Origin: Bacteroidia bacterium
GTDB taxonomy: Bacteria > Bacteroidota > Bacteroidia > NS11-12g > UBA9320
Length of the DNA: 64,000 nt
Direction: 5' to 3'
Assembly (NCBI GenBank): GCA_965216465.1
Contig: CBDCFW010000006.1
Location: 320,001 to 384,000 of the forward strand
In this document: piece after piece, positions 1-64,000 of the stretch
Numbering within the stretch: the stretch's first letter is position 1
Layout: every line of letters begins with the position of its first letter
The notes under the pieces: generated by a model
The model's input: only the letters and a program-made list of their open reading frames with translations
The model's database searches: none
Told to the model about the DNA's origin: nothing
Position numbers and translations under genes: made by a program

Positions 1-663
1 CATGATGTTGCCCTGCAAAACATCCCTGTAATTTTCTGTCTCGATCGAGCTGGATTAGTCGGTGAAGATGGACCAACCCACCACGGAGCATTCGATTTAG
101 CTTTTCTAAAGCTGATCCCGAATCTCACCATCATTGCTCCCATGGATGAAGTTGAATTGCGAAATGCTATGCATTGGGCGGTAGGCTACACCAAAGGGCC
201 GGTGGTAATCCGATATCCCAGAGGAAGAGGCAAATCAATAGACTACAAGCAAGAATTGGAACAGTATAAAGCTGGCCAAAGTAGGCTAATGCAAGACGGA
301 AACGATTTAGCCATAGTTTCAATTGGGGCTATTGGAATCGAGGTGGAAAAAGCTCTTCAGACTAAAGAAAATAGCCTATTGCATTTAGATGCTCGATTTG
401 CAAAGCCTATTGACCTTAATGCAATTGGTGATATTTTTCGACGTTTTACAAAAATTATAACGGTTGAAGATGGCAGTATTTCGGGTGGATTTGGTGAGCA
501 AATAAAAGCACTTGCATTAGACAGCCAATACCAAGGCACTATCACATCGTTAGGACTTCCAGACGAGTTTATTGCTCATGCATCTGTGCAAGAACTACGT
601 TCAAAATATGGTTTAGATGCCGAAGGCATTTCGAAGGTGATTGACACCTTAGTTAAACCCTAA
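1..663 (+). CDS. dxs: 1-deoxy-D-xylulose-5-phosphate synthase, C-terminal part (5' end outside window)
   Basis: Frame open from base 1: HDVALQNIPVIFCLDRAGLVGEDGPTHHGAFD, then IRYPRG, DARFAKPID and TVEDG..GGFG motifs. Confidence 0.95.
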   Translation, partial: HDVALQNIPVIFCLDRAGLVGEDGPTHHGAFDLAFLKLIPNLTIIAPMDEVELRNAMHWAVGYTKGPVVIRYPRGRGKSIDYKQELEQYKAGQSRLMQDGNDLAIVSIGAIGIEVEKALQTKENSLLHLDARFAKPIDLNAIGDIFRRFTKIITVEDGSISGGFGEQIKALALDSQYQGTITSLGLPDEFIAHASVQELRSKYGLDAEGISKVIDTLVKP

Positions 664-737
664 TCACCTGCTCTAACCTGCTTCAATTTGCTCAGTTGAT
701 AAAGAATCGGTAATCTTGTTAGACCAGAAACCAACTC

Positions 738-1238
738 ATGAAATCAATTTTTACCCTTATCCTGCTTTTATCTATATGCTTCATGTTTGCACAAACAGAC
801 ACTGTCTCAAATGATGTTCCTTCGGTCGTGGTGAAAAATATTGACGGTGAATCAATCGATGTTGCCTCGTATGCAACTAACGGACACATTACCATTCTTT
901 GCTTTTTTGCAACTTGGTGTAAACCTTGTTATAGTGAGTTTAAAAACTTCAGCGAATTACTTGTCGATTGGGAAGAACAATACGATGTAGAATTGGTTGG
1001 AATCAGCACAGATGATGCTCGAAATATGGCAAAAGTCAAGTCTACAGTAGCTGGTATGGGCTGGGATTTTGATATTCTTTTAGACCCGAATGGAGATATT
1101 CAACGAGCTATGAATGTAGTAAGTCCACCGATGACCATGGTTGTTGACCGAAATGGAAATGTAGTTTACCGTCACCTGGGATATTTAGAGGGCGACGAAT
1201 ATGAAGTAGAAGATAAATTGAAAGAGCTAACTGACTAG
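738..1238 (+). CDS. TlpA-family thioredoxin-like disulfide reductase
   Basis: Signal peptide and FFATWCKPC CxxC motif in a redoxin-like sequence. Confidence 0.85.
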   Translation: MKSIFTLILLLSICFMFAQTDTVSNDVPSVVVKNIDGESIDVASYATNGHITILCFFATWCKPCYSEFKNFSELLVDWEEQYDVELVGISTDDARNMAKVKSTVAGMGWDFDILLDPNGDIQRAMNVVSPPMTMVVDRNGNVVYRHLGYLEGDEYEVEDKLKELTD

Positions 1239-2107
1239 TTAACTGTAAGTTTTGCTACAACACGGAATCCAACTTTTGCATTAGGAACGCTTGCATCCTG
1301 TTCACTTTCTACGCGAATATCGTAGCCGGTATCACTCCAACTTCCACCCATAGCAACATCTTCATCAAGAATCATTTCTGCTACGTTGCCGCAGGTGTTG
1401 TACACTCCAAATTCGTTCGGAAAATAAGATGTAGTTGGCGTGGTAATGAACCCACCGTCTAGGGCTAGACTGCCACTCACAACCTCATACTTTTTGGTAT
1501 CTTCATTCCAATGTATGCTTTCGCCACCAGTAGTTTTGTGATTGTATAGGAAACATCCTTTCGAGTTTCTCAGAAATGGTCCACCATGAGAATAAGTACT
1601 CATTCTATCACCACGTGCCGCCCTGATCCATTGCTTTTTAGTAGGCAGACTAAAGGTTACGCTTACATTCTTATCCTTCAAAATAATTCTTTCAGAGAGC
1701 CAAGAACAATAAGCTATAGCTTGTTCTTTGCTCACTCCTACAACGGGATAATCTTTGTACGCGGGATGCTGAAAGTAATGATGCATATACGGTTCACCGT
1801 ACATCATTTTTTCTTTATTTACCCAAATAGACGTATCAGGATAATACTTATGATAATCATCCATCTTGCCATTCTGTTTCAAATCATACAGAAACTCTTT
1901 GTAAGCTATGTTCGTTACCTCTTGAGATGACACATAGAATCCTTCTAGGGAATCTTGCACCGCATTGGGCTCATCTACATTGGTAAACACCTTACCTGAA
2001 GGCACATAAACATACATTTTGGGGAGGTGCTTGCTAGTAATTGGCTTCTTTTTACCTATAAAACCAAAGCTAAAAGCAAGGAGCAACAGAACACTTAGTT
2101 TTTTCAT
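1235..2107 (-). CDS. SUMF1/formylglycine-generating-enzyme fold protein (GldK/GldJ-like)
   Basis: EVTN..Y..F, YPVVGVS, PNEFGVYNTCGNVAE, GGSW and GFRV motifs; FGE catalytic Cys pair not seen. Confidence 0.8.
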   Translation of the reverse strand: MKKLSVLLLLAFSFGFIGKKKPITSKHLPKMYVYVPSGKVFTNVDEPNAVQDSLEGFYVSSQEVTNIAYKEFLYDLKQNGKMDDYHKYYPDTSIWVNKEKMMYGEPYMHHYFQHPAYKDYPVVGVSKEQAIAYCSWLSERIILKDKNVSVTFSLPTKKQWIRAARGDRMSTYSHGGPFLRNSKGCFLYNHKTTGGESIHWNEDTKKYEVVSGSLALDGGFITTPTTSYFPNEFGVYNTCGNVAEMILDEDVAMGGSWSDTGYDIRVESEQDASVPNAKVGFRVVAKLTVN

Positions 2108-2136
2108 AAATATTAAACGTGAGTCGGTACGACTTA

Positions 2137-2928
2137 TTATAGATCCTTCGCTTGAGCAACCAATTCAGCAAGGTCGAGCACTTCAACTTCGCTTTCTTTA
2201 TTGGCATTCTTGATTCCATCACCAATCATGGTTGTGCAGAAAGGGCAGTTAGCCGAAACGATACTCGCACCTGTAGCGATGGCTTCATCGGTTCTTTCAA
2301 TATTCACATCTTTATCTCCAGCTTCCGATTCTTTGAACATTTGAGCTCCACCAGCACCACAGCATAAGCCATTGGTTCTGCATCTTTTCATTTCAACGAG
2401 CTCAGCGTCTAATGCTTCCAAAATTCGGCGAGGTGCGTCGTATACCCCATTCGCTCGTCCAAGATAGCAGCTGTCGTGATAGGTGATTTTTTTGCCTTTA
2501 AATCCACCCTCCCCAAAGGTTAGCTTACCATCGTCGATTAACTCTTGTAACAATTGGGTGTGATGTATTACTTCATATTCACCACCCAAGCTAGGATACT
2601 CATTTTTGATGGTATTGAAGCAGTGCGGACATGTAGTTACTATTTTGGTGATTTCGTAGGCATTCAATGTGGCAATATTGGCCATGGCCTGCATTTGAAA
2701 CAAGAATTCGTTTCCTGCTCTTTTTGCCGGATCACCTGTACAGGTTTCTTCGGTTCCAAGAATGGCATATTTAACTCCTACATTGTGTAAAATCTTAACA
2801 AAGGCTTTGGTAATTTTCTGTGCACGCTCATCAAAGCTTCCTGCACATCCGACCCAAAATAAAATATCGGGTTTTTCTCCTTTCGCGGTTAATTCTGCTA
2901 CTGTAGGTACTTGAATTGGATCACTCAT
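2137..2928 (-). CDS. CCG-domain (Fe-S)-binding protein
   Basis: FWVGC, ETCTGD, TTCPHC, YHDSCYLGR, CCGAGG and ANCPFC motifs. Confidence 0.9.
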   Translation of the reverse strand: MSDPIQVPTVAELTAKGEKPDILFWVGCAGSFDERAQKITKAFVKILHNVGVKYAILGTEETCTGDPAKRAGNEFLFQMQAMANIATLNAYEITKIVTTCPHCFNTIKNEYPSLGGEYEVIHHTQLLQELIDDGKLTFGEGGFKGKKITYHDSCYLGRANGVYDAPRRILEALDAELVEMKRCRTNGLCCGAGGAQMFKESEAGDKDVNIERTDEAIATGASIVSANCPFCTTMIGDGIKNANKESEVEVLDLAELVAQAKDL

Positions 2929-2962
2929 TGGGCTGGCAAGTTAATACAAAATCGCTGTATTT

Positions 2963-5689
2963 CTATCGCCTTTTGTCTACAGGACCACCAACATCTTTTT
3001 TAGGCGTTGGTTTCTTGATTTTATAGGTCACCGTTCCCATTACATAGCGCGTAATGGTGTTAGTTCGATTCTCTACAAATCGGTTTGCACTCCACCATCG
3101 CCAAACATTCTGATTCTTATCTAAAATGTCATAGGCTCTAACTCCTAAGCTCCATTTCTGCTCTTTATCAATAAACACAGAGAACGACGAACTCCAGATT
3201 GGAATACTTAACTGCCCAACGGTTGAGTTGCTACCAAATAACTCCCAATATAATTCACTTGACCACTCAACACGATCGATTGGCGTCCAAATAAACTCAG
3301 CATCCACTTCGTGATAACCGAATGGATTATTCTCTACTCCACCAATGCTCCCTTGTTTCCAAGTGTATAGGTAACGCAGGTCTAAACTCACCTTATCAAA
3401 CTCATTCAATTGAATACGCGGCCCTATAGAATAACCGCTATTTAAGCTTAGCACATCTTCCTTGTTTTGGATGAAGTAAGAACGATTGAAATCATATTCA
3501 ATCTCAAGTCCTAATGTTGCTTTCAGCTTAGCTACAGGCCAGTTGAATGAAAAGTCGTGGTTTGAATATACGTGGTCTTTATAATTCAAGTACTCAGCTA
3601 CAGAATAATTGTCTTCTGTAATTGTATTGCTGTTCACAATTGGTTTGAGTGAAAAAGATGTCCAGCCACCAATTGAAACAGATTTGCCCAAACCGAAAAA
3701 TCTTCGGTAGTGCCAACCGTTGTTGTAGTTAATATAATTCTGTAAGTCTATTGCTCCAACCTTGGTTACGTATGGGTTGCTATTATCGCGAACAGGAATA
3801 ATCTGAGCTACTTGAGGCTTTCTTACACTCGCTCTAAAATTGAATCTGAAATCGTATTTATGAGCCTTCTGAGAGCGAATCCACATAAACGGAATAAAGA
3901 ACTTCTGATTGAAACTGTACGATGCAGTTGTATCGGTCGTAAACGTTCTTTCTTCAATAGTTTGATTGATTTCTGGAACAAAGTAAATGTTCGTAAAAGA
4001 ATCCAACTGATAGCGAATATGCATGAAGTACTCCATATTTTGAGCGGTTACTTGCCCTACAGGACTTTGTTCTGGAATTTCTTCCGCACCAGCTGGAATC
4101 CATCTAAAATCGTGCTCATAGGTGCTGCGCATCCAATTGAAACCGGGTCTGATGGTCCATTTTTTTGATAGCACTATTTGGTATGCCGAAGTGGTTGCCA
4201 CAGTTTGTTGAGCAGTAGTTAATTTTTGATCTAACAACGAAGCTTCTTCGTTTGGTATCGGCAATAAAAATGAGTCAACCGTATTGAAATAAGAACTGTA
4301 GGCATTGCTTAGTTCTGATTGATCGTAATACACTGAACCTAAAAAGTGATTCTCCTTTTTCAGTTTCATTTTGCGGGTCCAATGCAGTTTCGTCACAACT
4401 TTATAGTCGCCGCTTTCAACATTGTCACGGTCTACACCACTGTTCAAAATCGACTCGGTATCTATAAAATTAAATGTTCGCGACATGTTTGTAGCTGCGT
4501 CAGCACTGGTATTAAATTGCCCTCTGAACACAAATCGATTGAGTGTATCGGGTTCAAACTCTACCTTAGAATTTATTTGATGCTGATTACGTGTTCCGTT
4601 TGCTTGTTCACGCGAGTCTGAAAAAAGAGTATTGTCGGTCAGGTAAACTTCTGAATTTGACTCAGCAATCTTTGTAGATTCTTCGTTGGTCAGAACATAT
4701 GCCACATCGGTCTTCATTCCCTCGATTGGCTCAAAATGTAAATTTGCTCCAACTCCGTTATACGATTTAATCCCTCCGCTCCACCACATGGTACGGTTAT
4801 TACTGTTAAATGGGTTTATCTCGAACGATTGAAGGGTTTGCATGGCACGCCATCCGTAAAGTCGGCGGTTTAAATTATTTGCACCACCTATAATAGAAAG
4901 TTGAGTTTCATCTTTAAAGAAATTAATATTTCCGTGGCCGTCGTAATAATTCTGATCGCCTAGTCCTCCTCTTAGTGTTCCAAAATATCCTTGTGTATGC
5001 TCCTCTTTAAGCACTAGGTTGATTACTTTTTCGCGTTGACTATCATCTTGGCCGGTAAATTCATCTTCATCTGTTTTCTTATCAATTACTTCAACCTTGT
5101 CAACCAATGAAGCATCCAAATTTTTTGTAGCCGCTTCAACATTCCCGCCAAAAAATTCTTTTCCATTAATCATTACTTTGGTAACGGTTTGTCCTTCAAC
5201 ATTTACGCTTCCATCTTTATTTACTTGAATACCTGGCATTTTTCGAATGAGGTCTTCAACTGTGGCATTCGATTGCGTTTTAAAGCTTGATGCATTGTAC
5301 ATTACCGTATCGCCATTTAGCAGGATAGGAATCTTTTTGGCCACAACCATTACTTCTTCGATGCTCATTGTAGATGCTGCTAATGAAATATCTACGTTTT
5401 TCTGGTCACGGTTAATGTCTATTTCATGATATTTTACCTCATAACCCACGCTAGCAATCACCAAATAATAGGTTCCTTGCTCCACTCCGCGGATGGCATA
5501 TTTTCCATTTTCATCAGAAACAGCGAATTGAACTACAGAAGAATCTGCAATTTCCGACAAAGCAATGCTAGCAAAAGGCACAGCTTTCCCCTCAGTATCA
5601 GTAATTTGACCTGCTATGTTAAATCGGGCTGCCGACGCCGAAATGCTAAATAGTAGGAAAGCACAAATCGTAAATAGAGCTTTTGGCAT
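2963..5689 (-). CDS. TonB-dependent-receptor-like outer membrane beta-barrel with carboxypeptidase-regulatory-like N-domain
   Basis: Signal peptide; GQITD..GKAVPFASI; GDTVMYNA; VEDLIRKMPG; NGKEFFG; C-terminal YDILD..RYVMGTVTY strand. Confidence 0.85.
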   Translation of the reverse strand: MPKALFTICAFLLFSISASAARFNIAGQITDTEGKAVPFASIALSEIADSSVVQFAVSDENGKYAIRGVEQGTYYLVIASVGYEVKYHEIDINRDQKNVDISLAASTMSIEEVMVVAKKIPILLNGDTVMYNASSFKTQSNATVEDLIRKMPGIQVNKDGSVNVEGQTVTKVMINGKEFFGGNVEAATKNLDASLVDKVEVIDKKTDEDEFTGQDDSQREKVINLVLKEEHTQGYFGTLRGGLGDQNYYDGHGNINFFKDETQLSIIGGANNLNRRLYGWRAMQTLQSFEINPFNSNNRTMWWSGGIKSYNGVGANLHFEPIEGMKTDVAYVLTNEESTKIAESNSEVYLTDNTLFSDSREQANGTRNQHQINSKVEFEPDTLNRFVFRGQFNTSADAATNMSRTFNFIDTESILNSGVDRDNVESGDYKVVTKLHWTRKMKLKKENHFLGSVYYDQSELSNAYSSYFNTVDSFLLPIPNEEASLLDQKLTTAQQTVATTSAYQIVLSKKWTIRPGFNWMRSTYEHDFRWIPAGAEEIPEQSPVGQVTAQNMEYFMHIRYQLDSFTNIYFVPEINQTIEERTFTTDTTASYSFNQKFFIPFMWIRSQKAHKYDFRFNFRASVRKPQVAQIIPVRDNSNPYVTKVGAIDLQNYINYNNGWHYRRFFGLGKSVSIGGWTSFSLKPIVNSNTITEDNYSVAEYLNYKDHVYSNHDFSFNWPVAKLKATLGLEIEYDFNRSYFIQNKEDVLSLNSGYSIGPRIQLNEFDKVSLDLRYLYTWKQGSIGGVENNPFGYHEVDAEFIWTPIDRVEWSSELYWELFGSNSTVGQLSIPIWSSSFSVFIDKEQKWSLGVRAYDILDKNQNVWRWWSANRFVENRTNTITRYVMGTVTYKIKKPTPKKDVGGPVDKRR

Positions 5690-5723
5690 GATTAAGAAAC
5701 GAATATGGAGGCTAAAAAGTTGC

Positions 5724-7031
5724 TTAGTTTATATCTTTCGACCAATTAGCACGATCGCTAGGTGAAAATTGCCATGGTGCTTGATTGTTCTCGATGTTGC
5801 TATTCATCATATTCCATTCGCTTGGCATATCTGCTTTCTCCATGGCGAGGTATTGACGCATTCCGAAAATAATCTCAACCGGGTTAATGTTCACTGGACA
5901 AGCTTCAACACAGGCATTGCACGTAGTGCAAGCCCAAAGTTCTTCTTTTGAAATATAATCGTGAAGAGATTTACCGTCGTGGTGATCTGCTCCTTCAGCT
6001 GCTTTGGCCTTGCCAAGTTCTTCCATACGATCTCGGGTATCCATCATCACCTTACGTGGACTTAGTTTTTTACCGGTAAGATTTGCTGGGCAGTTGCTTG
6101 TACAACGACCACACTCTGTACACGTATATGCATCTAGCAGACTCTTCCAACTTAAATCAGTCACATCGTTCACTCCAAATTTCTCAGGAGGTGCCATATT
6201 TGGATCTGCTTTCGACGGATCGAGCATCATATTCACCTCGTTGGTAATTTCAGGCATATTATCAAGTTGTCCAACTGGCTTTAAGCGAGAATACCAAGTA
6301 TTTGGGAAGGCTAAAATGATATGCAGATGCTTGCTGTAAGGCACATAGTTAAGGAAGAAAAGAATTCCAATGATATGGAACCACCAGAAAACACGTTCGA
6401 AAATAATGAGGGTACTGGTAGAAAATCCTTCGAACCAAGGCACTAGAAATTGTGAGATTGGAAAAGATCCAGCAGCGATATAGTGTTCATCTCCTCGAGC
6501 TTGAAGCACTTGATCAGCAGCATTCATTTTGAGCAGTGCTGCCATCAAAACAATTTCCATTACGAGGATATAAGTGGCATCTTGTGTGGCCCATCCTTTC
6601 ATTTCAGGCTTATGGAAACGAGGAATTTTAGCAATAAATCTTCTCGTTAAGAAAATAGCACAAGCTATTAAAACGAGGATGGCTAATACTTCAAAGAAAC
6701 CAATTGCTGCGTTATATACAGGGCCTAAAACCGAGAGAACACGGTGGGTTCCGAAGAGGCCATCGATTACAATTTCGAGAACTTCAATATTGATGAGGAT
6801 GAATCCGACGTATACAATAATGTGCAGGAAACCAGCAACAGGACGAACAACCATCTTACTTTGACCAAGCGCTACTTTCGCCATGGTTTTCCAACGAAGG
6901 GCTTTGTTATCGTTAATTACTTCATCTTTCCCGAGGTTAATATTCTTGCGAATTCGGGTAATAGATTTGGTGAAGAAGTAAATGGCGGTGCCCAGTACCA
7001 GGAGGAAGATTATTTGTTCTAAATACTGCAT
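5724..7031 (-). CDS. Membrane-bound 4Fe-4S dicluster oxidoreductase (FadF N-terminal-like)
   Basis: Several TM helices, PYSKHLHI, CTECGRCTSNCP and CTTCNACVEACP; ATG 7031 preferred to TTG 7046. Confidence 0.9.
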   Translation of the reverse strand: MQYLEQIIFLLVLGTAIYFFTKSITRIRKNINLGKDEVINDNKALRWKTMAKVALGQSKMVVRPVAGFLHIIVYVGFILINIEVLEIVIDGLFGTHRVLSVLGPVYNAAIGFFEVLAILVLIACAIFLTRRFIAKIPRFHKPEMKGWATQDATYILVMEIVLMAALLKMNAADQVLQARGDEHYIAAGSFPISQFLVPWFEGFSTSTLIIFERVFWWFHIIGILFFLNYVPYSKHLHIILAFPNTWYSRLKPVGQLDNMPEITNEVNMMLDPSKADPNMAPPEKFGVNDVTDLSWKSLLDAYTCTECGRCTSNCPANLTGKKLSPRKVMMDTRDRMEELGKAKAAEGADHHDGKSLHDYISKEELWACTTCNACVEACPVNINPVEIIFGMRQYLAMEKADMPSEWNMMNSNIENNQAPWQFSPSDRANWSKDIN

Positions 7032-7122
7032 GGAAATGAGGTCCAAAAATAGAATAATTTGGTTGATGGAAATATTTTAAATATCTACATCACATTTTGT
7101 TTTATAATTTCAACATTCCGTT

Positions 7123-7130
7123 TATTTTTG
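7123..7130 (+). promoter_or_regulatory. Bacteroidota -7 promoter box for tRNA-Phe
   Basis: TATTTTTG matches TAnnTTTG, 25 nt upstream of the tRNA. Confidence 0.6.
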
Positions 7131-7155
7131 CACCCGCATTCGCAGGAATGATGTT

Positions 7156-7228
7156 GGTGCGGTAGCTCAGTTGGTAGAGCAAAGGACTGAAAATCCTTGT
7201 GTCGGCGGTTCGATCCCGCCCCACACCA
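7156..7228 (+). tRNA. tRNA-Phe (GAA)
   Basis: Cloverleaf: GGTGCGG/CCACACC acceptor, GCTC/GAGC D-stem, AAGGA-CTGAAAA-TCCTT anticodon arm, GGCGG-TTCGATC-CCGCC T arm. Confidence 0.97.
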
Positions 7229-7231
7229 CGC

Positions 7232-7262
7232 AAAAGACCCCTGGTAACTCAGGGGTTTTTTT
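7232..7262 (+). terminator. Intrinsic terminator after tRNA-Phe
   Basis: AAAAG-ACCCCTG-gtaact-CAGGGGT-TTTTTT. Confidence 0.85.
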
Positions 7263-7464
7263 ATGTCTTATTTTGTCTATATCCTACAATCTGAAAGCAA
7301 TTATTCTTTTTACAAGGGAATATCTGATAATCTTTCTAGACGCTTATCCCAACACAACAACAAAGAATCGAAATATACTCGAAATTTTACACCATGGAGA
7401 TTGGTTATCTGATGTATCAAGTAACCACAATTGATTACCTTTGGGTTTCAATGTTTTGCTCTAA

Positions 7465-8787
7465 ATGAGTTGGTTCAATAAAAGAAGTAAGAAATTCAAA
7501 ATCACAATAGATGATAAGAATTGGGTAGATGAAACTTTATTATGGTTAGTCAAATGTAACAGCATTCCATCATCTACCGAGTTGGTAGACTTTTCGGAAA
7601 AGTACTTTCCAAACACATTTGGATCATCTAAGATTTCTGTTGCCGATATAGTGAAGGATTCACTTAGATATTTAGGGCTACATGATATAGACTACTCTAT
7701 TCAATATCATGAAGATTTAAGAGATACTTCTGGGATTGCTTATGAGTCTGGAAAGGAAATTTTTGAATCTGACTTGGCCAAAATTGGTAATCATTATCAA
7801 ATACATATTGCTACAAGCTTGGAAAGAAATCCTCCTAGACTTGCTTATAGAGTTATACTAGAAACTGTCAAGATTAAGATGCTCACGATTGATGAGTCGT
7901 TTTATGATTCTGAGAATTTTAATTTGACTGCTCACATAGCTGCTATATACTTTGGATTAGGGCTAATTGTAGTTAATTATTCTCGTGATATTGGAAATTT
8001 AAATGATGGTGTGTGGGAAAGCAGCTGGTCATTATTTTCAGAAGTGCCAGATGAAGTTCTTGTATATGCATTGGTCTCTTACTGTAATCTTTGCAAGTTA
8101 GACCCAAATCTACTGAGTGATAACTTAAATAGTCATTTTAGACAAATTTTTGAAAATGCAAGACTTTATCTAGAACAAAATCCAAGTCAGGTGTTGAATG
8201 AAACTAATTTATTGGTAGCAAAACTTTTTTTTGAATCCAATGAATTGTATTTAAAAAACCAGTTTGACAAGGCAATTGAAGTACTTCGTAAGATATTATT
8301 TATTCACTCAGGGCATGGCAGTCTAAATAATTGGGAGCTTGCTGAAGTTTATAATAACATTGGGTATTATCAACTTCGAAATGGCGAGTATTTTAAGAGC
8401 ATTGACAATTTCCAGAAAGCAATAAACCATGATGAAGACTTTGGGTATGCTCGAAGTAACCTAGGATATAGTCTTTTAGAACTCAACAAACTTGAAGAGG
8501 GCAAAGAGAATATACTTGAAGCTAAACAATGTCCTATTCATGATTTAGGGTACATCCACAGAGGACTAGCACTGTACTATCAGAAAAAGAATGAGTTTCA
8601 AGAAGCTGAGAAACAATACAAGAAAGCGTTTGAATTGAAAACTAACGAAGTAGACTTATTGGAGTTAAACTACTGTAAACTTCTATTCGTGCTAGGGGAT
8701 AAAGACAACGGGCTTAAATATCTTAAAATTGCTGTCGAAAAAAACGAACCAGAAGCAATAGCATACAGAGCTTCTCTATCATTTTAG
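7465..8787 (+). CDS. Tetratricopeptide repeat protein with unknown N-terminal domain
   Basis: C-terminal TPR-like repeats (VYNNIGYYQ, ARSNLGYSL, IHRGLALYY). Confidence 0.75.
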   Translation: MSWFNKRSKKFKITIDDKNWVDETLLWLVKCNSIPSSTELVDFSEKYFPNTFGSSKISVADIVKDSLRYLGLHDIDYSIQYHEDLRDTSGIAYESGKEIFESDLAKIGNHYQIHIATSLERNPPRLAYRVILETVKIKMLTIDESFYDSENFNLTAHIAAIYFGLGLIVVNYSRDIGNLNDGVWESSWSLFSEVPDEVLVYALVSYCNLCKLDPNLLSDNLNSHFRQIFENARLYLEQNPSQVLNETNLLVAKLFFESNELYLKNQFDKAIEVLRKILFIHSGHGSLNNWELAEVYNNIGYYQLRNGEYFKSIDNFQKAINHDEDFGYARSNLGYSLLELNKLEEGKENILEAKQCPIHDLGYIHRGLALYYQKKNEFQEAEKQYKKAFELKTNEVDLLELNYCKLLFVLGDKDNGLKYLKIAVEKNEPEAIAYRASLSF

Positions 8788-8829
8788 CAGATATCCAGAC
8801 CAATCGAAGAATCTCTATCTTTGAGTCCC

Positions 8830-9231
8830 ATGTTGAAGAGTAAAACAGGAACTAAGACTGCCATTATTGTGTTTGGATCATTGACCTTGATTCAATGGAT
8901 TTTGGTGAATTACGACTTGCATGTGCTGTCAGCCAAAGAGCCAAGGGAACTCGGTTTATATACCTCTTTGATAGTGGTAGTCGTTTTAAACGGGCTGATG
9001 GCTGTCGCTAGACAATCAGCATCAATTGGTCTAGCTCTACTAACAGTAACGTGTGCTTTCATAATGGTATTCTGGGGTTCTTGGTTACTGCATGAGTCAT
9101 TGGCATCAAATGAAACGAGTCAGTATGGAGGTGGAGCGGCAGCAGCAGTTGTTGTGTTCTTTCCGACTGCTTTAGTCGCAGTGATTCTGCAAGGCTATAT
9201 CTATGACAGATTTTACAACTTCAAAGAGTAG
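8830..9231 (+). CDS. Hypothetical membrane protein (about 4 TM)
   Basis: Four hydrophobic segments; TATCTTTG box ends 6 nt before ATG 8830. Confidence 0.6.
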   Translation: MLKSKTGTKTAIIVFGSLTLIQWILVNYDLHVLSAKEPRELGLYTSLIVVVVLNGLMAVARQSASIGLALLTVTCAFIMVFWGSWLLHESLASNETSQYGGGAAAAVVVFFPTALVAVILQGYIYDRFYNFKE

Positions 9232-9612
9232 CCGGACTCCTATAATGTATATATAGCTGGAGGGAAATCCTTGACCAAAACCCCCTCAAAAACCCTAGGA
9301 TATGGGTAGGGGTCTCTTCTCGTTCCTCTCATTTCAATTTTACCCAAACTCAAATATTATTCCTTTGCCAGTCTGACTGATAGTATGAGGTGGTGTCTTC
9401 TGCAATCCATGTCACCAGCACAAGCAACCAGAATTCCTCAAATTTCATCAACAACTTCATACTTCAAATTGTGTTGATCAGCATATGCTGTCAATATTTG
9501 AGAAAGCTCCTTTAGGTTTAACATTTATAAGCTGAATGTCACAAAGTTAGGTGTTATCCTTTATGACCAAAATCCGACTTCATTATTGAAACATCGGGCT
9601 ACATTTGATTCA

Positions 9613-10554
9613 ATGAAAATCCTTTTCTCGACAGCTCTTCTTTTTCTAGGACTCACCACTCTAGCTCAATCACCAAAAGGCTACTCTATCATTTTTGAAA
9701 ATACGGTAAATACCGGGTATCTTGAGAATAATAATTTATCGAGCATGCTTAACGGTTACGACAATCTACCAAACTACTTCAATAATTTCCCAAGCCTCGA
9801 TGCACAAATAACAGAGACTAAAGAATTCGATAGCACTACATCATTCTTCAATAGACCTTATCACATTGCTGGCGGAGATAAAATCTACTTTAGAAATACC
9901 ACCATCGGAATTCAAAAAGACATTCTTCGTTCAAACGGCACAGACATTAGCCACAGTTTTGGAATAAACATTGGTTTGGCAGATTTTAACTTGGGCACAA
10001 TCCAAAGCTATAGTAGCACGAACTACTTGGGCAAAGATTCAACACCTGAAGATGGCGTGTATCACATACAAGAATCAAGTCGTCGTTCGATATCAGCTTA
10101 CAAAAAAGTAAGACGAGTAGGGTTATACTACGAAAACAGCATCAGACTAAAACCGGCTAAATGGTTCAACCTTTCTATTTCACTGAGACACTTTGTTGAT
10201 CTAAAATATAAAGATCAACTGCTTACACGATATTCAGAACGATTGGCCGACACGTTCTTTACCTATGAGAAATACGATGATTATTCAATCTACTGGATGG
10301 ACTGCATTGTTCTTGGGCCAAGACTAAATCTTTATGACAAGGAAGAACCTCGTTCAATTCATGATGTTTCCGAGCGAGATGTTCAACTGAACTATAGAAA
10401 TTCCATTCTGTTTAGACCTGAATTTTTATTCGGAAAGCAAAAGAAGGTTTCATTGTATTTCAACGTTGGATTCTCTCCACTTCAGCTTCAAGGGGATGAT
10501 TTTGTCACTAACTCAAACTGGACGTATGGATACGGATTGAGGTATCGACTCTAA
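9613..10554 (+). CDS. Hypothetical outer-membrane beta-barrel protein
   Basis: Signal peptide MKILFSTALLFLGLTTLAQ; C-terminal strand YGYGLRYRL. Confidence 0.6.
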   Translation: MKILFSTALLFLGLTTLAQSPKGYSIIFENTVNTGYLENNNLSSMLNGYDNLPNYFNNFPSLDAQITETKEFDSTTSFFNRPYHIAGGDKIYFRNTTIGIQKDILRSNGTDISHSFGINIGLADFNLGTIQSYSSTNYLGKDSTPEDGVYHIQESSRRSISAYKKVRRVGLYYENSIRLKPAKWFNLSISLRHFVDLKYKDQLLTRYSERLADTFFTYEKYDDYSIYWMDCIVLGPRLNLYDKEEPRSIHDVSERDVQLNYRNSILFRPEFLFGKQKKVSLYFNVGFSPLQLQGDDFVTNSNWTYGYGLRYRL

Positions 10555-11196
10555 CTATTTTCGAGCTATAAGATAATCGGCGAAGCCATACCAATCCCAG
10601 TACACGCCGCCTTTTACATAGCCTAATTGAATCTTTTGAACCACAATCTTGATGGGCATAAGAAGAATATTTATCAATCTTCTGTTTTTGCCCGATTGCA
10701 ACACTTTCATCCCACCTTTATTGAAAATCCCAGCGATTTCCTCAATGCTATAGATGCGAACATGGGTATCATCGTCGTAGAAGTTCAAGGTGCCTTTTTT
10801 CGATGGGAAATCCTTGCTCGCTTCACATGGAAACTCTACATAAAATACCCCGCCTTCTTTGAGCTTTGGCATTAAGCCTTTTACCACATCATCACCATTG
10901 TGTAAATGCTCAATGATGTGACTCATAACTATAATGTCGTAATGGTTATCTGGTATTGCATCAAACTTCAACTCAGTTAAATCCAATTGAATGAACTCAT
11001 CCATATTGGCCAAGTCTTCTGCATCATTGTCATAATTTTGATCGCGATCTACTCCTGTATAGTGACAGAGTGGAAAGTGCTTTTTGGTTATCGTAGCCGA
11101 GTGACTTCCAGAACCAATATCCAGCACCTTACACGACAAAGTAGGTGAATATTTCTTTAGGATGTTTATCCGAAAAGGAGGTATAAAATTGGCCAT
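10555..11196 (-). CDS. Class I SAM-dependent methyltransferase
   Basis: VLDIGSG motif I, YDIIVMSHIIEHL, LKEGG. Confidence 0.85.
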   Translation of the reverse strand: MANFIPPFRINILKKYSPTLSCKVLDIGSGSHSATITKKHFPLCHYTGVDRDQNYDNDAEDLANMDEFIQLDLTELKFDAIPDNHYDIIVMSHIIEHLHNGDDVVKGLMPKLKEGGVFYVEFPCEASKDFPSKKGTLNFYDDDTHVRIYSIEEIAGIFNKGGMKVLQSGKNRRLINILLMPIKIVVQKIQLGYVKGGVYWDWYGFADYLIARK

Positions 11197-11577
11197 TTAC
11201 TTAACTGCAATAACGCTAATTTCTACATTAACTCGCTTAGGCAAGGTTTTTACCGCAACTGCCTCTCTAGCAGGAGGATTGTCAATAAAATACTGAGCAT
11301 AAACCTCATTTATACTGGTATAGTAATCCATGTCGCTCATAAAAATGCTGGCCTTTACAACGTTTGAAAAATCCATTTCAGCTGCTTTTAAAACAGCTTC
11401 AATATTCTTCATTACTTGAATTGTTTCGCTGATTATACCATCATCCACCAATTCTCCAGTTGCAGGATCAATGGCTATCTGACCGCTACAATACAAGGTA
11501 TCGTTTACAAGAACCGCTTGACTGTAAGGGCCTATGGCAGCAGGAGCATCTGGTGTACTTATTATTTTTTTACTCAT
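11197..11577 (-). CDS. ridA: RidA family enamine/imine deaminase
   Basis: APAAIGPYSQAV, SGQI, NEVY and PAREAV..LP..VEI motifs. Confidence 0.92.
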   Translation of the reverse strand: MSKKIISTPDAPAAIGPYSQAVLVNDTLYCSGQIAIDPATGELVDDGIISETIQVMKNIEAVLKAAEMDFSNVVKASIFMSDMDYYTSINEVYAQYFIDNPPAREAVAVKTLPKRVNVEISVIAVK

Positions 11578-11630
11578 TTTTATGCTTTAGTATTTGGTTT
11601 CAAGTTTAGCCTTTTAACTTTGCTCACTTC

Positions 11631-12287
11631 ATGAATATTGCAGCTAAAGGCCATCCCAATCAAATTCAAGAACTCGCTGAATTGCTTTCAGACCATTCTA
11701 TTTTGGAGTTCAAAATTAATGAAATTGACAGCTATGATGTCATCTTTGATTTGGATTTTGATGAAAACCCAGAACAATTCACAAATTACCTCGAAGTTGA
11801 CGAATGTTTAGTCGTAGCTGGATGCATCAGACTTCAACTTGAAGAAATTGTAGCAGAAGCTGGAATCAAACCAAACTGTGCTTTTATTGGCATGAATACC
11901 CTGCCAACTTTTATCAACCGAAGCTTGGTAGAATGCTGTGCCTTAAACGAAGAAGATCAAGAAATGGCAAAAGCTATTTTCACCTCTCTTGGACTTGAAA
12001 GCAGATTTGTGGAAAGCAGAGTAGGGTTGGTAACTCCTCGTATCGTTTGTATGATTATCAATGAAGCCTATTTTACGGTACAAGAAGGTACAGCTAGCCG
12101 TGAAGATATCGATCTTGGTATGAAACTCGGAACCGCGTATCCAAAGGGACCATTTGAATGGTGTGATGAAATTGGAATCGACAATGTTTATGAGACTTTA
12201 GAAGCACTATACCAAGACACTAAAGATGAACGCTACAAAATCTGCCCGCTGCTTAAAAAAGAGTACCTGCAGAGCTTTGTCTCTTAA
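11631..12287 (+). CDS. 3-hydroxyacyl-CoA dehydrogenase family protein (C-terminal domain; no clear NAD-binding GxGxxG)
   Basis: PRIVCMIINEAY, DIDLGMKLGTAYPKGPFEW. Confidence 0.8.
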   Translation: MNIAAKGHPNQIQELAELLSDHSILEFKINEIDSYDVIFDLDFDENPEQFTNYLEVDECLVVAGCIRLQLEEIVAEAGIKPNCAFIGMNTLPTFINRSLVECCALNEEDQEMAKAIFTSLGLESRFVESRVGLVTPRIVCMIINEAYFTVQEGTASREDIDLGMKLGTAYPKGPFEWCDEIGIDNVYETLEALYQDTKDERYKICPLLKKEYLQSFVS

Positions 12288-12293
12288 TTCGCA

Positions 12294-13874
12294 TCATACG
12301 CCTAATACTTTAAACTCAACTCTTCTATTCAGCAATTGACCTTGTTTGGTTGAATTATCGGCTATAGGATAATCAGGACCAAAGCCTTTAATCTCAATTC
12401 GTGATTCGTCAATTCCATTTAAGGTTAAAAAGCTCCTTACAGCCTTTGCCCTCCGTAAACTCAAATCCATATTGTGATCATAATCTCCAACGTCGCTAGT
12501 ATGACCTGATAGTTCAATTCTCATGGCATTATTGCCTAATAGAGCTTCGAGCAATTCTCCCAGTGTTTGAAAAGATTCAGGCAGTAACTCTGCTTCATCG
12601 TTCTCAAAATGTATATCATCAAGTATCAATTGGTCACCAACCTTGAGGTCAGTAAACAATCCTCCTTCTTTAGCAGGTTCCTCATCTTCTGACACCCCCT
12701 CAAAGTTGCACCCACAATCAGAACTTCCCGCAGGTACCAAACTCACATCGTCCATAAAATAATAACTCTCTTGTGCCTCACCATCTACACTAATCAAGTT
12801 AAGATCATGATGATTTTGAAAGCTCCCGATAACCAAATAACGTTCTCCACCTATTGCCTTGTACGAGCATTGTACCTTCATCCAACGTGTCTTGTAATTT
12901 AGTACTTGATCATTTAAACCCTTGCTCGGTTCTATAGTTAACAGTTCATCTGTGTTGATGCTCACTTTGTCCTGCGACAGTTTAAACCCAAACGCATTGG
13001 TTGCATATCTACTTGCAGGAGAAAGTTTTAGAAATGCTGAAAAGCAATAAACAGAATCTTTCTCTAAGGGCTGCTTCAATTCGTTCTGGAGATATTCAAT
13101 GTGCTTTTGCATGCTAAATACTCGAAAACCAACAAACGAAGAACCCGAATGTGAAACTCGAGGTGCTATATAAAAGTCTGGAGATTCAGACGCAATTTCC
13201 CAGCCCGGAACCTGGTTCGTAAACGACATAATCGTAAATGGCGCTTTAGGATGTATTTCAAACTCTGGGTTGCTTATATAATTATAAGGATGTTTGGTAT
13301 TTGTGTTTTGATCATTTACCAACTCACTATTTCCAACGCTATCTTCAAAACTCCGATATGCGCTATCGGTCATTGTTCCATTTGGATTTTGATATGTCGA
13401 ACTCCATTGTGACATCAAGTCCATTGGAATATGATTCTTTAACTTCTTTTTGTACTCCCATACTGTAAAGCTCTCAAAATCTTTGAACACGTGAATAATC
13501 CTGCCTCCATTATCAATAATTCCATTCTTAAATCCCAATTGATTGGTAATTGTGCCTTTATGATAATTGCGAATTAGGATAGTATCACCCGTCTCCGGTT
13601 CGTAATAAATCTCTAAGCCATGTTTACGGGTGAGTTTGGCTGACTTATTAGCCTTGTAGTTTACTTCAATCAAAGTATTTCCAAGCGAATCAATGGCCAA
13701 CCAACGACCATTTTTCAAATGTGCCGTAGTTTTCTGCCCAGTGACTACCGATCGGTATTTGATGCTTACATTTTCACCAACTGTTTCGGCAAGTAGACTT
13801 TTATACCGAATGGTATCTTGCCCGAAGGCAGCAACATTAATAAGTACAAGAAGAAGAGCTCCAGCCAGTTTCAT
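12294..13874 (-). CDS. OmpA-family peptidoglycan-binding protein
   Basis: Signal peptide at 13874; C-terminal IELSGHT..N..LS.RRAKAV..L and NRRVEF. Confidence 0.88.
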   Translation of the reverse strand: MKLAGALLLVLINVAAFGQDTIRYKSLLAETVGENVSIKYRSVVTGQKTTAHLKNGRWLAIDSLGNTLIEVNYKANKSAKLTRKHGLEIYYEPETGDTILIRNYHKGTITNQLGFKNGIIDNGGRIIHVFKDFESFTVWEYKKKLKNHIPMDLMSQWSSTYQNPNGTMTDSAYRSFEDSVGNSELVNDQNTNTKHPYNYISNPEFEIHPKAPFTIMSFTNQVPGWEIASESPDFYIAPRVSHSGSSFVGFRVFSMQKHIEYLQNELKQPLEKDSVYCFSAFLKLSPASRYATNAFGFKLSQDKVSINTDELLTIEPSKGLNDQVLNYKTRWMKVQCSYKAIGGERYLVIGSFQNHHDLNLISVDGEAQESYYFMDDVSLVPAGSSDCGCNFEGVSEDEEPAKEGGLFTDLKVGDQLILDDIHFENDEAELLPESFQTLGELLEALLGNNAMRIELSGHTSDVGDYDHNMDLSLRRAKAVRSFLTLNGIDESRIEIKGFGPDYPIADNSTKQGQLLNRRVEFKVLGV

Positions 13875-13938
13875 TTGTTTACTATCAAACGAAAATTGTG
13901 CCAGAAAAATATGAATCGCAATTAATTTAAACCAATTC

Positions 13939-16440
13939 TTAGAACTGTTGACCAATAAAGAAGTGGAATTGTCCTGCAGGTTCACCAGCACTTTGATCCA
14001 TCGCCCATGCATAATCAATTCCTAGAAGTCCAAACATAGGTAAGAACAGACGCACACCAACTCCACCTGCTCGTCTAACTTCAAATGGATTGAAATCTCT
14101 GAAACTGCTCCAAGCATTTCCTGCCTCTAAGAAGGTTTGAGCATAGATAGTAGAAGACTGGCCTACAGTTAATGGATAACGAAGTTCTAACGTGTACTTA
14201 GTATAGATTGGTTGTCCGCTCTGTCCAAATGCAGGGTCACTGATTCGACCTTCATCATAACCTCTTTGTGAAACAATATCAGTACCGTAAAGTACAAAGT
14301 TGGTCAAACCGCTACCCCCTACTTTGAACATTTCAAAAGGAGAATATCCAATATCTTGATTGTAAATTCCAATTGCTCCAAAACGGTAAGCTGGTGCAAT
14401 AACCACCTTTCTCTTTGCTTTCTGAGGGAAGCCTAAGAACCATTGCCCTGAGAACTTATACTTATGCAACTCAATCCACTTAAAGCGTTCTTGTGCAGTT
14501 AATGAAGTATAGTCTTTGTCTTTATCAAACAATGAATATGGAGGTGTTGCTTGAATAGAAGCTGCGAACGAAGATCCTTCTGTTGGATAGATTGGATGAT
14601 CGGTACTGTTTCTTTTCAGATCTAAGATCAAACTAACGTTGTTTGCAAATCCTGTTGTAAATCCAAGCTCGGATGCACCTGAGAAACTCCAATTGTTTAA
14701 AACATAGCGCTGGTAAGTTGCAGAAGCAGTGAACGAGAAGTAGTCATCAGGAAACTTCAATTGCTTTCCAAACATTACTGTTGCACCCGAAGTTTTAAAC
14801 TTTGGTCGATCCGCTTCGGTAGACCAAGTTGACTGCACACTGTGAAACACACTCGCCGAGAACATATTGGGCTTCTTACCACCTAACCATGGCTCTGTAA
14901 AGCTAAAGTTGTATCCTTGATATTGTGGCCCATTACTTTGAGCTCTGATTGACAATTTTTGGCCGTCACCCGCTGGAATTGGAGACCACCCACCAGGCTG
15001 AAACATCTTTCGTGTACTGAAGTTGTTTAAGGTAAGCCCTAGAGTTCCTACAAATCCTCCGATACCACCCCATCCTCCTGAGGCTTCAATCTGATCACTC
15101 GGTTTTTCAACCACTTTGTATTGAATATCTACCGTTCCATTTTGCGGATTTGGAATTGGATTTACGTCTAATCCTTCAGGATCGAAGAAACCAAGTTGTG
15201 CCAACTCACGCATACTTCTCTGAATGTCAGAACGACTAAATTTATCTCCTGGTCGCGTTCTTATCACACGCAAGGCAACAAAATCACTTGTTTTAGTGTT
15301 TCCTATCACGGTAACACGGTTTACTGTTGCTTGCTTTCCTTCATATATTCTAAGCTCAAGATCAATACTATCATTTTCCACAAGAACCTCAACCGGGTTA
15401 ATGTTGAAGAAGAGATAACCATCATCCATGTACAAAGCGGAAACATCAAATCCTGTTGGACTCGCAAATAGTTTGGTTTCCAAACGTGATTGATCATACA
15501 CATCACCTCGTCTAATTCCCAAAACCGTATCCAATAAACCTGAGCTGTATTTTGTATTTCCAACCCATGTGATATTTCTGAAATAGTACTTGTTTCCTTC
15601 CTCAATATTCATTCGGATAACCACTCGATCTTCTTCGGTGCGGTCTACAGAATAATCAAGCAATTTTGCATCTCGATAACCTTTCGAATTATACAGCTTC
15701 ATTACCTCCGGACGTGTTTCATCAAACACATCTTGAACAAACTTAGAAGAGGCAAAAATGTTAATCTTACGGTACTTTCTTTTAGGCTTAATAAGCTTTC
15801 TAAGCTGCTTATCTTCAATGCTGGCGTTTCCAGTGAACACAACATCTTGCACCTTTATTTTTTTCCCGCGTTGAATGTCAATTCGCAGCACCTCATAGTT
15901 TGGTTTCTCTGCATCAGGCTCTTTTTTGAAGTCAATTTCTACCCCATAATATCCCTTTTCAAAGAAGTAAGCTTCAATTTCTCTACGGGTAGAATTCACC
16001 AAATCTTCGGTAATAATTTGATTTCTTTTGAGGCTAATCTCATCACGAATATTATTCGTTTGAGATTTGTTTAGACCTTTAATCGAGTACTTCGATAAAC
16101 GAGGTCTTTCAGTTAAGTGAATAGCTAAATAGACTTTTTTACCATCTATTTTCAATGCGTGAATTTCGATGTCACTAAACAGCTTTTGTTTCCATAGCCG
16201 TTCAATAGCGATTCGTGTCTCATCACCAGGGATTGTTATCTTCTGGCCAACCGATAATCCAGACATCAAAATAACGATGTTCCGATCGGTAAAGCTTGTC
16301 CCTTTAAATTTGACATCAATTCCTCCTAATTCATACTGTTTTGGGTTCTCATAGTCGATTTCGATCCCTGCTCCTATTCCTAGTTGAGCGAATGAAAATG
16401 TTGCTTTTAGTATTAGTACGAGTGCTAATAATTTTTTCAT
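13939..16440 (-). CDS. bamA: Outer membrane protein assembly factor BamA
   Basis: POTRA repeats, SFTEPWLGGKKP, RGY motif, C-terminal FHFFIGQQF; adjacent to uppS. Confidence 0.95.
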   Translation of the reverse strand: MKKLLALVLILKATFSFAQLGIGAGIEIDYENPKQYELGGIDVKFKGTSFTDRNIVILMSGLSVGQKITIPGDETRIAIERLWKQKLFSDIEIHALKIDGKKVYLAIHLTERPRLSKYSIKGLNKSQTNNIRDEISLKRNQIITEDLVNSTRREIEAYFFEKGYYGVEIDFKKEPDAEKPNYEVLRIDIQRGKKIKVQDVVFTGNASIEDKQLRKLIKPKRKYRKINIFASSKFVQDVFDETRPEVMKLYNSKGYRDAKLLDYSVDRTEEDRVVIRMNIEEGNKYYFRNITWVGNTKYSSGLLDTVLGIRRGDVYDQSRLETKLFASPTGFDVSALYMDDGYLFFNINPVEVLVENDSIDLELRIYEGKQATVNRVTVIGNTKTSDFVALRVIRTRPGDKFSRSDIQRSMRELAQLGFFDPEGLDVNPIPNPQNGTVDIQYKVVEKPSDQIEASGGWGGIGGFVGTLGLTLNNFSTRKMFQPGGWSPIPAGDGQKLSIRAQSNGPQYQGYNFSFTEPWLGGKKPNMFSASVFHSVQSTWSTEADRPKFKTSGATVMFGKQLKFPDDYFSFTASATYQRYVLNNWSFSGASELGFTTGFANNVSLILDLKRNSTDHPIYPTEGSSFAASIQATPPYSLFDKDKDYTSLTAQERFKWIELHKYKFSGQWFLGFPQKAKRKVVIAPAYRFGAIGIYNQDIGYSPFEMFKVGGSGLTNFVLYGTDIVSQRGYDEGRISDPAFGQSGQPIYTKYTLELRYPLTVGQSSTIYAQTFLEAGNAWSSFRDFNPFEVRRAGGVGVRLFLPMFGLLGIDYAWAMDQSAGEPAGQFHFFIGQQF

Positions 16441-16448
16441 TTATGCTT

Positions 16449-17189
16449 CTATGTGCTTATTTGTTCGCTGGTTTTCCCAAACCTTCTTTCTCTACTTTGA
16501 TAATCTAAAATGGCTTCTTTCAGATGTTCTTTTCTGAAATCGGGCCAAAGAACTGTAGTAAAATACAATTCGCTATAAGCCATTTCCCATAAAAGGAAAT
16601 TGCTAATTCTTAACTCTCCACTTGTTCTGATCATTAACTCAGGGTGTGGATATTTATGTGTCGTTAAGGTGTTGTCAATTAATTCTTCGTTTATTTCATC
16701 AATCTCAATTTCTCCCGAAGCCGCCATTCGAGCGATACGTTTTGTAGCATTGACGATGTCCCATTTTGCACTGTAACTTAATGCAAGAATTAAGGTCATT
16801 CGGGTATTCCCTTTAGTTATCTCAATGGCTTCTTCAAGTTCTTTAACACACTCTTTCGGCAACATGCTTCTATCGCCAATAGCGTCAAGCTTGATTCCAT
16901 TCTCCATCAAAGTCTTCGTTTCATTTCTGATTGTTTTAACCAGAAGTGTCATCAAGGCATTTACTTCAATCTTTGGACGATTCCAGTTTTCGGTACTGAA
17001 AGCATACAGTGTAAGATATTTAACACCGAGTTCAGCACAACCTTCAGATACTTCACGTACCGCTTTTACACCATTTTGGTGGCCAAATATTCTAAACCGA
17101 CCTTTTTCTTTTGCCCAACGGCCATTACCATCCATGATGATGGCGATGTGATTCGGTAAGCGTGCTATGTCAATATTCTCGTTAGTCAA
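16449..17189 (-). CDS. uppS: Undecaprenyl diphosphate synthase
   Basis: HIAIIMDGNGRWA, YAFSTENWNRP, IRTSGELRISNFLLW. Confidence 0.97.
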   Translation of the reverse strand: MTNENIDIARLPNHIAIIMDGNGRWAKEKGRFRIFGHQNGVKAVREVSEGCAELGVKYLTLYAFSTENWNRPKIEVNALMTLLVKTIRNETKTLMENGIKLDAIGDRSMLPKECVKELEEAIEITKGNTRMTLILALSYSAKWDIVNATKRIARMAASGEIEIDEINEELIDNTLTTHKYPHPELMIRTSGELRISNFLLWEMAYSELYFTTVLWPDFRKEHLKEAILDYQSRERRFGKTSEQIST

Positions 17190-18003
17190 AGAAATGAATT
17201 CTGTTATAAGGACATTGAATTGGAGTGAATCGATACGAAATGGTAAATGCAGTTTGGAAATACCAGTCTTTTAAGTTTGGATCGCCACGCATATCACCTT
17301 GTTGAGACAAGATGCCTCCTGATTCTGAAACTTCCCAAGATCGATCAGTAAGTTGTCGTCCAGTTAGACTTATCGGATTATCAGGGTCTCGCAAATCAGG
17401 ATAAACAGTACTCACATCATCAAGATAGTCTGTAAAGGTTCTTCTCCATCCTGCTTCAAAACCAACAACCAAATTTTTGGTAACTGCGTGCTTTATTCCT
17501 ACTCCAAAAGGAACACTTATTTGAAAGAGTTTATAACGGTCATCGGCACTTAGTTGCTCTGTATTTTGAGCATGGAGATCATACCATACGCCATTTAATT
17601 CTGCTTCTGGCTTATGTAAAAACCCAGCTAGTCCCATCATTGCATAGAACGATGTTGATTCGTGAATGGTACTTGCACTAAACGGTTTGAAGTTAAATTC
17701 AAAGATGGTACCCACCTCGTAAATGTTATTTCTGAAGCTTAAGTTTCTTAAATGGTACTCTTCAAAGTTTTGATCAGAGCCCGAAATTTGCATGTACGAT
17801 AAAGTTGGACGTAATGACCAAAACTCATTGAAATTGTATTTGAAAAATCCTCCACCTGAGAAATTAGTTTCCCTCGGAACGATGTTATACGCCAAATCAC
17901 CATGATAGTTAGACCCGCCAGCCATCAATCCCAACTCCCAAGACTGGGCATAGCTTGTAAGTACTGAAACTAAAAGCAGGATATTGAATGTGATTCTCTT
18001 CAT
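17182..18003 (-). CDS. PorG/DUF6089-like outer membrane beta-barrel
   Basis: GGSNYHGDL, RNLSF, PFGVGIK, TFTDYLDDVS, RGDP..KDWY; directly upstream of uppS. Confidence 0.75.
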   Translation of the reverse strand: MKRITFNILLLVSVLTSYAQSWELGLMAGGSNYHGDLAYNIVPRETNFSGGGFFKYNFNEFWSLRPTLSYMQISGSDQNFEEYHLRNLSFRNNIYEVGTIFEFNFKPFSASTIHESTSFYAMMGLAGFLHKPEAELNGVWYDLHAQNTEQLSADDRYKLFQISVPFGVGIKHAVTKNLVVGFEAGWRRTFTDYLDDVSTVYPDLRDPDNPISLTGRQLTDRSWEVSESGGILSQQGDMRGDPNLKDWYFQTAFTISYRFTPIQCPYNRIHFFD

Positions 18004-18079
18004 AAGATCGACTTATTTAATACGTAAAAACTAGTGAGATGTTACTCGACGTGTTAAATATGTAATTTTTATGACTGGT

Positions 18080-19000
18080 TTAGAATCCTGGGCACTTAGG
18101 ACGGTTACCCCAAATTCTATAGGTTAAACTAAATCCAAGAATTCCGTAAGAATCATTCTTTTCTGGATTACCACGTTGGTTGTTGTTCAACTCATCGTGC
18201 AACACTGTGCTTCTGTCAGCCATTGCTGCAGACATAGAACCATAAGCCGACTGCAAACGTGTTGGGTCAACATAGGTCGTACTCACATCATCAATATAAT
18301 CTGTAAACGTGAATCGAGCACCATACTCGATTCCAAAAGACCATCTATTGCTGAACTTAAACTTAACTCCCGCTCCTAACGGTACTGCCAGTTGCGTCAG
18401 ATGATAGCGCTCTCTTTCGTTAAACTCAGTAGTTCCTTGCCCTTCAGTTCCTAATGGTTGTAAATCTATCCATTCACCATCTCGGTCAATTAAATCAGTA
18501 TATGTAGAACCCGGACGAGATACGTGCGGACTGCTTGGATCATAAATAAATTGTGCTTGAGGATTAAATTTAAAAACTGATATACCTGTAAACACATAAG
18601 GAATAACTCCAGTTTTCTCACGAAGATCAGTTCTTCTTAAGTTAATTTCAACCGCTCCGGTAAAATCCCAAAGTGTAGATTGAAAACTCAAATTTCTGCT
18701 TGCTGGATCCTCAGGATCTTCATACCAGTTATCGTCTCCTGCTAGCCCTCCATACTGTGCACTTAATCTAAACGTTGCAAGCTCACCAGGAGTGTAACGT
18801 GTTATTAGTCCAACGGCTGGTTTTAATCCTCTTGCTTCAAAATAAGATTGAGTAAGATCACCGCTGTAGTGACTTGCTCCTCCTATAATGCCGAATTCAA
18901 GCGAACTCGTTCTAAACCAACGTTGTGCATTCGAAGTGTTACTCACTCCGAGCAGTAGAAGTAAACCAATTAATCCAATTCCTTTATTTATCTTTTTCAT
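18080..19000 (-). CDS. PorG/DUF6089-like outer membrane beta-barrel (paralog)
   Basis: GGASHYSGDL, RNLSF, LQPLGTEGQG, FTFTDYIDDVS, RGNP..NDSY. Confidence 0.75.
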   Translation of the reverse strand: MKKINKGIGLIGLLLLLGVSNTSNAQRWFRTSSLEFGIIGGASHYSGDLTQSYFEARGLKPAVGLITRYTPGELATFRLSAQYGGLAGDDNWYEDPEDPASRNLSFQSTLWDFTGAVEINLRRTDLREKTGVIPYVFTGISVFKFNPQAQFIYDPSSPHVSRPGSTYTDLIDRDGEWIDLQPLGTEGQGTTEFNERERYHLTQLAVPLGAGVKFKFSNRWSFGIEYGARFTFTDYIDDVSTTYVDPTRLQSAYGSMSAAMADRSTVLHDELNNNQRGNPEKNDSYGILGFSLTYRIWGNRPKCPGF

Positions 19001-19095
19001 GATGTTTTCGCATTTAAGGGCCAATGCTCAGTACAATTAGCAAAAGTACCATTTTAAAACGAATTTATGTAGTGATTATTTTATGAAGAACTTGA

Positions 19096-19722
19096 TCAAG
19101 CCAAGGTAAAGAACTCGGTCTTCTCATGTGTATGGTTCAGAATTACCCCTGCATGAATTAAATTGACCACAATTTTAGAGGCTCTCCACTTCGAAATATT
19201 GACCATTTTTTTGAATTCTTTGAGGGTTATTCTTTCATGAGATTCTAGGTATTTCAGCAATGCCTCTTCGTTCTTTCCATACTTAATTAAGCTGCCTTTT
19301 TCTGAGCTTTGCCTGTGAAGTACATCTACCACTATCTTGCTGGCTAACAAGCTTTTATCTTTGTTTCTAATATAGACCCACCACTTACCATCATCGCCTT
19401 TGGCGTAACAAGGTTTTTCTTCAATTTCGGGAACAATGCACTCTAAAATAACCTTGTTTCCTATCTCATGCTCAATTATTTCAATTGGAATTTCAGGTTT
19501 ACAATAGAAAGATGCCGCCAAATCAAGCATATAGGCCTCATCTTCACTCTTTATACCCGCAATTGACCGATTGTCGCGAACACCAACCAACAACACTCCT
19601 CCTTTGTGATTCGCAAAACTCACCATGGTTTTGGCAATTTTAACGGCGGAGCTTATTTCTTGTTTGTAGTCTAAACGATCACTCTCCCCATCAATTAGAT
19701 ATTGTTTTATTCGATCTTCCAC
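19096..19722 (-). CDS. Schlafen/AlbA_2-domain protein with C-terminal wHTH
   Basis: GESDRLDYK, KTMVSFANHKGGVLLVGVRD; C-terminal ITLKEF..NIS..RA HTH-like segment. Confidence 0.8.
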   Translation of the reverse strand: MEDRIKQYLIDGESDRLDYKQEISSAVKIAKTMVSFANHKGGVLLVGVRDNRSIAGIKSEDEAYMLDLAASFYCKPEIPIEIIEHEIGNKVILECIVPEIEEKPCYAKGDDGKWWVYIRNKDKSLLASKIVVDVLHRQSSEKGSLIKYGKNEEALLKYLESHERITLKEFKKMVNISKWRASKIVVNLIHAGVILNHTHEKTEFFTLA

Positions 19723-19737
19723 TTAACATTCAACAAT

Positions 19738-20685
19738 CTAAAGTCTAGCTTGATTCATTCGATCATGTGTTTTTTTGAATTCTTCGATTATTTCTGCAAC
19801 GATATCTTTGGCAGGCATTACCTTGTTAATCAAACCACTGATTTGACCTATTTCAAGTTCTCCTTCATCCATATCGCCTTCAAACATTCCTTTTTTGGCT
19901 CGTGCCCTTCCCAAAATTTCGGCTAATTCTTCTGCACTTGCACCGCGCATTTCTGCTGTTACCACATTTTCCCAAAATTTATTCTTCAATAAACGCACAG
20001 GTGTCAATTTTTTCAAGCTGAGTTGTGTGCTTCCATCTTTTGCATCTACCACAGCCTGTTTGAAATTTGCGTGAGCAGAAGACTCATTGCTAGCTACAAA
20101 TCTGCTTCCTACTTGAACAGCTTCTGCACCTAATGCCATAGCCGCATACATCGACCTTCCACTGCCTACTCCACCAGCTGCAATAACCGGAACACGCACA
20201 GCATCAACGATTTGCGGAATTAACACCATGGTGGTTGTCTCTTCACGACCGTTATGTCCTCCAGCTTCAAAACCTTCGGCAACCAATGCATCAACACCAC
20301 ATGCTTCCGCTTTCAAAGCAAATTTTAAATTGCTGATTACATGCACAACTGTTATCCCGTTATCTTTCAACTTTTGGGTCCATATAGCAGGATTTCCTGC
20401 GGATGTAAAAACAATGGGTACTTTTTCTTCAATGATAATTTCGATGTGTTTTTCTACATCGGGATACAACAGGGGAACATTCACACCAAAAGGATTGGTG
20501 GTGGCAGTCTTACACTTCTGAATTTGCTCTCTTAATATATCAGGATACATGCTCCCTGAACCAATTATTCCTAGTCCGCCAGCATTACTCACTGCCGATG
20601 CCAATTCCCATCCACTACACCAAATCATGCCAGCTTGAATTAGGGGATACTGAATTCCGAAAAGTTCGGTGATTCTATTTTGCAT
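19738..20685 (-). CDS. Nitronate monooxygenase / FabK-like flavoprotein
   Basis: YPLIQAGM, SNAGGLG, EGFEAGGH, PVIAAGG, GAEAVQVGSRF. Confidence 0.88.
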   Translation of the reverse strand: MQNRITELFGIQYPLIQAGMIWCSGWELASAVSNAGGLGIIGSGSMYPDILREQIQKCKTATTNPFGVNVPLLYPDVEKHIEIIIEEKVPIVFTSAGNPAIWTQKLKDNGITVVHVISNLKFALKAEACGVDALVAEGFEAGGHNGREETTTMVLIPQIVDAVRVPVIAAGGVGSGRSMYAAMALGAEAVQVGSRFVASNESSAHANFKQAVVDAKDGSTQLSLKKLTPVRLLKNKFWENVVTAEMRGASAEELAEILGRARAKKGMFEGDMDEGELEIGQISGLINKVMPAKDIVAEIIEEFKKTHDRMNQARL

Positions 20686-20790
20686 TTGACGAAGGTATTG
20701 AACTTGATGAATTTAAAGCAAACGAATAACCAACAAAAAACGGACAGCAAACCATTGAAATAAATTACGAAATCCTATTAACTTCGTTCA

Positions 20791-21936
20791 GTGAATTTTT
20801 CGTATTGGGAAACAACTTACTTTCTCGGTCAAATCGATTACCTCATCGTAGGAGCTGGACTTACTGGTTTACAATCTGCAACCTTGATCAAAGAGAAAAA
20901 CCCCAAAGCTAAAGTTGTTGTCGTTGATCGATTTGGGTGGAGTTTAGGTGCAAGTACACGCAATGCAGGTTTTGCCTGTTTCGCCAATGTATCTGAAATT
21001 CTTGATGATTTAAAACACGATTCACCTGAAGCGGTATATCAATTAGCCGCAAAAAGGTATCGTGGACTTCAAAAATTAAGAGAAAAGTATGGAGACATAA
21101 ACATAGACTACCAAGAAAAAGGAAGTGTCGAAGTATTTACCTCAAAAAACAAGAACGATCTTTATAAATGCATAGACAGCATCCAATCCATTAATTCAAT
21201 TCTGTATAATGAAACTGGGCTTGATCGTGTATTTACCTATTCGAGTAAAAGTCAATTATCAAACAGTATTGGAACTATTCACAACCAATATGAGGGTCAA
21301 TTAAACACCGGAAAGCTATATGCCACGATTTACCGCTACGCTGAACTTATAGGAGTTCGAATTTTGGGCGGAATTGAAGTTGAGTCTTGGGAAAAAGGAA
21401 ATACAATAACTGTTAGTACCAAGCAAGGTATTGAAATTAACGCAAATACCTTGGTCTTATGTACCAATGCATTTTCTCAAAAACTTAGCGTCGAAGATGT
21501 TGTTCCTGCACGTGGACAAGTTATTCTTACGGAACAACTTGATCAGCTTCCTTGTGAAGGTCTGCACATTTTTGACAGTGGATTTTACTATTGGAGAGAC
21601 ATAGACAATAGAATTCTCCTTGGAGGTGCTAGAAACTCGAATATTGAAGCAGAAACCACAGACAAAGTCGAATTGAACCCTGAAATTATTGAAGAATTGA
21701 AAGACTTTATGTTCAATCAAATTTTTGGAAATGAAGTTACAATTGACACGCAATGGAGTGGTATCATGGGAATGGGTAAAGAAAAGAATAAAACCCCAAT
21801 AATTAAAGAACTGGAACCCAATGTAATTCTTGCGGCTCGGTTAGGAGGAATGGGCGTTGCCTTAAGTGCGTTGGTTGCTCAAGAAGTGGTAGATTTAATC
21901 GAACAAAAAAGGGCAGACCTAAGCCTACCCTCTTAA
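20791..21936 (+). CDS. FAD-dependent oxidoreductase (DAO family)
   Basis: IVGAGLTG, GASTRNAGFAC, WSGIMG, LGGMGVA. Confidence 0.88.
   Translation: MNFSYWETTYFLGQIDYLIVGAGLTGLQSATLIKEKNPKAKVVVVDRFGWSLGASTRNAGFACFANVSEILDDLKHDSPEAVYQLAAKRYRGLQKLREKYGDINIDYQEKGSVEVFTSKNKNDLYKCIDSIQSINSILYNETGLDRVFTYSSKSQLSNSIGTIHNQYEGQLNTGKLYATIYRYAELIGVRILGGIEVESWEKGNTITVSTKQGIEINANTLVLCTNAFSQKLSVEDVVPARGQVILTEQLDQLPCEGLHIFDSGFYYWRDIDNRILLGGARNSNIEAETTDKVELNPEIIEELKDFMFNQIFGNEVTIDTQWSGIMGMGKEKNKTPIIKELEPNVILAARLGGMGVALSALVAQEVVDLIEQKRADLSLPS
21905..21930 (-). terminator. Intrinsic terminator for the acyl-CoA dehydrogenase gene, lying inside the 3' end of the convergent ORF
   Basis: Minus strand GGGTAGGC-ttag-GTCTGCCC-TTTTTT. 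Confidence 0.7.
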
Positions 21937-21953
21937 TATATTTGTTTTATTGA

Positions 21954-23096
21954 TTAGTCTTTCAATACGCTTCTAGCGATAACAATTCTTTGAACCTCGC
22001 TAGTTCCTTCATAAATCTGAGTGATTTTAGCATCACGCATTAATCGCTCTACGTGGTATTCTTTCACATATCCATATCCACCGTGAATTTGAACCGCTTC
22101 TGTAGTAACCCACATTGCTGTTTCTGATGCATATAATTTTGCCATTGAACTAGCTTGAGCATAGTCAAGACCGTTGTCTTTTAACCAAGCTGCTTTCAAA
22201 CAGAATAAGCGTGCCGCTTCAATTCTTGTTGCCATATCAGCAAGTTTAAATTGAATAGCTTGGTGATTCATAATCTCAGTACCAAATGCTTTTCTTTCTT
22301 TAGAATATTGTAATGCAAGCTCGTATGCACCACTTGCGATTCCTAATGCTTGAGAGGCGATACCAATTCTACCTCCGCTTAATACTTTCATAGCGAATTT
22401 AAATCCAAATCCTTCTTCTCCAATTCTATTCGCTTTAGGTACTTTCACATCTTGGAACATTAAAGAGTGTGTATCTGAACCTCTAATTCCTAGCTTATCT
22501 TCTTTTTTACCAACTGTAAACCCTTCCATGTCTGAGGTCACAATTAAGCAGTTGATACCTCTATGCCCTTTTTCTACATCTGTTTGAGCCATAACTAAGA
22601 AAGTACTTCCTGTTTTACCATTGGTAATCCAGTTTTTTGTTCCATTTAGAAGGTAATGATCACCCATATCGATAGCCGTTGTTCTTTGGCTTGTAGCATC
22701 ACTACCAGCTTCAGGCTCACTTAAACAAAATCCACCGTGAATTTGTCCGCTGGCTAAGGGTTTTAAGAACTTTTCTCTTTGCTCATCTGTACCAAACTCT
22801 TCTATTCCCCAGCACACCAATGAGTTGTTTACACTCATCACAACACTTGCACTCGCATCAACCTTTGAGATTTCTTCCATTGCAAGCACGTAGCTTACTG
22901 CGTCCATTCCGCTTCCACCCCACTTAGGGTCAACCATCATTCCTAGAAATCCTAATTCTCCAAGTTTTTTAACTTGCTCAGTTGGAAATCTTTGTTCATT
23001 ATCTCTTTCGATAACTCCAGGCAAAAGCTCAGTTCTTGCAAAGTCTCTAGCTGCCTGCTGTATCATTAAGTGTTCTTCTGAAAGCTCGAAATTCAT
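21954..23096 (-). CDS. Acyl-CoA dehydrogenase (short-chain type)
   Basis: FCLSEPEAGSDA, NGTKNWITNG, KLGIRGS, QIHGGYGY, QIYEGTSEVQR; TACCTTTG box at 23123-23130. Confidence 0.95.
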   Translation of the reverse strand: MNFELSEEHLMIQQAARDFARTELLPGVIERDNEQRFPTEQVKKLGELGFLGMMVDPKWGGSGMDAVSYVLAMEEISKVDASASVVMSVNNSLVCWGIEEFGTDEQREKFLKPLASGQIHGGFCLSEPEAGSDATSQRTTAIDMGDHYLLNGTKNWITNGKTGSTFLVMAQTDVEKGHRGINCLIVTSDMEGFTVGKKEDKLGIRGSDTHSLMFQDVKVPKANRIGEEGFGFKFAMKVLSGGRIGIASQALGIASGAYELALQYSKERKAFGTEIMNHQAIQFKLADMATRIEAARLFCLKAAWLKDNGLDYAQASSMAKLYASETAMWVTTEAVQIHGGYGYVKEYHVERLMRDAKITQIYEGTSEVQRIVIARSVLKD

Positions 23097-23201
23097 ATGT
23101 TCTGTTTGTGTAAATTGAGGTGCAAAGGTACAACAAAATACATCTTGTTCCAATCTGTATACTTGTTATGGAATAATCCTAAATAGACTAAATTCGCCCT
23201 C

Positions 23202-24092
23202 ATGTTTCTGAAACCTGGTGACACTATCGGAATTGCTTCTCCTGCTCGAGCAATTGAAGCACAACTTGTTCAACCTGCAATTAGTCTTTTAGCGTCTCAC
23301 GGGTTTCAAGTTGTTGTAGGCAAAAACGTCTACAATCGCTCCAATCAAATGGCCGGAACAGATTCAGAAAAAGTTGCAGACTTTCAAGCCCTTATTAACA
23401 ATCCTGATGTTAAAGCAATTCTTTGTACGCGAGGTGGATATGGTTCGGTACGCATACTAGATGCTCTTGATTTTAAACCTTTGGTTAACCAACAAAAGTG
23501 GCTAATCGGCTATAGCGACGTAACTGCTTTCCATTCGCATATTCATCAGCAATTTAACCTTCCAACCTTGCACGCCACTATGCCTGTAAATATTTCTGAT
23601 TCGCCAGATGCTAACGAATCAATTAGTAATAGTACTCTCATTGATGCCTTGCTTGGAAAGACACTAACCTATAACTTCTCGAATCACAATCTTACCCAGC
23701 CTGGAAATGCCAACGGGGTTTTGGTTGGAGGAAATTTAAGTATGCTTTACAGCCTTTGTGGATCATCATCGGATATTGATACCCGAGGAAAAATTTTATT
23801 CTTAGAAGATCTTGACGAATATCTTTATCATGTTGACCGTATGATGATGAATCTAAAACGAACAGGTAAACTAGACCAATTAGCTGGATTAGTGATTGGA
23901 GGCATGAGCGATATGAACGACAACGCTATTCCATTTGGTAAAACGGCCGAAGAAATTATTCTTGAACATACCCAAGAGTTTAACTACCCGATTTACTTTG
24001 GACTTGAAGCAGGACATATTCAACCAAATCGTGCTTTACGTTTAGGAATGGAAGCTATTATTCAAGACAATCAACTAATTTTGCCAGCTTAA
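23202..24092 (+). CDS. LD-carboxypeptidase (peptidase S66)
   Basis: RGGYG, IGYSDVT, GGNLS, LFLED, AGH motifs. Confidence 0.92.
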   Translation: MFLKPGDTIGIASPARAIEAQLVQPAISLLASHGFQVVVGKNVYNRSNQMAGTDSEKVADFQALINNPDVKAILCTRGGYGSVRILDALDFKPLVNQQKWLIGYSDVTAFHSHIHQQFNLPTLHATMPVNISDSPDANESISNSTLIDALLGKTLTYNFSNHNLTQPGNANGVLVGGNLSMLYSLCGSSSDIDTRGKILFLEDLDEYLYHVDRMMMNLKRTGKLDQLAGLVIGGMSDMNDNAIPFGKTAEEIILEHTQEFNYPIYFGLEAGHIQPNRALRLGMEAIIQDNQLILPA

Positions 24093-24541
24093 TGGCTATC
24101 TACCAAGCAAGTAAAGAACTCACCAAGTTTATCATCTCCGGTCTAGCAGCAGTTGCGGTCGATTTTATCGTATATTTTGCCTTATCTCAGTTCTTAGATA
24201 TTAATCTAAGTAAGGGCTTAAGCTTTTGTTCTGGAATGCTTGTTACTTACAACTTGAATAAGTACTGGACCTGGAGACAAACAGATAAAAACAATAAAAG
24301 GTTGCTTCTTTTTACGGGACTATATTTGGTTGCCATGGTCATTAACATCGCTGTTAACCATTATGCTTTTGAATTGCTTCCTGATGGGGAGTTTGTAAGT
24401 TTATTACGTTCAGAGTCTGGCATTAAAGATTTAATTACTATCAAAATTGACAAGGTCGCTGCCTTTATAATTGCCACTGGAATAAGTGCCAGCTTTACTT
24501 TTGTTGGCCAGAAGTTTTGGTTGTTCAGAGAAAAATCCTAA
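24092..24541 (+). CDS. GtrA-family protein
   Basis: KFIISG..AVAVDF, YNLNKYWTW, FVGQKFWLF. Confidence 0.85.
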   Translation: MAIYQASKELTKFIISGLAAVAVDFIVYFALSQFLDINLSKGLSFCSGMLVTYNLNKYWTWRQTDKNNKRLLLFTGLYLVAMVINIAVNHYAFELLPDGEFVSLLRSESGIKDLITIKIDKVAAFIIATGISASFTFVGQKFWLFREKS

Positions 24542-24972
24542 TCGTATGGTCGATTTAGAATTGCATCGTAAATGATCGCCTGTTCGATATCCACTTCAAT
24601 CTCTTTTGGTTGAGTTGCTATACCTTTCTCCTCCTGAATTTCAGCTCTAATCTCAGCCATATTCATGCCTGTATCTGCATTGTGATCATACTCAACACGT
24701 TTGTCGTATTGATGATCTTCAATAAGAATTTTCTTTCGCTTTTTCTTCTTCTTAACAGGTTTGGCAACAGGGGTCTTATATTCTTGCTTGGGTTGCGGAG
24801 CTGGTTCACCTGACAGTTCACGTAAGATTTCTTCCAAGCTCGGAGATTGAGGGTTTGGTTTTTTTCGCTGCACCGGTCGCTGTTTTGGCTTTTGTTGCTT
24901 TTTTTTGCTGGGTGCAAAAATTCGGTACAGGAGGTAAGCCGCAATCGGTAGAAATTTTAATAAATCTTCCAT
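24538..24972 (-). CDS. Hypothetical protein (N-terminal membrane anchor, basic linker)
   Basis: Hydrophobic N-terminus; C-terminal QAIIYDAILNRPY motif. Confidence 0.6.
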   Translation of the reverse strand: MEDLLKFLPIAAYLLYRIFAPSKKKQQKPKQRPVQRKKPNPQSPSLEEILRELSGEPAPQPKQEYKTPVAKPVKKKKKRKKILIEDHQYDKRVEYDHNADTGMNMAEIRAEIQEEKGIATQPKEIEVDIEQAIIYDAILNRPYD

Positions 24973-24988
24973 GAACAAAGCGAAAGTA

Positions 24989-25468
24989 ATGAAAAAAAAT
25001 CTGGTATTGGGGTTAGGGTCTAATTTGGGAAATCGATATGCTTACTTGCAAATAGCCATCAAGTTAATTGAGCAACAATTTGAAACTGCATCAATCAAAG
25101 CCAAGGTGTACAGTACCCCTCCATGGGGAAACACCAATCAGGCTGCTTTTTTAAATACTGCTGTACTTGTTCAAACAGACTTCGAAGCTGAAAAATGTTT
25201 TAAAATCATCAAACAAATTGAACAGGAAGTAGGCCGCGTTAGATCAGAACATTGGGGACCACGCTGTATCGACATCGACATCCTATTCTACGACAGCTTA
25301 GTCGTTGAAAATGAACAACTTTCAATTCCTCATCCTCAAATTCAAAATCGGTCTTTTGTACTTGTTCCCTTGAATGACATTGTACCTGAGCTGACTCACC
25401 CTGTTCTTCAAAAATCGGTAAGCAAACTTTGCAAATTAGTACCTAACGATTGTGTAATTTTTAACTAA
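24989..25468 (+). CDS. folK: 6-hydroxymethyl-7,8-dihydropterin pyrophosphokinase
   Basis: LGLGSNLG, FLNTAV, WGPRCIDIDIL, IPHP..R.FVL.PL. Confidence 0.95.
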   Translation: MKKNLVLGLGSNLGNRYAYLQIAIKLIEQQFETASIKAKVYSTPPWGNTNQAAFLNTAVLVQTDFEAEKCFKIIKQIEQEVGRVRSEHWGPRCIDIDILFYDSLVVENEQLSIPHPQIQNRSFVLVPLNDIVPELTHPVLQKSVSKLCKLVPNDCVIFN

Positions 25469-25470
25469 GT

Positions 25471-26028
25471 TTGAAAGTGTTTTTAACCTGTGTAGGCAAC
25501 ATATCATATTGGAAAGAGTTGGTTCAAAATCAAGAGGTGACGTTCTTTTTGAATCACACTTTTCAAAAGCAAACAGAGCTTTCTCAGTTTGAGATTGTTG
25601 GACCAAATGGTCGGCTAAAATTAAGCCTGCCCTTGATTAAAGCAACTCGAAAAGGACCTTATGATGCAGTGCACTTAGACTACCACTCAAATTGGCAAGT
25701 TGAACACTGGCGTAGCATCGAAAATGCATACAAAAAGGCTCCTTTCTTTTTATACTATGGCTATAAAATTCAGCCCGTTTTTCAAAAAAGACATGAAACC
25801 CTTGTAGACTTTAACAAGGCTATGCTTGAAGCAATTCTAAACTGCATTAAGCATGATAGTGACATTCTGTTCTCTGAGGAATCAGTAGCATATAGTGCCA
25901 CTAAATTATCATCCACCGTAGCATATCCTCAAGTTTTTGATGCCAAATTGAACTTCGAATCCAATTTGTCTATTCTAGATGTGATTTTTAATCTAGGGCC
26001 AGAAACGCTAGATTATCTTATGCACTAA
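25471..26028 (+). CDS. WbqC-like family protein
   Basis: [34 protein letters not shown]. Confidence 0.85.
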
Positions 26029-26980
26029 CGCTTTCGTAAGAACCCATCGAGCTAAACTTGTCAATTCGCTGTTGAACCAGCTCTTCAGTATCAAGTTCGT
26101 TAAGCTCTTTGATACGTCGTTTAATCTCGGTCTTTAGCGTTTTGTACATTACTTCTGGGTTGTTATGAGCTCCGCCTAAAGGTTCGCGAATCACCCCATC
26201 AATAAGTCCATTTTTAAGCATCACGTTTGCTGTAAGCTTCAATGCGTCCGCGGCTTTTTCTTTGAAATCCCAGCTTCTCCAAAGGATAGAAGAACAACTC
26301 TCAGGAGATATTACAGAATACCAAGTATTTTCAAGCATCAATACACGATCTCCAACACCAATTCCTAACGCTCCACCACTTGCACCTTCACCGATAACGA
26401 TACAAATGATTGGCACTTTAAGAACAGCCATTTCCATGAGGTTTTTTGCGATAGCTTCACCTTGACCACGCTCTTCGGCTTCTAAACCTGGTGATGCTCC
26501 TGGGGTATCAATTAAGCATACTACTGGAAGATTAAACTTCTCAGCCATCTTCATCATTCTTAATGCTTTTCTATACCCTTCTGGATTAGGCATCCCAAAG
26601 TTTCTGTATTGTCTTTGCTTCGTGTTTCGTCCTTTTTGATGACCAATGATCATAACATTGTGTCCGTCAATTTGAGCAAGTCCTCCTACCATAGCTTTGT
26701 CGTCTCCAACGTTTCTATCACCGTGAAGCTCAACAAAGTTTTTGCTAATTGCGTTGATGTAATCTAAGGTATATGGTCTTTCTGGATGTCTCGAGATTTG
26801 AACACGCTGCCAGCCAGAAAGATCTTTGTACATTTCTTTTCGTACACTAAGGATCTTTTTCTCCAATTGTTCAACCGTGTCGCTCATATCTACCTTGCCT
26901 TTGGCGTGGGTAGCTTGAGCCTTTTCAAGTTGTTCGTATAACTCCTCTAACGGCTTTTCAAAATCTAATAATGCAGTCAT
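26018..26980 (-). CDS. accA: Acetyl-CoA carboxylase carboxyltransferase alpha subunit
   Basis: [37 protein letters not shown]. Confidence 0.97.
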
Positions 26981-27087
26981 TTGCGTTCTATTTGAAGAGG
27001 GCAAAGTTAGAAATCAAAATGATTTACGGTAGTTTTATGCTTAAAAATGGTTCTCTTGAGAATAAAATACTTGCTTAAATTTGACCC

Positions 27088-27513
27088 ATGTCAAAGTTGT
27101 TTTATCTGTTTATTTCGCTGAGTTTATGGGCCTGTAACAGCGGTGCAAATTCAAAATCGAATAGAACTACATGTGGATATGACGGAACTTGGGTTTCCCA
27201 TTTTGATTTCTCAAAAGTAGATTCAACAAATGCTAACATAAATCACTTCAGAACCATGATTTCTATCACAGAGATTAAGTTTATGTTACACGATTCAGGA
27301 AATGGGTATTCTACAGTTAAGGCAGGCAGAGAAAGAGCTGACGAAAGCGAGCCATTTAAATGGTTATGTTCAAACGACACCTTAATCATTGATCGCGATG
27401 GGCAAATTCAAAAATTTGAACCAATATCTGCTGACAGTCTAAAAGATCTTACCTACATCGAAGAAAATGACCCCAACTATGCACAACACTACTTGGTACG
27501 GGAATCGAAATAG
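27088..27513 (+). CDS. Hypothetical lipoprotein
   Basis: Lipobox LWAC; TAAATTTG box ends 4 nt before ATG. Confidence 0.65.
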   Translation: MSKLFYLFISLSLWACNSGANSKSNRTTCGYDGTWVSHFDFSKVDSTNANINHFRTMISITEIKFMLHDSGNGYSTVKAGRERADESEPFKWLCSNDTLIIDRDGQIQKFEPISADSLKDLTYIEENDPNYAQHYLVRESK

Positions 27514-27586
27514 ATAACAATTTACTCAAATTTTTATGACACAAATGGCTCTTGATTAGCTGTTTATAGTTCTATATTTGGCGCCG

Positions 27587-30481
27587 ATGAAAAACTTTTT
27601 GTTTCTAACCGCCATCCTGCTTTCTGCACATTTCAGCTCTGCTAAACTAATTTCTGGCCCAACCACTCCCGTTCCTTCCTCAGGAACCACCAACGTTGAA
27701 ACTGGAGTGCAGCTTAGAGTCAAGCCTTCATTTTCGAGCAAGCGTGTAGTCTTTCAGGTTTCTAAGAATTCAAATATGAGTGATGCCATTCGTATGGATC
27801 ACGACAGGCATTATTCATCGTTTGCCTATGTTAGAGCCAAAGCTTTGGACTTAAATACAACCTACTATTGGCGAGCGAAATGTTTTTCAAGCAACAATGC
27901 CGACTCTTCAAACTGGAGTGACACGTGGAGTTTCACAACCAACGACTCACTAACAATTTATAGTCCAAGCATAAATAACTTTAATAGCTTATCTCGTCCG
28001 TGGATTTCATTTCATCGCGTGGGAGATTATGACAGTTTTGAAGTTCAATTGGATACGGTTAGCGACTTCAGCTCAAGCTTTATTCAGAAAGTATTTGCTA
28101 AAGATACTTTTTCAACTTGGTACACCGAATTTCGTTTCAACCATGTTGGTTACAACACTCCAATTTATATGAGAGGAAGAGGATTATCCGCTACCAATAC
28201 ATCCGATTGGTCCGAAACGAGAAATGGTAAAACCATCGACCGACCAAATTTTACTCGCGTTAATAACGATGCAACCATGTACACCGATTCTGCTGAGTTT
28301 TATTGGAGTTATTACAACTCCGAAGGTTACCAATTTCAGTTTGATACCACTCGATTATTCAACTCTCCTTCACTATACGACTCGAGCGATTTTAATGGAA
28401 TTCAAGATTTCAATAATTTTTTCACCTTCTATTTGCTCGATTTTGATCAAGAATACCATTGGAGAATTCGTTTTGTTTCGCCCATCGACACCGGGGTTTG
28501 GGTACACGATAGTTTTACTCCAAGAGGAATTGCAGGTAACTGGATGAGCTTTCAGTGGCCATACACTACAGATTACACTTTTAATGCTGTTCGAACCCTC
28601 CGCGGTGAGAATGGATATACCATTCAATTGGATACGAGTTTAGATTTCAATTCGCCGGAATTGATTGAAATTCAAGATTCAAATTTCACCATGCCTGTAA
28701 CTGAGTTACTTTATGGTGCTGAGTATTGGGTTCGTTCTAATATGTATCACGAAAAAGACACTTCAGATTGGTGCAGAGAACGAAAGTTCACTACGAATGG
28801 ATATGCTCGTTTAAGCTACCCGGGCTACCGAATGGATGGTGCCGGCGTTAGAGATAGCATCTTGTGGTGGAGTAGGCACGACGGAACAACGCATTACGAG
28901 CTTCATATATCCGAAAACCCAGATTTTTTGGACCCAATTTTGGATACCCTCGTACCTTTTGAAGGAGGTACATTGACACGTATCGATGGTACCAAATTTA
29001 AGTTTGGAACTAGATATTACGTTAAAATGCGGATGATGCATGCTTCTGATACTTGCGAATGGGACCATATTCAGTTCGATACCATGTGGTTTACGACTGA
29101 AGCAAGGCCAACTCTTAAATACCCAACTTCACACCTAGGATTTGGCCGCTACGCAGAAATGGAGTTTTCTTGGGATACCATGAAGCATGTAAGTAACTAT
29201 CAATTTTGGATTGACACCACAAGCAACTTTGATTCACCCTTCTTGTTAGACACTGCAGCTGTAGGAAAAGAAATAACCATTAACGAAATGCTTTTTGGCC
29301 AACAATACCATTGGAAGCTAAGGGGTATTTTAGAAGGCGACACCAGCGACTGGTCTGAAACTAGAACTTTTTATGTTCGTGAAAAGCCAAACTTAGATCG
29401 TCCAAGTAACAATTCACTGGTTCATTACAGTAGAAGCAGCTTAGATTGGCATTCCATCACAGGTACTACAGGTTACATTTTGGAATTAGATACCAATGCA
29501 AACTTTACCAATCCAAAAGTTTATACTAAAGATGAAGAGAACCCATTCTTCTTATGGTTTTTTGACGACCCTGGATTCAAGTTTGAGGAAACGTATTACT
29601 GGAGAGTTAAGGTTTATCATGCAAAAGATACTTCGCTTTGGAGTGACACTTGGAAGTTTACCATCAAACCACAACAATCTTCTGAATTGGTAGCACCTGT
29701 AGATGGAGCTGAAGATATTCACTACTATGTTCCATTCAAATGGACCAAATATCCGCTTGCGACGTTCTACAAGCTTCAGTATGCAACGAAACCAGACTTT
29801 TCGAATGCTGACGAGTACATTACTGCTGATACATTTGCAACACGCATGCTTCGTCACAATAACCACTATTATTGGAGAGTGCGGTCATTAAATTCTGACC
29901 AAAACGAATTTCACGATTGGTCTGAGGTGTGGGAGTTTAGCACCAAATCGGATATTGACGATGTAGTTCTAACAGCACCTGCAAATGGTAGTCGTACGGA
30001 TAAGAGCAATGTTTTGCTTCAATGGGAGAACTTGAAAGGACATACCTACTTCATTGAATTCAGTACCAATTCAAGTTTTGTTGGATCACAAAAGAAAACT
30101 TCAAATACCAACACAGTTCAATTTACCAATTTGGGGACAAATAAAGATTACTATTGGAAGGTAAGAGCAAAAACTCCTTATGGAGATGGAGCTTGGAGTG
30201 AAGTTTGGCATTTTGACACCAAAGATGGAGCTTCTATTATAGAAGCGGAAGGACAAAAACCTGCCATTGCTCCAAACCCAACTTCAGGTATAATGAAAAT
30301 CACCAATTTAAGTCTCGATCAGATTGATGCGATTAAGGTTTACGATCAATTGGGAAGAGAAACGGCTATTACACATGAAGGTGATGTAATCGACGCAACA
30401 CAACTTAGTGAAGGCATGTACTATGTGGTTATTGACTACAAAAATGGAACATCGTATCGCTTGAAGTTTGAGAAGTTGTAG
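27587..30481 (+). CDS. T9SS type A sorting-domain protein with about 9 FN3-like repeats
   Basis: Repeated Y(Y/H)W(R/K)V...S.WS..W.F motifs; CTD IAPNP..VYDQLGR..GMYYV..KFEKL. Confidence 0.85.
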   Translation: MKNFLFLTAILLSAHFSSAKLISGPTTPVPSSGTTNVETGVQLRVKPSFSSKRVVFQVSKNSNMSDAIRMDHDRHYSSFAYVRAKALDLNTTYYWRAKCFSSNNADSSNWSDTWSFTTNDSLTIYSPSINNFNSLSRPWISFHRVGDYDSFEVQLDTVSDFSSSFIQKVFAKDTFSTWYTEFRFNHVGYNTPIYMRGRGLSATNTSDWSETRNGKTIDRPNFTRVNNDATMYTDSAEFYWSYYNSEGYQFQFDTTRLFNSPSLYDSSDFNGIQDFNNFFTFYLLDFDQEYHWRIRFVSPIDTGVWVHDSFTPRGIAGNWMSFQWPYTTDYTFNAVRTLRGENGYTIQLDTSLDFNSPELIEIQDSNFTMPVTELLYGAEYWVRSNMYHEKDTSDWCRERKFTTNGYARLSYPGYRMDGAGVRDSILWWSRHDGTTHYELHISENPDFLDPILDTLVPFEGGTLTRIDGTKFKFGTRYYVKMRMMHASDTCEWDHIQFDTMWFTTEARPTLKYPTSHLGFGRYAEMEFSWDTMKHVSNYQFWIDTTSNFDSPFLLDTAAVGKEITINEMLFGQQYHWKLRGILEGDTSDWSETRTFYVREKPNLDRPSNNSLVHYSRSSLDWHSITGTTGYILELDTNANFTNPKVYTKDEENPFFLWFFDDPGFKFEETYYWRVKVYHAKDTSLWSDTWKFTIKPQQSSELVAPVDGAEDIHYYVPFKWTKYPLATFYKLQYATKPDFSNADEYITADTFATRMLRHNNHYYWRVRSLNSDQNEFHDWSEVWEFSTKSDIDDVVLTAPANGSRTDKSNVLLQWENLKGHTYFIEFSTNSSFVGSQKKTSNTNTVQFTNLGTNKDYYWKVRAKTPYGDGAWSEVWHFDTKDGASIIEAEGQKPAIAPNPTSGIMKITNLSLDQIDAIKVYDQLGRETAITHEGDVIDATQLSEGMYYVVIDYKNGTSYRLKFEKL

Positions 30482-30511
30482 ACTCTTGCTTTATATTTGA
30501 GTTCTTCTAAA

Positions 30512-30661
30512 ATGCTTAAAACGACTCAATTTCTTTCGATTCTATTTTTAGTGGTTTTGGTCATTTCCTGTAAGGAAGAGCCACACATAATCAATACTAC
30601 AAACGAAGTAGAAACGGATCAACCTTACCATCTATTTGAGCATTTAGCTCTTAGTAAATAA
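30512..30661 (+). CDS. 49-aa putative small lipoprotein (or truncated remnant)
   Basis: Not in ORF track. MLKTTQFLSILFLVVLVISCKEEPHIINTTNEVETDQPYHLFEHLALSK; lipobox VISC; TATATTTG at 30492-30499. Confidence 0.45.
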   Translation: MLKTTQFLSILFLVVLVISCKEEPHIINTTNEVETDQPYHLFEHLALSK

Positions 30662-30774
30662 AATAAATCACAATTTGATGTTGTGATTTAATAACTATTA
30701 GTACGAGTTTTGATATAGTATTGTCGGATAAATTCATAGATATTTGAGTACATTAACTAGCCAATTTACCTTCT

Positions 30775-32772
30775 ATGAATCATCCATATACTTTTAAAAA
30801 CAAATCACTTAAGCCCACTACATATGTAATTTTGATGTTTGCGATGCTGCAATTTGCCAATAATGTGAATGCACAATGTCCTGATGTCAATGACCTGGAC
30901 CTAAAACCATTTTATGACTCAATCACTAAAATAAATAGCCCTTGTTTCGCAAAATGGTATTCTAATGAGGAGCAACATAAATTGGCAATAGAAAAAATTG
31001 ATTACTATCTACTAGAGCTAAAAGATGTAGAGCTTACTAAAAATTACACAAGAGCAGGAAAACTAAGCGAAAATATAAATTATGATATTCTGGATTCACT
31101 TGAGAAGTGGAAAGATACATCGACAAATAGAGCGGACAAAAAGCACTACGACCAACTTGCGAAGGATGAGAAAGAACGCTTATTATCCAAAAGCTACAAT
31201 ATGCGATTTGGCCTGATGGAAAGTCTAGTGTTTTTAACTGGCATGCACAACAACTCTCCAATTTATGAAGTGAAAGGTTATCTTTCTTATATAAAGAATA
31301 GAGAAACTTTACGCGATCTTTATGCTGAATACACCTACTTGCAAAAGTTTAATAAACTCGACCTTCCTCTGAACGAGCACCTAATTCTCCGAAACTTGAA
31401 CGCAACTTCAGAAAGGCTTGAGTATATTGATGACAATAATTTGGCAATGTACAAAAGTTACTACTCAAAAAAAGATAGGTACAAGGGTGTATTGCTTGAA
31501 CATGGAAATGACATATTTATCGATGGAGGAAAACTGGGCATTAATCAAGACAGAGAAATGACAGGATCGTTTCGGCTAAGTGTTAATACTGATTATTTTC
31601 AAGCCCGTTTTTTAAACTACCATTGGCTACTTCAAAAGCTTACAAATAGAAAGGAAGAATATATCAATATTCTTCAAAGACCAGTTAATGAAGTATTAAG
31701 TTATCAATCTATATCTTTTGGGGGTGCTGGATACACACCTTACATAAGATATCAAGATAATTTTGAACTTGCAGACTCGTTTCATTTTCGTGATCGTCCT
31801 TTTGCTTCAAATATGTACATATCGCGTTCAAAATATAGATTGTGGCAACGTGGACTTTTAAGACATCATGGAGAATTTCAAATTGGATTAATTGGGAAAG
31901 AGTCTCCAGATGCCATTCAAGCGGTCTTACATCGCGATGTTGTTACTAGTTCTCAACGTGTTTATGGATGGCACAAACAAGTAGGCAACGGGGGCAGACT
32001 TTTCTATCAGATAAACCACGAATTCAATTGGTTACTATTCTCAAATACGAATAAGTATCCTGCACTTATCAATAAACTATTAAACGATAGTTTTAAGGTT
32101 GGTCCAACCCGTAGATACAAAAAGTGGGAAAAATATGAGCGTGGAATTGGTAAAAAACCAAGGATTAAAAAGTCTGCAAATGAAATTGCAAATGGGCTAC
32201 TTTTCACTAAATACAATGGAGTAAATCTAACTGGTGACTTAAAAATTCAATATGGTGGTTTATTAACTGCGGCTACAGCAGGGTTTCGCTTTTCTACATT
32301 AGATCTAACTCACCAGTCAGGACAAAAAATGGTTATCTCACGCCGAGACAATATTTACAAATACGGATGGCATTTTGAGGCTGGGGCAGCTCTTCAATAT
32401 GTTCAGCATAATACGATGTTGGAAGGATTGGGCGTTTGGAATACCTATGAGAACGATTTATTTGACATTGACGAGGTAGACTTTCACACCTTTGGTGATA
32501 TTGAAATGAATAGATTGCTTTGGATAGTTGATTGGAAATTAGTGCTGAGATGGAGAAAAATGAGTTTTCATTTTGAACAATTATATCATAAAATGGAATA
32601 TTCCATTGAACCATATGATTTAAACTCCCCTTTTGTCACAAGCTTTGTCAATACGCTTGATGAAAAAAGAACTACTCATTATAACAATAAAATAAAAAAG
32701 GAATATGGCTCACTTCAAGAATTGGGTTTTTATGGTTATGGCACTATAGGAATGACATGGATTATTGATTAA
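30775..32772 (+). CDS. LpxR/DUF2219-like outer membrane barrel with N-terminal extension
   Basis: GND..DREMTG, YTP, DRPFAS, IQAVLH, GWHKQ and C-terminal YGTIGMTW resemble LpxR-family motifs. Confidence 0.6.
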   Translation: MNHPYTFKNKSLKPTTYVILMFAMLQFANNVNAQCPDVNDLDLKPFYDSITKINSPCFAKWYSNEEQHKLAIEKIDYYLLELKDVELTKNYTRAGKLSENINYDILDSLEKWKDTSTNRADKKHYDQLAKDEKERLLSKSYNMRFGLMESLVFLTGMHNNSPIYEVKGYLSYIKNRETLRDLYAEYTYLQKFNKLDLPLNEHLILRNLNATSERLEYIDDNNLAMYKSYYSKKDRYKGVLLEHGNDIFIDGGKLGINQDREMTGSFRLSVNTDYFQARFLNYHWLLQKLTNRKEEYINILQRPVNEVLSYQSISFGGAGYTPYIRYQDNFELADSFHFRDRPFASNMYISRSKYRLWQRGLLRHHGEFQIGLIGKESPDAIQAVLHRDVVTSSQRVYGWHKQVGNGGRLFYQINHEFNWLLFSNTNKYPALINKLLNDSFKVGPTRRYKKWEKYERGIGKKPRIKKSANEIANGLLFTKYNGVNLTGDLKIQYGGLLTAATAGFRFSTLDLTHQSGQKMVISRRDNIYKYGWHFEAGAALQYVQHNTMLEGLGVWNTYENDLFDIDEVDFHTFGDIEMNRLLWIVDWKLVLRWRKMSFHFEQLYHKMEYSIEPYDLNSPFVTSFVNTLDEKRTTHYNNKIKKEYGSLQELGFYGYGTIGMTWIID

Positions 32773-32896
32773 TAGAACACCAGAAATTTAGATTTCATCA
32801 TAACCATCTTTGTAGGTAAAATAGCCTTTCCAGCGTTCAATAGATTCAGGTTTTTTCATTTCAATACTCAAAGTTATTCAATCTGCGTTTACTTTT

Positions 32897-33442
32897 ATGC
32901 CCCATCTAATGAAGAATTCAGCATCCATAACCACAATAATTTTTGGGCTTATGTTCATTGTGGCTTGTGGCAATTTGCAATTCGCGAATCGCGAATCGGA
33001 TTACTGGTTTCTATATTACGACGAGGAGTATGATGTTAGCGGATATCTTGACACAGATAAACAAATTCAAATTGATTTTGGTGAGTATACAACCTGCTAC
33101 ACAGATACATTTAAACAGTACGCTATTGTATTGCATCATGACTATGGATTTATAGGCATTAATCGTAAACAGAAAATTTTATTTCGGGTTTATCCATTCG
33201 ACAACGGGCCAGATTATCCGCAAGAAGGCATGTTTAGAATTGTAGAAGATGGTAAAATAGGATATGTCAGAGCATCTGATGGCAAAATTGTAATTGCTCC
33301 AAAATATGCATGTGCCTACCCTTTTGAAGATGGGAAAGCAAAAGTTACTGATGAGTGTGAGGTCATTAAAGAAGGAGAACATTCTGTACCACAAAGCGAT
33401 AGCTGGTATTACATTGACCACAGGGGCAAAGCGGTAGAATAG
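32897..33442 (+). CDS. WG-repeat lipoprotein
   Basis: Lipobox IVAC; FDNGPDYPQEG, GKIGY, PFEDGKAKV, YYIDHRG. Confidence 0.75.
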   Translation: MPHLMKNSASITTIIFGLMFIVACGNLQFANRESDYWFLYYDEEYDVSGYLDTDKQIQIDFGEYTTCYTDTFKQYAIVLHHDYGFIGINRKQKILFRVYPFDNGPDYPQEGMFRIVEDGKIGYVRASDGKIVIAPKYACAYPFEDGKAKVTDECEVIKEGEHSVPQSDSWYYIDHRGKAVE

Positions 33443-33462
33443 CCAGCTTATTGGTAAAAAAG

Positions 33463-33687
33463 TTAGTTATTCTTTGAAGATTTTAGAGGGAAGAAAATCA
33501 CCCAAAGGGCCAAGATTAAAATTGTCGTTAACAGCCCAATCCCAACTCTCAAACCAGTAATATCTAGTTGACCCGGTTCAGGCGTCCCAAGGTTTATTAT
33601 CCACCAAAACCACTCGGCCAAAATAGCTAAAAATACCATCACCTTCTTGGGGCGAGGCCAACTTCTTATGGTTTTTATGGGTTTCAA
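33463..33687 (-). CDS. Small 2-TM hypothetical protein
   Basis: Two hydrophobic segments; start overlaps the upstream stop. Confidence 0.5.
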   Translation of the reverse strand: MKPIKTIRSWPRPKKVMVFLAILAEWFWWIINLGTPEPGQLDITGLRVGIGLLTTILILALWVIFFPLKSSKNN

Positions 33688-34811
33688 AGTTTTACTATTC
33701 TTGATTGATAGCTTTTGCCATCTTCCACAAAACTAATTAGATAAACCCCTTCAGGTAAGTCTTTTATGTTGTATTTATTGGTTTCGTTTGGAACCAAGTT
33801 TTTAACAACTCTCCCTTGTAAGTCGGTGACTGTTATTGTTGAAATACTTGCGAAATTTTTCTTTATAGCAAACGATGATGTCGTAGGGTTAGGGTAAAGC
33901 ATTCCTGCACCTGAAGTCAATTCTTGAACACTAACCAAATCCTTTACTTCAACATTTAATGTGAAGGTATTCGACAAGTTCCCTGCGCTGTCTTTTGTTT
34001 GAAATACGGTTGAATATGAACCCTTTGCATTTACATTCACGTCATTTTGAATGATGTTTAAACTATCCCACAAGAATTCCTGTGAACAATGGTTATCTGA
34101 CAGTACAATGTGGTCACTATAGGTGTAAACAGAGTCTTTTTCTAGAACAATACTTGAGCCATCCAGTGCACTTATCACTGGGTGAATTGTATCGATTACG
34201 TATACCGTTCTTATCAAAGTAACTGAATTGTTAGTACTACACTTGTTTGGTGGTGTTTCTACATAGTAAGTAACTTGATATTCTCCTAATACCGATGTGT
34301 TTACAGCATTTGTAACTTGAACACGATTTGTTAGGTCGCCATAGGTCTCGTCTAGGGCAGTAAACGAAGAAGGGGTAAATGATGAATCTACCTGAACATA
34401 GGCTGTATCACGGTTAGACAACGTAATAATAGGTGGAGTATTGTCGCTCACTACATAAATCACACGAGTTACTGTATCAGAAATATTTCCATCCGAATCC
34501 GCAGCAACGTATTTCAGGTAATGGGTCCCTAAATACCGAGTGTCAATATTCGCTCCGAACACCAATAGACTTGAAGTTACATCTCCATCACAACTATCAT
34601 ATGCCGTAGCTCCAGGGTCAACAAAAGTTAGAGTCACTTCAATACACATTGTATCACTTCCATTCAATGTAATTACAGGTGGAATGGTGTCATTCGCACA
34701 ATAGGTCTTAGTCGTTTTGTGAGTTTCTGGATTAATGGCCGAGACAATTGGGCTCAACGAAACGAGAATCAATAGCAGAAGCCAATTCTGAGATAGAGTG
34801 ATTCGATTCAT
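33684..34811 (-). CDS. T9SS type A sorting-domain protein with DUF5011/HYR-like Ig repeats
   Basis: DT.PP.ITL.G, DPGATAYD..DGD repeats; CTD LYPNP..DLQGR..GVYL..RIVKL. Confidence 0.85.
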   Translation of the reverse strand: MNRITLSQNWLLLLILVSLSPIVSAINPETHKTTKTYCANDTIPPVITLNGSDTMCIEVTLTFVDPGATAYDSCDGDVTSSLLVFGANIDTRYLGTHYLKYVAADSDGNISDTVTRVIYVVSDNTPPIITLSNRDTAYVQVDSSFTPSSFTALDETYGDLTNRVQVTNAVNTSVLGEYQVTYYVETPPNKCSTNNSVTLIRTVYVIDTIHPVISALDGSSIVLEKDSVYTYSDHIVLSDNHCSQEFLWDSLNIIQNDVNVNAKGSYSTVFQTKDSAGNLSNTFTLNVEVKDLVSVQELTSGAGMLYPNPTTSSFAIKKNFASISTITVTDLQGRVVKNLVPNETNKYNIKDLPEGVYLISFVEDGKSYQSRIVKL

Positions 34812-34853
34812 TATTGAATTAGACCCCTCAATGTGAAATGGTTGCAAGAATAA

Positions 34854-35063
34854 TTACAATGCCTTCAATATCTTTTGTGCGTCTTCCTGCTTATCCGACT
34901 CAACAAACAATTCGACACTGTTTTGCGGTACTGCGAATCCAGCCATTAAGGCTGAGTCGACATTGTTTTTTAAGAATACTGAAATTCCATCTTCTTCTAA
35001 AATGGAAGCAAGACGTTGAGCTTCTATCAGCTCTCCTACAAATATTTTGATAAGGTTGTTCAT
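34854..35063 (-). CDS. DUF2007-like small protein
   Basis: EAQ.LASILE..GI and VELFV...D...A pattern. Confidence 0.7.
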   Translation of the reverse strand: MNNLIKIFVGELIEAQRLASILEEDGISVFLKNNVDSALMAGFAVPQNSVELFVESDKQEDAQKILKAL

Positions 35064-35283
35064 GGCTGACTATAAAGTTAACACTTATTCTTCGAATGTG
35101 GCTAGCCTATAGTCTAATTGAATCGTTTCGACGATGAATTTACACTTCGTTCGCTACATCTTTTAATAGATTACTACCAGGTGGTATGCTTTTCTGCGTG
35201 TTTATTCAGAACCTGCATAAATTAGGACTTCCATTTTTTGAGAATCTAACGTTTTGGAATAATTCTTGTCAATATTGTAATCG

Positions 35284-35880
35284 ATGCAACACAAATTATC
35301 CATCATACTCGCAAAACCAAAAGCCCGTATTCCTTTTCTCACAATCGCGGTGTTTATATTTCTATTCGGACATGCTCAAAATCCAGGTAAAATTGGATCT
35401 ACTAAAAACTATATCGGAATTCAACCTTCCTTTTTGATGGAACCCTACGACACCATCGATGCTCTTGAAGTCAATATTCTACCTTTGGTATTTGAACATC
35501 GCTTCGATTCAACTTCAGGAATTCAATTCAGAACGATTGTGAACTACCGCTTTTTAGAAGGTGGTTCTGGAATAAGCCAAACTGGAATGTTTGTTGGCTT
35601 CAACAAATACACCAACTTAATCTGGGGAACTGACTGGCTGGATTTTCGCTATGCACCTTTTACTACTTATGCGTACAATCAACTTGACAAAATCCACACT
35701 GTAACTTTGGGAATAGAACCGGGATTCAGGATGAGAACCAAAAGCAGATTTAGCTTAGACGTTGCAGTACAACCGGGCATCAATTACTATCCGGATAAAT
35801 TTTCAAGAGATTTTGTAGAGACAGAATCAGGATTCAAATCCCACTTTGGAATTATGTTTCATGCAGGGGTCAATTTTTAG
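35284..35880 (+). CDS. Hypothetical small outer-membrane beta-barrel
   Basis: Signal peptide, amphipathic strands, C-terminal HAGVNF. Confidence 0.6.
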   Translation: MQHKLSIILAKPKARIPFLTIAVFIFLFGHAQNPGKIGSTKNYIGIQPSFLMEPYDTIDALEVNILPLVFEHRFDSTSGIQFRTIVNYRFLEGGSGISQTGMFVGFNKYTNLIWGTDWLDFRYAPFTTYAYNQLDKIHTVTLGIEPGFRMRTKSRFSLDVAVQPGINYYPDKFSRDFVETESGFKSHFGIMFHAGVNF

Positions 35881-35885
35881 TGTAT

Positions 35886-36569
35886 CTATTCGACGTTCAG
35901 TGGTAAAACAAATTGACATCTAACGGACTTACCATAATGCTGAGCAGGTGTAAAATTTGGCAGTGTTCGAATAGCTTCAAGTATGGTCTCATTTGCATCT
36001 TTGTTTGAACTTTTGTGCATCTCAACATTTGAAACAGAACCATCCACCTCCACCACAAATGATACTTGATATTCTCCCACATTAGACTTCTGAGTTGACA
36101 ACGACTCATCTAAAGAGGCTTTTAGCTGGTCATCTCCTCCAATAAAACTTGGCATCGAATCGACAATTTGAAAAACAAATCCGGAATCAATTTTTTCCTG
36201 AAGATTGGCCATAAATTGTTTTTCAGCTTCCCCCTGGGCCCGTGCCATTACATCGGCACCAAATTTCTGCTCGACAAGTTCATTCATTTTCTTTGCATAG
36301 CACTTCGTTCCTTCACTTGTTTCGCAGCCAGCATTGGTAACATCTATGGAATAGGTCTGGAGCATGTAGTCTTCATAAAACTTTTGAAACTCCCAGTCGA
36401 GGCGGATCATCAATCCATAAGAATGCAATTTATAGACACCATTGCTAGCGTCTTTTATTGCTTGATTCTGAGCCTCTTCGCAGGTTGAATCAAGAATAGT
36501 TTTCTCTACTTCTGATGAGGAATTGCAGGAGAACAGAACTAGACAAAAGAGTACAAGATTGAGTTTCAT
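35886..36569 (-). CDS. Lipoprotein with TonB C-terminal domain
   Basis: Lipobox LFSC; MPSFIGG, FVVEVDGSV, FTPAQHYGKSVR. Confidence 0.8.
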   Translation of the reverse strand: MKLNLVLFCLVLFSCNSSSEVEKTILDSTCEEAQNQAIKDASNGVYKLHSYGLMIRLDWEFQKFYEDYMLQTYSIDVTNAGCETSEGTKCYAKKMNELVEQKFGADVMARAQGEAEKQFMANLQEKIDSGFVFQIVDSMPSFIGGDDQLKASLDESLSTQKSNVGEYQVSFVVEVDGSVSNVEMHKSSNKDANETILEAIRTLPNFTPAQHYGKSVRCQFVLPLNVE

Positions 36570-36789
36570 TTATACAAAAAACGATAGAAATGCCAAAATA
36601 GTTCGACGTTTGAGACTATGAATGCAAAATTGTAAGGTTAAGCTTAGCAGACAACATAAATATTTTACTGGCGTTATATTGTAGATAAGTTGAGTTATGA
36701 AAGCCTACGGATATGTCTTGATCTAGATCGTATCACTATTGCAATCCAAATAGCTGTTAGTAAATTCGGAAGACAAAAAAAATTGAACT

Positions 36790-37644
36790 ATGAAACGAAG
36801 ATTGATCTTTAAAACATTCTTGTTTTTAGCTTTATTTCCTGCTTTGGATACCTATGCCACGGCCCAATTCGGAGATCTGTTGGTTGATGGCAAAGACACT
36901 TTCTTGCTTTATTGCAATCCACTAGAGTCGTACCTAGATACCAAATATGAGCGTGCGATAGGTGGTGTAGAATTAACTCCATCAAGCACGGCCTGCAATC
37001 GAGGATATCAGGCAACCTGGGAGCTGAGAAACGATAGTTTGTTCCTCGTTGAATTGATGCAGGGTTGCTATACTTCTAAAACAGATACTCCGCATTTCAT
37101 TAACCTCGCGGAGGAGTTTGGAAGCAACATTGTTTTTGCAAAATGGTTTAGTGGAAGCTTATACAGTCCGCGAGGCGGTATCTTGCGTTATATTCACGCA
37201 GGCTATGCATCCATTTATGAAAGGGAAAAATATTATCACCTGAAAAATGGAAGCGTTGACTTATCGTACTTACATCACAATATCATTTACGAAGAAGGAA
37301 AAATTAGACCCTCGCAATTTGCCTTGTCTGACACATTAGAGCTGTTGATAATCAACAATTTAGACACTTCACTATTTTCTCAATTCGAGGACAAAGAACT
37401 CTGTAATTTAACCATCTTTTTTACCGCAAAAGGAGAACTTGACACCGTCTTGCAGACTTACGCTTTTGACGGGACTACCAACTTTGAAACAATCATGTAT
37501 AAAGCGACACATGCAGTACTTGCTAATTTCCCGCCGCTTATGAGAATTAAGCACGAAAGCATCGATCGAATTATTACGACCCTATCATTTAGTTCGCATT
37601 GCATTATGTATCCCGAAGATTATGAATATGGCTGCGGTAGGTGA
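36790..37644 (+). CDS. Hypothetical secreted protein
   Basis: Signal peptide; TAQFGD, NPLE, STACNRGYQATWEL, VFAKWFSG. Confidence 0.65.
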   Translation: MKRRLIFKTFLFLALFPALDTYATAQFGDLLVDGKDTFLLYCNPLESYLDTKYERAIGGVELTPSSTACNRGYQATWELRNDSLFLVELMQGCYTSKTDTPHFINLAEEFGSNIVFAKWFSGSLYSPRGGILRYIHAGYASIYEREKYYHLKNGSVDLSYLHHNIIYEEGKIRPSQFALSDTLELLIINNLDTSLFSQFEDKELCNLTIFFTAKGELDTVLQTYAFDGTTNFETIMYKATHAVLANFPPLMRIKHESIDRIITTLSFSSHCIMYPEDYEYGCGR

Positions 37645-37724
37645 AGTGCTCGGACAAATTCTTTGGTATGCGGCAAATCTGAAATGTCGTAGGGATTATA
37701 CCAAAAACTCATTCCAGAAAATTT

Positions 37725-38072
37725 TTGAAATATATTAGTCGCTTGGAACCTTTTGTCTACAATTTTGTCGCTCCATATTTTAAACATCATTGGAGCAGTT
37801 ATTTTTATATAGATCGCCAACAGTTCTACTATAAATTAACTCTACATTCAGATTATCTTGAGGTAAAATCGTACCTAATAGTTTTGCGATTTTTTTGGCC
37901 GATTCGTAAAAAAGAGGCGACAATTAATTATAACGATATTGTAGACGTTGACATCAAGAAAAAAGAGGTGAAGATCAGGTTTCGATATAATGGCAAGATC
38001 TTAACTTACGTAATCTACCACTACGATGGCCAGAAGATTTATGAGTTCTTGCAGAAGGCATGTCAACCGTAG
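37725..38072 (+). CDS. Hypothetical protein
   Basis: 115-aa ORF with TTG start; no recognised motif. Confidence 0.4.
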   Translation: MKYISRLEPFVYNFVAPYFKHHWSSYFYIDRQQFYYKLTLHSDYLEVKSYLIVLRFFWPIRKKEATINYNDIVDVDIKKKEVKIRFRYNGKILTYVIYHYDGQKIYEFLQKACQP

Positions 38073-38136
38073 ACGTGAGCGTTTAACCATGTTAGAAGTG
38101 AAATATTCATCTGCTTTAATACGTTTTTCATTTACA

Positions 38137-38691
38137 ATGAAACTCTTCATCATAAGCTACCTTTTAATGCTTGGACTAACAGTAGAGGCTCAAAACTTTG
38201 CGAAACTACAAGCCGAAATTAACGATGTAAAAGACAGTGTTGATGCCAGTCGCAATTATACTCGAGTTGATTCAAATAGGCGAATCATTTTCGAAGTGGA
38301 ATTTGACCGATTGATGGCTCCGACTTACTATTCCAAGTCTTTTGGTGACGAACAACATGTGATCCGTATTTACTTCCACAACAATGAGATTACAAACTTT
38401 TGGATCACAAAAACACCTTATCAGTCTGACGGCAGATATTTGGAAAGACCATCTGTGCTCTACTCATGCTTAAGGTATAAAAACACCTTTAAAACAACAA
38501 CTTCGTTCCGTAATAATAAGCAATTTATCCAACTCCAATCTGAATTCAAAGAAGGCCTTTTTGGTCGGGTAGTAGCAAAAACATCGATGTATCAGAATCA
38601 CGAAAAGGTAAAGCGAATTGCTCGCTCTCGAGAAAAACACAGCCTCAGTTTTGAGTACTTTTTGAATGAGCTGGAATATGACATCTGGTGA
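38137..38691 (+). CDS. Hypothetical secreted protein
   Basis: Signal peptide MKLFIISYLLMLGLTVEAQ. Confidence 0.55.
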   Translation: MKLFIISYLLMLGLTVEAQNFAKLQAEINDVKDSVDASRNYTRVDSNRRIIFEVEFDRLMAPTYYSKSFGDEQHVIRIYFHNNEITNFWITKTPYQSDGRYLERPSVLYSCLRYKNTFKTTTSFRNNKQFIQLQSEFKEGLFGRVVAKTSMYQNHEKVKRIARSREKHSLSFEYFLNELEYDIW

Positions 38692-38732
38692 CAAAGCATT
38701 CTTTTTCGATTTATTTTTGACAAGCTAGAAAG

Positions 38733-39023
38733 ATTAAGAAAACAATTGTCATAAACGGAACAAAGATTCATGATGAAGCCTCTTTTTATGATGAAATTGA
38801 ACGCGTACTGACACAAAATCTGAAGTTTACCACTGCTCATAACTTGAATGCATTCAATGATTTATTGTGGGGAGGACATGGAGTACATGAATACGAAGAA
38901 GCCATAGTATTAATCTGGAAAGACTTCGAACATTCTCGATCAAAGTTGGAAAAAGACTTTGTTGAAGCTGCGGTGCAAATTATTGAATCACATAAGCATA
39001 TCTCATTTCGAACCGTTGACTAG
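38733..39023 (+). CDS. Barstar-family protein with ATT start (or start-codon-mutated pseudogene)
   Basis: Not in ORF track. 96-codon frame IKKTIVINGTKIHDEASFYDEI...HNLNAFNDLLWGGHG...LIWKD; in-frame TGA just upstream; TATTTTTG at 38712-38719. Confidence 0.7.
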   Translation: MKKTIVINGTKIHDEASFYDEIERVLTQNLKFTTAHNLNAFNDLLWGGHGVHEYEEAIVLIWKDFEHSRSKLEKDFVEAAVQIIESHKHISFRTVD

Positions 39024-39085
39024 AGGTATAAATATTGAGAGATCGCCACAGTAATTCGAAATAAAATCTTGGCGCAATTTTACTT

Positions 39086-39102
39086 AATGTTATTTTTACA
39101 CA
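39086..39102. promoter_or_regulatory. Putative NrtR autoregulatory operator
   Basis: AATGTTATTTTTACACA, GT-N7-AC core, 10 nt before the nrtR ATG. Confidence 0.55.
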
Positions 39103-39112
39103 AAATAAGAGA

Positions 39113-39796
39113 ATGACCGACAGGCAAAGAATAGATCTCACTGTGGATGCCGTAGTTTTTGGCTACGATCCAAGTGATGGTATATCCGTATTACTTATCA
39201 AGCGAAAATATGAGCCTTTTAAAGGAGAATGGGCTATTCCAGGTGGATTTGTTGCGAACGATGAATCGTTAGAACTAGCGGTTGAACGTGAGCTAAAAGA
39301 AGAAACCGGAATTCAAGTCAACTATTTGGAACAGCTTTACACCTTTGGCGAACCTTTCCGCGACCCAAGGAAAAGAGTTGTGACTGTAGCTTACTATGGA
39401 TTGGTAAAGTCATCCGCTTTTACGATACATGCCTCATCCGACGCTGAAGATGCTCAATGGTTCAATATTGCTAGCCTTCCTAAACTAGCATTTGATCACG
39501 TAGAGATTCTAAACATGGCTTTTGCTCGACTAAGAAGTAAAATATCTTACGAACCGATTGGCTTTGAATTATTGGACGAAAAGTTTCCGTTCTCTGAATT
39601 GCACAAGCTCTACGAAACCCTATACGGCACTGCAATTGACCGAAGAAACTTCAAGAAGAAATTTCTAAAACTCGGCATACTAAAAGAGCATAGCGAAAAG
39701 AATTCTGTTGGCCGAGGTAGACCAGGAATTATCTACAGCTTTGATCAAAAACAATATTTTAAACTTAAAAAGCAGGGAATCGTTTTTGCTATATAG
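39113..39796 (+). CDS. nrtR: NrtR-family Nudix-wHTH transcriptional regulator
   Basis: TVDAVVF, WAIPGGF..RELKEETG Nudix box, RDPR, LAFDH, DRRNFKKK..GRPG..Y wHTH. Confidence 0.92.
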   Translation: MTDRQRIDLTVDAVVFGYDPSDGISVLLIKRKYEPFKGEWAIPGGFVANDESLELAVERELKEETGIQVNYLEQLYTFGEPFRDPRKRVVTVAYYGLVKSSAFTIHASSDAEDAQWFNIASLPKLAFDHVEILNMAFARLRSKISYEPIGFELLDEKFPFSELHKLYETLYGTAIDRRNFKKKFLKLGILKEHSEKNSVGRGRPGIIYSFDQKQYFKLKKQGIVFAI

Positions 39797-39836
39797 CAAA
39801 TTTTTCTTCCTGTAAATCAGGACACTACATTCTTTT

Positions 39837-39853
39837 TGTGTATTTTTTACACA
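39837..39853. promoter_or_regulatory. Putative NrtR operator 1
   Basis: Perfect inverted repeat TGTGTA-TTTTT-TACACA (GT-N7-AC). Confidence 0.8.
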
Positions 39854-39883
39854 TATTATTTGTTTGTTCAAATCGTGTGCTTT

Positions 39884-39906
39884 TATATTTGTGTACACTT
39901 TACACA
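39884..39906 (+). promoter_or_regulatory. -7 promoter box overlapped by putative NrtR operator 2
   Basis: TATATTTG (39884-39891) overlaps TGTGTA-CACTT-TACACA (39890-39906); TTTG at 39859-39862 fits the -33 box. Confidence 0.8.
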
Positions 39907-39933
39907 TATTAAGTGTAATAAAAAATAAAAGTC

Positions 39934-40953
39934 ATGTTAGGATTTAATTATATCAAATTCGATTCAATGGATTACGTAATCCAATATCGAAACGGAAAAG
40001 TCAGAAGAAAAGGAAATGGACTGTCTTTTTTCTATTTCACTGCAAACAGTAGTTTAGTCAGCATTCCAGTTAAGAATATTGACCTCCCATTCATATTCGA
40101 AGAAATCACTTCCGATTTTCAAGACGTAACCGTACAGGGTCAACTTACCTTCAAAATCACCGATCCAGACCTTTTAAGTACACAAATGGATTTCACCGTT
40201 GACCATTACCGCAGACGCGTAACTGATGACATGGAAAAGCTTAGACAGCGATTGGTGAATGAAGCCCAAGCCTCAATTGCGGGTTTCGTTAACTCAATTA
40301 AAGTGACCGAGGTGTTAAGTAAACAGGCCGAAATTGGGCTAGAGCTGTCTAAAGAACTTACATCAAATCAACAAATTAAAGATCTTGGAATTAGTATTCT
40401 TGGCGTAAACATTATTCGTGTTAAAGCCACACCTGAAACTGCTCGTGCTTTAGAGGCTAAAACACGAGAAGCTATTCAACAAGAGGCAGACGAAGCCATC
40501 TATGGTCGTAGAAACTTTGCTGTTGAGCAAGAGCGCAAGATCAAAGAGAGTGAGCTAAACACCGAAATAGCGGTTGAAGAGAAGAACAAACAAATCGTTG
40601 AAAAGAAGATGCAAACCGATCTTGTTAAACATGAAAATGATCGCAAGCTCAAAGAGATGGAAGTCGAGGCTGCAATTTCTGTAGAGGAAAAGAATAAAGA
40701 TTTGGTTGACATGAAGACAGCAAACGACAAAAAAGAAGCAGATGCCCAAGCCTACCTTCTTGATGCAGTGATGAAGGTCTACAAAAATGTGGACTGGAAG
40801 ATTCTTTCTGCCTTGCAAGGCCAAGATAACAGTGCTGCATCGAATATCGCTTTGGCATTTCGTGAGTTGGCTGCCAACTCAGATAAAATCGGTACATTGA
40901 ATATTACCCCTGATCTATTGGATAGTTTATTGATTAAAACTGAGGAGAAATGA
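39934..40953 (+). CDS. SPFH/Band 7 domain protein with C-terminal coiled coil
   Basis: G.SFFY, T.DFQDVTVQGQLTFKI.DP, then an E/K/A-rich coiled coil (AVEQERKIKESELNTEIAVEEK). Confidence 0.88.
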   Translation: MLGFNYIKFDSMDYVIQYRNGKVRRKGNGLSFFYFTANSSLVSIPVKNIDLPFIFEEITSDFQDVTVQGQLTFKITDPDLLSTQMDFTVDHYRRRVTDDMEKLRQRLVNEAQASIAGFVNSIKVTEVLSKQAEIGLELSKELTSNQQIKDLGISILGVNIIRVKATPETARALEAKTREAIQQEADEAIYGRRNFAVEQERKIKESELNTEIAVEEKNKQIVEKKMQTDLVKHENDRKLKEMEVEAAISVEEKNKDLVDMKTANDKKEADAQAYLLDAVMKVYKNVDWKILSALQGQDNSAASNIALAFRELAANSDKIGTLNITPDLLDSLLIKTEEK

Positions 40954-41873
40954 AATTCGACAAGGCAATCATAGTGAGATCAAAAACACGATTGGAACAG
41001 CTCATCGAGCGTTTTAATACGAAGGCTCAGGCCGAATTCTACATCGAACGTTCAGGTGGTGAATTCCGCATCTATGAGCAAGAACACTTGAAATTCTATG
41101 CTGTTCTTAACCAACTCATCAAATTGGTTTCGGTCTTTGACTCCTATAAAATTCTGGATCGAAAGTTTGTTCACTCCTATGTTTTTGCCGACAACGATTT
41201 AATCATTGTATTAGGTCAGGATGGCTTGGTGGCCAATACGGCCAAGTATGTTCTTGGAAGACCAATAGTTGCCATCAACCCTGACCCTAATACCTACGAT
41301 GGGATTCTTCTCCCATATACTATCGACCGGTTTGAAAAATCATTAAACCGCATTAAAAAAGGGAAGCATCAAACTAAAAAAATTACGATGGCCAAGGCCG
41401 AATTTAGCGATGGACAAAGCTTATTGGCATTCAATGACTTTTTCATTGGTCCTAGAACTCACGTTTCTGCCCGATATAGATTAAAAGTAAATGGCAGAGA
41501 AGAATTGCAAAGTTCGAGTGGAATACTGATTTCAACGGGAGCGGGAAGTACTGGATGGATGAGTTCCGTATTCAACATGGTTAACGGAATAAACCGCTAT
41601 CACTCCCATTCGTTTGATGAAGTTGAAAATAGAATTCAATGGGAAACCAATAAGCTTTTGTTTGCCGTTCGAGAGCCCTTTTTAAGCAAGACTTCTTCCA
41701 TTTCACTCTGTTTTGGAGAAATCAAATCAGGCGAGCATTTAGAAATTGAAAGTCAAATGCCCGAAAATGGCATTGTATTTAGTGACGGCATTGAAGCCGA
41801 TGCCATACGATTTACAACAGGAACGTCGGTAAAAATTGGTGTGGCACAAGAGACCGCAAATTTAGTAACCTAA
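40950..41873 (+). CDS. Divergent NAD-kinase-like protein
   Basis: LGQDGLVAN, AFNDFFIG and GILISTGAGSTGW correspond to the NAD kinase GGDG, NE and GSTAY motifs; ATGA overlap with the SPFH gene. Confidence 0.8.
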   Translation: MKFDKAIIVRSKTRLEQLIERFNTKAQAEFYIERSGGEFRIYEQEHLKFYAVLNQLIKLVSVFDSYKILDRKFVHSYVFADNDLIIVLGQDGLVANTAKYVLGRPIVAINPDPNTYDGILLPYTIDRFEKSLNRIKKGKHQTKKITMAKAEFSDGQSLLAFNDFFIGPRTHVSARYRLKVNGREELQSSSGILISTGAGSTGWMSSVFNMVNGINRYHSHSFDEVENRIQWETNKLLFAVREPFLSKTSSISLCFGEIKSGEHLEIESQMPENGIVFSDGIEADAIRFTTGTSVKIGVAQETANLVT

Positions 41874-41887
41874 AAAATTGGCTTGTC

Positions 41888-42253
41888 ATGCTTAAAAAAC
41901 TAATTAACTTTTTCGATCTCGACAACCAAAAGTATAACGCTAAGGTTTTTAAAAAAATACCGCTTATTGAAAAAGATCTATTGAAAGTAGTGAGCACAAT
42001 ATGCACAGAAGACTTCTGGATTCATCGATTTGGTGGAATTGAGGTTTCACCAGAAATTTTGAGTTTCTGCATATGCGTCCAAACCGACCGCATGAAGCTT
42101 CAGTTGAAAAACAATGATAAACTATGGACCGCCTGCAGACAGCTTCTGGTACTACATGACTACCCTTCATATTCCCGAGATAAAGTTTGGTTTGACGTGG
42201 AATCGCAAGAAACTGTTGATCGGGAAAACGATGGGGTGTGGTTTCCAAGATGA
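41888..42253 (+). CDS. Hypothetical protein
   Basis: 121-aa ORF 14 nt after the kinase-like gene; C-terminal ESQETVDR..DG.WF. Confidence 0.55.
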   Translation: MLKKLINFFDLDNQKYNAKVFKKIPLIEKDLLKVVSTICTEDFWIHRFGGIEVSPEILSFCICVQTDRMKLQLKNNDKLWTACRQLLVLHDYPSYSRDKVWFDVESQETVDRENDGVWFPR

Positions 42254-42268
42254 TTAATTATTAGAACC

Positions 42269-42895
42269 TCATATTTTGCCCTTCCTTTTCTCCATTTCGT
42301 TAGCAATTTCTAAACCAGCTTCGTCCTGCTCGTTGAGTTTGTCTATTATATTTTGATAGCTTTCTTCGTCTCGGTCTTGGCTTAGTTTAAAAACCGTATC
42401 CACCTTGGTAATCTCGAATTCAAAACCTGCTATTAGCTCCAGTGCCCCTTGCTTGAATCCAGCGGGTAAATTGTTATATACCGTTGGAGATTCTGGGTTG
42501 TTCTCTTCAAAGTGCAAAGACAGAGATTGCAAAATTTCTTGTAATTCATCCTTCCCAACAAATCTTAGTTTACCATGGAGGTGAACGCTCATGTAGTTCC
42601 AGGTTGATGGAGTATTGGGATTTTTATACCACGTTCCGCTCACATAGGTATGCTTACCTGTGAACACAGCAAGAACATTTGGGTTGTTCAAGAAAGCTCT
42701 ATAATGATCGGTATCTTTCATAATATGTCCACGCATCACCTTTTTACCATTTATCATTTCAATGAACAATGGAATCTGCGTGGCAATTGGTTTATTCTGA
42801 GCATCACATCCAGTTACAAACGCAAACGGATATTTGGCTATGAGCTCATCGATTAAGATTTCATCATTTTCTTTATGATAGGGAAGATTATACAT
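42269..42895 (-). CDS. PaiB-like FMN-binding negative transcriptional regulator
   Basis: ATQIPL, GH, H.YVS..WY, TWNY.SVH, FKLSQ. Confidence 0.85.
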   Translation of the reverse strand: MYNLPYHKENDEILIDELIAKYPFAFVTGCDAQNKPIATQIPLFIEMINGKKVMRGHIMKDTDHYRAFLNNPNVLAVFTGKHTYVSGTWYKNPNTPSTWNYMSVHLHGKLRFVGKDELQEILQSLSLHFEENNPESPTVYNNLPAGFKQGALELIAGFEFEITKVDTVFKLSQDRDEESYQNIIDKLNEQDEAGLEIANEMEKRKGKI

Positions 42896-43052
42896 CAGTC
42901 TGAGTTTTGATAAGCGTTAAGATTTTCAATACAATTATAAGAATCAAATTGATATTCGAATTTGAATCAAAATGTCGCTGGTAAATGATGCTCGGATTTT
43001 GTGTTTTCGGACTTTGGACAGATATTGGCTTCGAAAATGTCAATTATAGACC

Positions 43053-43781
43053 ATGGAAGATTCAGAGAAATACGACAACAACCCACAAATTAGAAAGTAC
43101 AAAGAACCAGATAAAAAGGTACTTGTTCCTGCATCTGGACAATCATCTATTAATCAAATTAGTGATCACATTGAAAAATATATCGGACACATACACAGTG
43201 TATTTCATGAAATTGTGTCATATCATGTGCACATCGATGTGTATTGGGTAAAGCCTACCCGACAACGACCATTTCACACTTTAATCACATCAGGAATGAG
43301 TGATAAACCGATGAACACTTCAGATGGGTTGGAAGGAAGTCAATATGCAGAACTGAGCATTTGTTTGCCTGAACATTGGAAACTGTCAGATGATGACATA
43401 AAAGACGATCTAAATTACTGGCCAATCGGATGGCTAAAATATTTAGCTCGATTTCCCCACGAAAATGACACTTGTTTGGGCTATGGGTATACAATACCCA
43501 ACGGAAACCCCGCAGCACCCTTGACTGAGGGAACTCAACTAAACACTATGTTGTTGCTACCTACTATTGTATTCAATGATGAGTTTCATGAGTTAGTACT
43601 TCCTAATAAAACCATTCAATTTTACTCGCTAATCCCTCTGTATGCAGAAGAGATTGAATTAAAACTTAGTCAAGGGGTAGAAGCTCTTTTTGATGGTTTC
43701 GACAAGTTTGGTGTTTCTGATGTTTTGCAACTCAATAGACCGAATACAGTGAAGAGAAGGAAGCGGTTTGGGTTGTTTTAG
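43053..43781 (+). CDS. Suppressor-of-fused (SUFU) domain protein
   Basis: VFHEIVS..VHIDV, TLITSGMS, YAEL, WPI..LK.LAR.PH, LIPLY.EE. Confidence 0.85.
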   Translation: MEDSEKYDNNPQIRKYKEPDKKVLVPASGQSSINQISDHIEKYIGHIHSVFHEIVSYHVHIDVYWVKPTRQRPFHTLITSGMSDKPMNTSDGLEGSQYAELSICLPEHWKLSDDDIKDDLNYWPIGWLKYLARFPHENDTCLGYGYTIPNGNPAAPLTEGTQLNTMLLLPTIVFNDEFHELVLPNKTIQFYSLIPLYAEEIELKLSQGVEALFDGFDKFGVSDVLQLNRPNTVKRRKRFGLF

Positions 43782-43815
43782 AAAAGGTATAATTTTATCA
43801 CATTAGAAGGCAAAA

Positions 43816-44394
43816 ATGAATAGATCAAAGAACGGCTTAATTACTCTTTCATTAATCATCACTTGTTGTTCAGGTTTAACTGCTCATGGGAAAAAGTTTG
43901 ATGCCGAAAGAAAAAATGGGACCCTGGTACCTAAAATTCATAAAAACTTTGAATTTGAAGAATCCAAAAGCTACGATCATCATATATCTGATCATAGAGG
44001 TTGCTTCTACCTTACCTATGATAGCATGGAAGTGCAGATTAACCAAATGCTAAAAGAGAGTGCCCTGTTCGACAGTAAAAATGACATGCACAAAATGGCA
44101 TCTGGCGTTATGATTAAGGTTCGAAAAAATGGAAAGATTAAGAAGATTGTCTGGATTGAAAACCCTAAACCAAACAGACCAATTGAAAAAACTCATCAAC
44201 AACTAATTTCAGAATACTTAATGACCTTACGTTGGACTAGAAATGCGTATGTAAACAAGGATGGAAAGAAAGTTATTCTTAGAGAAATACCATTCCAATT
44301 CATGATTGATGATTGTGGATACATAAAGCTTTTCGATTCAAATTCATTTAAAGATCAAGACATCAACTTATTGGATTGTCCCTTTGTTCTCTAA
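43816..44394 (+). CDS. Hypothetical secreted protein
   Basis: Hydrophobic N-terminus; weak TonB-C-like segment. Confidence 0.5.
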   Translation: MNRSKNGLITLSLIITCCSGLTAHGKKFDAERKNGTLVPKIHKNFEFEESKSYDHHISDHRGCFYLTYDSMEVQINQMLKESALFDSKNDMHKMASGVMIKVRKNGKIKKIVWIENPKPNRPIEKTHQQLISEYLMTLRWTRNAYVNKDGKKVILREIPFQFMIDDCGYIKLFDSNSFKDQDINLLDCPFVL

Positions 44395-44445
44395 TCATAC
44401 TACCACAATCTCTAATTAATAGTGTCTTTTCTGAAAAATATAGTT

Positions 44446-45927
44446 CTATTTGATGTTCACCACATCAACAAAGTACATGTCAACCTCTCCTTTTCCTTTT
44501 GCCTGTATCTTGCCGCGATGCTCAAATTTCAAGTCTTCATCATCTTTTAATAATTCATAGGTGTAGTGAGAAATATTAATCCTTCCAACTTCTCCATGGG
44601 ACTCCATTCTTGAAGCCGTGTTTACAGCATCTCCCCATATGTCGTACTGAAATTTCTTAACCCCAACAATTCCAGCAACAACTGGACCCGTATTAATGCC
44701 AATTCTCATCTGAAATGGAGTTTTGCCTAGCCTTTTTCGTTTATCATGATCGTTCATTATAAACTGCTTCATTTCAAAGGCCGCAAGTATGGTATTTTTC
44801 ACAGAATTGGCATCCGGAACAGGAATTCCCCCAGCAGCCATATAAGAATCTCCTATGGTCTTAATTTTCTCAATATTGTATTTGTCACAAATAGCATCAA
44901 ATGCCTTGAAGCAATAATTAATATCAGCTACCAATTCTTCTGGACTTAGCTCCTGAGACATCCGTGTAAATTCCTTAAAATCAGTAAACAAAATTGATAC
45001 AGAGTCAAATTTTCTTGCGACTGCCTCCCCATTTTCCTTTAACTCATCTGCAATTTCTGAAGGCAAAATATTAAGCAACAACTTGTCCGATTTGTGCTTC
45101 TCTTGCTCGAGTGTTGATTTACTCTCATCCAAAAGTTCATAGATTTTTACATTGTCTAAAGCAACGGCCAAATACGAAACCAAGGTTCTTAGAAAGTCTA
45201 AATGATAACTGTTATAAACTTCTGCAATCTTACTTTCAACAGAAAGAGCACCCAATTTACTATCGTGAAGTGAAAAAGGGATACACATGATTGCTGCAGG
45301 ATTGTAGGACCCGTCTAAGGAAGCAATGGGGTCAAATACATATTGACTGTAGTCCTCAACTGCGTTGTTTAAAAAAGCTTCTTTTCCGTTATCAAGACAC
45401 CATTCTAGAATAGAGCTATTCTCTTTAGAATGAGGAGGTCTATCAAGCTTTCCGTCTTTATTGACCCTTATGGTATGTGCAGTAGAATCGGTATAATACA
45501 GCAAGTTAAGATTCTCAACTTCCATACTTGAAGAAACATACGTAAAGAGGATTTGAAGGATGTGCTCTACATCTAAACTTCCCGTAATCTCTTTACCTAT
45601 TTCGGTAAGCAAGGTAATTTGTGAAAGTGAACTTTCAACGCCTTTAAGTTTCTGATCTAAATTTTTCTTCTCTTTTGTTTCAGAATGTAAACTTAGATTA
45701 TCCTTCTTGGTTTTAGTATACCGACTTGCTAGCTTATTAAAATCAGAGGCTATTTGACCCAATTCACCGTTACTTTCAAACGTCACTTTTACAAGTTCCT
45801 CTTCTTTCACCGCAAAACTAGTTTTGCTGTTAAGCTCCTTGATTTTTCGTCTGAGCATCAAGTATCTACTAGTTATAATAACAGCAAACAACAACGCAAC
45901 TGAAGCAACGATTAGGGGTAAACTCAT
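44446..45927 (-). CDS. Class III adenylate cyclase with N-terminal TM, HAMP-like segment and GAF domain
   Basis: ILFTDFKEFT, EKIKTIGDSYM, RIGINTGPVVAG, YDIWGDAVNTASRMES; GAF AIMCIPF..LGALSVES..Y. Confidence 0.92.
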   Translation of the reverse strand: MSLPLIVASVALLFAVIITSRYLMLRRKIKELNSKTSFAVKEEELVKVTFESNGELGQIASDFNKLASRYTKTKKDNLSLHSETKEKKNLDQKLKGVESSLSQITLLTEIGKEITGSLDVEHILQILFTYVSSSMEVENLNLLYYTDSTAHTIRVNKDGKLDRPPHSKENSSILEWCLDNGKEAFLNNAVEDYSQYVFDPIASLDGSYNPAAIMCIPFSLHDSKLGALSVESKIAEVYNSYHLDFLRTLVSYLAVALDNVKIYELLDESKSTLEQEKHKSDKLLLNILPSEIADELKENGEAVARKFDSVSILFTDFKEFTRMSQELSPEELVADINYCFKAFDAICDKYNIEKIKTIGDSYMAAGGIPVPDANSVKNTILAAFEMKQFIMNDHDKRKRLGKTPFQMRIGINTGPVVAGIVGVKKFQYDIWGDAVNTASRMESHGEVGRINISHYTYELLKDDEDLKFEHRGKIQAKGKGEVDMYFVDVVNIK

Positions 45928-45996
45928 TCGTTAGTATTTCTAATAAAAACACTAAATTAGCAAAATCTAACCAACTAATGTGAAGTCAATTTGAAA

Positions 45997-48945
45997 ATGA
46001 TTAACCCCTTTCCTGGTCTTCGGCCTTTCGATTCTTCAGAATCTGAATTGTTTTTTGGGCGAGAAAGGCACATTGGTGAAATCCTAAGAAAACTAGATAC
46101 CTACCGCTTTGTCTCCATTGTGGGCAACTCAGGAAGCGGGAAGTCATCGCTGGTTCGAGCAGGCTTACTTCCTTATATAAAAAAGAATCGGAACGATTGG
46201 ACAATATGCAGCATGAGGCCGGGATCTGATCCCATTGCTGAATTATACGCAACTTTAACCGAATCTAAAGTTATAGATGATGAAAAAGGACTATCAATCC
46301 TGGGAAAGCATGCTCTTGGTTTGGTTCAACTTTTAAGGCATTCACTTCAATCTAAAAGTATTCTGATTCTCGTAGACCAGTTTGAGGAACTATTTCGATT
46401 TAACGCAAGTAATGACGACGAAGAACAAGAAAATGTAGCCAGCAAGTTTGTTGATCTTCTTCTAGCTTCAGCAGGCCAAACTGATGTAAACATCTATATT
46501 GTATTAACGATTCGATCTGATTTTCTTGGAGACTGCGAACAATTTCAAGGCCTCCCAGAAGCGATTAATGATGGTCAGTTCTTAGTGCCAAGAATGAATC
46601 GCGAAGAAATGAGAAGTAGTTTGATCAATCCCGTGAAAATTGCTAAAGGAAAGATCTCGCCGCAATTAGTTCAGAATCTCCTAAATCAAGTCGGAAACAG
46701 ACCGGACCAACTTCCAGTGCTACAGCATGTTTTAATGCGTAGTTACAATGTGTGGTTAAACTCAAATGAGCTTGAACAACCATTAGGCATGGAGCACTAT
46801 GAGGCTACTGGAGGAATGAATGAAGCTCTATCAAGACATGTAGATGAAGCGTTTTCGGAGCTAAACAAGAAACAAAAGAAACTGGCCGAAATCATTTTTA
46901 AAACGGTTACCGTTAAGGGGTCAGATAATCGGGGTATTAGAAGACCAACAAGCGTTGCTAATTTGGCAAAGATTGCCTCGTGTTCTGAAACCGATATTAT
47001 TTCCACAACTGAATTTTTCAGAAAAAGTGACCGTGGATTTTTAATGCCATCTCAAGACGTTGAACTAGCAAGCTCCAGTATCATTGACATCTCCCACGAA
47101 AGTTTGATGAGAAAGTGGATTACGCTAAAAAACTGGGTGGATGAAGAGGCTCAATCAGCAGAGTTATTTAAGCGAATAAGTGAGAGTGCCCTATTGTATG
47201 AAGAGGATAAAGCAGGTTTATGGAGAGACCCTGATTTGCAAATTGCAAAAGATTGGATGGTTTCAAATCAGCCGAATGAGTACTGGGCAGCACAGTATAA
47301 TCCACATTTTAAGTCTGCCGTACGGTTTTTAGAAGCCAGTGACCAACAGAAAAAGTTTTTGCTTGCAGATAAACAACGTAAACGAAAAATTAGAAACATC
47401 ACCGTAGTTCTCGTATTAATTGCTTTATCTGCCATTAGTCTGTGGGCTTTTAACGAACGAAACAATGCAGAAAGTAATGCTGCAGAGGCCTTAGAACAAA
47501 AGAAACAGGCAGACGAGCAAAGACAGAAAGCTGAGACCAACTTCTCTTTAGCTAAAGAACAAGAAGAAATTGCAAATCGAGAGAAGCAGGAGGCTGAAAA
47601 TCAACGTCAGCAGGCAAACCGAAGCGCTGCTGAAGCTCAAGCTTTATCAATAGTTGCTCAAAATGAAGCAGCAAAATCAAAACTAGCAGAGAAACAAGCA
47701 GAACTTGAGCGAGAAGTAGCCCTACATCAAACTCATATTTCGGATAGTCTTCGCATACAAGCAGAACTTGCCACAGAACAAGCTCAACAATTAAGACTTC
47801 TTGGAGTGTCAAAAAACTTGGCAATTCGTTCTAAAATTATGGATGATCGTCAATCCGCCGAACTGAAAACTCTACTGTCGTTACATGCCTTCAAATTAAA
47901 TCATGAGAACAAAGGAAATGCTTTCGATAAAGACATCTTTGAGGCTATTCATCAGGCTTATAACGCTACAGAACTTAAGGGCAATCCACCTTTAAGAATT
48001 CATGCAGATGAAGTACCATCAATTGCGATAAGTAGCTCAGGTATGTGGGCTAGTGCAGGGAATGATGGTAAAGTGTACCTAACCAAGAATAATGGAACAC
48101 CGCAGCTGATTTTAGAAAATGAGCATGTGCTCGACAATGCCACCTTTTCACCAAACTCAACCCATCTTGTAGTTTCGGATGAACAGCATAGTCTTCATAT
48201 TTTAAGTCTTGATGCAAGTGATAATGTACAGGATTATGAAACAGGACAAACCAATAAAATCACCCGATTACTGTGGATCGACCAGTACATTTACAGCTTT
48301 TCGATAGACAAGTCTATCGTGGTTTTCGATGCTCAAACAAATAGCATGAGTAGAAAAATTCAACTTTCTGTAGAACCTCATTCTGCGATTGCCTTATCAG
48401 CTGAAACTATTATCATTGGTTCTGCCAATGGAGGCATATATCAGCTTGATCTAAACACTGATCAACTCAGTAAGATTACCAATGTAGCAGGCGGTGCAAT
48501 TGTTACAGCTGTTGATGTATCTAGCGATAATAATATTGCATACGGTACTAGTAAAGGACAATGTGGGATTGTTTCTCCATCAGGCAATCTCTTACGAACA
48601 TTTAATGGTCATGGGGCTAGAATATCAGCAATACGTTACCACCCAACCGATAAACTCATAGCTACAGCTTGTTACGACGGAAAAGTTAGGCTATTTAACA
48701 CGATAGAAGTCAGCCAGCCAGCCATAGAATTTGATGATCACAGCTCATGGGTTTTAGATCTTAATTTTACAGCAGATGGACGATTCCTCATTAGCACAGG
48801 TAAAGATAAGAATGTAGTAAAGAACCCAATATCCTTGGCTCACATGGAACAAAATTTGCGTCAAGCAATTACACGAGATCTTACGATGGATGAATGGAAA
48901 TTTTTTGCTGGCGAAGGATTGCCTTTTGTTCCTTTGAAAAAATAA
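45997..48945 (+). CDS. nSTAND1-type NTPase - TM - coiled coil - WD40 protein
   Basis: NPFPGLRPF, FFGR, Walker A GNSGSGKSS, Walker B ILVDQFEELF, LP.LQH.L, IDISHESL; TM ITVVLVLIALSAISLWAF; WD40 repeats GH..ISAIRYHP, DH..WV..L.F..DG. Confidence 0.9.
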   Translation: MINPFPGLRPFDSSESELFFGRERHIGEILRKLDTYRFVSIVGNSGSGKSSLVRAGLLPYIKKNRNDWTICSMRPGSDPIAELYATLTESKVIDDEKGLSILGKHALGLVQLLRHSLQSKSILILVDQFEELFRFNASNDDEEQENVASKFVDLLLASAGQTDVNIYIVLTIRSDFLGDCEQFQGLPEAINDGQFLVPRMNREEMRSSLINPVKIAKGKISPQLVQNLLNQVGNRPDQLPVLQHVLMRSYNVWLNSNELEQPLGMEHYEATGGMNEALSRHVDEAFSELNKKQKKLAEIIFKTVTVKGSDNRGIRRPTSVANLAKIASCSETDIISTTEFFRKSDRGFLMPSQDVELASSSIIDISHESLMRKWITLKNWVDEEAQSAELFKRISESALLYEEDKAGLWRDPDLQIAKDWMVSNQPNEYWAAQYNPHFKSAVRFLEASDQQKKFLLADKQRKRKIRNITVVLVLIALSAISLWAFNERNNAESNAAEALEQKKQADEQRQKAETNFSLAKEQEEIANREKQEAENQRQQANRSAAEAQALSIVAQNEAAKSKLAEKQAELEREVALHQTHISDSLRIQAELATEQAQQLRLLGVSKNLAIRSKIMDDRQSAELKTLLSLHAFKLNHENKGNAFDKDIFEAIHQAYNATELKGNPPLRIHADEVPSIAISSSGMWASAGNDGKVYLTKNNGTPQLILENEHVLDNATFSPNSTHLVVSDEQHSLHILSLDASDNVQDYETGQTNKITRLLWIDQYIYSFSIDKSIVVFDAQTNSMSRKIQLSVEPHSAIALSAETIIIGSANGGIYQLDLNTDQLSKITNVAGGAIVTAVDVSSDNNIAYGTSKGQCGIVSPSGNLLRTFNGHGARISAIRYHPTDKLIATACYDGKVRLFNTIEVSQPAIEFDDHSSWVLDLNFTADGRFLISTGKDKNVVKNPISLAHMEQNLRQAITRDLTMDEWKFFAGEGLPFVPLKK

Positions 48946-49026
48946 GCACATAGTAGTCTTATTTTAACCCAGAATATCAGCTCTACAGGCCTGATTAATG
49001 CTGAGTATGGGAAATAAATCGCTATA

Positions 49027-50244
49027 TTGGCACTGCATATTGTGACGCGTTCTCCTCTATATCTTTTTTTATTCTCTATCCTTCTTTCCTGCACAAAGGT
49101 GAGTGTACCCACTCAAGAGCAGAATGCGATTCGTTTCTATGCTAAGCCAGAAATAAGTAAAATAACGAAGGTGATTACCAGCAGAGATGGCGATTATCTA
49201 ATGGTTGGCAAATCTATTAAAGGGCCCATTCTTTTGGTACTTGACCATGAGTTAAAGGAAAAATCGTACACCGTGTATGAAGATTATTGGCCAGGTCAGT
49301 TTAATGATGTTATTCAACGTAAAGATGGAACAATTGTAATGGTCGGTCATACTATGTCAGAAGAATATGGAGCAGGAGAAGATGACCCTAATTTTCTTGC
49401 GGTATCAACAGATATTAACGGTAAGTTGATCTGGCAACACCACAAAGATTGGTATAATTTCAATACATGGAATCGGGTTAAGGAAGATGAGGATGGTACG
49501 CTCTACTTAGCGGGAGAAGCGCTTGTCACCACATTGGCAGGCTATAGTGGGATTTTAAAAACAAATGCCGATAGTGTAGACTCCTTTATTGGGGCGATGT
49601 GGCTCACAAACATGTATAATCCGTTCAATGAAGCATTAATAAGGGCGAATGACGTGGTGTTTTTTGGCTACGAATATGCCAACAACAACACAGGACCTAT
49701 TAATGGGTTGGCACTCGTTCGATCAAAAACCACATTAGACAATTATAGTAAAGTGTTGTATGACCAAGTTCCAAGTAATGCTTTTTTTAAAGTTCGAACA
49801 AATCAAAAGGGTGATGTACTTCCGGTTGCGGGTGGGTATTTAATGGCTCATAATTTCTATAATGGATATATCACACCGTACTTGCGCTTAGTTAAACTTG
49901 ATCAAAGCTTGAATGTAGATTGGGCTAAAGATATTGACATAAACGATGCCTTCATCCTTTCTTCAATCCAGGAATTCGATGGGAATATTCTAATCTCAGG
50001 AGCGACAAATAGAGCGAATACCGAAACATTGATAAATTCTAAAGCGTATGTTGGATTGTATACTCAAGATGGAAATTTAATATGGGAGCATGAGTATGGG
50101 AGCAATGAACTCAACAACAAAGCAGACTATGTAACGTTCGAAAACGATAAACTTAGCGTATTAGCTGTAAATAAAAATAGCGAAAGTGACTTTCAATTTT
50201 TCACTTACACTTTAAACCTGAACGGAGAACTTCAAGTACCATGA
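49027..50244 (+). CDS. Beta-propeller-like lipoprotein, type A copy 1
   Basis: Lipobox LLSC; D..G...W blade repeats; paralog of 54767 and 56612. Confidence 0.7.
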   Translation: MALHIVTRSPLYLFLFSILLSCTKVSVPTQEQNAIRFYAKPEISKITKVITSRDGDYLMVGKSIKGPILLVLDHELKEKSYTVYEDYWPGQFNDVIQRKDGTIVMVGHTMSEEYGAGEDDPNFLAVSTDINGKLIWQHHKDWYNFNTWNRVKEDEDGTLYLAGEALVTTLAGYSGILKTNADSVDSFIGAMWLTNMYNPFNEALIRANDVVFFGYEYANNNTGPINGLALVRSKTTLDNYSKVLYDQVPSNAFFKVRTNQKGDVLPVAGGYLMAHNFYNGYITPYLRLVKLDQSLNVDWAKDIDINDAFILSSIQEFDGNILISGATNRANTETLINSKAYVGLYTQDGNLIWEHEYGSNELNNKADYVTFENDKLSVLAVNKNSESDFQFFTYTLNLNGELQVP

Positions 50245-51506
50245 ACCATTCGATAAAATATATAGTTGTGATCCTGCTCATGGTGTTGGTTTCTGCCTGC
50301 GAGAAGCAGATACAATTGAATCGCGAAACAGATTCGTATATCCATGTTTTCAACGAGCTTAATGGTTCTATTACGGGTATTCATTTACTTGATGATCAAA
50401 CCATTCTTTACACGGTCATGGAAACAGCCTCAAATGGAGCCGACTACAACAATATTTTTTTGGGAAGATATGATGAAAAAAGTGATAATTCTTGGCACCA
50501 ATTCATTGGCAAAAACGAGGGTTTTAATGGTAGAATAACAAGTCTTCGTGATTCTACGTACCTGGTATCTTCTAACTTAGGACCAAAAATCACGCGGTTT
50601 AAAGCCGATGGATCAATACTATACTCACGTAATTTTAGCGAATTCATAAGTAATGGAACGTGGGTCTCAAAACCTGTTCTAGACGAAAACAATGACGTCT
50701 ATATTTCCGCTCGTAATGGTGCAAAGGCTGGTGTTATTTACAAACTGAACCATCAAGGGGAAGGTCAATTGATAGCTTCGGTAGGTTCAACCGTTCCTTT
50801 ACCCAGTTCAAATATTGTGTTGCGAAGTCTTGTAGACTTTGAAGTCATTCACGTTCAAAATGGAATCGCCGCAGTGCGATGTACGTGCAGACCGTATCTA
50901 AGTGGTGTTGATTTTTATACCAATCAAGTGTATTTATCTATTAACTTGACAACTGCAGAAATTCTGAATTGGAATTGGATGACTAATCGGCCACACAAAC
51001 CACCCATTCAATACTTTGAAGACGAAAAAACAATGGGTTTTTCGGTGCGGTCTATTTCGTTAAATAATCACATTTATGGTGTGGTCGGAGGTCCAACATT
51101 TCAATTAGATCCTAAGTACGGTTCAGGTTATCGAAGTTTTAGGCTTCAAAAGCTTAGCTTGGATATGGATAGCATTTGGATTAAAGAGTTTGAGTTTGAA
51201 ACGGACCAACTCTTTTTATACGACGTCATGGCTATGTCTAATAATTCTATTCTAGTAACGGGTTCTAATATCTTGAACGGAATAGAAAAGGGCTTCTTCA
51301 TGATATTAAATGAAGATGGCGAAATTGTCTTTGAACAGTATGCTGTACCAAAATCAACTGGGTTTATAAGTGCAGCAGAGAGTTCAAATGGTTCGCTACA
51401 TTTCGGCGGCAGCGTGCTTGCGTGGGGCCAGGGTACCAGCCAGTATCAGTTTAAGCCCATGCTTATTAAAACAAACAGGCAAAGGGAATTTGCCTCAGAA
51501 CAGTAG
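50241..51506 (+). CDS. Beta-propeller-like lipoprotein, type B copy 1
   Basis: Lipobox VSAC; ATGA overlap with A1; paralog of 53550 and 57837. Confidence 0.7.
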   Translation: MNHSIKYIVVILLMVLVSACEKQIQLNRETDSYIHVFNELNGSITGIHLLDDQTILYTVMETASNGADYNNIFLGRYDEKSDNSWHQFIGKNEGFNGRITSLRDSTYLVSSNLGPKITRFKADGSILYSRNFSEFISNGTWVSKPVLDENNDVYISARNGAKAGVIYKLNHQGEGQLIASVGSTVPLPSSNIVLRSLVDFEVIHVQNGIAAVRCTCRPYLSGVDFYTNQVYLSINLTTAEILNWNWMTNRPHKPPIQYFEDEKTMGFSVRSISLNNHIYGVVGGPTFQLDPKYGSGYRSFRLQKLSLDMDSIWIKEFEFETDQLFLYDVMAMSNNSILVTGSNILNGIEKGFFMILNEDGEIVFEQYAVPKSTGFISAAESSNGSLHFGGSVLAWGQGTSQYQFKPMLIKTNRQREFASEQ

Positions 51507-52520
51507 TTATTTACTAATTCTATAAGATATGGGGAAGTTAAAATTTATCTGAAAACTTAAATTCCTCAGCATTAATTCGTCTCCAATGTACAGTGACGTT
51601 AATTCAAAGTCCAAATCATCTAAATGAGTTTCAGGATTGGCCATAGTATTGGTAAAATGATCGTACTGCACACGAAAACCAAGCTGACCAAAAATCAGAT
51701 CTTTTGAAACACCAGCATGAGCACCGACAAAGAGCTGATTTTTGTTTCTACTCGGCATTCCATCAGAGCTATACTGAATTTTATCGTTGCTTTGCAAAGA
51801 TTCATGCGTAACCAATCGATGGTCTGAAAGCAGGTAGCCATAGCCTAAGTGCGGACCGCAACTCCAATTTAATTTATTATCTAAGCTTCCTCTATAATCA
51901 AGTGCTACACTTCCTGCGATTAAGCTGTAGCGCTCTTTGTACAAGATGTCGATATTGTCTATGCCTCTTAAGTCATGCTGTATGCTTCCTCCTTGATTAG
52001 ACACTCGTATATCAAGATCAAATTTGTCATTTATTCTTTGGGTATAGTTGAATCCAAACATGTATCCCCCTGTGGTTCGATACTTATGCTCACCTTGGTT
52101 GTAAGGATTCAAGCTGCGCTTCACTTGGACACTATTCGCTCCCAAACCTGCAAAAAAGCCAAGTTTAGAAGAGGGAACAACGGTGTAAGAAAGAATCAAT
52201 TGGCTTAAGGCCCGAGGATCTTGTCCTTGAGTGTAGTTTGCATAGTTAGGACGCTCTTTAAAAAGTGCTTCAATAGCTTCTTCGGCTTTGTCTTGATTGT
52301 TTAATGCAATATAGGTTAGAGCCAGAAGACGCTGGGCTTCAAAACGTTCGTCCGAATTTTCAAAACTTGACATACAATTTTCTATACGTTTGACGGCCTC
52401 ATTTAGCTCTCCATTCTTGTATAGTTCATTGGCATCAACCAAGGCATTGTTACAGTCTAGGGCAACCGCTGAAAATACCAAGCAAAGTGCTAATAGAGTA
52501 TGGGAAATTCTTTTTTTCAT
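51507..52520 (-). CDS. TPR-like N-domain plus outer membrane beta-barrel (PorT/OMP_b-brl-like)
   Basis: Signal peptide, helical TPR-like region (AQRLLALTYIALN..DKAEEAI), then amphipathic strands. Confidence 0.7.
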   Translation of the reverse strand: MKKRISHTLLALCLVFSAVALDCNNALVDANELYKNGELNEAVKRIENCMSSFENSDERFEAQRLLALTYIALNNQDKAEEAIEALFKERPNYANYTQGQDPRALSQLILSYTVVPSSKLGFFAGLGANSVQVKRSLNPYNQGEHKYRTTGGYMFGFNYTQRINDKFDLDIRVSNQGGSIQHDLRGIDNIDILYKERYSLIAGSVALDYRGSLDNKLNWSCGPHLGYGYLLSDHRLVTHESLQSNDKIQYSSDGMPSRNKNQLFVGAHAGVSKDLIFGQLGFRVQYDHFTNTMANPETHLDDLDFELTSLYIGDELMLRNLSFQINFNFPISYRISK

Positions 52521-53545
52521 TGCGTAATTACTTGATAGTTAAAAATAATAGAGTATCCGACGTTAAAAGACAAAACGTGAATCAAGAAATCGTCATCTAA
52601 ATGATAATACCCCTGCGAAACGGCGGGATAATCATATCGTGCATCACCATTGTTGATTTGACGTAATGAATGCTTGTAGTTTACCTCAAGACTTACTAAC
52701 CCTGGACCAACCTGTTTAACAGCTCCCAATCCAACATTCCCACCATAAACCAATCGGTTTCGTTGTGATATCATACTTACCTGTTCTAGCGAAAAGGACT
52801 CATTCAATGTATTGTCGTCATAGTAAAAACTAGAATTGCTTCCTAAGAGTAATTCTCCATAAGCTCCGGCATATACATATGGCTTAAACCAATTTGACAC
52901 CTCTGGAGAAAAGCGAACACCTAGCGGAAGCACCCCGTAGGTCAATCTTTCATCCATAGATAGACTTAGATTGGAAGAAGAATAGTCAATACCGTAGTTC
53001 TGAATTGATGCCTGCAAGGCACCATAGATGCCCCATTTCGTGTTAATCTGATAAACCGAAGAGAAGCCCAATGAATACCCTTGTTTTCCGGAATAGGTCT
53101 TTTGGTCATTTTCTATAACCGAATAAACCTTCTGTACTTCGGGAAGAGTGAGATTTGTACCGGCGGAAATGGATAGTCCAACGCTTAGCTTCGGGATAAC
53201 CGTTATTCCTTCAATTAATCGGATAAAATCTTTAGGATCGTTTAGCAAACTGGGTTCAAACAGGGGGTCGATGTTGAGTAATGCAATCGCTTCGCTACGA
53301 GCCTGAGGTAGTTGATTTAAGCCCAAATAAGCCATGGCCCTAAGTCTGTGTACATTTACATTGTCATCGCACGTTTTTAGGGTGTCGAGCATTTCTTGCA
53401 GTTCGCCGTAATCGTACATAACACGAGCACCTTCAATGCGATCTGCGCAATTCTGAGCAGAAATACCGGCGGATACGCAAAGCAACAAGACCACGCCAAA
53501 TATCTTTGTTAAAAATTGCTGTTTAGTCGGGTTAGTCATATTCAT
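52517..53545 (-). CDS. TPR-like N-domain plus outer membrane beta-barrel (paralog)
   Basis: Signal peptide, HRLRAMAYLGLN..QARSEA, LTYGVLPLGVRF, KPYVYAGAY, LSFNVGY. Confidence 0.75.
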   Translation of the reverse strand: MNMTNPTKQQFLTKIFGVVLLLCVSAGISAQNCADRIEGARVMYDYGELQEMLDTLKTCDDNVNVHRLRAMAYLGLNQLPQARSEAIALLNIDPLFEPSLLNDPKDFIRLIEGITVIPKLSVGLSISAGTNLTLPEVQKVYSVIENDQKTYSGKQGYSLGFSSVYQINTKWGIYGALQASIQNYGIDYSSSNLSLSMDERLTYGVLPLGVRFSPEVSNWFKPYVYAGAYGELLLGSNSSFYYDDNTLNESFSLEQVSMISQRNRLVYGGNVGLGAVKQVGPGLVSLEVNYKHSLRQINNGDARYDYPAVSQGYYHLDDDFLIHVLSFNVGYSIIFNYQVITQ

Positions 53546-53549
53546 ATTT

Positions 53550-54770
53550 TTACTTCCAGTTTTCAAGTTTTCCTTCTTTAGTGAGTTTAACAACCACCGC
53601 TTTAGGTCGATATTTATTTAAGCCTAAGCCCATATCTCCAGTCGTTCCAGCTATAAGATAACTTCCGTCATCAAGTTTAATAATATCGTTAAATTCTACT
53701 CTATCCGGGAAATCATTGGATGTAATGACAATGTTTCCTGCTTCATCAAGTTCCGTTATGAAAGGAGTGCTAGACTGAGCGTTGTCACCACATATAACGG
53801 CACCTCCCTGAGGCAAGCCATTTATATTAGCTGGGGAACCATCTAATTTTTTAGACCACAGCTTATTCATCACAAAGTCCGTTTGATGAACCGTATAATT
53901 TCTCATATAAGAACGATAAAGATTGTGGTCTATCGATAAACGATCTATATCAAGTCCAAGACTGTAAACCATACCATTCGTGATAACCGGATTTTTTGGA
54001 TGAGCAGTAGGATACTCATGTTTTACAGAAACAGTATCAGTTAGCACCTTTGTTCGAAGAATTTCACCTGTATTCAAGTTAACCGCATATAACATCCGGT
54101 ACACTGTCGGGTAAAATTCAAAAGAGGTAGCATCCAAATACGCCGTGTCTTCTTCAATTCGATATAAAGACTCTATTTCTCGCTCTGAACTTCCATCAGA
54201 AAAAGTCGTAACAATTTCTACATTTCCATCTAGGGTAAATGCTATAATATAGTTTTGTTTCAAGTTTTTATGGCTAGAACATAAATAGAATTTGCCATCA
54301 GGACCAATTATCGGTTCCGAAAACTGACTAAATTCTGGAGCATTAAAATCTAAGTTTTGTATGGTATTAAGAATTTCGCCTTCTGGGCTAAAATGAATTA
54401 TTCGCCCTGTGCTCTGCCTTTGGCTTACTAAAATGCTTCCATCTGGCAACAACATGCAATTCATTTGAGTATAAAACAATCTTGATTCCGACTTAAGCTT
54501 TTTTTCCCAGAGAACGTTTCCATATACATCGGTCATCATCGCAAAAATGGTATCGTTGTCGTTTGAAGCATTATCCGTATTTCTTCCTAAAAAGAAGTAT
54601 TGATCGTCTGATACTTTTAAAACTGAGGTGAAGAATCCATTAAACTGGTTATAGGTTTTTATGTATGACGAATGAGCATCTTTTAACCCAACTTCTTTTT
54701 GACAAGAAATCTGCAGCATCACAAATACCACCAAACTAAAAATGAGCTTTATGTTTTTCGTAATCATCAT
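53550..54770 (-). CDS. Beta-propeller-like lipoprotein, type B copy 2
   Basis: Lipobox QISC; TDVYGNVLWEK, SEPIIGPDGKFYL, C-terminal AGT.G.G..KY. Confidence 0.7.
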   Translation of the reverse strand: MMITKNIKLIFSLVVFVMLQISCQKEVGLKDAHSSYIKTYNQFNGFFTSVLKVSDDQYFFLGRNTDNASNDNDTIFAMMTDVYGNVLWEKKLKSESRLFYTQMNCMLLPDGSILVSQRQSTGRIIHFSPEGEILNTIQNLDFNAPEFSQFSEPIIGPDGKFYLCSSHKNLKQNYIIAFTLDGNVEIVTTFSDGSSEREIESLYRIEEDTAYLDATSFEFYPTVYRMLYAVNLNTGEILRTKVLTDTVSVKHEYPTAHPKNPVITNGMVYSLGLDIDRLSIDHNLYRSYMRNYTVHQTDFVMNKLWSKKLDGSPANINGLPQGGAVICGDNAQSSTPFITELDEAGNIVITSNDFPDRVEFNDIIKLDDGSYLIAGTTGDMGLGLNKYRPKAVVVKLTKEGKLENWK

Positions 54771-55987
54771 TTAACAGGCATTTTTACTTGACCTTTACTA
54801 TCTAAAACATATCGAGTTAATGAGCTCTGTTTTGTCTCGTCGATAGTTTGAACGAGTACCACTAAATCCTCCCCCTCGGTTGTTGAACCCATAGCTAGCT
54901 GAAACAACTCAGTAGATCCTAAAGGGGCATTCCATTGTTCTAATCCTTCTCGGTTTATGAACTGCACTATCGCCTCTTTGGGAGAATAAATACTAACAGA
55001 AAAATCATGTGACTTAGTCGCTCCCAAAATCACATAACCTTCCCTATAGGAATTCATTTCTTGAAACCTAAAATAACCTTTTGATATATACCCATTTCGG
55101 TCTTTTTCTTTTGTCATTTGAGCAGTCATATGATTTAATACAACAGACCTACGGTACGGTGAAGTGGTTTGAAGTTGGTGAGCAAACATATAGCGTTGGT
55201 TTGGTAAGAGAATGGTCTTGCTTCTTAGATTTACATGCCGTTCTAAAGGACCATTTCCAAGCTGATTTACTCCCATTCGATCTCCAATTCCTATCAGGCT
55301 TAAGTCGGTACTTGAAACCTTTTGAGAATACATTTGCACCACATAATGAACTCCTAATTGAGCTGCTACCTGGCACAAAATTTCATCGTTGTTTATCTGT
55401 ATAATATCTACAATATGAGATTGAAAATTAGGGTCTGGGTGGTCCGATACTGTTATGATAGTATCTGAAGGGCTATATTTAGCCAAGAGCTGTCGTGTTT
55501 CTCCGACTCCGGTTCTACCTGCAACAATGAGGGAACCGTCTGAAGCTTCAATAACACTTAGCCACTGTTCCAAGGCACCAGAGTCAGTTAGCACCTCATT
55601 AAGTATAACTCCTTCTTGATTGATTGTGCACAGCAACGCTTTTGAATCTCCAAAGTCTGCTCCTTTTTCCAGAGCAAGTGTGTAGCCCACGGCCACATAA
55701 TCTCCATTTGCTTTTTGAATAACATCGGTAAAATTTCCGTTATGGTATTCCGGATATGTTTGGTGAAATTTGGGTTTAAGATCAGCATCCAACACAAGAA
55801 TAGTTGGAACATCATTAGAAGAACCAACAACTACAAATTCGTTGTCTTTGTTCACAATGGTTTTTTCCATTCGATCAAAGTCTGCACATCGGTAAATTTT
55901 GAGCTGATTTGAATCAAGCACTTGCTCCTGACGTGTACAAGAGAAGAGGTTAGCAACAAGGATTATTATGATAAATCTATTGATCAA
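54767..55987 (-). CDS. Beta-propeller-like lipoprotein, type A copy 2
   Basis: Lipobox LFSC; PTILVLDADL, GNFTDVIQKANGDYVAVGYT. Confidence 0.7.
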   Translation of the reverse strand: MINRFIIIILVANLFSCTRQEQVLDSNQLKIYRCADFDRMEKTIVNKDNEFVVVGSSNDVPTILVLDADLKPKFHQTYPEYHNGNFTDVIQKANGDYVAVGYTLALEKGADFGDSKALLCTINQEGVILNEVLTDSGALEQWLSVIEASDGSLIVAGRTGVGETRQLLAKYSPSDTIITVSDHPDPNFQSHIVDIIQINNDEILCQVAAQLGVHYVVQMYSQKVSSTDLSLIGIGDRMGVNQLGNGPLERHVNLRSKTILLPNQRYMFAHQLQTTSPYRRSVVLNHMTAQMTKEKDRNGYISKGYFRFQEMNSYREGYVILGATKSHDFSVSIYSPKEAIVQFINREGLEQWNAPLGSTELFQLAMGSTTEGEDLVVLVQTIDETKQSSLTRYVLDSKGQVKMPVK

Positions 55988-56092
55988 GTTTGAGGTTATA
56001 CCGTTAACAGTCTTTGCAATATAACGATTTAAAAAACAACCGATAACTCAATGCAAAAATGAGAGTTGCATATTATTTACTATCTTCCACCA

Positions 56093-56515
56093 ATGAAGTA
56101 TGGTTTCTGGGTTCTGATTTGCGTGTCTTTATTGTTTGGTTGTGCAACCGAGCAAAAAGTAGAGCCCATGGAAGCAGAAGACCTTTTAACCTTAGATGGT
56201 TGGTGGCCTGTTTATGCATTTCAAAATGGCATTGAAACACCGTTAGCCTCATGCAGTAAGGAGATAGAAATCTTTTATCGTCTAGATGGAACAGGAAGCC
56301 GTCATAGATATACCCCATGCGACACATTGGATCCAGCACAACAAGACTTTGAGTGGGAACTGATTAACAACAACCACCAAATTGTTATCATAAATAATGG
56401 CGTAAGAGACACGAACACCATTGTAAAATTAACCAAAGACGTATTCAAGGTTAAGTGGGAGCTTGACCAGTTTGGCGGTATTGTTGAAGTTTTAGAGCTT
56501 GAACTTCGTCATTGA
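56093..56515 (+). CDS. Lipocalin-like lipoprotein
   Basis: Lipobox LFGC; L...W, C..., DGT, W.L, IVKLT pattern. Confidence 0.6.
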   Translation: MKYGFWVLICVSLLFGCATEQKVEPMEAEDLLTLDGWWPVYAFQNGIETPLASCSKEIEIFYRLDGTGSRHRYTPCDTLDPAQQDFEWELINNNHQIVIINNGVRDTNTIVKLTKDVFKVKWELDQFGGIVEVLELELRH

Positions 56516-56611
56516 AGGGCAACGAAATTTGCATTTTTTTCAAGGTCTGAAAGAAAACTTGCCTGATTCTATTCAAAAAGTAGTTGTATTTATTTCACCT
56601 ATATTTGTTAG

Positions 56612-57832
56612 ATGCAGGTTACCCCTAAAATTTTGAAATTGCTATTAGTTTCATTGCTCTGGGTATCGTGCAAGCCTGACAAAATTCCTGCTGAAAACCA
56701 AACAATTCGTTTACATAACCAACATGAATTCGATGACGTGCGTAAGGCTATACACATGTCAGATGGTAGTTCTGTATACATCGGAGTGAGCGGTGGTCAA
56801 CCCTCAGTTCTAGCATTGAACAGTGATTTTAGTCTGAAGTATTTTAAACGATTTTCTGACTATGGACCAGGAGGTTTTAATAACGTATGTGAAATGACTA
56901 ATGGTGATATTGCAATAGTGGGCTACACCAATTCTTCGACTCTTGGTGCTTCTGCAGCAAATAGAAATGCTTTGATGATCCGCATAAATCAAGAAGGCGA
57001 TTTCATCTCATATTTCACGGATACAACAAACAATGCTAACGATCAATTTACCGCAGTTAAAAGTTTGCAAAATGAAGAGCTACTTTTATCTAGCTATTCA
57101 GGAACCCGGGTAACCACATTCCAGCTCAATGCAAATTCAAAGTTAGTGAATAGCCGCAAGGAATGGTTTAACGGCAATGAGGTAAGAGAAGGCTATTGCA
57201 ATTCGTTATTTACAGCACCGAATGGCAAATATGTTGAAATAGGAAATCATACAGTCAGTCAGTTGTCTACCGCGATGACTTTATATGCTATCGAAATTTA
57301 TGCCGATCAGCTTACAAAACCTAACAATTTGAACACCTACCGTGCCTATAATCCGAGGTCTTGGAACAATGTTGCTAAGTTTGCACCAATTCGAGGAGAA
57401 GCATGTCCATCAGAAAACAACGGAGGCTTATTTTATGGAACTACTAATTTTTCAGACAATAAATATTCTATATTACTTTTAGGAATGCATAACGCGGGGG
57501 GCATCTATCTTGAACGCCAGTTCTATGGAAATGGTCAAGCCGTTTTTCAGAATATGGTACCTTTTAGCAAGGGGTATCTTTTATTAGGTTCTACCGTAGA
57601 CTCAACCAAAAGTTTTCAAGCGAACACCTACGACACCTACATCGCTGCCATAGATGAACAAGGCAACTTATTATGGGAACAAACCATCCATTCTGAGTCA
57701 AGAGGTGAATCGGCACTTTCGGCACACGAAGAAGATGGAATTATCAGAGTCTCTGGCTTTACACAAACCAAAAATTCGAATTTTAGCTTTTTACAAGTAT
57801 ATCACGACATCAATGGCAACTTAATTCATTAG
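56612..57832 (+). CDS. Beta-propeller-like lipoprotein, type A copy 3
   Basis: Lipobox WVSC; PSVLALNSDF, GGFNNVCEMTNGDIAIVGYT. Confidence 0.7.
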   Translation: MQVTPKILKLLLVSLLWVSCKPDKIPAENQTIRLHNQHEFDDVRKAIHMSDGSSVYIGVSGGQPSVLALNSDFSLKYFKRFSDYGPGGFNNVCEMTNGDIAIVGYTNSSTLGASAANRNALMIRINQEGDFISYFTDTTNNANDQFTAVKSLQNEELLLSSYSGTRVTTFQLNANSKLVNSRKEWFNGNEVREGYCNSLFTAPNGKYVEIGNHTVSQLSTAMTLYAIEIYADQLTKPNNLNTYRAYNPRSWNNVAKFAPIRGEACPSENNGGLFYGTTNFSDNKYSILLLGMHNAGGIYLERQFYGNGQAVFQNMVPFSKGYLLLGSTVDSTKSFQANTYDTYIAAIDEQGNLLWEQTIHSESRGESALSAHEEDGIIRVSGFTQTKNSNFSFLQVYHDINGNLIH

Positions 57833-57836
57833 AATC

Positions 57837-59123
57837 ATGAAATACGTCTCTTTTAAAATATTCACTTTAATCCTATTAACCGTTGCAGCAAGTTCATGCA
57901 AGAAAGATGACGTAGCGGATCGAAGCAGTGGTCTGTTTGCCGGAATTTACGAGCACAATGGAAGCAATGCAACTAACGAATTAATTCCGTTTAATTTGAG
58001 TTGCGCAATTGAAAGCAGTACAGGGCACCTGTATACCACATCAACAGAAAATATCTCCCCAGATATATTCTTAGTCGTTATGAAAACAGATGCCGAAGGC
58101 AACAAAGAATGGATTAAAAGCTATCCTGTGCTTAGACGATTGGATACCAATATTTGGAACATCATAGAGTTGGAAGATGGTACACTTTTTATAAACTCAA
58201 GAAGAACAGATGAAATTTTGAGAATTAATTCAGAAGGAGACATCATCTATCATAAAACGTTTATCGATGATTGGGATAACGAACTGCAAACCGAAGCCAT
58301 CTCAGAACCATTGGTTCAGGAAGACGGCACGCTGTATCTTTCTGCACGTTATAGTGGATCCAGATTCAACCCTCCCACTAAAGTAAAAACGGTTTCAATA
58401 GACGAAAATGGTGATGCAATTGTCCTTCAGCAGTGGACTGATGAGAATTTTGCGACTATACTATATCACAATGTGGTATATGTTGATGTTGCCAACGATT
58501 CTGTATGGTATATCAGTAGTGCACCGGTTAAACAAGGTATAAATTCAACAGTACTGTTAAATTTTCATCAACAAAATCTTGGAGAAATTCCGACGGGTTG
58601 GTCTGATATGCTTTCGCCTCCAGAAGATACCGCAAACAATTTGGGAATTGTGCCCAATCATAGTTTAAGCGGTCCGCAACGCCACGGAACGGAGTTGCTT
58701 GTGTTATCTTCTCCTGATTTAGCTTTTGGAGTACCAATTCCAAATGGAAATCCAATTCGGTTTTGCAGATCTACAATTGATTGGGCAGCTGATGTTTATA
58801 AGGAGCGGAAATTAATTCATCATCCCACTTATTCTTATAGTGCTCGTTCGTTTACACGGACCGAAGAAGGCGAGTATTATATCTGTGGTGTAGTTGATCA
58901 AGGACTTCCTTCAGAAAAAGCATTTTTGGTAAAGCTGAATAACGATTTAGAAGTAGTTTTAGAAAAATACGACTATGATGAAACATATCGGTTTAACCAT
59001 ATCAGCATGTGTGAAGATGGTAACTTACTAATTTGTGGCTACACCATTGGTTCGGGGCAAGGAAATGACACCAAAACTAAATGGAACTTACTTTGTCGTT
59101 TGGATGCTGATGGGTCATTATAG
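57837..59123 (+). CDS. Beta-propeller-like lipoprotein, type B copy 3
   Basis: Lipobox ASSC followed by KKDD; KTDAEGNKEWIK, SEPLVQEDGTLYL, CGYTIGSGQG. Confidence 0.7.
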   Translation: MKYVSFKIFTLILLTVAASSCKKDDVADRSSGLFAGIYEHNGSNATNELIPFNLSCAIESSTGHLYTTSTENISPDIFLVVMKTDAEGNKEWIKSYPVLRRLDTNIWNIIELEDGTLFINSRRTDEILRINSEGDIIYHKTFIDDWDNELQTEAISEPLVQEDGTLYLSARYSGSRFNPPTKVKTVSIDENGDAIVLQQWTDENFATILYHNVVYVDVANDSVWYISSAPVKQGINSTVLLNFHQQNLGEIPTGWSDMLSPPEDTANNLGIVPNHSLSGPQRHGTELLVLSSPDLAFGVPIPNGNPIRFCRSTIDWAADVYKERKLIHHPTYSYSARSFTRTEEGEYYICGVVDQGLPSEKAFLVKLNNDLEVVLEKYDYDETYRFNHISMCEDGNLLICGYTIGSGQGNDTKTKWNLLCRLDADGSL

Positions 59124-59268
59124 ATGTATTAACATCATTATTTGTCTTCGAATCAACCTCCATCCTCTCACGCTCCATGCTCCCAAACCCAATCAAGCTT
59201 CCCATCATATTTCCTTACACCAAAAAATGCACATTCATGTAGGTAGTTTTCTACTTCGTATCAGAGTT

Positions 59269-61647
59269 TCACTCCTTAACCCACCTTCCTCTATACACCC
59301 CATTATCGTTACGTATTTCCACTATGTATATACCTGAATCAAGTCCTTGAACATTTATGGAATTTGAAAAGAGCTGTTTAGTCATAACCAAAGCTCCTTG
59401 TAAGTTATAAATGCGTAATTCTCCCTGATGGATATCGCCTACTTTGATAAAGTCAATACCAGGATTAGGATATAGTTTAAGATTTTGGGGTGTTTGCTCA
59501 ATTCCAGCACCACTTATCACCGTGATGGTTATTTCTGCACTAGAGGAACATCCAAATTTATCTAATACGGTTACCGAGTATGTATAATCTCCATGTGTAA
59601 AGTCTTGTCCAACAATGTTCAAGGTATCAAAGCTATCTTGTGTATTCCAAGCATAGTTTACAAATCCTTCTCCTGGGGAGAGTTTGGCTGAGCTGTCTCT
59701 AGGAAGTTTGAAATCCCCGCCTAAACTTATGTCTTGAGGTGTATGCACATGAATGGTTGCGGTATCCGAATAGAAAGCATCCCCACATTGATTATACCAA
59801 TAAACACGATACCTGTCTCCACTATCAGAATCCTGCAAACTTGAGAAAGGAAATTTTGAAGTGTTATTCGAAGCACTTAAAAAGGCTGAACCGTTGTCAC
59901 TCTTTTCCCAAAGACTTGTTAGATTTACCCCTCTAGCAATACCGGTTAATGTATCACTCAATGCTTCGCATAATTCAATATCCGCTGGCATCTCTTCAAC
60001 GTCTATTCGATCAGCCAAAGCTTGTACTTCAAAAGGCCCTATATCAGATGTATCATCCCATATTCTTTCGTATCCGTTAAGATCACTTAGCTTACTAAGA
60101 ATGTCTGCATGAACACTTCCTTTGTAGTATATTGGAATAGGCTGTGCGTAACCTTTATTAAAACCGTATGGCCGTCTTGAGCATGTTTGAGTAAGCGTGA
60201 AATCACCATTTGCCGTATCTTTAAATTTTGGATAATCTTCTAAGCAGTCTTGGTATACCCCGGAAAATGTAAAAGTAGAATCAAATCGGTCTTGGATGGT
60301 GCTTGTTCCTCCGCCGAGTATACAATTGTAAAATTCACTTGGCACTTTATTTCCTTCATCAATAGATAAATTAACAACATCCCCGTAATAGTTTCTATTG
60401 TTCCAAAATATGCAGTTGTAAAACTTAAAATGGGCGTTATCTACATATTCTGCAGCGCTTGAGTTTCTTGGGTAGGTAGTATTATCTGTAGGACTTTTCC
60501 ACTTTCTGTAATTGTTTACAAAGGCACAGTTTATCATCGTTACATCTTCAGTCGTCGTAATCCCTATTGAATTTCTTGTAAACAGACAATTAATTATTCT
60601 TGCATGACTTACATCGCGAATAAGCCCTATTGCTCTTCTATTATTTATGAATTTACAATTGTATATCATTGATGCCGATGCCTCCTTCCCCCCAATACAC
60701 CCTGCAGTAGTCGTACTGTTCTTAAATGTACAATTCTGAATCACGCCTTTAGTGCAATTCCTAGTAAACGACACATCACCAGCAAATATTGATTCTCCAA
60801 AGGTTCCGTCGAATGTACAGTTATCAACCACTCCTGTAAAATCAAACAAGCGAAGAGTGGTGAACTCATTATTTTTGAAATAACAAGATGTAATATTCGC
60901 AAGTTTTGATAAACCTATGGCATCGGAATAAATGTCTTGAAAAAAACAATTTTCGATGTTGAATTCTTCTCCATTAGTAACTTCACCAACAGATATGCCT
61001 GAATAGCAATTTATAAATGTGCAATCAGAAACTTTGAAATTTCCTCGTAGTAAAATTCCAGATGTCAAGTTTTTTGAAATGGAATAGGACCCAAACGGTT
61101 GATTGTCAAAAAACTTACAATCTGACATCCAGCAATCACCGTCTCTGACATCCACTCCACTATTCACTCTTCTAAACGTACTGTTCTTAATTCTAAGTGG
61201 TGAAGAAGCCATGCTTTGTATTCCAACAGAGCGAATAGAAGAGTTAAAACCCGGTTGTTTTAGCCAGGTGAATTGTCTATTTGATGAATGGGTATACTCA
61301 ACTAGGCAATAATCGAAAGAATTAGTATCGCTATCTGGATTGTTAACAATAACAACTCCACCCCAACCAACTAATGAGTCAGAACATGTAAGCATAATTT
61401 TGTCGCTTGAAGTCCCAATACATTTGATGTTTCCTCTTACTATCAGTTTTACCGTATCTGCGAAGTCCATAGTCACACCAGCTTCAACTATTAATAAACT
61501 GTCTGCTGGCACAGTTACATTGTCAGAAACATAATATGGGCTACTGGCCTTGGACAGTGTTCCTGAGAGTGTACCTCCAGAAATTGTAGTCTGTGCAAAG
61601 TTTAAAAGTGGTGTTAAGAGTAAAAATAGTAAATAGAAGTTTTTCAT
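59269..61647 (-). CDS. T9SS type A sorting-domain protein with right-handed beta-helix repeats
   Basis: Signal peptide at 61647; SPY.V, WGG, repeated (I/V).NC.F..N, DIGPFE; CTD LYPNP..IYNLQG..GIYIV. Confidence 0.85.
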   Translation of the reverse strand: MKNFYLLFLLLTPLLNFAQTTISGGTLSGTLSKASSPYYVSDNVTVPADSLLIVEAGVTMDFADTVKLIVRGNIKCIGTSSDKIMLTCSDSLVGWGGVVIVNNPDSDTNSFDYCLVEYTHSSNRQFTWLKQPGFNSSIRSVGIQSMASSPLRIKNSTFRRVNSGVDVRDGDCWMSDCKFFDNQPFGSYSISKNLTSGILLRGNFKVSDCTFINCYSGISVGEVTNGEEFNIENCFFQDIYSDAIGLSKLANITSCYFKNNEFTTLRLFDFTGVVDNCTFDGTFGESIFAGDVSFTRNCTKGVIQNCTFKNSTTTAGCIGGKEASASMIYNCKFINNRRAIGLIRDVSHARIINCLFTRNSIGITTTEDVTMINCAFVNNYRKWKSPTDNTTYPRNSSAAEYVDNAHFKFYNCIFWNNRNYYGDVVNLSIDEGNKVPSEFYNCILGGGTSTIQDRFDSTFTFSGVYQDCLEDYPKFKDTANGDFTLTQTCSRRPYGFNKGYAQPIPIYYKGSVHADILSKLSDLNGYERIWDDTSDIGPFEVQALADRIDVEEMPADIELCEALSDTLTGIARGVNLTSLWEKSDNGSAFLSASNNTSKFPFSSLQDSDSGDRYRVYWYNQCGDAFYSDTATIHVHTPQDISLGGDFKLPRDSSAKLSPGEGFVNYAWNTQDSFDTLNIVGQDFTHGDYTYSVTVLDKFGCSSSAEITITVISGAGIEQTPQNLKLYPNPGIDFIKVGDIHQGELRIYNLQGALVMTKQLFSNSINVQGLDSGIYIVEIRNDNGVYRGRWVKE

Positions 61648-61764
61648 ACGTCGAATATAATTATTTAACAATGTTAGAATTAAGTTCGAAGAAAAAATCA
61701 TCTTAATGTCTAGGTTGTGAGTTAGGAGAATGACCAGAAAAATTTTTAGAAATAATCCCCACAA

Positions 61765-61823
61765 ACTTTAGCTCCATCAACGTCTTCTTTGGAGTGGCTA
61801 GTGCGTGGCAAGGGACGTTGATG
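61765..61823. repeat. Palindromic repeat, left module copy 1
   Basis: 61765-61810 is 44/46 identical to 62363-62408 and closes its own stem CATCAACGTC...GACGTTGATG. Confidence 0.9.
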
Positions 61824-61980
61824 ACAATCTAAAAAATGATCTGTAGTTTGTGATAAGATGATTTGCCTTTTTTCGTTGATAGAAAGAGGCACTAGAATGT
61901 TAGTATGTTGTGTAGTCATCATGAGCGGGTTAAAGTGACAATGATGTACCTCTATTTATCTTCATAAAACTTGTGGGTAC

Positions 61981-62034
61981 CAAATGTCAAAATTAATCCT
62001 CAACGTACTCTACGAGAGACGTTGTGGCAGAGTA
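61981..62034. repeat. Palindromic repeat, right module copy 1
   Basis: AAATTAATCCTCAACGTACTCTACGAGAGACGTTGTGG matches the right halves of copies 2 and 3. Confidence 0.85.
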
Positions 62035-62058
62035 AACATTGTTCTAACTCACGAATAC

Positions 62059-62349
62059 TTAATCGTGTTGCTCGTAAAACTCTAATACAGTATTTTCTCT
62101 TTCTAATTTCTCAGCCAGTACCCTTGCCTCTTGCTCATCTTTGTAATTGCATAAAATAGCTAGTACAGATTTACTTAAATCTTTTTTGTCCAAATAGCTT
62201 ACTTCATTAACTTCAAATCTTACGTTATCTAAATGAAAAATTTGGCCAACCATAATCTCACCATCTAAAATGTCTAGGCCAATAACTAGTTTTTGTCTAG
62301 ACGGCAGGTAAAATGAATCAACTACTTTGGCTTCAGCTGTTCTGACCAT
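62059..62349 (-). CDS. Hypothetical 96-aa protein between repeats
   Basis: ORF with TATATTTG box ending 4 nt before ATG. Confidence 0.6.
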   Translation of the reverse strand: MVRTAEAKVVDSFYLPSRQKLVIGLDILDGEIMVGQIFHLDNVRFEVNEVSYLDKKDLSKSVLAILCNYKDEQEARVLAEKLERENTVLEFYEQHD

Positions 62350-62362
62350 ATATCAAATATAT

Positions 62363-62464
62363 ACTTTAGCTCCATCAACGTCTCCTTTGGAGTGGATAGT
62401 GCGTGGCACATGCCAAAATTAGAACTTTATCCTCAACACCCTCTCCGAGAGACGTTGAGGGAGT
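62363..62464. repeat. Full ~100-bp palindromic repeat, copy 2
   Basis: Terminal inverted arms CTCCATCAACGTCTC ... GAGACGTTGAGGGAG (14/15). Confidence 0.9.
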
Positions 62465-62607
62465 ATTATTTTATCTGTCTAATGTATAAAATTTAAGTGT
62501 TGAGGTCATCCTACTGTTTGATTGTATTTCAGTTTTACGCTTTCATAAACCAAATTATGTCTTGCAGTTTGGAGCTTTTACCTAAATTTGGAAATGACAA
62601 ACTTTTT

Positions 62608-62808
62608 ATGATTATTGGCCAACTAATAGTACAAATTTTAAATTTTTCCATAATTGCTTTGCCGATTATCCTAGTTACTATATTTGTTAGAAAACCTAAG
62701 CAGAAGTTAGGTTTTTATGTTACTTATTCTATACTAACATTAATTGCAATGTGGGTGATGTACTATTTTAGTATCGCTCTTGAATTTGCTGACGGAATGG
62801 GACCTTAG
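62608..62808 (+). CDS. Small 2-TM hypothetical protein between repeats
   Basis: MIIGQLIVQ... 66 aa; TAAATTTG at 62583-62590; ORF track extends it to 62497. Confidence 0.5.
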   Translation: MIIGQLIVQILNFSIIALPIILVTIFVRKPKQKLGFYVTYSILTLIAMWVMYYFSIALEFADGMGP

Positions 62809-62810
62809 TA

Positions 62811-62915
62811 ATTTCAACTTCATCAACTTCTCCTTTTGCTTGTCCGGTGTGTAGCCAAGTGTCAATATTAGAAATTAATCCTCAACGTCCTATTCGAGAG
62901 ACGTTGAGGGGAGTA
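62811..62915. repeat. Full palindromic repeat, copy 3 (left half degenerate)
   Basis: Left 46 nt are 31/46 ungapped identical to copy 2; right half AAATTAATCCTCAACGTCC..CGAGAGACGTTGAGGG. Confidence 0.85.
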
Positions 62916-62919
62916 ATGT

Positions 62920-63029
62920 AAAATCAACCCACAAAAAAGGCCCCTCCAAACAGAGGGGCCTTATGAAAATCTGCGGTCTGGACGGGACTCGAACCCGTCC
63001 CCAAAGCCTTGGGGATGACAGGCAGGTAT
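62920..63029 (-). pseudogene. Tandem partial duplicate of the tRNA-Asp 3' part plus terminator, with hairpin substitution
   Basis: AAAATCAACCCACAAAAAA recurs at 62920 and 63034; tRNA 5' part absent; 12 tRNA nt replaced by TCCCCAA-AGCC-TTGGGGA. Confidence 0.85.
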
Positions 63030-63046
63030 CTCCAAAATCAACCCAC

Positions 63047-63074
63047 AAAAAAAGCCACTTCAAACGAAGAGGCC
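63047..63074 (-). terminator. Intrinsic terminator after tRNA-Asp
   Basis: Minus strand GGCCTCTTC-GTTT-GAAGTGGC-TTTTTTT. Confidence 0.8.
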
Positions 63075-63088
63075 TTTATGAAAATCTG

Positions 63089-63162
63089 CGGTCTGGACGG
63101 GACTCGAACCCGCGACCCCCTGCGTGACAGGCAGGTATTCTAACCAACTGAACTACCAGACC
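63089..63162 (-). tRNA. tRNA-Asp (GTC)
   Basis: GGTCTGGTAGTTCAGTTGGTTAGAATACCTGCCTGTCACGCAGGGGGTCGCGGGTTCGAGTCCCGTCCAGACCG; promoter box TATATTTG at 63180-63187 (minus). Confidence 0.97.
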
Positions 63163-63225
63163 TTGGTTTTTCAGGAGTGCAAATATAAACTCTCCTCAAT
63201 TATTACAAATTAATTTTTTATTTTT

Positions 63226-63807
63226 TTACGATTTCTTCGTAACTAGCTCAACCTCACCTTCTCGCAACGCATATCGCTCCCCACTAGCACCGCATTTAGC
63301 CATCCCATCTTCATCAAACTCCAATCGCTCTCCGTGTCTGCTCATCCACCCCATCTGTCTGCTCGGATTTCCTACCATCAACCCATACGCCGGAACATCC
63401 TTCGTTACCACACATCCAGCTCCAATAAAACTGTATTCTCCCAACGTAATTCCACATACTATCGTTGCGTTTGCACCTATCGTAGCTCCCTTTTTAACCA
63501 AGGTATCCCTAAACTCATCCTTCCGCGACACTGCACTCCGTGGATTTATCACATTCGTAAACACTGCACTTGGACCAATAAACACATCATCCTCACAAAC
63601 AACCCCAGTATATATGCTCACATTGTTCTGAACCTTAACACCTTTGCCTAAGGTAACACCCGGACTCACAACAACATTCTGGCCAATATTGCAATCTTCA
63701 CCGATCACAGCCGACTTCATGATATGACTGAAATGCCAAATCTTGGTGCCTTTTCCAATAACACACCCTTCATCAATTTCTGCGGTATGGTGAGCAAAGT
63801 AATCCAT
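63226..63807 (-). CDS. WbpD/WlbB-like hexapeptide N-acetyltransferase (polysaccharide biosynthesis)
   Basis: TKIWHFSHI, KVQNNVSIY, FTNVINPRS, IGANATIVCG, VGNP. Confidence 0.88.
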   Translation of the reverse strand: MDYFAHHTAEIDEGCVIGKGTKIWHFSHIMKSAVIGEDCNIGQNVVVSPGVTLGKGVKVQNNVSIYTGVVCEDDVFIGPSAVFTNVINPRSAVSRKDEFRDTLVKKGATIGANATIVCGITLGEYSFIGAGCVVTKDVPAYGLMVGNPSRQMGWMSRHGERLEFDEDGMAKCGASGERYALREGEVELVTKKS

Positions 63808-64000
63808 TAAAATTCGCGTGGATATGCGTACTTATACAAATCCTCTTCAGGTAAATTCTTGAAATAATTGTAAGTAATCTTCAAGCCTTCTGCTCGATCA
63901 ACCTGTGGCTCCCAATCTAAAATTGCTTTGGCACGTGAGATATCCGGTTGACGTTGTTTCGGATCATCTTTTGGTAAATCTTTAAACACAATCTGCTGAT
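63807..64000 (-). CDS. UDP-glucuronate decarboxylase family SDR, C-terminal end (5' end outside window)
   Basis: [36 protein letters not shown]. Confidence 0.8.

Follow-up and report, generated by a model that had tools for sequence, protein, structure and literature searches.

A membrane-anchored nSTAND1 NTPase encoded with TPR-barrels, propeller lipoproteins and an adenylate cyclase: a remodelled variant of a module widespread in Bacteroidota and a candidate envelope-spanning signalling system

In a 64,000-nucleotide stretch of a Bacteroidia bacterium genome (hereafter, the window), a cluster of 11 genes is located between positions 44446 and 59123. The ORF listing and profile matches confirmed all of the open reading frames (ORFs) claimed in an earlier reading made from the sequence alone (the sequence-only reading), at the same positions and with the domains described there. 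A cyclase gene (44446..45927, minus strand) and a STAND gene (45997..48945, plus strand) lie head-to-head, and direct reading of the sequence bore out the reported distance of 69 bp between the cyclase start and the STAND ATG at 45997 (divergent intergenic region, 45928..45996). One STAND gene, two TPR-barrel genes and six lipoprotein genes bring all three families together in one cluster, and in the source genome (3.23 Mb) the STAND, barrel, A-type and B-type genes were confined to it.

The STAND gene product combines, as judged from Pfam nSTAND1 and WD40 matches, an nSTAND1 NTPase, a transmembrane (TM) helix, a helical stalk and a WD40 propeller. Translation from the ATG at 45997 yields a 982-aa protein, the length of the database copy (P0001), and an upstream TTG at 45991 would yield 984 aa; full-length relatives share 35–54% identity. 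The predicted cytoplasmic NTPase module (residues 6–406; 46006..47208, plus strand) matched positions 1–374 of the 379-position nSTAND1 profile (Pfam PF20703; E 2.3e-90; 304.4 bits against a cutoff of 27.1), which places it in this family. Walker A (GNSGSGKSS, at residue 45) and Walker B (LVDQFEE, at residue 127) are both intact, and G46, K49, S50, D127 and E130-131 were invariant in 31 homologs. Hydropathy and sequence indicated a single TM helix (residues 468–487), preceded by KQRKRKIR and followed by a 117-residue stalk (488–604; helix and stalk together, 47392..47802, plus strand). The stalk contains no Pro and no Gly, and its Ala residues repeat every 7 or 14 positions; Ala 498, 512, 540, 554, 568 and 575 were invariant in alignment A1. 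The WD40 β-propeller (residues ~691–975; 48061..48915, plus strand) was detected with Pfam WD40/propeller families (WD40, E 7.5e-20) and is predicted to be periplasmic because the protein has a single TM helix with a positive-inside flank. An Avs/bNACHT-type single-chain antiviral STAND was considered and rejected, since the NTPase starts at residue 6 without an N-terminal domain and a TM helix occupies residues 468–487. PADLOC gave a P-loop-sized match only (E 3e-4), and none of its defence models matched the STAND.

The divergently oriented gene encodes a putative membrane-anchored output enzyme, according to Pfam, hydropathy and motifs. It consists of an N-terminal TM helix (residues 1–25), a HAMP-like linker, a GAF domain (118–258; GAF_2, E 1.5e-8) and a class III adenylate cyclase domain (304–487; Guanylate_cyc, PF00211, E 2.2e-58). 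The single TM helix leaves essentially no periplasmic part, and NCBIfam matches to the TM2-HAMP region of BaeS-type kinases were weak (E 3e-4, far under the cutoff). The motifs FTDF314, KTIGD356, GDSYMA359, YDIWGD431 and NTASR436 mark it as a predicted class III adenylate cyclase, with two metal-binding Asp residues, a Lys/Asp ATP pair and the transition-state Asn/Arg; we take these motifs to have their usual functional meaning, the Lys/Asp pair presumably specifying ATP. Membership in Pycsar was rejected, because the PycC matches were weak (best E 1.6e-13), the cyclase has an ATP-type Lys/Asp pair and no cNMP-binding gene or cAMP receiver was present in the cluster; a HEAT-cNMP-binding homolog was absent from the source genome. 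Two further cyclases encoded in this genome share the catalytic domain alone with the cluster cyclase and are 61% identical to it there. Full-length orthologs of the cyclase adjoin the STAND gene at loci L031 (49%), L032 (43%) and L116 (54%), which together with the window form one clade (99 in the tree) with a TM-GAF-cyclase at 4/4 loci. Sister locus L117 carries a GAF-histidine kinase and a REC-cyclase, and sister locus L045 carries a LytTR regulator and a TM-GAF-histidine kinase that, over its first 300 residues, shares homology with the N-terminal part of the cyclase. The proposed link between STAND and cyclase therefore holds within the window clade, and the two sister loci keep the same GAF module with other outputs.

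Downstream of the STAND gene lie A1 (49027..50244, plus strand), an A-type propeller lipoprotein gene assigned by paralogy, by its place in the A-type clade (97 in the tree) and by the lipobox LLSC of its product, and the B-type gene B1 (50241..51506, plus strand), the start of which overlaps the A1 stop by 4 bp. A minus-strand operon follows, in which A2 (54767..55987) is the first gene, B2 (53550..54770) the second and two barrel genes, bar1 and bar2, the last, with neighbouring genes overlapping by 4 bp. Further along are a small lipocalin-like lipoprotein gene (56066..56515, plus strand; Lipocalin_4, E 0.002, under the cutoff), which had no homolog in 83 loci and occurs in the window only, and then A3 (56612..57832, plus strand) and B3 (57837..59123, plus strand). 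Paralogy and the tree place A2, B2, A3 and B3, together with profiles for the first three; B3 carries an acidic stretch after its lipid Cys (C-KKDDVA). A lipobox-type Cys is present in each of the six A/B products and in the small protein. By blastp, A1, A2 and A3 are 22–29% identical to each other and B1, B2 and B3 19–27%; A and B matched marginally, and their profiles cross-matched at 1e-6 to 1e-8. The AlphaFold model of B1 (pLDDT 80.3, pTM 0.81) is all-beta and matched PDB propellers, namely CylK (E 5e-12), virginiamycin B lyase and BamB, in agreement with the proposed propeller fold of the A/B proteins. Their supposed surface exposure is only weakly indicated for the window copies, as at least two acidic residues follow the lipid Cys in B3 alone. 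The A and B clades are old, yet copies group by genome, and A/B proteins have multiplied independently in three lineages; in the window clade, barrels are paired and lipoproteins stand in A-to-B pairs.

The barrel genes bar2 (51507..52520, minus strand; BAR profile, E 3e-80) and bar1 (52517..53593, minus strand), for which an internal ATG is probably the true start, encode proteins of the same architecture: a signal peptide, a TPR-like domain and a small outer-membrane β-barrel. OMP_b-brl_2 was matched by bar1 (E 2e-7) and, under the cutoff, by bar2 (E 6e-4); Pfam detected TPRs in bar2 alone (TPR_19), also under its cutoffs. The predicted structure of bar1 (pLDDT 90.4) has a helical domain at residues ~45–128 followed by a ~10-stranded barrel, and its PDB matches were Ail, OmpA, OprG and OmpW. 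The barrels had been viewed as relays across the outer membrane; with this Ail/OmpA/OmpW-like size they instead look like anchors for a periplasmic domain, not conduits. A cysteine pair of the TPR-like domain, C49/C75, is nearly invariant, which fits a periplasmic location. The two barrels are 24% identical by blastp. The bar1 gene is the ortholog of the barrel gene directly after STAND in L031, its product sharing 36–37% identity with the barrel that comes first in each L031 pair, as against 19% with bar2. At 10 related loci of the L079 type, the small barrel is replaced by a TonB-dependent-receptor-like protein (843–896 aa) with Plug and TonB_dep_Rec_b-barrel domains and a TPR-like N-domain. 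The barrel profile missed all 10 of these proteins, and a profile of bar1 residues 40–130 matched 10/10 of their N-termini (E 1e-11 to 3e-24). Judged from these profiles, the TPR-like domain is the constant piece of the system. Assignment to the type IX secretion system (T9SS) components PorT/SprT and PorW/SprE was rejected: scores against the NCBIfam equivalogs were 13.2 bits for PorT/SprT (cutoff, 125) and 13.3 bits for PorW/SprE (cutoff, 250). A TonB-dependent transducer of the Fec type was also rejected, because the window barrels have ~10 strands, not 22, and the cluster contains no sigma/anti-sigma gene.

We then compared 80 loci from other genomes, chosen solely by their likeness to the STAND (the genome set). 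A TPR-barrel gene lay directly downstream of the STAND gene on the same strand at 70 of the 74 loci that had room for it (at least 1.2 kb), and a barrel gene plus an A/B-type lipoprotein gene followed it at 51 of the 64 with at least 2.6 kb, so that the association proposed from the window recurs in other genomes. An even draw of 401 Bacteroidota genomes, with counts taken from compared match coordinates, gave full-length STAND copies in nine genomes, window included. Outside the window, a TPR-domain match lay immediately downstream at 12/12 full-length STAND-TM-WD40 loci and at 2/2 C-terminal STAND fragments; reciprocally, 11/11 full-length TPR-barrel matches (E <= 1e-80) lay beside a STAND, and an A/B match came next at 9/9 small-barrel loci. 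In metagenomes, a TPR gene was next at 29 of 43 TM-type STAND loci with room. Of the other 14 loci, 12 have STANDs of other lengths (778–2690 aa), and the five of these scanned all had other C-terminal domains. Several observations count against strict linkage: the barrel is missing beside a WD40-type STAND at 4 of the 74 genome-set loci and at L117 and L128, and TPR-only matches also occur apart from STAND in the 401 genomes. The A/B profile matched propeller proteins in 190 of the 401 genomes, with several full-length matches in STAND-less genomes (G106, G206, G296, G414, G146 and G126), which shows that members of this lipoprotein family also exist outside the system. The gene order is conserved in records from Bacteroidales, Cytophagales, Flavobacteriales, Chitinophagales and Sphingobacteriales, so the clustering is far beyond chance.

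At 50 of 71 loci, a TIR-like gene was found directly upstream of the STAND gene; among 45 such partners scanned, 21 matched TIR_2 and 27 matched DUF4062. This ancestral partner gene was overlooked in the sequence-only reading, as were the other additions of the canonical operon, which encode a PP2C phosphatase, a giant T9SS surface protein and a membrane protein that binds cNMP. The last of these, recognised by its cNMP-binding domain, was found in 11 of 38 canonical relatives, and it never occurred together with the cyclase in one locus among those compared. A large T9SS-CTD protein came last in 32/33 and 9/10 canonical operons, and Por_Secre_tail was detected on 4/4 of the terminal large proteins tested. 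An 831-aa T9SS cargo protein (59269..61764, minus strand; Por_Secre_tail, E 2e-10), encoded convergently to B3, is a possible twelfth member of the window system. As judged from motifs and profiles, the usual, NAD-destroying (NADase-like) TIR_2/DUF4062 partner is replaced in the window by a cAMP-making enzyme.

These data show that the STAND, barrel and lipoprotein genes, which co-occur in order across Bacteroidota, constitute, as had been proposed, one system, with a swappable output gene beside them. The window cluster is a remodelled copy of this widespread and apparently undescribed module, whose NLR-like ATPase would extend across the inner membrane towards partners in the outer membrane; the literature searched contained no description of a STAND/barrel/lipoprotein system. 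On balance, we favor the view that the cluster is one envelope-spanning signalling system, a lineage-specific remodelling of that module. Among the features that count against this view, the window order departs from the canonical STAND>barrel>lipoprotein, with non-adjacent barrel genes 2.6–3.6 kb downstream of STAND on the other strand, and the cyclase link comprises four loci of one clade and two variants, which are related by descent and do not count as independent events. In the mechanism that we envisage, one TM helix holds the cytoplasmic NTPase in the inner membrane, and the stalk (~17 nm if fully helical) would span the periplasm and bring the WD40 propeller up to the TPR-like domains of the barrels, which may serve as anchors pairing with the propeller lipoproteins. 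Changes in the outer membrane or on the cell surface would alter the TPR-WD40 contact and thereby switch the nucleotide state or oligomerisation of the NTPase, which could act on the neighbouring cyclase by TM-TM or cytoplasmic contact and change cAMP. The outside-in direction of signalling, the physical contacts, the surface exposure and the biological role, including any in defence, are those that we infer. The NADase-like output of most relatives suggests that the ancestral role was probably envelope surveillance of an immune or conflict kind, which the window clade may have turned into a non-lethal second-messenger or phosphorelay pathway.

The system might alternatively work inside-out, the stalk and propeller of the STAND controlling or assembling a barrel-lipoprotein-T9SS complex for display, anchoring or turnover of a giant adhesin, with the cyclase, TIR-like protein or kinase as an input or co-regulated accessory. 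The large T9SS-CTD protein ending canonical operons and the T9SS cargo gene adjoining the window cluster are in keeping with this, as are the 10 TonB-dependent-receptor-like barrels of the genome set, which belong to a class energised from the inner membrane. Genomes of family f13, moreover, hold barrel + A/B pairs without TPR domain or STAND, which indicates a separate barrel-lipoprotein module. STAND NTPases as a class, however, are nucleotide-gated switches rather than motors, the neighbouring genes are of types usual for outputs (NADase-like, cyclase, kinase plus response regulator), and STAND, barrels and lipoproteins persist in the window clade although the giant protein has been lost there; we therefore regard an inside-out machine as rather unlikely. 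We consider it unlikely as well that the cyclase is a mere neighbour of a STAND/barrel/lipoprotein system, an independent GAF-regulated adenylate cyclase kept by descent. Its opposite strand, its two class III relatives in the genome, its confinement to one clade of kin and the lack of a cNMP receiver in the cluster would all agree with this, but the same upstream slot holds the TIR-like partner at most other loci, and the TM-GAF module persists while output and orientation vary (divergent cyclase; co-directional histidine kinase in L045; kinase and REC-cyclase in L117). STAND identity among these loci is merely 36–44% (full-length tblastn) and the flanking genes differ, so the adjacency has outlasted long divergence.

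Classical abortive defence against phage or contact attack, in which the WD40 or surface lipoproteins would detect envelope-crossing parts of an invader and the cyclase signal would trigger a death effector encoded elsewhere, as in Pycsar, seems improbable to us. The TIR_2/DUF4062 partners of relatives point in this direction, DUF4062 being described in the available text of two preprints as a NADase effector of defence systems (10.64898/2026.05.01.722283, 10.64898/2026.09.04.749371). So do the weak PADLOC PycC matches of the cyclase, the fast divergence and lineage-wise expansion of the A/B copies, and the accessory nature of the STAND, which was not found in 24/24 other searched genomes of the genus. 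Against it, the STAND, barrels, A/B proteins and, from L102 and L097, the TIR-like partners matched no PADLOC model, and the Lys/Asp pair is, on our understanding of the motif, of the ATP type, whereas Pycsar cyclases make pyrimidine nucleotides. The LytTR regulator in sister loci suggests a transcriptional, non-lethal output, and the cluster lacks a cNMP-binding effector, as the genome lacks the HEAT family. Chance juxtaposition of unrelated envelope genes, for which the mixed strands in the window are the sole argument, is refuted by the conserved order in five orders and the reciprocal co-occurrence in the even genome sample, and we consider it extremely improbable.

To our knowledge, all characterised bacterial STAND/NLR-like sensors detect cytoplasmic ligands. 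If the envelope-spanning reading is true, a STAND sensor reaching the outer membrane extends NLR-type switching to envelope and cell-surface surveillance, and provides a candidate pathway for Bacteroidota, a group in which little is known about signalling of envelope stress and surface contact. The natural swaps of NADase-like, cyclase and kinase outputs on one conserved sensor chassis offer a ready-made test of how immune-type modules are converted into regulatory ones. The system is common enough (9/401 genomes) for work in cultured strains, and the STAND relatives include isolates of Chryseosolibacter histidini, Fulvivirga kasyanovii, Flammeovirga sp., Sediminibacterium goheungense and Mucilaginibacter hurinus. 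We propose tentatively, as somewhat short of probable, that the module represents a new class of NLR-like receptor, in which an extracytoplasmic repeat sensor is hard-wired to partners of the outer membrane and surface (TPR-barrel, propeller lipoprotein and giant T9SS protein), the STAND reports surface events, and the output is swapped among NADase-like TIR/DUF4062, cAMP cyclase and histidine-kinase relay. On this view, the cAMP version is found in the window, where the receptor repertoire of lipoprotein pairs would have undergone a lineage-specific expansion.

Several known systems resemble parts of this module. In FecA-FecR-FecI, an outer-membrane barrel with an extra N-terminal periplasmic domain signals to an inner-membrane protein, and the 10 related loci with a Plug and a TonB-dependent-receptor-like barrel bearing the TPR-like N-extension recall this arrangement; here, however, the extension is TPR-like instead of a FecA-type signalling domain, a STAND NTPase takes the place of the anti-sigma factor in the inner membrane, and the window barrels are small. 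In Rcs, the lipoprotein RcsF together with OMPs signals to IgaA, so that there, too, the envelope is sensed by an outer-membrane lipoprotein and a barrel with a connection to an inner-membrane protein, but there is no homology, and the present transducer would be an NTPase switch with cAMP or NADase output. With Pycsar, the system shares a class III-type cyclase domain and, in canonical relatives, a cNMP-binding membrane protein; it differs in the ATP-type specificity residues of the window cyclase and in that cyclase and cNMP-binding protein did not occur together at any of the loci compared. Zorya (PMC11890865) is similar in concept, as an inner-membrane complex that reports envelope state to cytoplasmic effectors, but, as far as the available text describes it, that complex is MotAB-like and ion-driven, without STAND or outer-membrane partners. 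Avs/bNACHT and the eukaryotic DUF4062-NACHT-WD40 proteins NWD1 and TEP1 (10.64898/2026.05.01.722283, 10.64898/2026.09.04.749371) share the logic of effector, STAND NTPase and repeat sensor, and the likeness extends to WD40 as the sensor and, in relatives of the module, DUF4062/TIR NADase as the effector. In the available text of these preprints, such proteins are single soluble polypeptides sensing cytoplasmic ligands, whereas the present system is split into genes and membrane-anchored, with a predicted periplasmic WD40 and, in the window, a cyclase in place of the NADase. The NTPase clade (PF20703) is shared with the nSTAND1 counter-invader systems, in which it is often paired with TIR-type effectors and C-terminal repeat sensors (Kaur, Iyer, Burroughs and Aravind, eLife 2021, PMC8195603). 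As described in the main text of that paper, in which periplasm, outer membrane, TonB and beta-barrel do not occur, those are cytoplasmic multidomain proteins; in the present cluster, a gene of its own encodes the effector, a TM helix stands between NTPase and sensor, and the outer-membrane partners are fixed neighbours.

ORF calling confirmed that the eleven ORFs proposed for the cluster at 44446–59123 by the sequence-only reading are real and correctly placed. In the product of the cyclase gene (44446–45927, minus strand), one N-terminal transmembrane (TM) helix is followed by a GAF domain and then by the class III cyclase domain (Pfam, E 2e-58). Motif inspection showed that its metal, ATP-specifying and transition-state motifs, which we take to have those roles in this product, are all present. 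Also as claimed, the sequence places this gene head-to-head with the STAND gene, on the opposite strand and 69 bp away. Pfam and sequence analysis divided the STAND protein (982/984 aa) into four parts: an nSTAND1 NTPase module (304 bits; Walker A and B intact), one TM helix (residues 468–487) preceded by KQRKRKIR, a stretch of 117 residues free of Pro and Gly, and a WD40 propeller. STAND is followed by the lipoprotein genes A1-B1, a convergent operon A2-B2-bar1-bar2, in which bar1 and bar2 encode TPR-domain barrels, and a small lipocalin-like lipoprotein gene with A3-B3. Identities of 19–29% mark the copies of A, those of B and the barrel pair as old paralogs. Profiles of A and B hit each other at 1e-6 to 1e-8, which makes the two types distant relatives within a single family. 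Repeats in the DNA of 44000–62000 were short, low-identity matches with no long repeats, and neither a recent duplication nor a DGR-type template/variable repeat pair was found there. A sigma-70 scan gave 48 sites versus 54.2 ± 6.7 in shuffled sequence, with a consensus unlike the promoters of Bacteroidota, which are of another type; terminator-like sites numbered 7 versus 11.8 ± 3.3 in shuffles. Among sequencing runs searched for this DNA, four DNA sets, all from a single study, and no RNA set were listed as containing it.

The cluster is accessory. Within the 3.23-Mb genome, the A, B, barrel and STAND families are confined to it, and a true STAND homolog was present in 0/24 other genomes of the same genus and in 2/16 genomes of the sister family (completeness 66–100% in both sets). 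One of these two genomes, G037, carries on one strand genes for a TIR-domain protein, STAND, two barrels, an unknown protein, a third barrel, another unknown protein and a T9SS-CTD protein; two genes located among these barrels, of 422 and 395 aa, were considered as A/B-like and rejected (profile-comparison probabilities of 2.9% and 1.0%). The other, G040, has a DUF4062 protein, STAND, a Plug-domain receptor-like protein and a large membrane protein. Flank synteny comparison defined no insertion borders for the cluster; the 831-aa T9SS cargo gene adjoining B3 matched congeners through its C-terminal domain alone. Just left of the cluster lies a SUFU-family protein (43053–43781; PF05076, E 6e-42), which was not found in any of the five congeners searched.

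To describe the neighbourhoods of STAND, we retrieved 80 genome loci with an alignment of 31 full-length homologs, STAND alone serving as the anchor. Nearly all were Bacteroidota by title, with 31–44% identity to the window protein. ORFs were called by an in-house script and labelled by fixed-cutoff profiles from the window's proteins. In the third further iteration the separate profiles for A and B picked up the WD40 domain of STAND (152 hits); a joint A/B profile cleared of STAND hits was used instead, and on convergence its hits numbered 69, spread over 61 of 83 sources. A TPR-barrel gene lay directly downstream of STAND on the same strand at 70 of the 74 loci with at least 1.2 kb of room, the exceptions being L060, L061, L068 and L069, and barrel(s) plus an A/B lipoprotein followed STAND at 51 of the 64 loci with at least 2.6 kb. 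Several loci are near-duplicates and the set therefore does not represent 80 independent events, but the STAND tree nevertheless contained many deep lineages. L060, L069 and the metagenome locus L128 belong to a small WD40-type STAND subgroup lacking the barrel, with different genes (~505 and ~190 aa) after STAND and a HEAT protein directly upstream.

The reciprocal test was performed by running the barrel, STAND and A/B profiles against an even draw of 401 Bacteroidota genomes (≥90% complete). Besides the window, 8 genomes had full-length STAND-TM-WD40 (12 loci in all) and 2 more had C-terminal fragments; coordinate comparison placed a TPR-domain match immediately downstream of STAND in all 14. 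Every whole-barrel-profile match with E ≤ 1e-80 (11/11) was beside STAND, nine directly adjacent and the window's two at 2.6–3.6 kb, and an A/B match was next to the barrel in 9/9 small-barrel loci. The co-occurrence of STAND, TPR-barrel and A/B genes expected from the sequence-only reading was hence recovered both in the 80 genome loci and in the 401-genome draw, and the three constitute one conserved gene module. Exclusivity is another matter: TPR-only matches exist away from STAND (for example in G167, G343, G295 and G399), and the A/B profile matches propeller proteins in 190/401 genomes, with full-length matches in genomes without this STAND (G106, G206, G296, G414, G146 and G126). Genomes of one sampled Bacteroidota family, f13, also carry barrel and A/B pairs that have neither a TPR domain nor STAND. 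At G350:C12:390580-392525, a second barrel lacks the TPR domain and adjoins an A/B-like lipoprotein, with every STAND match lying far away, and three further f13 genomes gave barrel-only matches (G150:C9:535426-536136, G398:C1:2112092-2112802 and G254:C1:1948851-1949555). The f13 combination may represent an ancestral outer-membrane pair to which the TPR domain was added later.

A metagenome scan added 80 loci, and a TPR gene was next to STAND in 29 of the 43 TM-type loci with room. The remaining 14 comprised L117, L128 and 12 loci with STAND proteins of other lengths (778–2690 aa); the five scanned among these 12 have, after the TM helix, coiled coils, TPR repeats or more than one WD40 propeller. 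The presence of other repeat domains beyond the membrane indicates that a TIR-like protein with a TM-anchored nSTAND1 is the broader class, and that barrel and lipoprotein accompany the single-WD40 form. Many TIR-like>nSTAND1 pairs were seen among L151–L195; in their STAND proteins, of up to 2690 aa, the TM helix is placed near residue 500 and precedes other repeats, either TPR or multiple WD40 propellers (e.g., L160:9983-12754, L162:9949-12519 and L173:9962-16357). Membrane-anchored nSTAND1 proteins with extracytoplasmic sensors seem to form a broad class, the majority of which lack barrel genes.

In the A/B alignment, the lipobox Cys was the sole invariant column. The A-type and B-type clades (support 97 and 95) arose before the window, L031 and L116 diverged, and the single-copy lipoproteins of the canonical STAND>barrel>lipoprotein operons group with the B-type. 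Within either type, copies from the same genome group together, with branch lengths of 1.3–1.9 changes per site, indicating that whole A-B pairs expanded separately in every lineage and evolved rapidly. At least two acidic residues in the six after the lipid Cys, a pattern like the Bacteroidota surface-export signal, are enriched in the family, occurring in 44/66 members versus 91/337 crude lipoprotein candidates of the window's genome; among the window's six copies, B3 alone has them. The B1 model (57 rows; pLDDT 80.3, pTM 0.81) is all-beta and matched the propellers of CylK (E 5e-12), virginiamycin B lyase and BamB. The bar1 model (56 family rows; pLDDT 90.4) has a helical domain at ~45–128 and about 10 strands, with Ail, the OmpA TM domain, OprG and OmpW as best PDB matches. 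A Cys pair in the helical domain is nearly invariant in the family. The profile of this domain also matched the N-termini of 10/10 TonB-dependent-receptor-like proteins found at some loci in place of the small barrel, on which the barrel profile gave no match; therefore, the TPR-like domain is the STAND-associated piece, carried on two barrel types. Both ends of an outer-membrane barrel face the periplasm, so the TPR-like domain and WD40 should share a compartment, and the STAND stalk would span ~17 nm if helical (1.5 Å per residue). A control-free prediction of a complex of STAND 620–982 with bar1 40–358, each with its alignment, returned no verdict (scores 0.01 and 0.00; mark 0.32) and has no weight for or against contact. 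STAND, barrel and lipoprotein very likely form one system, in which WD40 would contact the TPR domain beneath the outer membrane, and the barrels would act as anchors and pair with the lipoproteins.

The gene directly upstream of STAND varied. At the 71 genome loci with at least 1.6 kb of room, it encoded a TIR-like protein in 50, PP2C in 7, a HEAT-family protein in 7, a GAF-output protein in 3 and other products in 4. The cyclase link drawn in the sequence-only reading holds for part of the family: a cyclase gene lies beside STAND in the window, L032, L031 and L116, and these form a clade in NTPase-module trees (FastTree; support 99, local values only) with a cyclase in 4/4. L116 (44% identical) copies the window design, with a divergent TM-GAF-cyclase (54% identity to the window cyclase over its full length), STAND, two barrels and five A/B genes. 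L117, L045 and L061 join in a seven-row clade (support 89), of which L061 has no usable DNA upstream of STAND. L117 encodes a GAF-histidine kinase and then a REC-cyclase beside STAND (7079–9733), a two-component route to the cyclase domain that the window fuses directly to GAF. L045 has a LytTR response regulator and a TM-GAF-histidine kinase, which shares only its N-terminal 300 residues with the window cyclase. The adjacent enzyme gene is exchangeable and, as the output domains differ among these loci, the TM-linker-GAF module is the constant element beside STAND in this clade. The catalytic domain also has two paralogs in the window's genome (G000) with quite different N-termini. One is a 662-aa TPR-TM-cyclase of class III (G000:C5:~65000-66991); in the other, of 1131 aa (G000:C1:~4300-7724), a large extracytoplasmic N-terminal region is combined with a TM helix and a class III cyclase domain. 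This small genome therefore encodes at least three membrane cyclases. That the window cyclase is an unrelated neighbour seems unlikely. A functional link to the system is probable: STAND would control the cyclase, whose lack of any periplasmic part means that it would need a partner or a GAF ligand.

The other parts of the canonical operon bear on two further explanations. An ORF of at least 1400 aa followed the lipoprotein at 32/33 and 9/10 loci with room, and 4/4 complete large ORFs tested had a T9SS sorting domain and Ig/PKD repeats. These genes could fit an inside-out role in which the system displays surface proteins, to which we give a small but real chance; tblastn found no members of the large T9SS, TIR-like, ~1050-aa HEAT or PP2C families in the window's genome. 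A HEAT-family membrane protein was encoded within three genes upstream of STAND at 52 of the 62 loci with at least 5 kb of room. This conserved protein of ~1050 aa (L102:5324-8497 and family, alignment A5) contained HEAT_2 in 32, cNMP_binding in at least 11 (best E 3e-13) and an MFS/TLC-like membrane domain (MFS_1 in 10, TLC in 3) of 38 members scanned among 65 hits, and no cyclase was seen in the loci of this family. Some canonical loci have a HAMP-PP2C phosphatase as an extra gene. The outside-in model as a whole, in which signals would travel inward and switch the STAND NTPase, is the reading that we narrowly favor.

A classical abortive defence role, the second of these explanations, would draw on the TIR-like partner, which contained TIR_2 in 21/45 and DUF4062 in 27/45 members (45 of 58 hits scanned). 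PADLOC has no models for STAND, the barrels, the A/B proteins or the TIR-like proteins of L102 and L097, and we consider this role improbable. In the openly available article texts searched, we found no description of a STAND protein with a periplasmic WD40 domain and outer-membrane partners. The nSTAND1 module itself is named in Kaur et al. 2021 (PMC8195603), and DUF4062 is reported in two 2026 preprints to act as an NADase effector in defence systems and NLR-like proteins (10.64898/2026.05.01.722283; 10.64898/2026.09.04.749371).

What the first reader, a model, noticed from the sequence alone, without database searches (positions are those of the whole stretch)
61765..62915. Palindromic ~100-bp repeats separating small genes beside tRNA-Asp: integron-cassette-like array without an integrase
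Seen: two full copies (62363-62464, 62811-62915) and one split copy (61765-61823, 61981-62034). The outer arms CTCCATCAAC|GTCTC ... GAGAC|GTTGAGGGAG pair 14/15, and an inner arm CCTCAAC.. can pair with the same right arm as an alternative hairpin. Each intervening gene has its own -7 box and stops shortly before an AAC arm. The minus-strand gene starts about 30 nt after a GTT arm. Known: attC sites are imperfect palindromes bounded by AAC...GTT that flank single-gene cassettes. Inference: a cassette-capture array using non-canonical att sites with a recombinase in trans, or a MITE/REP-like family.
Basis: partly seen in the sequence, partly recalled or inferred. Interest (0 to 1): 0.7.

Follow-up and report, generated by a model that had tools for sequence, protein, structure and literature searches.

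The report
Decayed transposase hairpins bracketing orphan genes
The repeats are shrunken remains of a hairpin-flanked single-strand transposase element (REP/RAYT) rather than integron sites, and related genomes suggest these hairpins likely mark joins where small orphan genes were swapped in.

Summary
The repeats are real but are not attC sites. They are three tandem, internally deleted copies of a Bacteroidota REPtron: a RAYT (HUH/Y1 transposase) gene between inverted hairpins. The 'split' copy is the least deleted and keeps the RAYT 3' end (HMM iE 1.8e-4). The two ~100-bp copies fuse the left hairpin and RAYT leader to the outer half of the right hairpin, which explains the alternative pairing. 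No intact RAYT or integron integrase was found in this genome.

In relatives the hairpin flanks intact RAYT genes. Its stem covaries, so AAC/GTT is not conserved, while the GTCT…GGAC core is.

The cassette idea partly survives with another enzyme. At one orthologous site two genomes carry different genes between the same hairpins, with breakpoints about 8 nt outside the stems. All 6 hairpin-enclosed ORFs lacked a homologue here, against 57 of 354 others, and three ORFs are cut at the hairpin foot. Against this, the sites also take hairpin-free inserts, one pair brackets a common gene, and no circles were seen.

The scan noted a similar locus before (e1-4567306). Verdict: new variant of a known kind; capture is unproven.

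The parts
61767..61774 (+). 8-nt unpaired 5' foot of the right-hand REP of copy r1; outer boundary of the element
   Evidence: Conservation 5' of the stem ends at -8
61775..61823 (+). Downstream (right-hand) REP of r1, long-loop type (29 nt between GTC and GAC)
   Evidence: Hairpin scan, fold; 29-32-nt loop REPs flank RAYTs in L089 and L098
61831..61923 (-). RAYT 3' remnant (about residues 157-187, with the SS motif and one in-frame stop)
   Evidence: Best match in own genome; tblastn 50% over 30 aa; HMM iE 1.8e-4; 0 of 300 shuffles reach the score
61924..61997 (-). RAYT leader (with -7-type box at 61995) and probable decayed 5' coding remnant
   Evidence: DNA match to the G014 RAYT 5' end, 0 of 1000 shuffles; not significant against G001 (277 of 1000) or at protein level (41 of 300)
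61998..62035 (-). Upstream (left-hand) REP hairpin of r1 (61998-62027) with its 5' foot
62059..62349 (-). Gene A, 96 aa, near-ORFan; predicted stand-alone EF-Tu domain-II-like barrel; own -7-type box at 62354-62361
   Evidence: Only itself in the 5.8-billion-protein search; 3 remote homologues; 0 of 400 phylum genomes; model pLDDT 80, Foldseek E 4.5e-3 to PF0907/Pbp11
62365..62468 (-). Copy r2: left REP (62431-62460), RAYT leader with -7-type box and start codon (62409-62407), fused at a TGCC microhomology to the outer half of the right REP
   Evidence: Alignments; its right half is 44 of 46 identical to r1
62497..62808 (+). Gene B, 83-103 aa depending on start, hydrophobic ORFan; stop codon 4 nt before the r3 foot
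62813..62917 (-). Copy r3: same fused architecture as r2, more diverged; left REP at 62880-62909
62921..63035 (-). Tandem duplicate of the tRNA-Asp 3' part and its terminator (context)
   Evidence: (family D3)
63088..63162 (-). tRNA-Asp(GTC), beside which the array sits (context)

Best explanation
The three repeats are internally deleted, non-autonomous copies of a Bacteroidota REPtron (a RAYT HUH/Y1 transposase gene between two inverted GTCT-loop-GGAC hairpins), and the two orphan genes between them were likely joined in by that transposase, which is predicted to cut and rejoin single-stranded DNA about 8 nt 5' of the hairpin. Shown: the identity of the repeats, the RAYT remnant, the deletion series, the hairpin family with its covarying stem and one-sided foot, and homology boundaries near -8. 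Inferred: RAYT binds one strand's hairpin (fixed T.G pair), nicks near -8 (Y|T, in line with the C|T cleavage published for other RAYTs) and strand-transfers the end to unrelated DNA. This would add, swap or truncate genes next to the element. The 598-bp unit between the two 96%-identical right ends (RAYT remnant, left REP, gene A) is likely the latest addition. With no intact RAYT found in this genome, the array is likely frozen and decaying.
For: (1) In 2 same-genus genomes the hairpin flanks an ORF matching NF047646 REP_Tyr_transpos (E 2e-8). (2) That protein's best match in the window's genome is the middle of the 'split' copy. (3) r2 and r3 align without a large gap to the G001 and G014 REP + leader + start codon. 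(4) 40 of 79 metagenomic RAYT loci carry the hairpin under a strict scan, 20 of 64 just upstream and 30 of 65 just downstream of the gene. (5) 24 hairpins give 97% paired cells and 7 of 11 pairs with two-sided changes; the slid controls give 37-52%. (6) Conservation runs to -8 on the 5' side; it is weaker on the 3' side in the 47 hairpins from family genomes and absent in the 64 metagenome hairpins. In 11 paired copies, identity is 68% at -8..-1 and 24% at -34..-11. (7) At the orthologous tRNA-Val..dtd site, G007 and G017 are 78-79% collinear up to the feet of the same two REPs and carry unrelated genes between them. (8) 6 of 6 REP-enclosed ORFs have no tblastn hit in G000, against 57 of 354 other ORFs, in 52 same-genus loci. 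(9) Three ORFs are cut at or in a REP foot: 127 aa against homologue frames of 254-660 aa, 86 aa against 1641 aa, and 99 aa against an 878-aa paralogue. (10) In G001 a 100%-identical module ends exactly 8 nt 5' of the stem at two unrelated sites.
Against: No excised circle, empty site or variant of this array was seen. The 3 runs laid (one study, contigs at depth 2-5) showed no joints. The tRNA-Val..dtd site and the G014 site take REP-free inserts in other genomes, so they are general hot spots. A REP pair in G000 (C5:742456/744381) brackets a symporter found in 13 of 27 genus genomes. Two wider REP pairs were left out of the 6-of-6 count: L144 (3.4 kb; 1 of 2 ORFs has a weak hit) and L194 (3.9 kb, fetched later; 2 of 3 ORFs have hits). 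The count rests on 5 loci in 4 related genomes, so its p-value overstates. G017 has a shorter fragment of the 86-aa gene at the same site with no REP seen in the 600 bases printed, which fits deletion rather than capture. No cargo gene was found REP-flanked at two different sites. Two of the 11 boundary pairs (window L1/L2 and L2/L3) show no clear match at -8..-1. E. coli TnpA-REP is a monomer with no ready route to circle excision (PMC3479197, passage).
Confidence: 0.6

Rival explanations
1. Same elements, passive role. The REPtron and its REPIN-like derivatives hopped or duplicated locally into spacers of a tRNA-adjacent accessory region whose genes arrived by other routes. The -8 boundary is simply the end of the element, and swaps or truncations come from adjacent deletion or RecA recombination between repeats.
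For: The sites are hot spots without REPs. Single REPs and doublets sit between ordinary genes (L142, L146, L148, L152; 7 single hairpins in G000). A REP pair brackets a common symporter. The T9SS gene and lipoprotein genes left of the array have no homologue at this site in the 19 relatives either.
Against: The G007/G017 swap has both breakpoints at REP feet with non-coding homology kept right up to them. Enclosed segments are compact single-gene units (322 and about 340 bp here). REP-enclosed ORFs lack homologues more often than REP-adjacent ones (6 of 6 against 8 of 16).
Confidence: 0.32
2. Integron-like cassette array (CALIN) with non-canonical attC sites and a tyrosine recombinase acting in trans.
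For: Direct repeats with a palindromic AAC...GTT frame separate single small ORFans.
Against: No attC core consensus. No IntI over the cut-off; only XerC/D-like hits far below it. AAC/GTT is replaced by GGG/CCC, AGA/TCT and others in homologous hairpins. The interior of the repeats is RAYT leader and gene.
Confidence: 0.03
3. The repeats are kept as RNA elements (bidirectional terminators or attenuators with alternative hairpins) controlling genes A and B.
For: Stable, mutually exclusive hairpins; both genes end just before a hairpin arm; r2 carries a -7-type box upstream of gene A.
Against: No Rfam family other than tRNA reaches its gathering score. The alternative pairing follows directly from deleting one arm of two inverted REPs. 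Copies are decaying, with mismatches in the r1, r2 and r3 arms. A secondary effect on mRNA ends is not excluded.
Confidence: 0.05

Closest known systems
REPtron with TnpA-REP/RAYT of Quentin et al. 2018 subclass 2.6 (Bertels group 5), Bacteroidetes (PMC6006769)
   Same: HUH and YxHxNP motifs, SS tail, 187-196 aa, HUH-to-Y distance 83-85 (subclass median 82), Bacteroidota host, gene flanked by atypical non-GTAG hairpins with copies elsewhere in the genome.
   Different: The WQ motif is not kept (FK, WI, WE, FE). The GTCT-loop-GGAC hairpin with covarying outer stem and pyrimidine foot is not among the subclass 2.6 rows of Table S1 that I read. No cargo or deletion derivatives are described in the passages read.
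REPIN/BIME doublets of E. coli and Pseudomonas (groups 2 and 3; PMC8266576, bioRxiv 2021.07.10.451892)
   Same: Non-autonomous units formed from the two inverted hairpins that flank the transposase; strand-specific hairpin with a fixed irregularity and a 5' foot; decay after RAYT loss.
   Different: No GTAG foot. Low copy number (a handful to about a dozen hairpins per genome), not hundreds. r2 and r3 have lost one inner arm and keep the RAYT leader.
Integron cassette arrays / CALIN (definition recalled, with passages in PMC8266576)
   Same: Single compact accessory genes separated by folded single-strand recognition sites; gene content differs between genomes.
   Different: No attC cores, no IntI, both gene orientations, some genes cut mid-ORF, and the candidate enzyme is an HUH nuclease.
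TnpA-REP/prochlorosin association in picocyanobacteria (bioRxiv 2020.03.09.984088)
   Same: Whole and truncated (often C-terminal) RAYT genes interspersed with variable small genes; proposed role in diversification.
   Different: [quoted passage not shown]

Membership tests
REPtron (RAYT + cognate REPs), derivative | Gene for an HUH/Y1 TnpA-REP protein between the hairpins | tested here: met
   Remnant in r1; intact homologues match NF047646 at E 2e-8, below its 80-bit cut-off (partial ORFs were scanned), and Y1_Tnp at E 0.005
REPtron (RAYT + cognate REPs), derivative | Inverted hairpins flanking the gene, conserved as structure across homologues | tested here: met
   40 of 79 loci; covariation
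REPtron (RAYT + cognate REPs), derivative | Copies of the hairpin elsewhere in the genome | tested here: met
   7 single hairpins with the same core but other stems in G000; Markov-simulated genomes gave 0 under the strict scan
REPtron (RAYT + cognate REPs), derivative | Hairpin bound and cleaved by the cognate RAYT | not testable with these tools
   Needs biochemistry
Canonical GTAG-REP / REPIN (groups 2 and 3) | 5' GTAG/GTGG foot | tested here: not met
   The foot is pyrimidine-rich
TnpA-Y1 subclass 2.6 | NH[LIV]H, YIH[QN]NP, SS tail, HUH-Y spacing about 82, Bacteroidetes | tested here: met
   NH[FIV]H in 7 of 8 aligned proteins (one has DHFH), Y[MI]HxNP, SS, spacing 83-85 (definition)
TnpA-Y1 subclass 2.6 | WQ motif and placement in the subclass tree | tested here: inconclusive
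   W present in 3 of 8 aligned proteins, Q in none; no tree against reference subclasses was built
Integron attC / CALIN | RYYYAAC and GTTRRRY core boxes | tested here: not met
   None on either strand of r1, r2 or r3
Integron attC / CALIN | Integron integrase available in the genome | tested here: not met
   TIGR02249 best 75.5 bits, cut-off 265
Integron attC / CALIN | Match to the IntegronFinder attC covariance model | not testable with these tools
   Model not available; Rfam gave no such hit
Classical MITE (DDE type) | Dispersed copies with target-site duplications | tested here: not met
   The 100-bp unit is confined to this locus; no duplicated flanks by inspection (not scripted)

The most novel reading that the evidence does not exclude
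A Bacteroidota RAYT clade and its GTCT-loop-GGAC hairpins form an integrase-free gene-cassette system: the HUH enzyme excises, inserts and swaps genes at a fixed cut 8 nt 5' of the hairpin, building small arrays next to tRNAs. This window is such an array, frozen after loss of the enzyme. It would supply a host benefit for RAYTs of a group not thought to maintain REPIN populations.
Probability: 0.3. Interest if true: 0.8.

Novelty: new variant of a known kind. Interest (0 to 1): 0.5.

Why it matters
Why bacteria keep RAYT transposases is an open question. The Bertels and Rainey preprint (passages) says no study links REPIN function to the RAYT beyond cleavage, and treats group 5 RAYTs as domesticated single-copy genes. 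Here a defined hairpin type, a predicted cut position (-8/-7), an intact enzyme (G014) and a natural two-allele swap (G007/G017) make 'RAYT as a gene-capture enzyme' directly testable. If the passive rival holds, the value is modest: a new REP type and a clear deletion series from REPtron to REPIN-like unit. It also warns that AAC...GTT palindromes between ORFans in Bacteroidota need not be attC sites.

Tried and rejected
Exact-pattern scans gave 1 viral hit inside a coding region (L010) and 2 archaeal hits (L011, L012, not examined); all were treated as chance. The RAYT alignment found no relatives in viral contigs.

A second RAYT-like HMM hit in G000 (C5:168916, iE 0.001) is an off-frame match inside an ordinary gene and was rejected. 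NF047646 found nothing in G000.

The N-terminal RAYT remnant in r1 is not significant as protein (41 and 274 of 300 shuffles). It is kept only as a DNA-level suggestion.

No RNA holder was listed. Laid contigs confirm the assembly (one contig spans 59200-62990 without differences) but show no joints at depth 2-5, which says nothing about rare circles.

Gene A's profile found nothing in 400 phylum genomes, so its context elsewhere is unknown. The Atlas look-ups for genes A and B returned no result. The 'longer' homologue search for the 127-aa ORF found none; the genome search did.

The bare core pattern without stem pairing is no more frequent than its control. Of 20 such sites fetched, 3 had true hairpins.

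None of 19 relatives has the array at tRNA-Asp, and none is close enough to give an exact empty site. The G014 'empty site' in G000, G024 and G008 is real but the site also takes REP-free inserts, so it was not counted as proof.

Literature searches listed no paper on REP-bounded gene capture by a Bacteroidota RAYT; the library lacks most subscription papers, and bioRxiv supplements were closed.

Full report
Observation. The three copies are present at the stated coordinates and are far beyond chance (BLAST E 3e-12, 6e-15 and 2e-8 within the 3.2-Mb genome). The 100-bp unit occurs only at this locus. r2 folds at z = -4.4 and can switch to an inner hairpin. The 14/15 outer pairing holds for r2 only (r3 10/15, r1 11/15), and only gene A has an exact upstream TAnnTTTG box. 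A T9SS sorting domain on the neighbouring gene points to a Bacteroidota host. A contig from a public run spans 59200-62990 without differences; that run may be the source sample.

What the repeats are. A search of 60 relatives found the hairpin in 4 same-genus genomes. In G001 and G014 it flanks an ORF with an HUH motif that matches NF047646, REP-associated tyrosine transposase. The best match of that protein in the window's genome lies inside the 'split' copy. Window 61831-61923 (minus) aligns to RAYT residues 158-187 at 50%, HMM iE 1.8e-4, with 0 of 300 shuffles reaching the score. The adjacent 61924-61997 matches the G014 leader and 5' end as DNA (0 of 1000 shuffles) but not the G001 one (277 of 1000), and not as protein. 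So r1 reads, on the minus strand: left REP, leader, gene remnant, right REP. r2 and r3 align to the REP, leader and start codon of the G001 and G014 elements and then jump into the loop of the right REP; in r2 the join is a TGCC microhomology. Because the two REPs are inverted copies, the surviving outer arm of the right REP pairs with the same arm as the left REP's inner arm. The direction of change is the reverse of 'split': r1 is the least deleted copy. No intact RAYT was found in the genome.

The family. 40 of the 79 carry a GTC-Y...R-GAC hairpin, mostly right beside the gene (no shuffled control for that scan). In 24 hand-picked 10-nt-loop hairpins, 97% of cells pair, 7 of 11 pairs change on both sides, and the GTCT/GGAC core with a T.G pair is nearly invariant. 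The hairpins were selected for pairing, so the percentage is inflated, but the exchange of AAC/GTT for GGG/CCC or AGA/TCT is plain. A pyrimidine-rich unpaired foot is conserved to position -8 on the 5' side; the 3' side shows weaker conservation in the 47 family hairpins and none in the 64 metagenome ones. G000 holds 7 further single hairpins with other stems; simulated genomes gave 0 under the strict scan. Motifs and spacing fit Quentin's subclass 2.6 except for the WQ motif. This hairpin type is not among the subclass 2.6 rows of that paper's Table S1 (parts 5 and 6 of 7 read).

Not an integron. There are no attC core boxes, no integron integrase over the cut-off, and the AAC/GTT letters are not conserved.

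Are the genes cargo? Genes A and B have no close relatives. A has three remote homologues, two of similar length, and a predicted EF-Tu domain-II-like barrel, so it is probably a whole, real gene. Both fill the space between REP feet almost exactly. For: (a) at the tRNA-Val..dtd site G007 and G017 are 78-79% collinear, share a RAYT 3' remnant (HMM hit weak, E 0.01-0.25), and lose homology within 3-8 nt of the feet of the same two REPs, with unrelated genes between. (b) 6 of 6 ORFs enclosed by REPs up to 2 kb apart lack a hit in G000, against 57 of 354 others and 8 of 16 REP-adjacent ones (5 loci in 4 related genomes, not independent). (c) In 11 paired copies, identity is 68% at -8..-1 and 24% further out. 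(d) Three ORFs are cut at a foot, and in G001 an identical module ends exactly at -8 at two unrelated sites. Against: both comparison sites take REP-free inserts in other genomes. A REP pair in G000 brackets a symporter present in 13 of 27 genus genomes. Two wider pairs (L144, L194) enclose genes with G000 hits. G017 keeps a shorter piece of the 86-aa gene with no REP seen in the 600 bases printed. Two of the 11 boundary pairs, both from this window, show no clear -8 match. No circle or variant was seen at low depth, and no cargo gene was found at two REP sites.

Mechanism. Published RAYTs bind one strand of the hairpin, cleave at C|T 5' or 3' of it and rejoin DNA (PMC8266576, passages; PMC3479197, passages). 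The -8/-7 letters here are mostly TT or CT, which fits such a cut; this is inference. I favour a model (0.6) in which RAYT-driven strand transfer at the foot joined foreign DNA to the element, with repeated addition and deletion giving the array. The right ends of r1 and r2 are 44 of 46 identical while the left ends are about 80%, so the 598-bp unit with gene A is likely the latest addition. The passive rival (0.32) cannot be excluded.

Literature seen: PMC6006769 (passages; Table S1 parts 5-6), PMC3733652, PMC5581495, PMC8266576, PMC3479197, PMC11194056 and bioRxiv 2021.07.10.451892 (passages), bioRxiv 2020.03.09.984088 (whole text, supplements closed). The integron definitions and the Bacteroidota -7 consensus are recalled. 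Searches listed no report of REP-bounded gene capture in Bacteroidota. An earlier agent of this scan reached a similar 'possible but not shown' view on another genome (e1-4567306); that is an unchecked note, seen after my reading was formed, and not independent support.

Verdict. A real feature and a new variant of a known kind: a decayed REPtron array with a REP type I did not find listed, and suggestive evidence that the REP foot is a gene-swapping junction. Interest 0.5.

Noticed in passing
window 62921-63035: Tandem 115-bp duplicate of the tRNA-Asp 3' part and terminator; part of the anticodon arm is replaced by a short palindrome. It begins 3 nt from the r3 foot.
   Followed up: partly
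window 53550-59123 and 59269-61647: A run of about 406-428-aa lipoprotein-like genes and a T9SS protein left of the array. Those within about 7 kb of the tRNA have no homologue at the tRNA-Asp locus of 19 relatives, so the array may be the edge of a larger accessory region.
   Followed up: partly
L171 (G007) about 3618 and L172 (G003) about 3592; L196 (G001) 3246: The same REP hairpin sits right after putative immunity genes in or beside RHS toxin C-terminal cassette regions.
   Followed up: no
L135 (G069) 4585-6438: A 95-aa gene is duplicated on both sides of a RAYT gene.
   Followed up: no
L194 and L195 (G001): A 100%-identical module (a 103-aa ORF fragment plus REP) occurs at least twice; one copy truncates a gene whose paralogue is 878 aa. 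Contigs break inside it, so its other end is unknown.
   Followed up: partly
L146 and L148 (G030); L142 (G001); L144 (G014): Two-hairpin REPIN-like doublets of this family with short spacers, near-identical at separate sites, although group 5 RAYTs are reported not to be associated with REPINs.
   Followed up: partly
L016/L130 (G001) RAYT gene: The G001 RAYT has one in-frame TAG, yet this genome shows the most recent-looking REP junctions.
   Followed up: no
runs X1-X3, window about 61937-61978: A contig at depth about 30, likely from another organism, matches the r1 leader and remnant region with two small insertions.
   Followed up: no
G000 C1:167733-168508: Two tandem near-identical 115-116-aa genes about 2 kb from a single REP hairpin; they look like four-helix-bundle proteins (recalled, not tested).
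   Followed up: no
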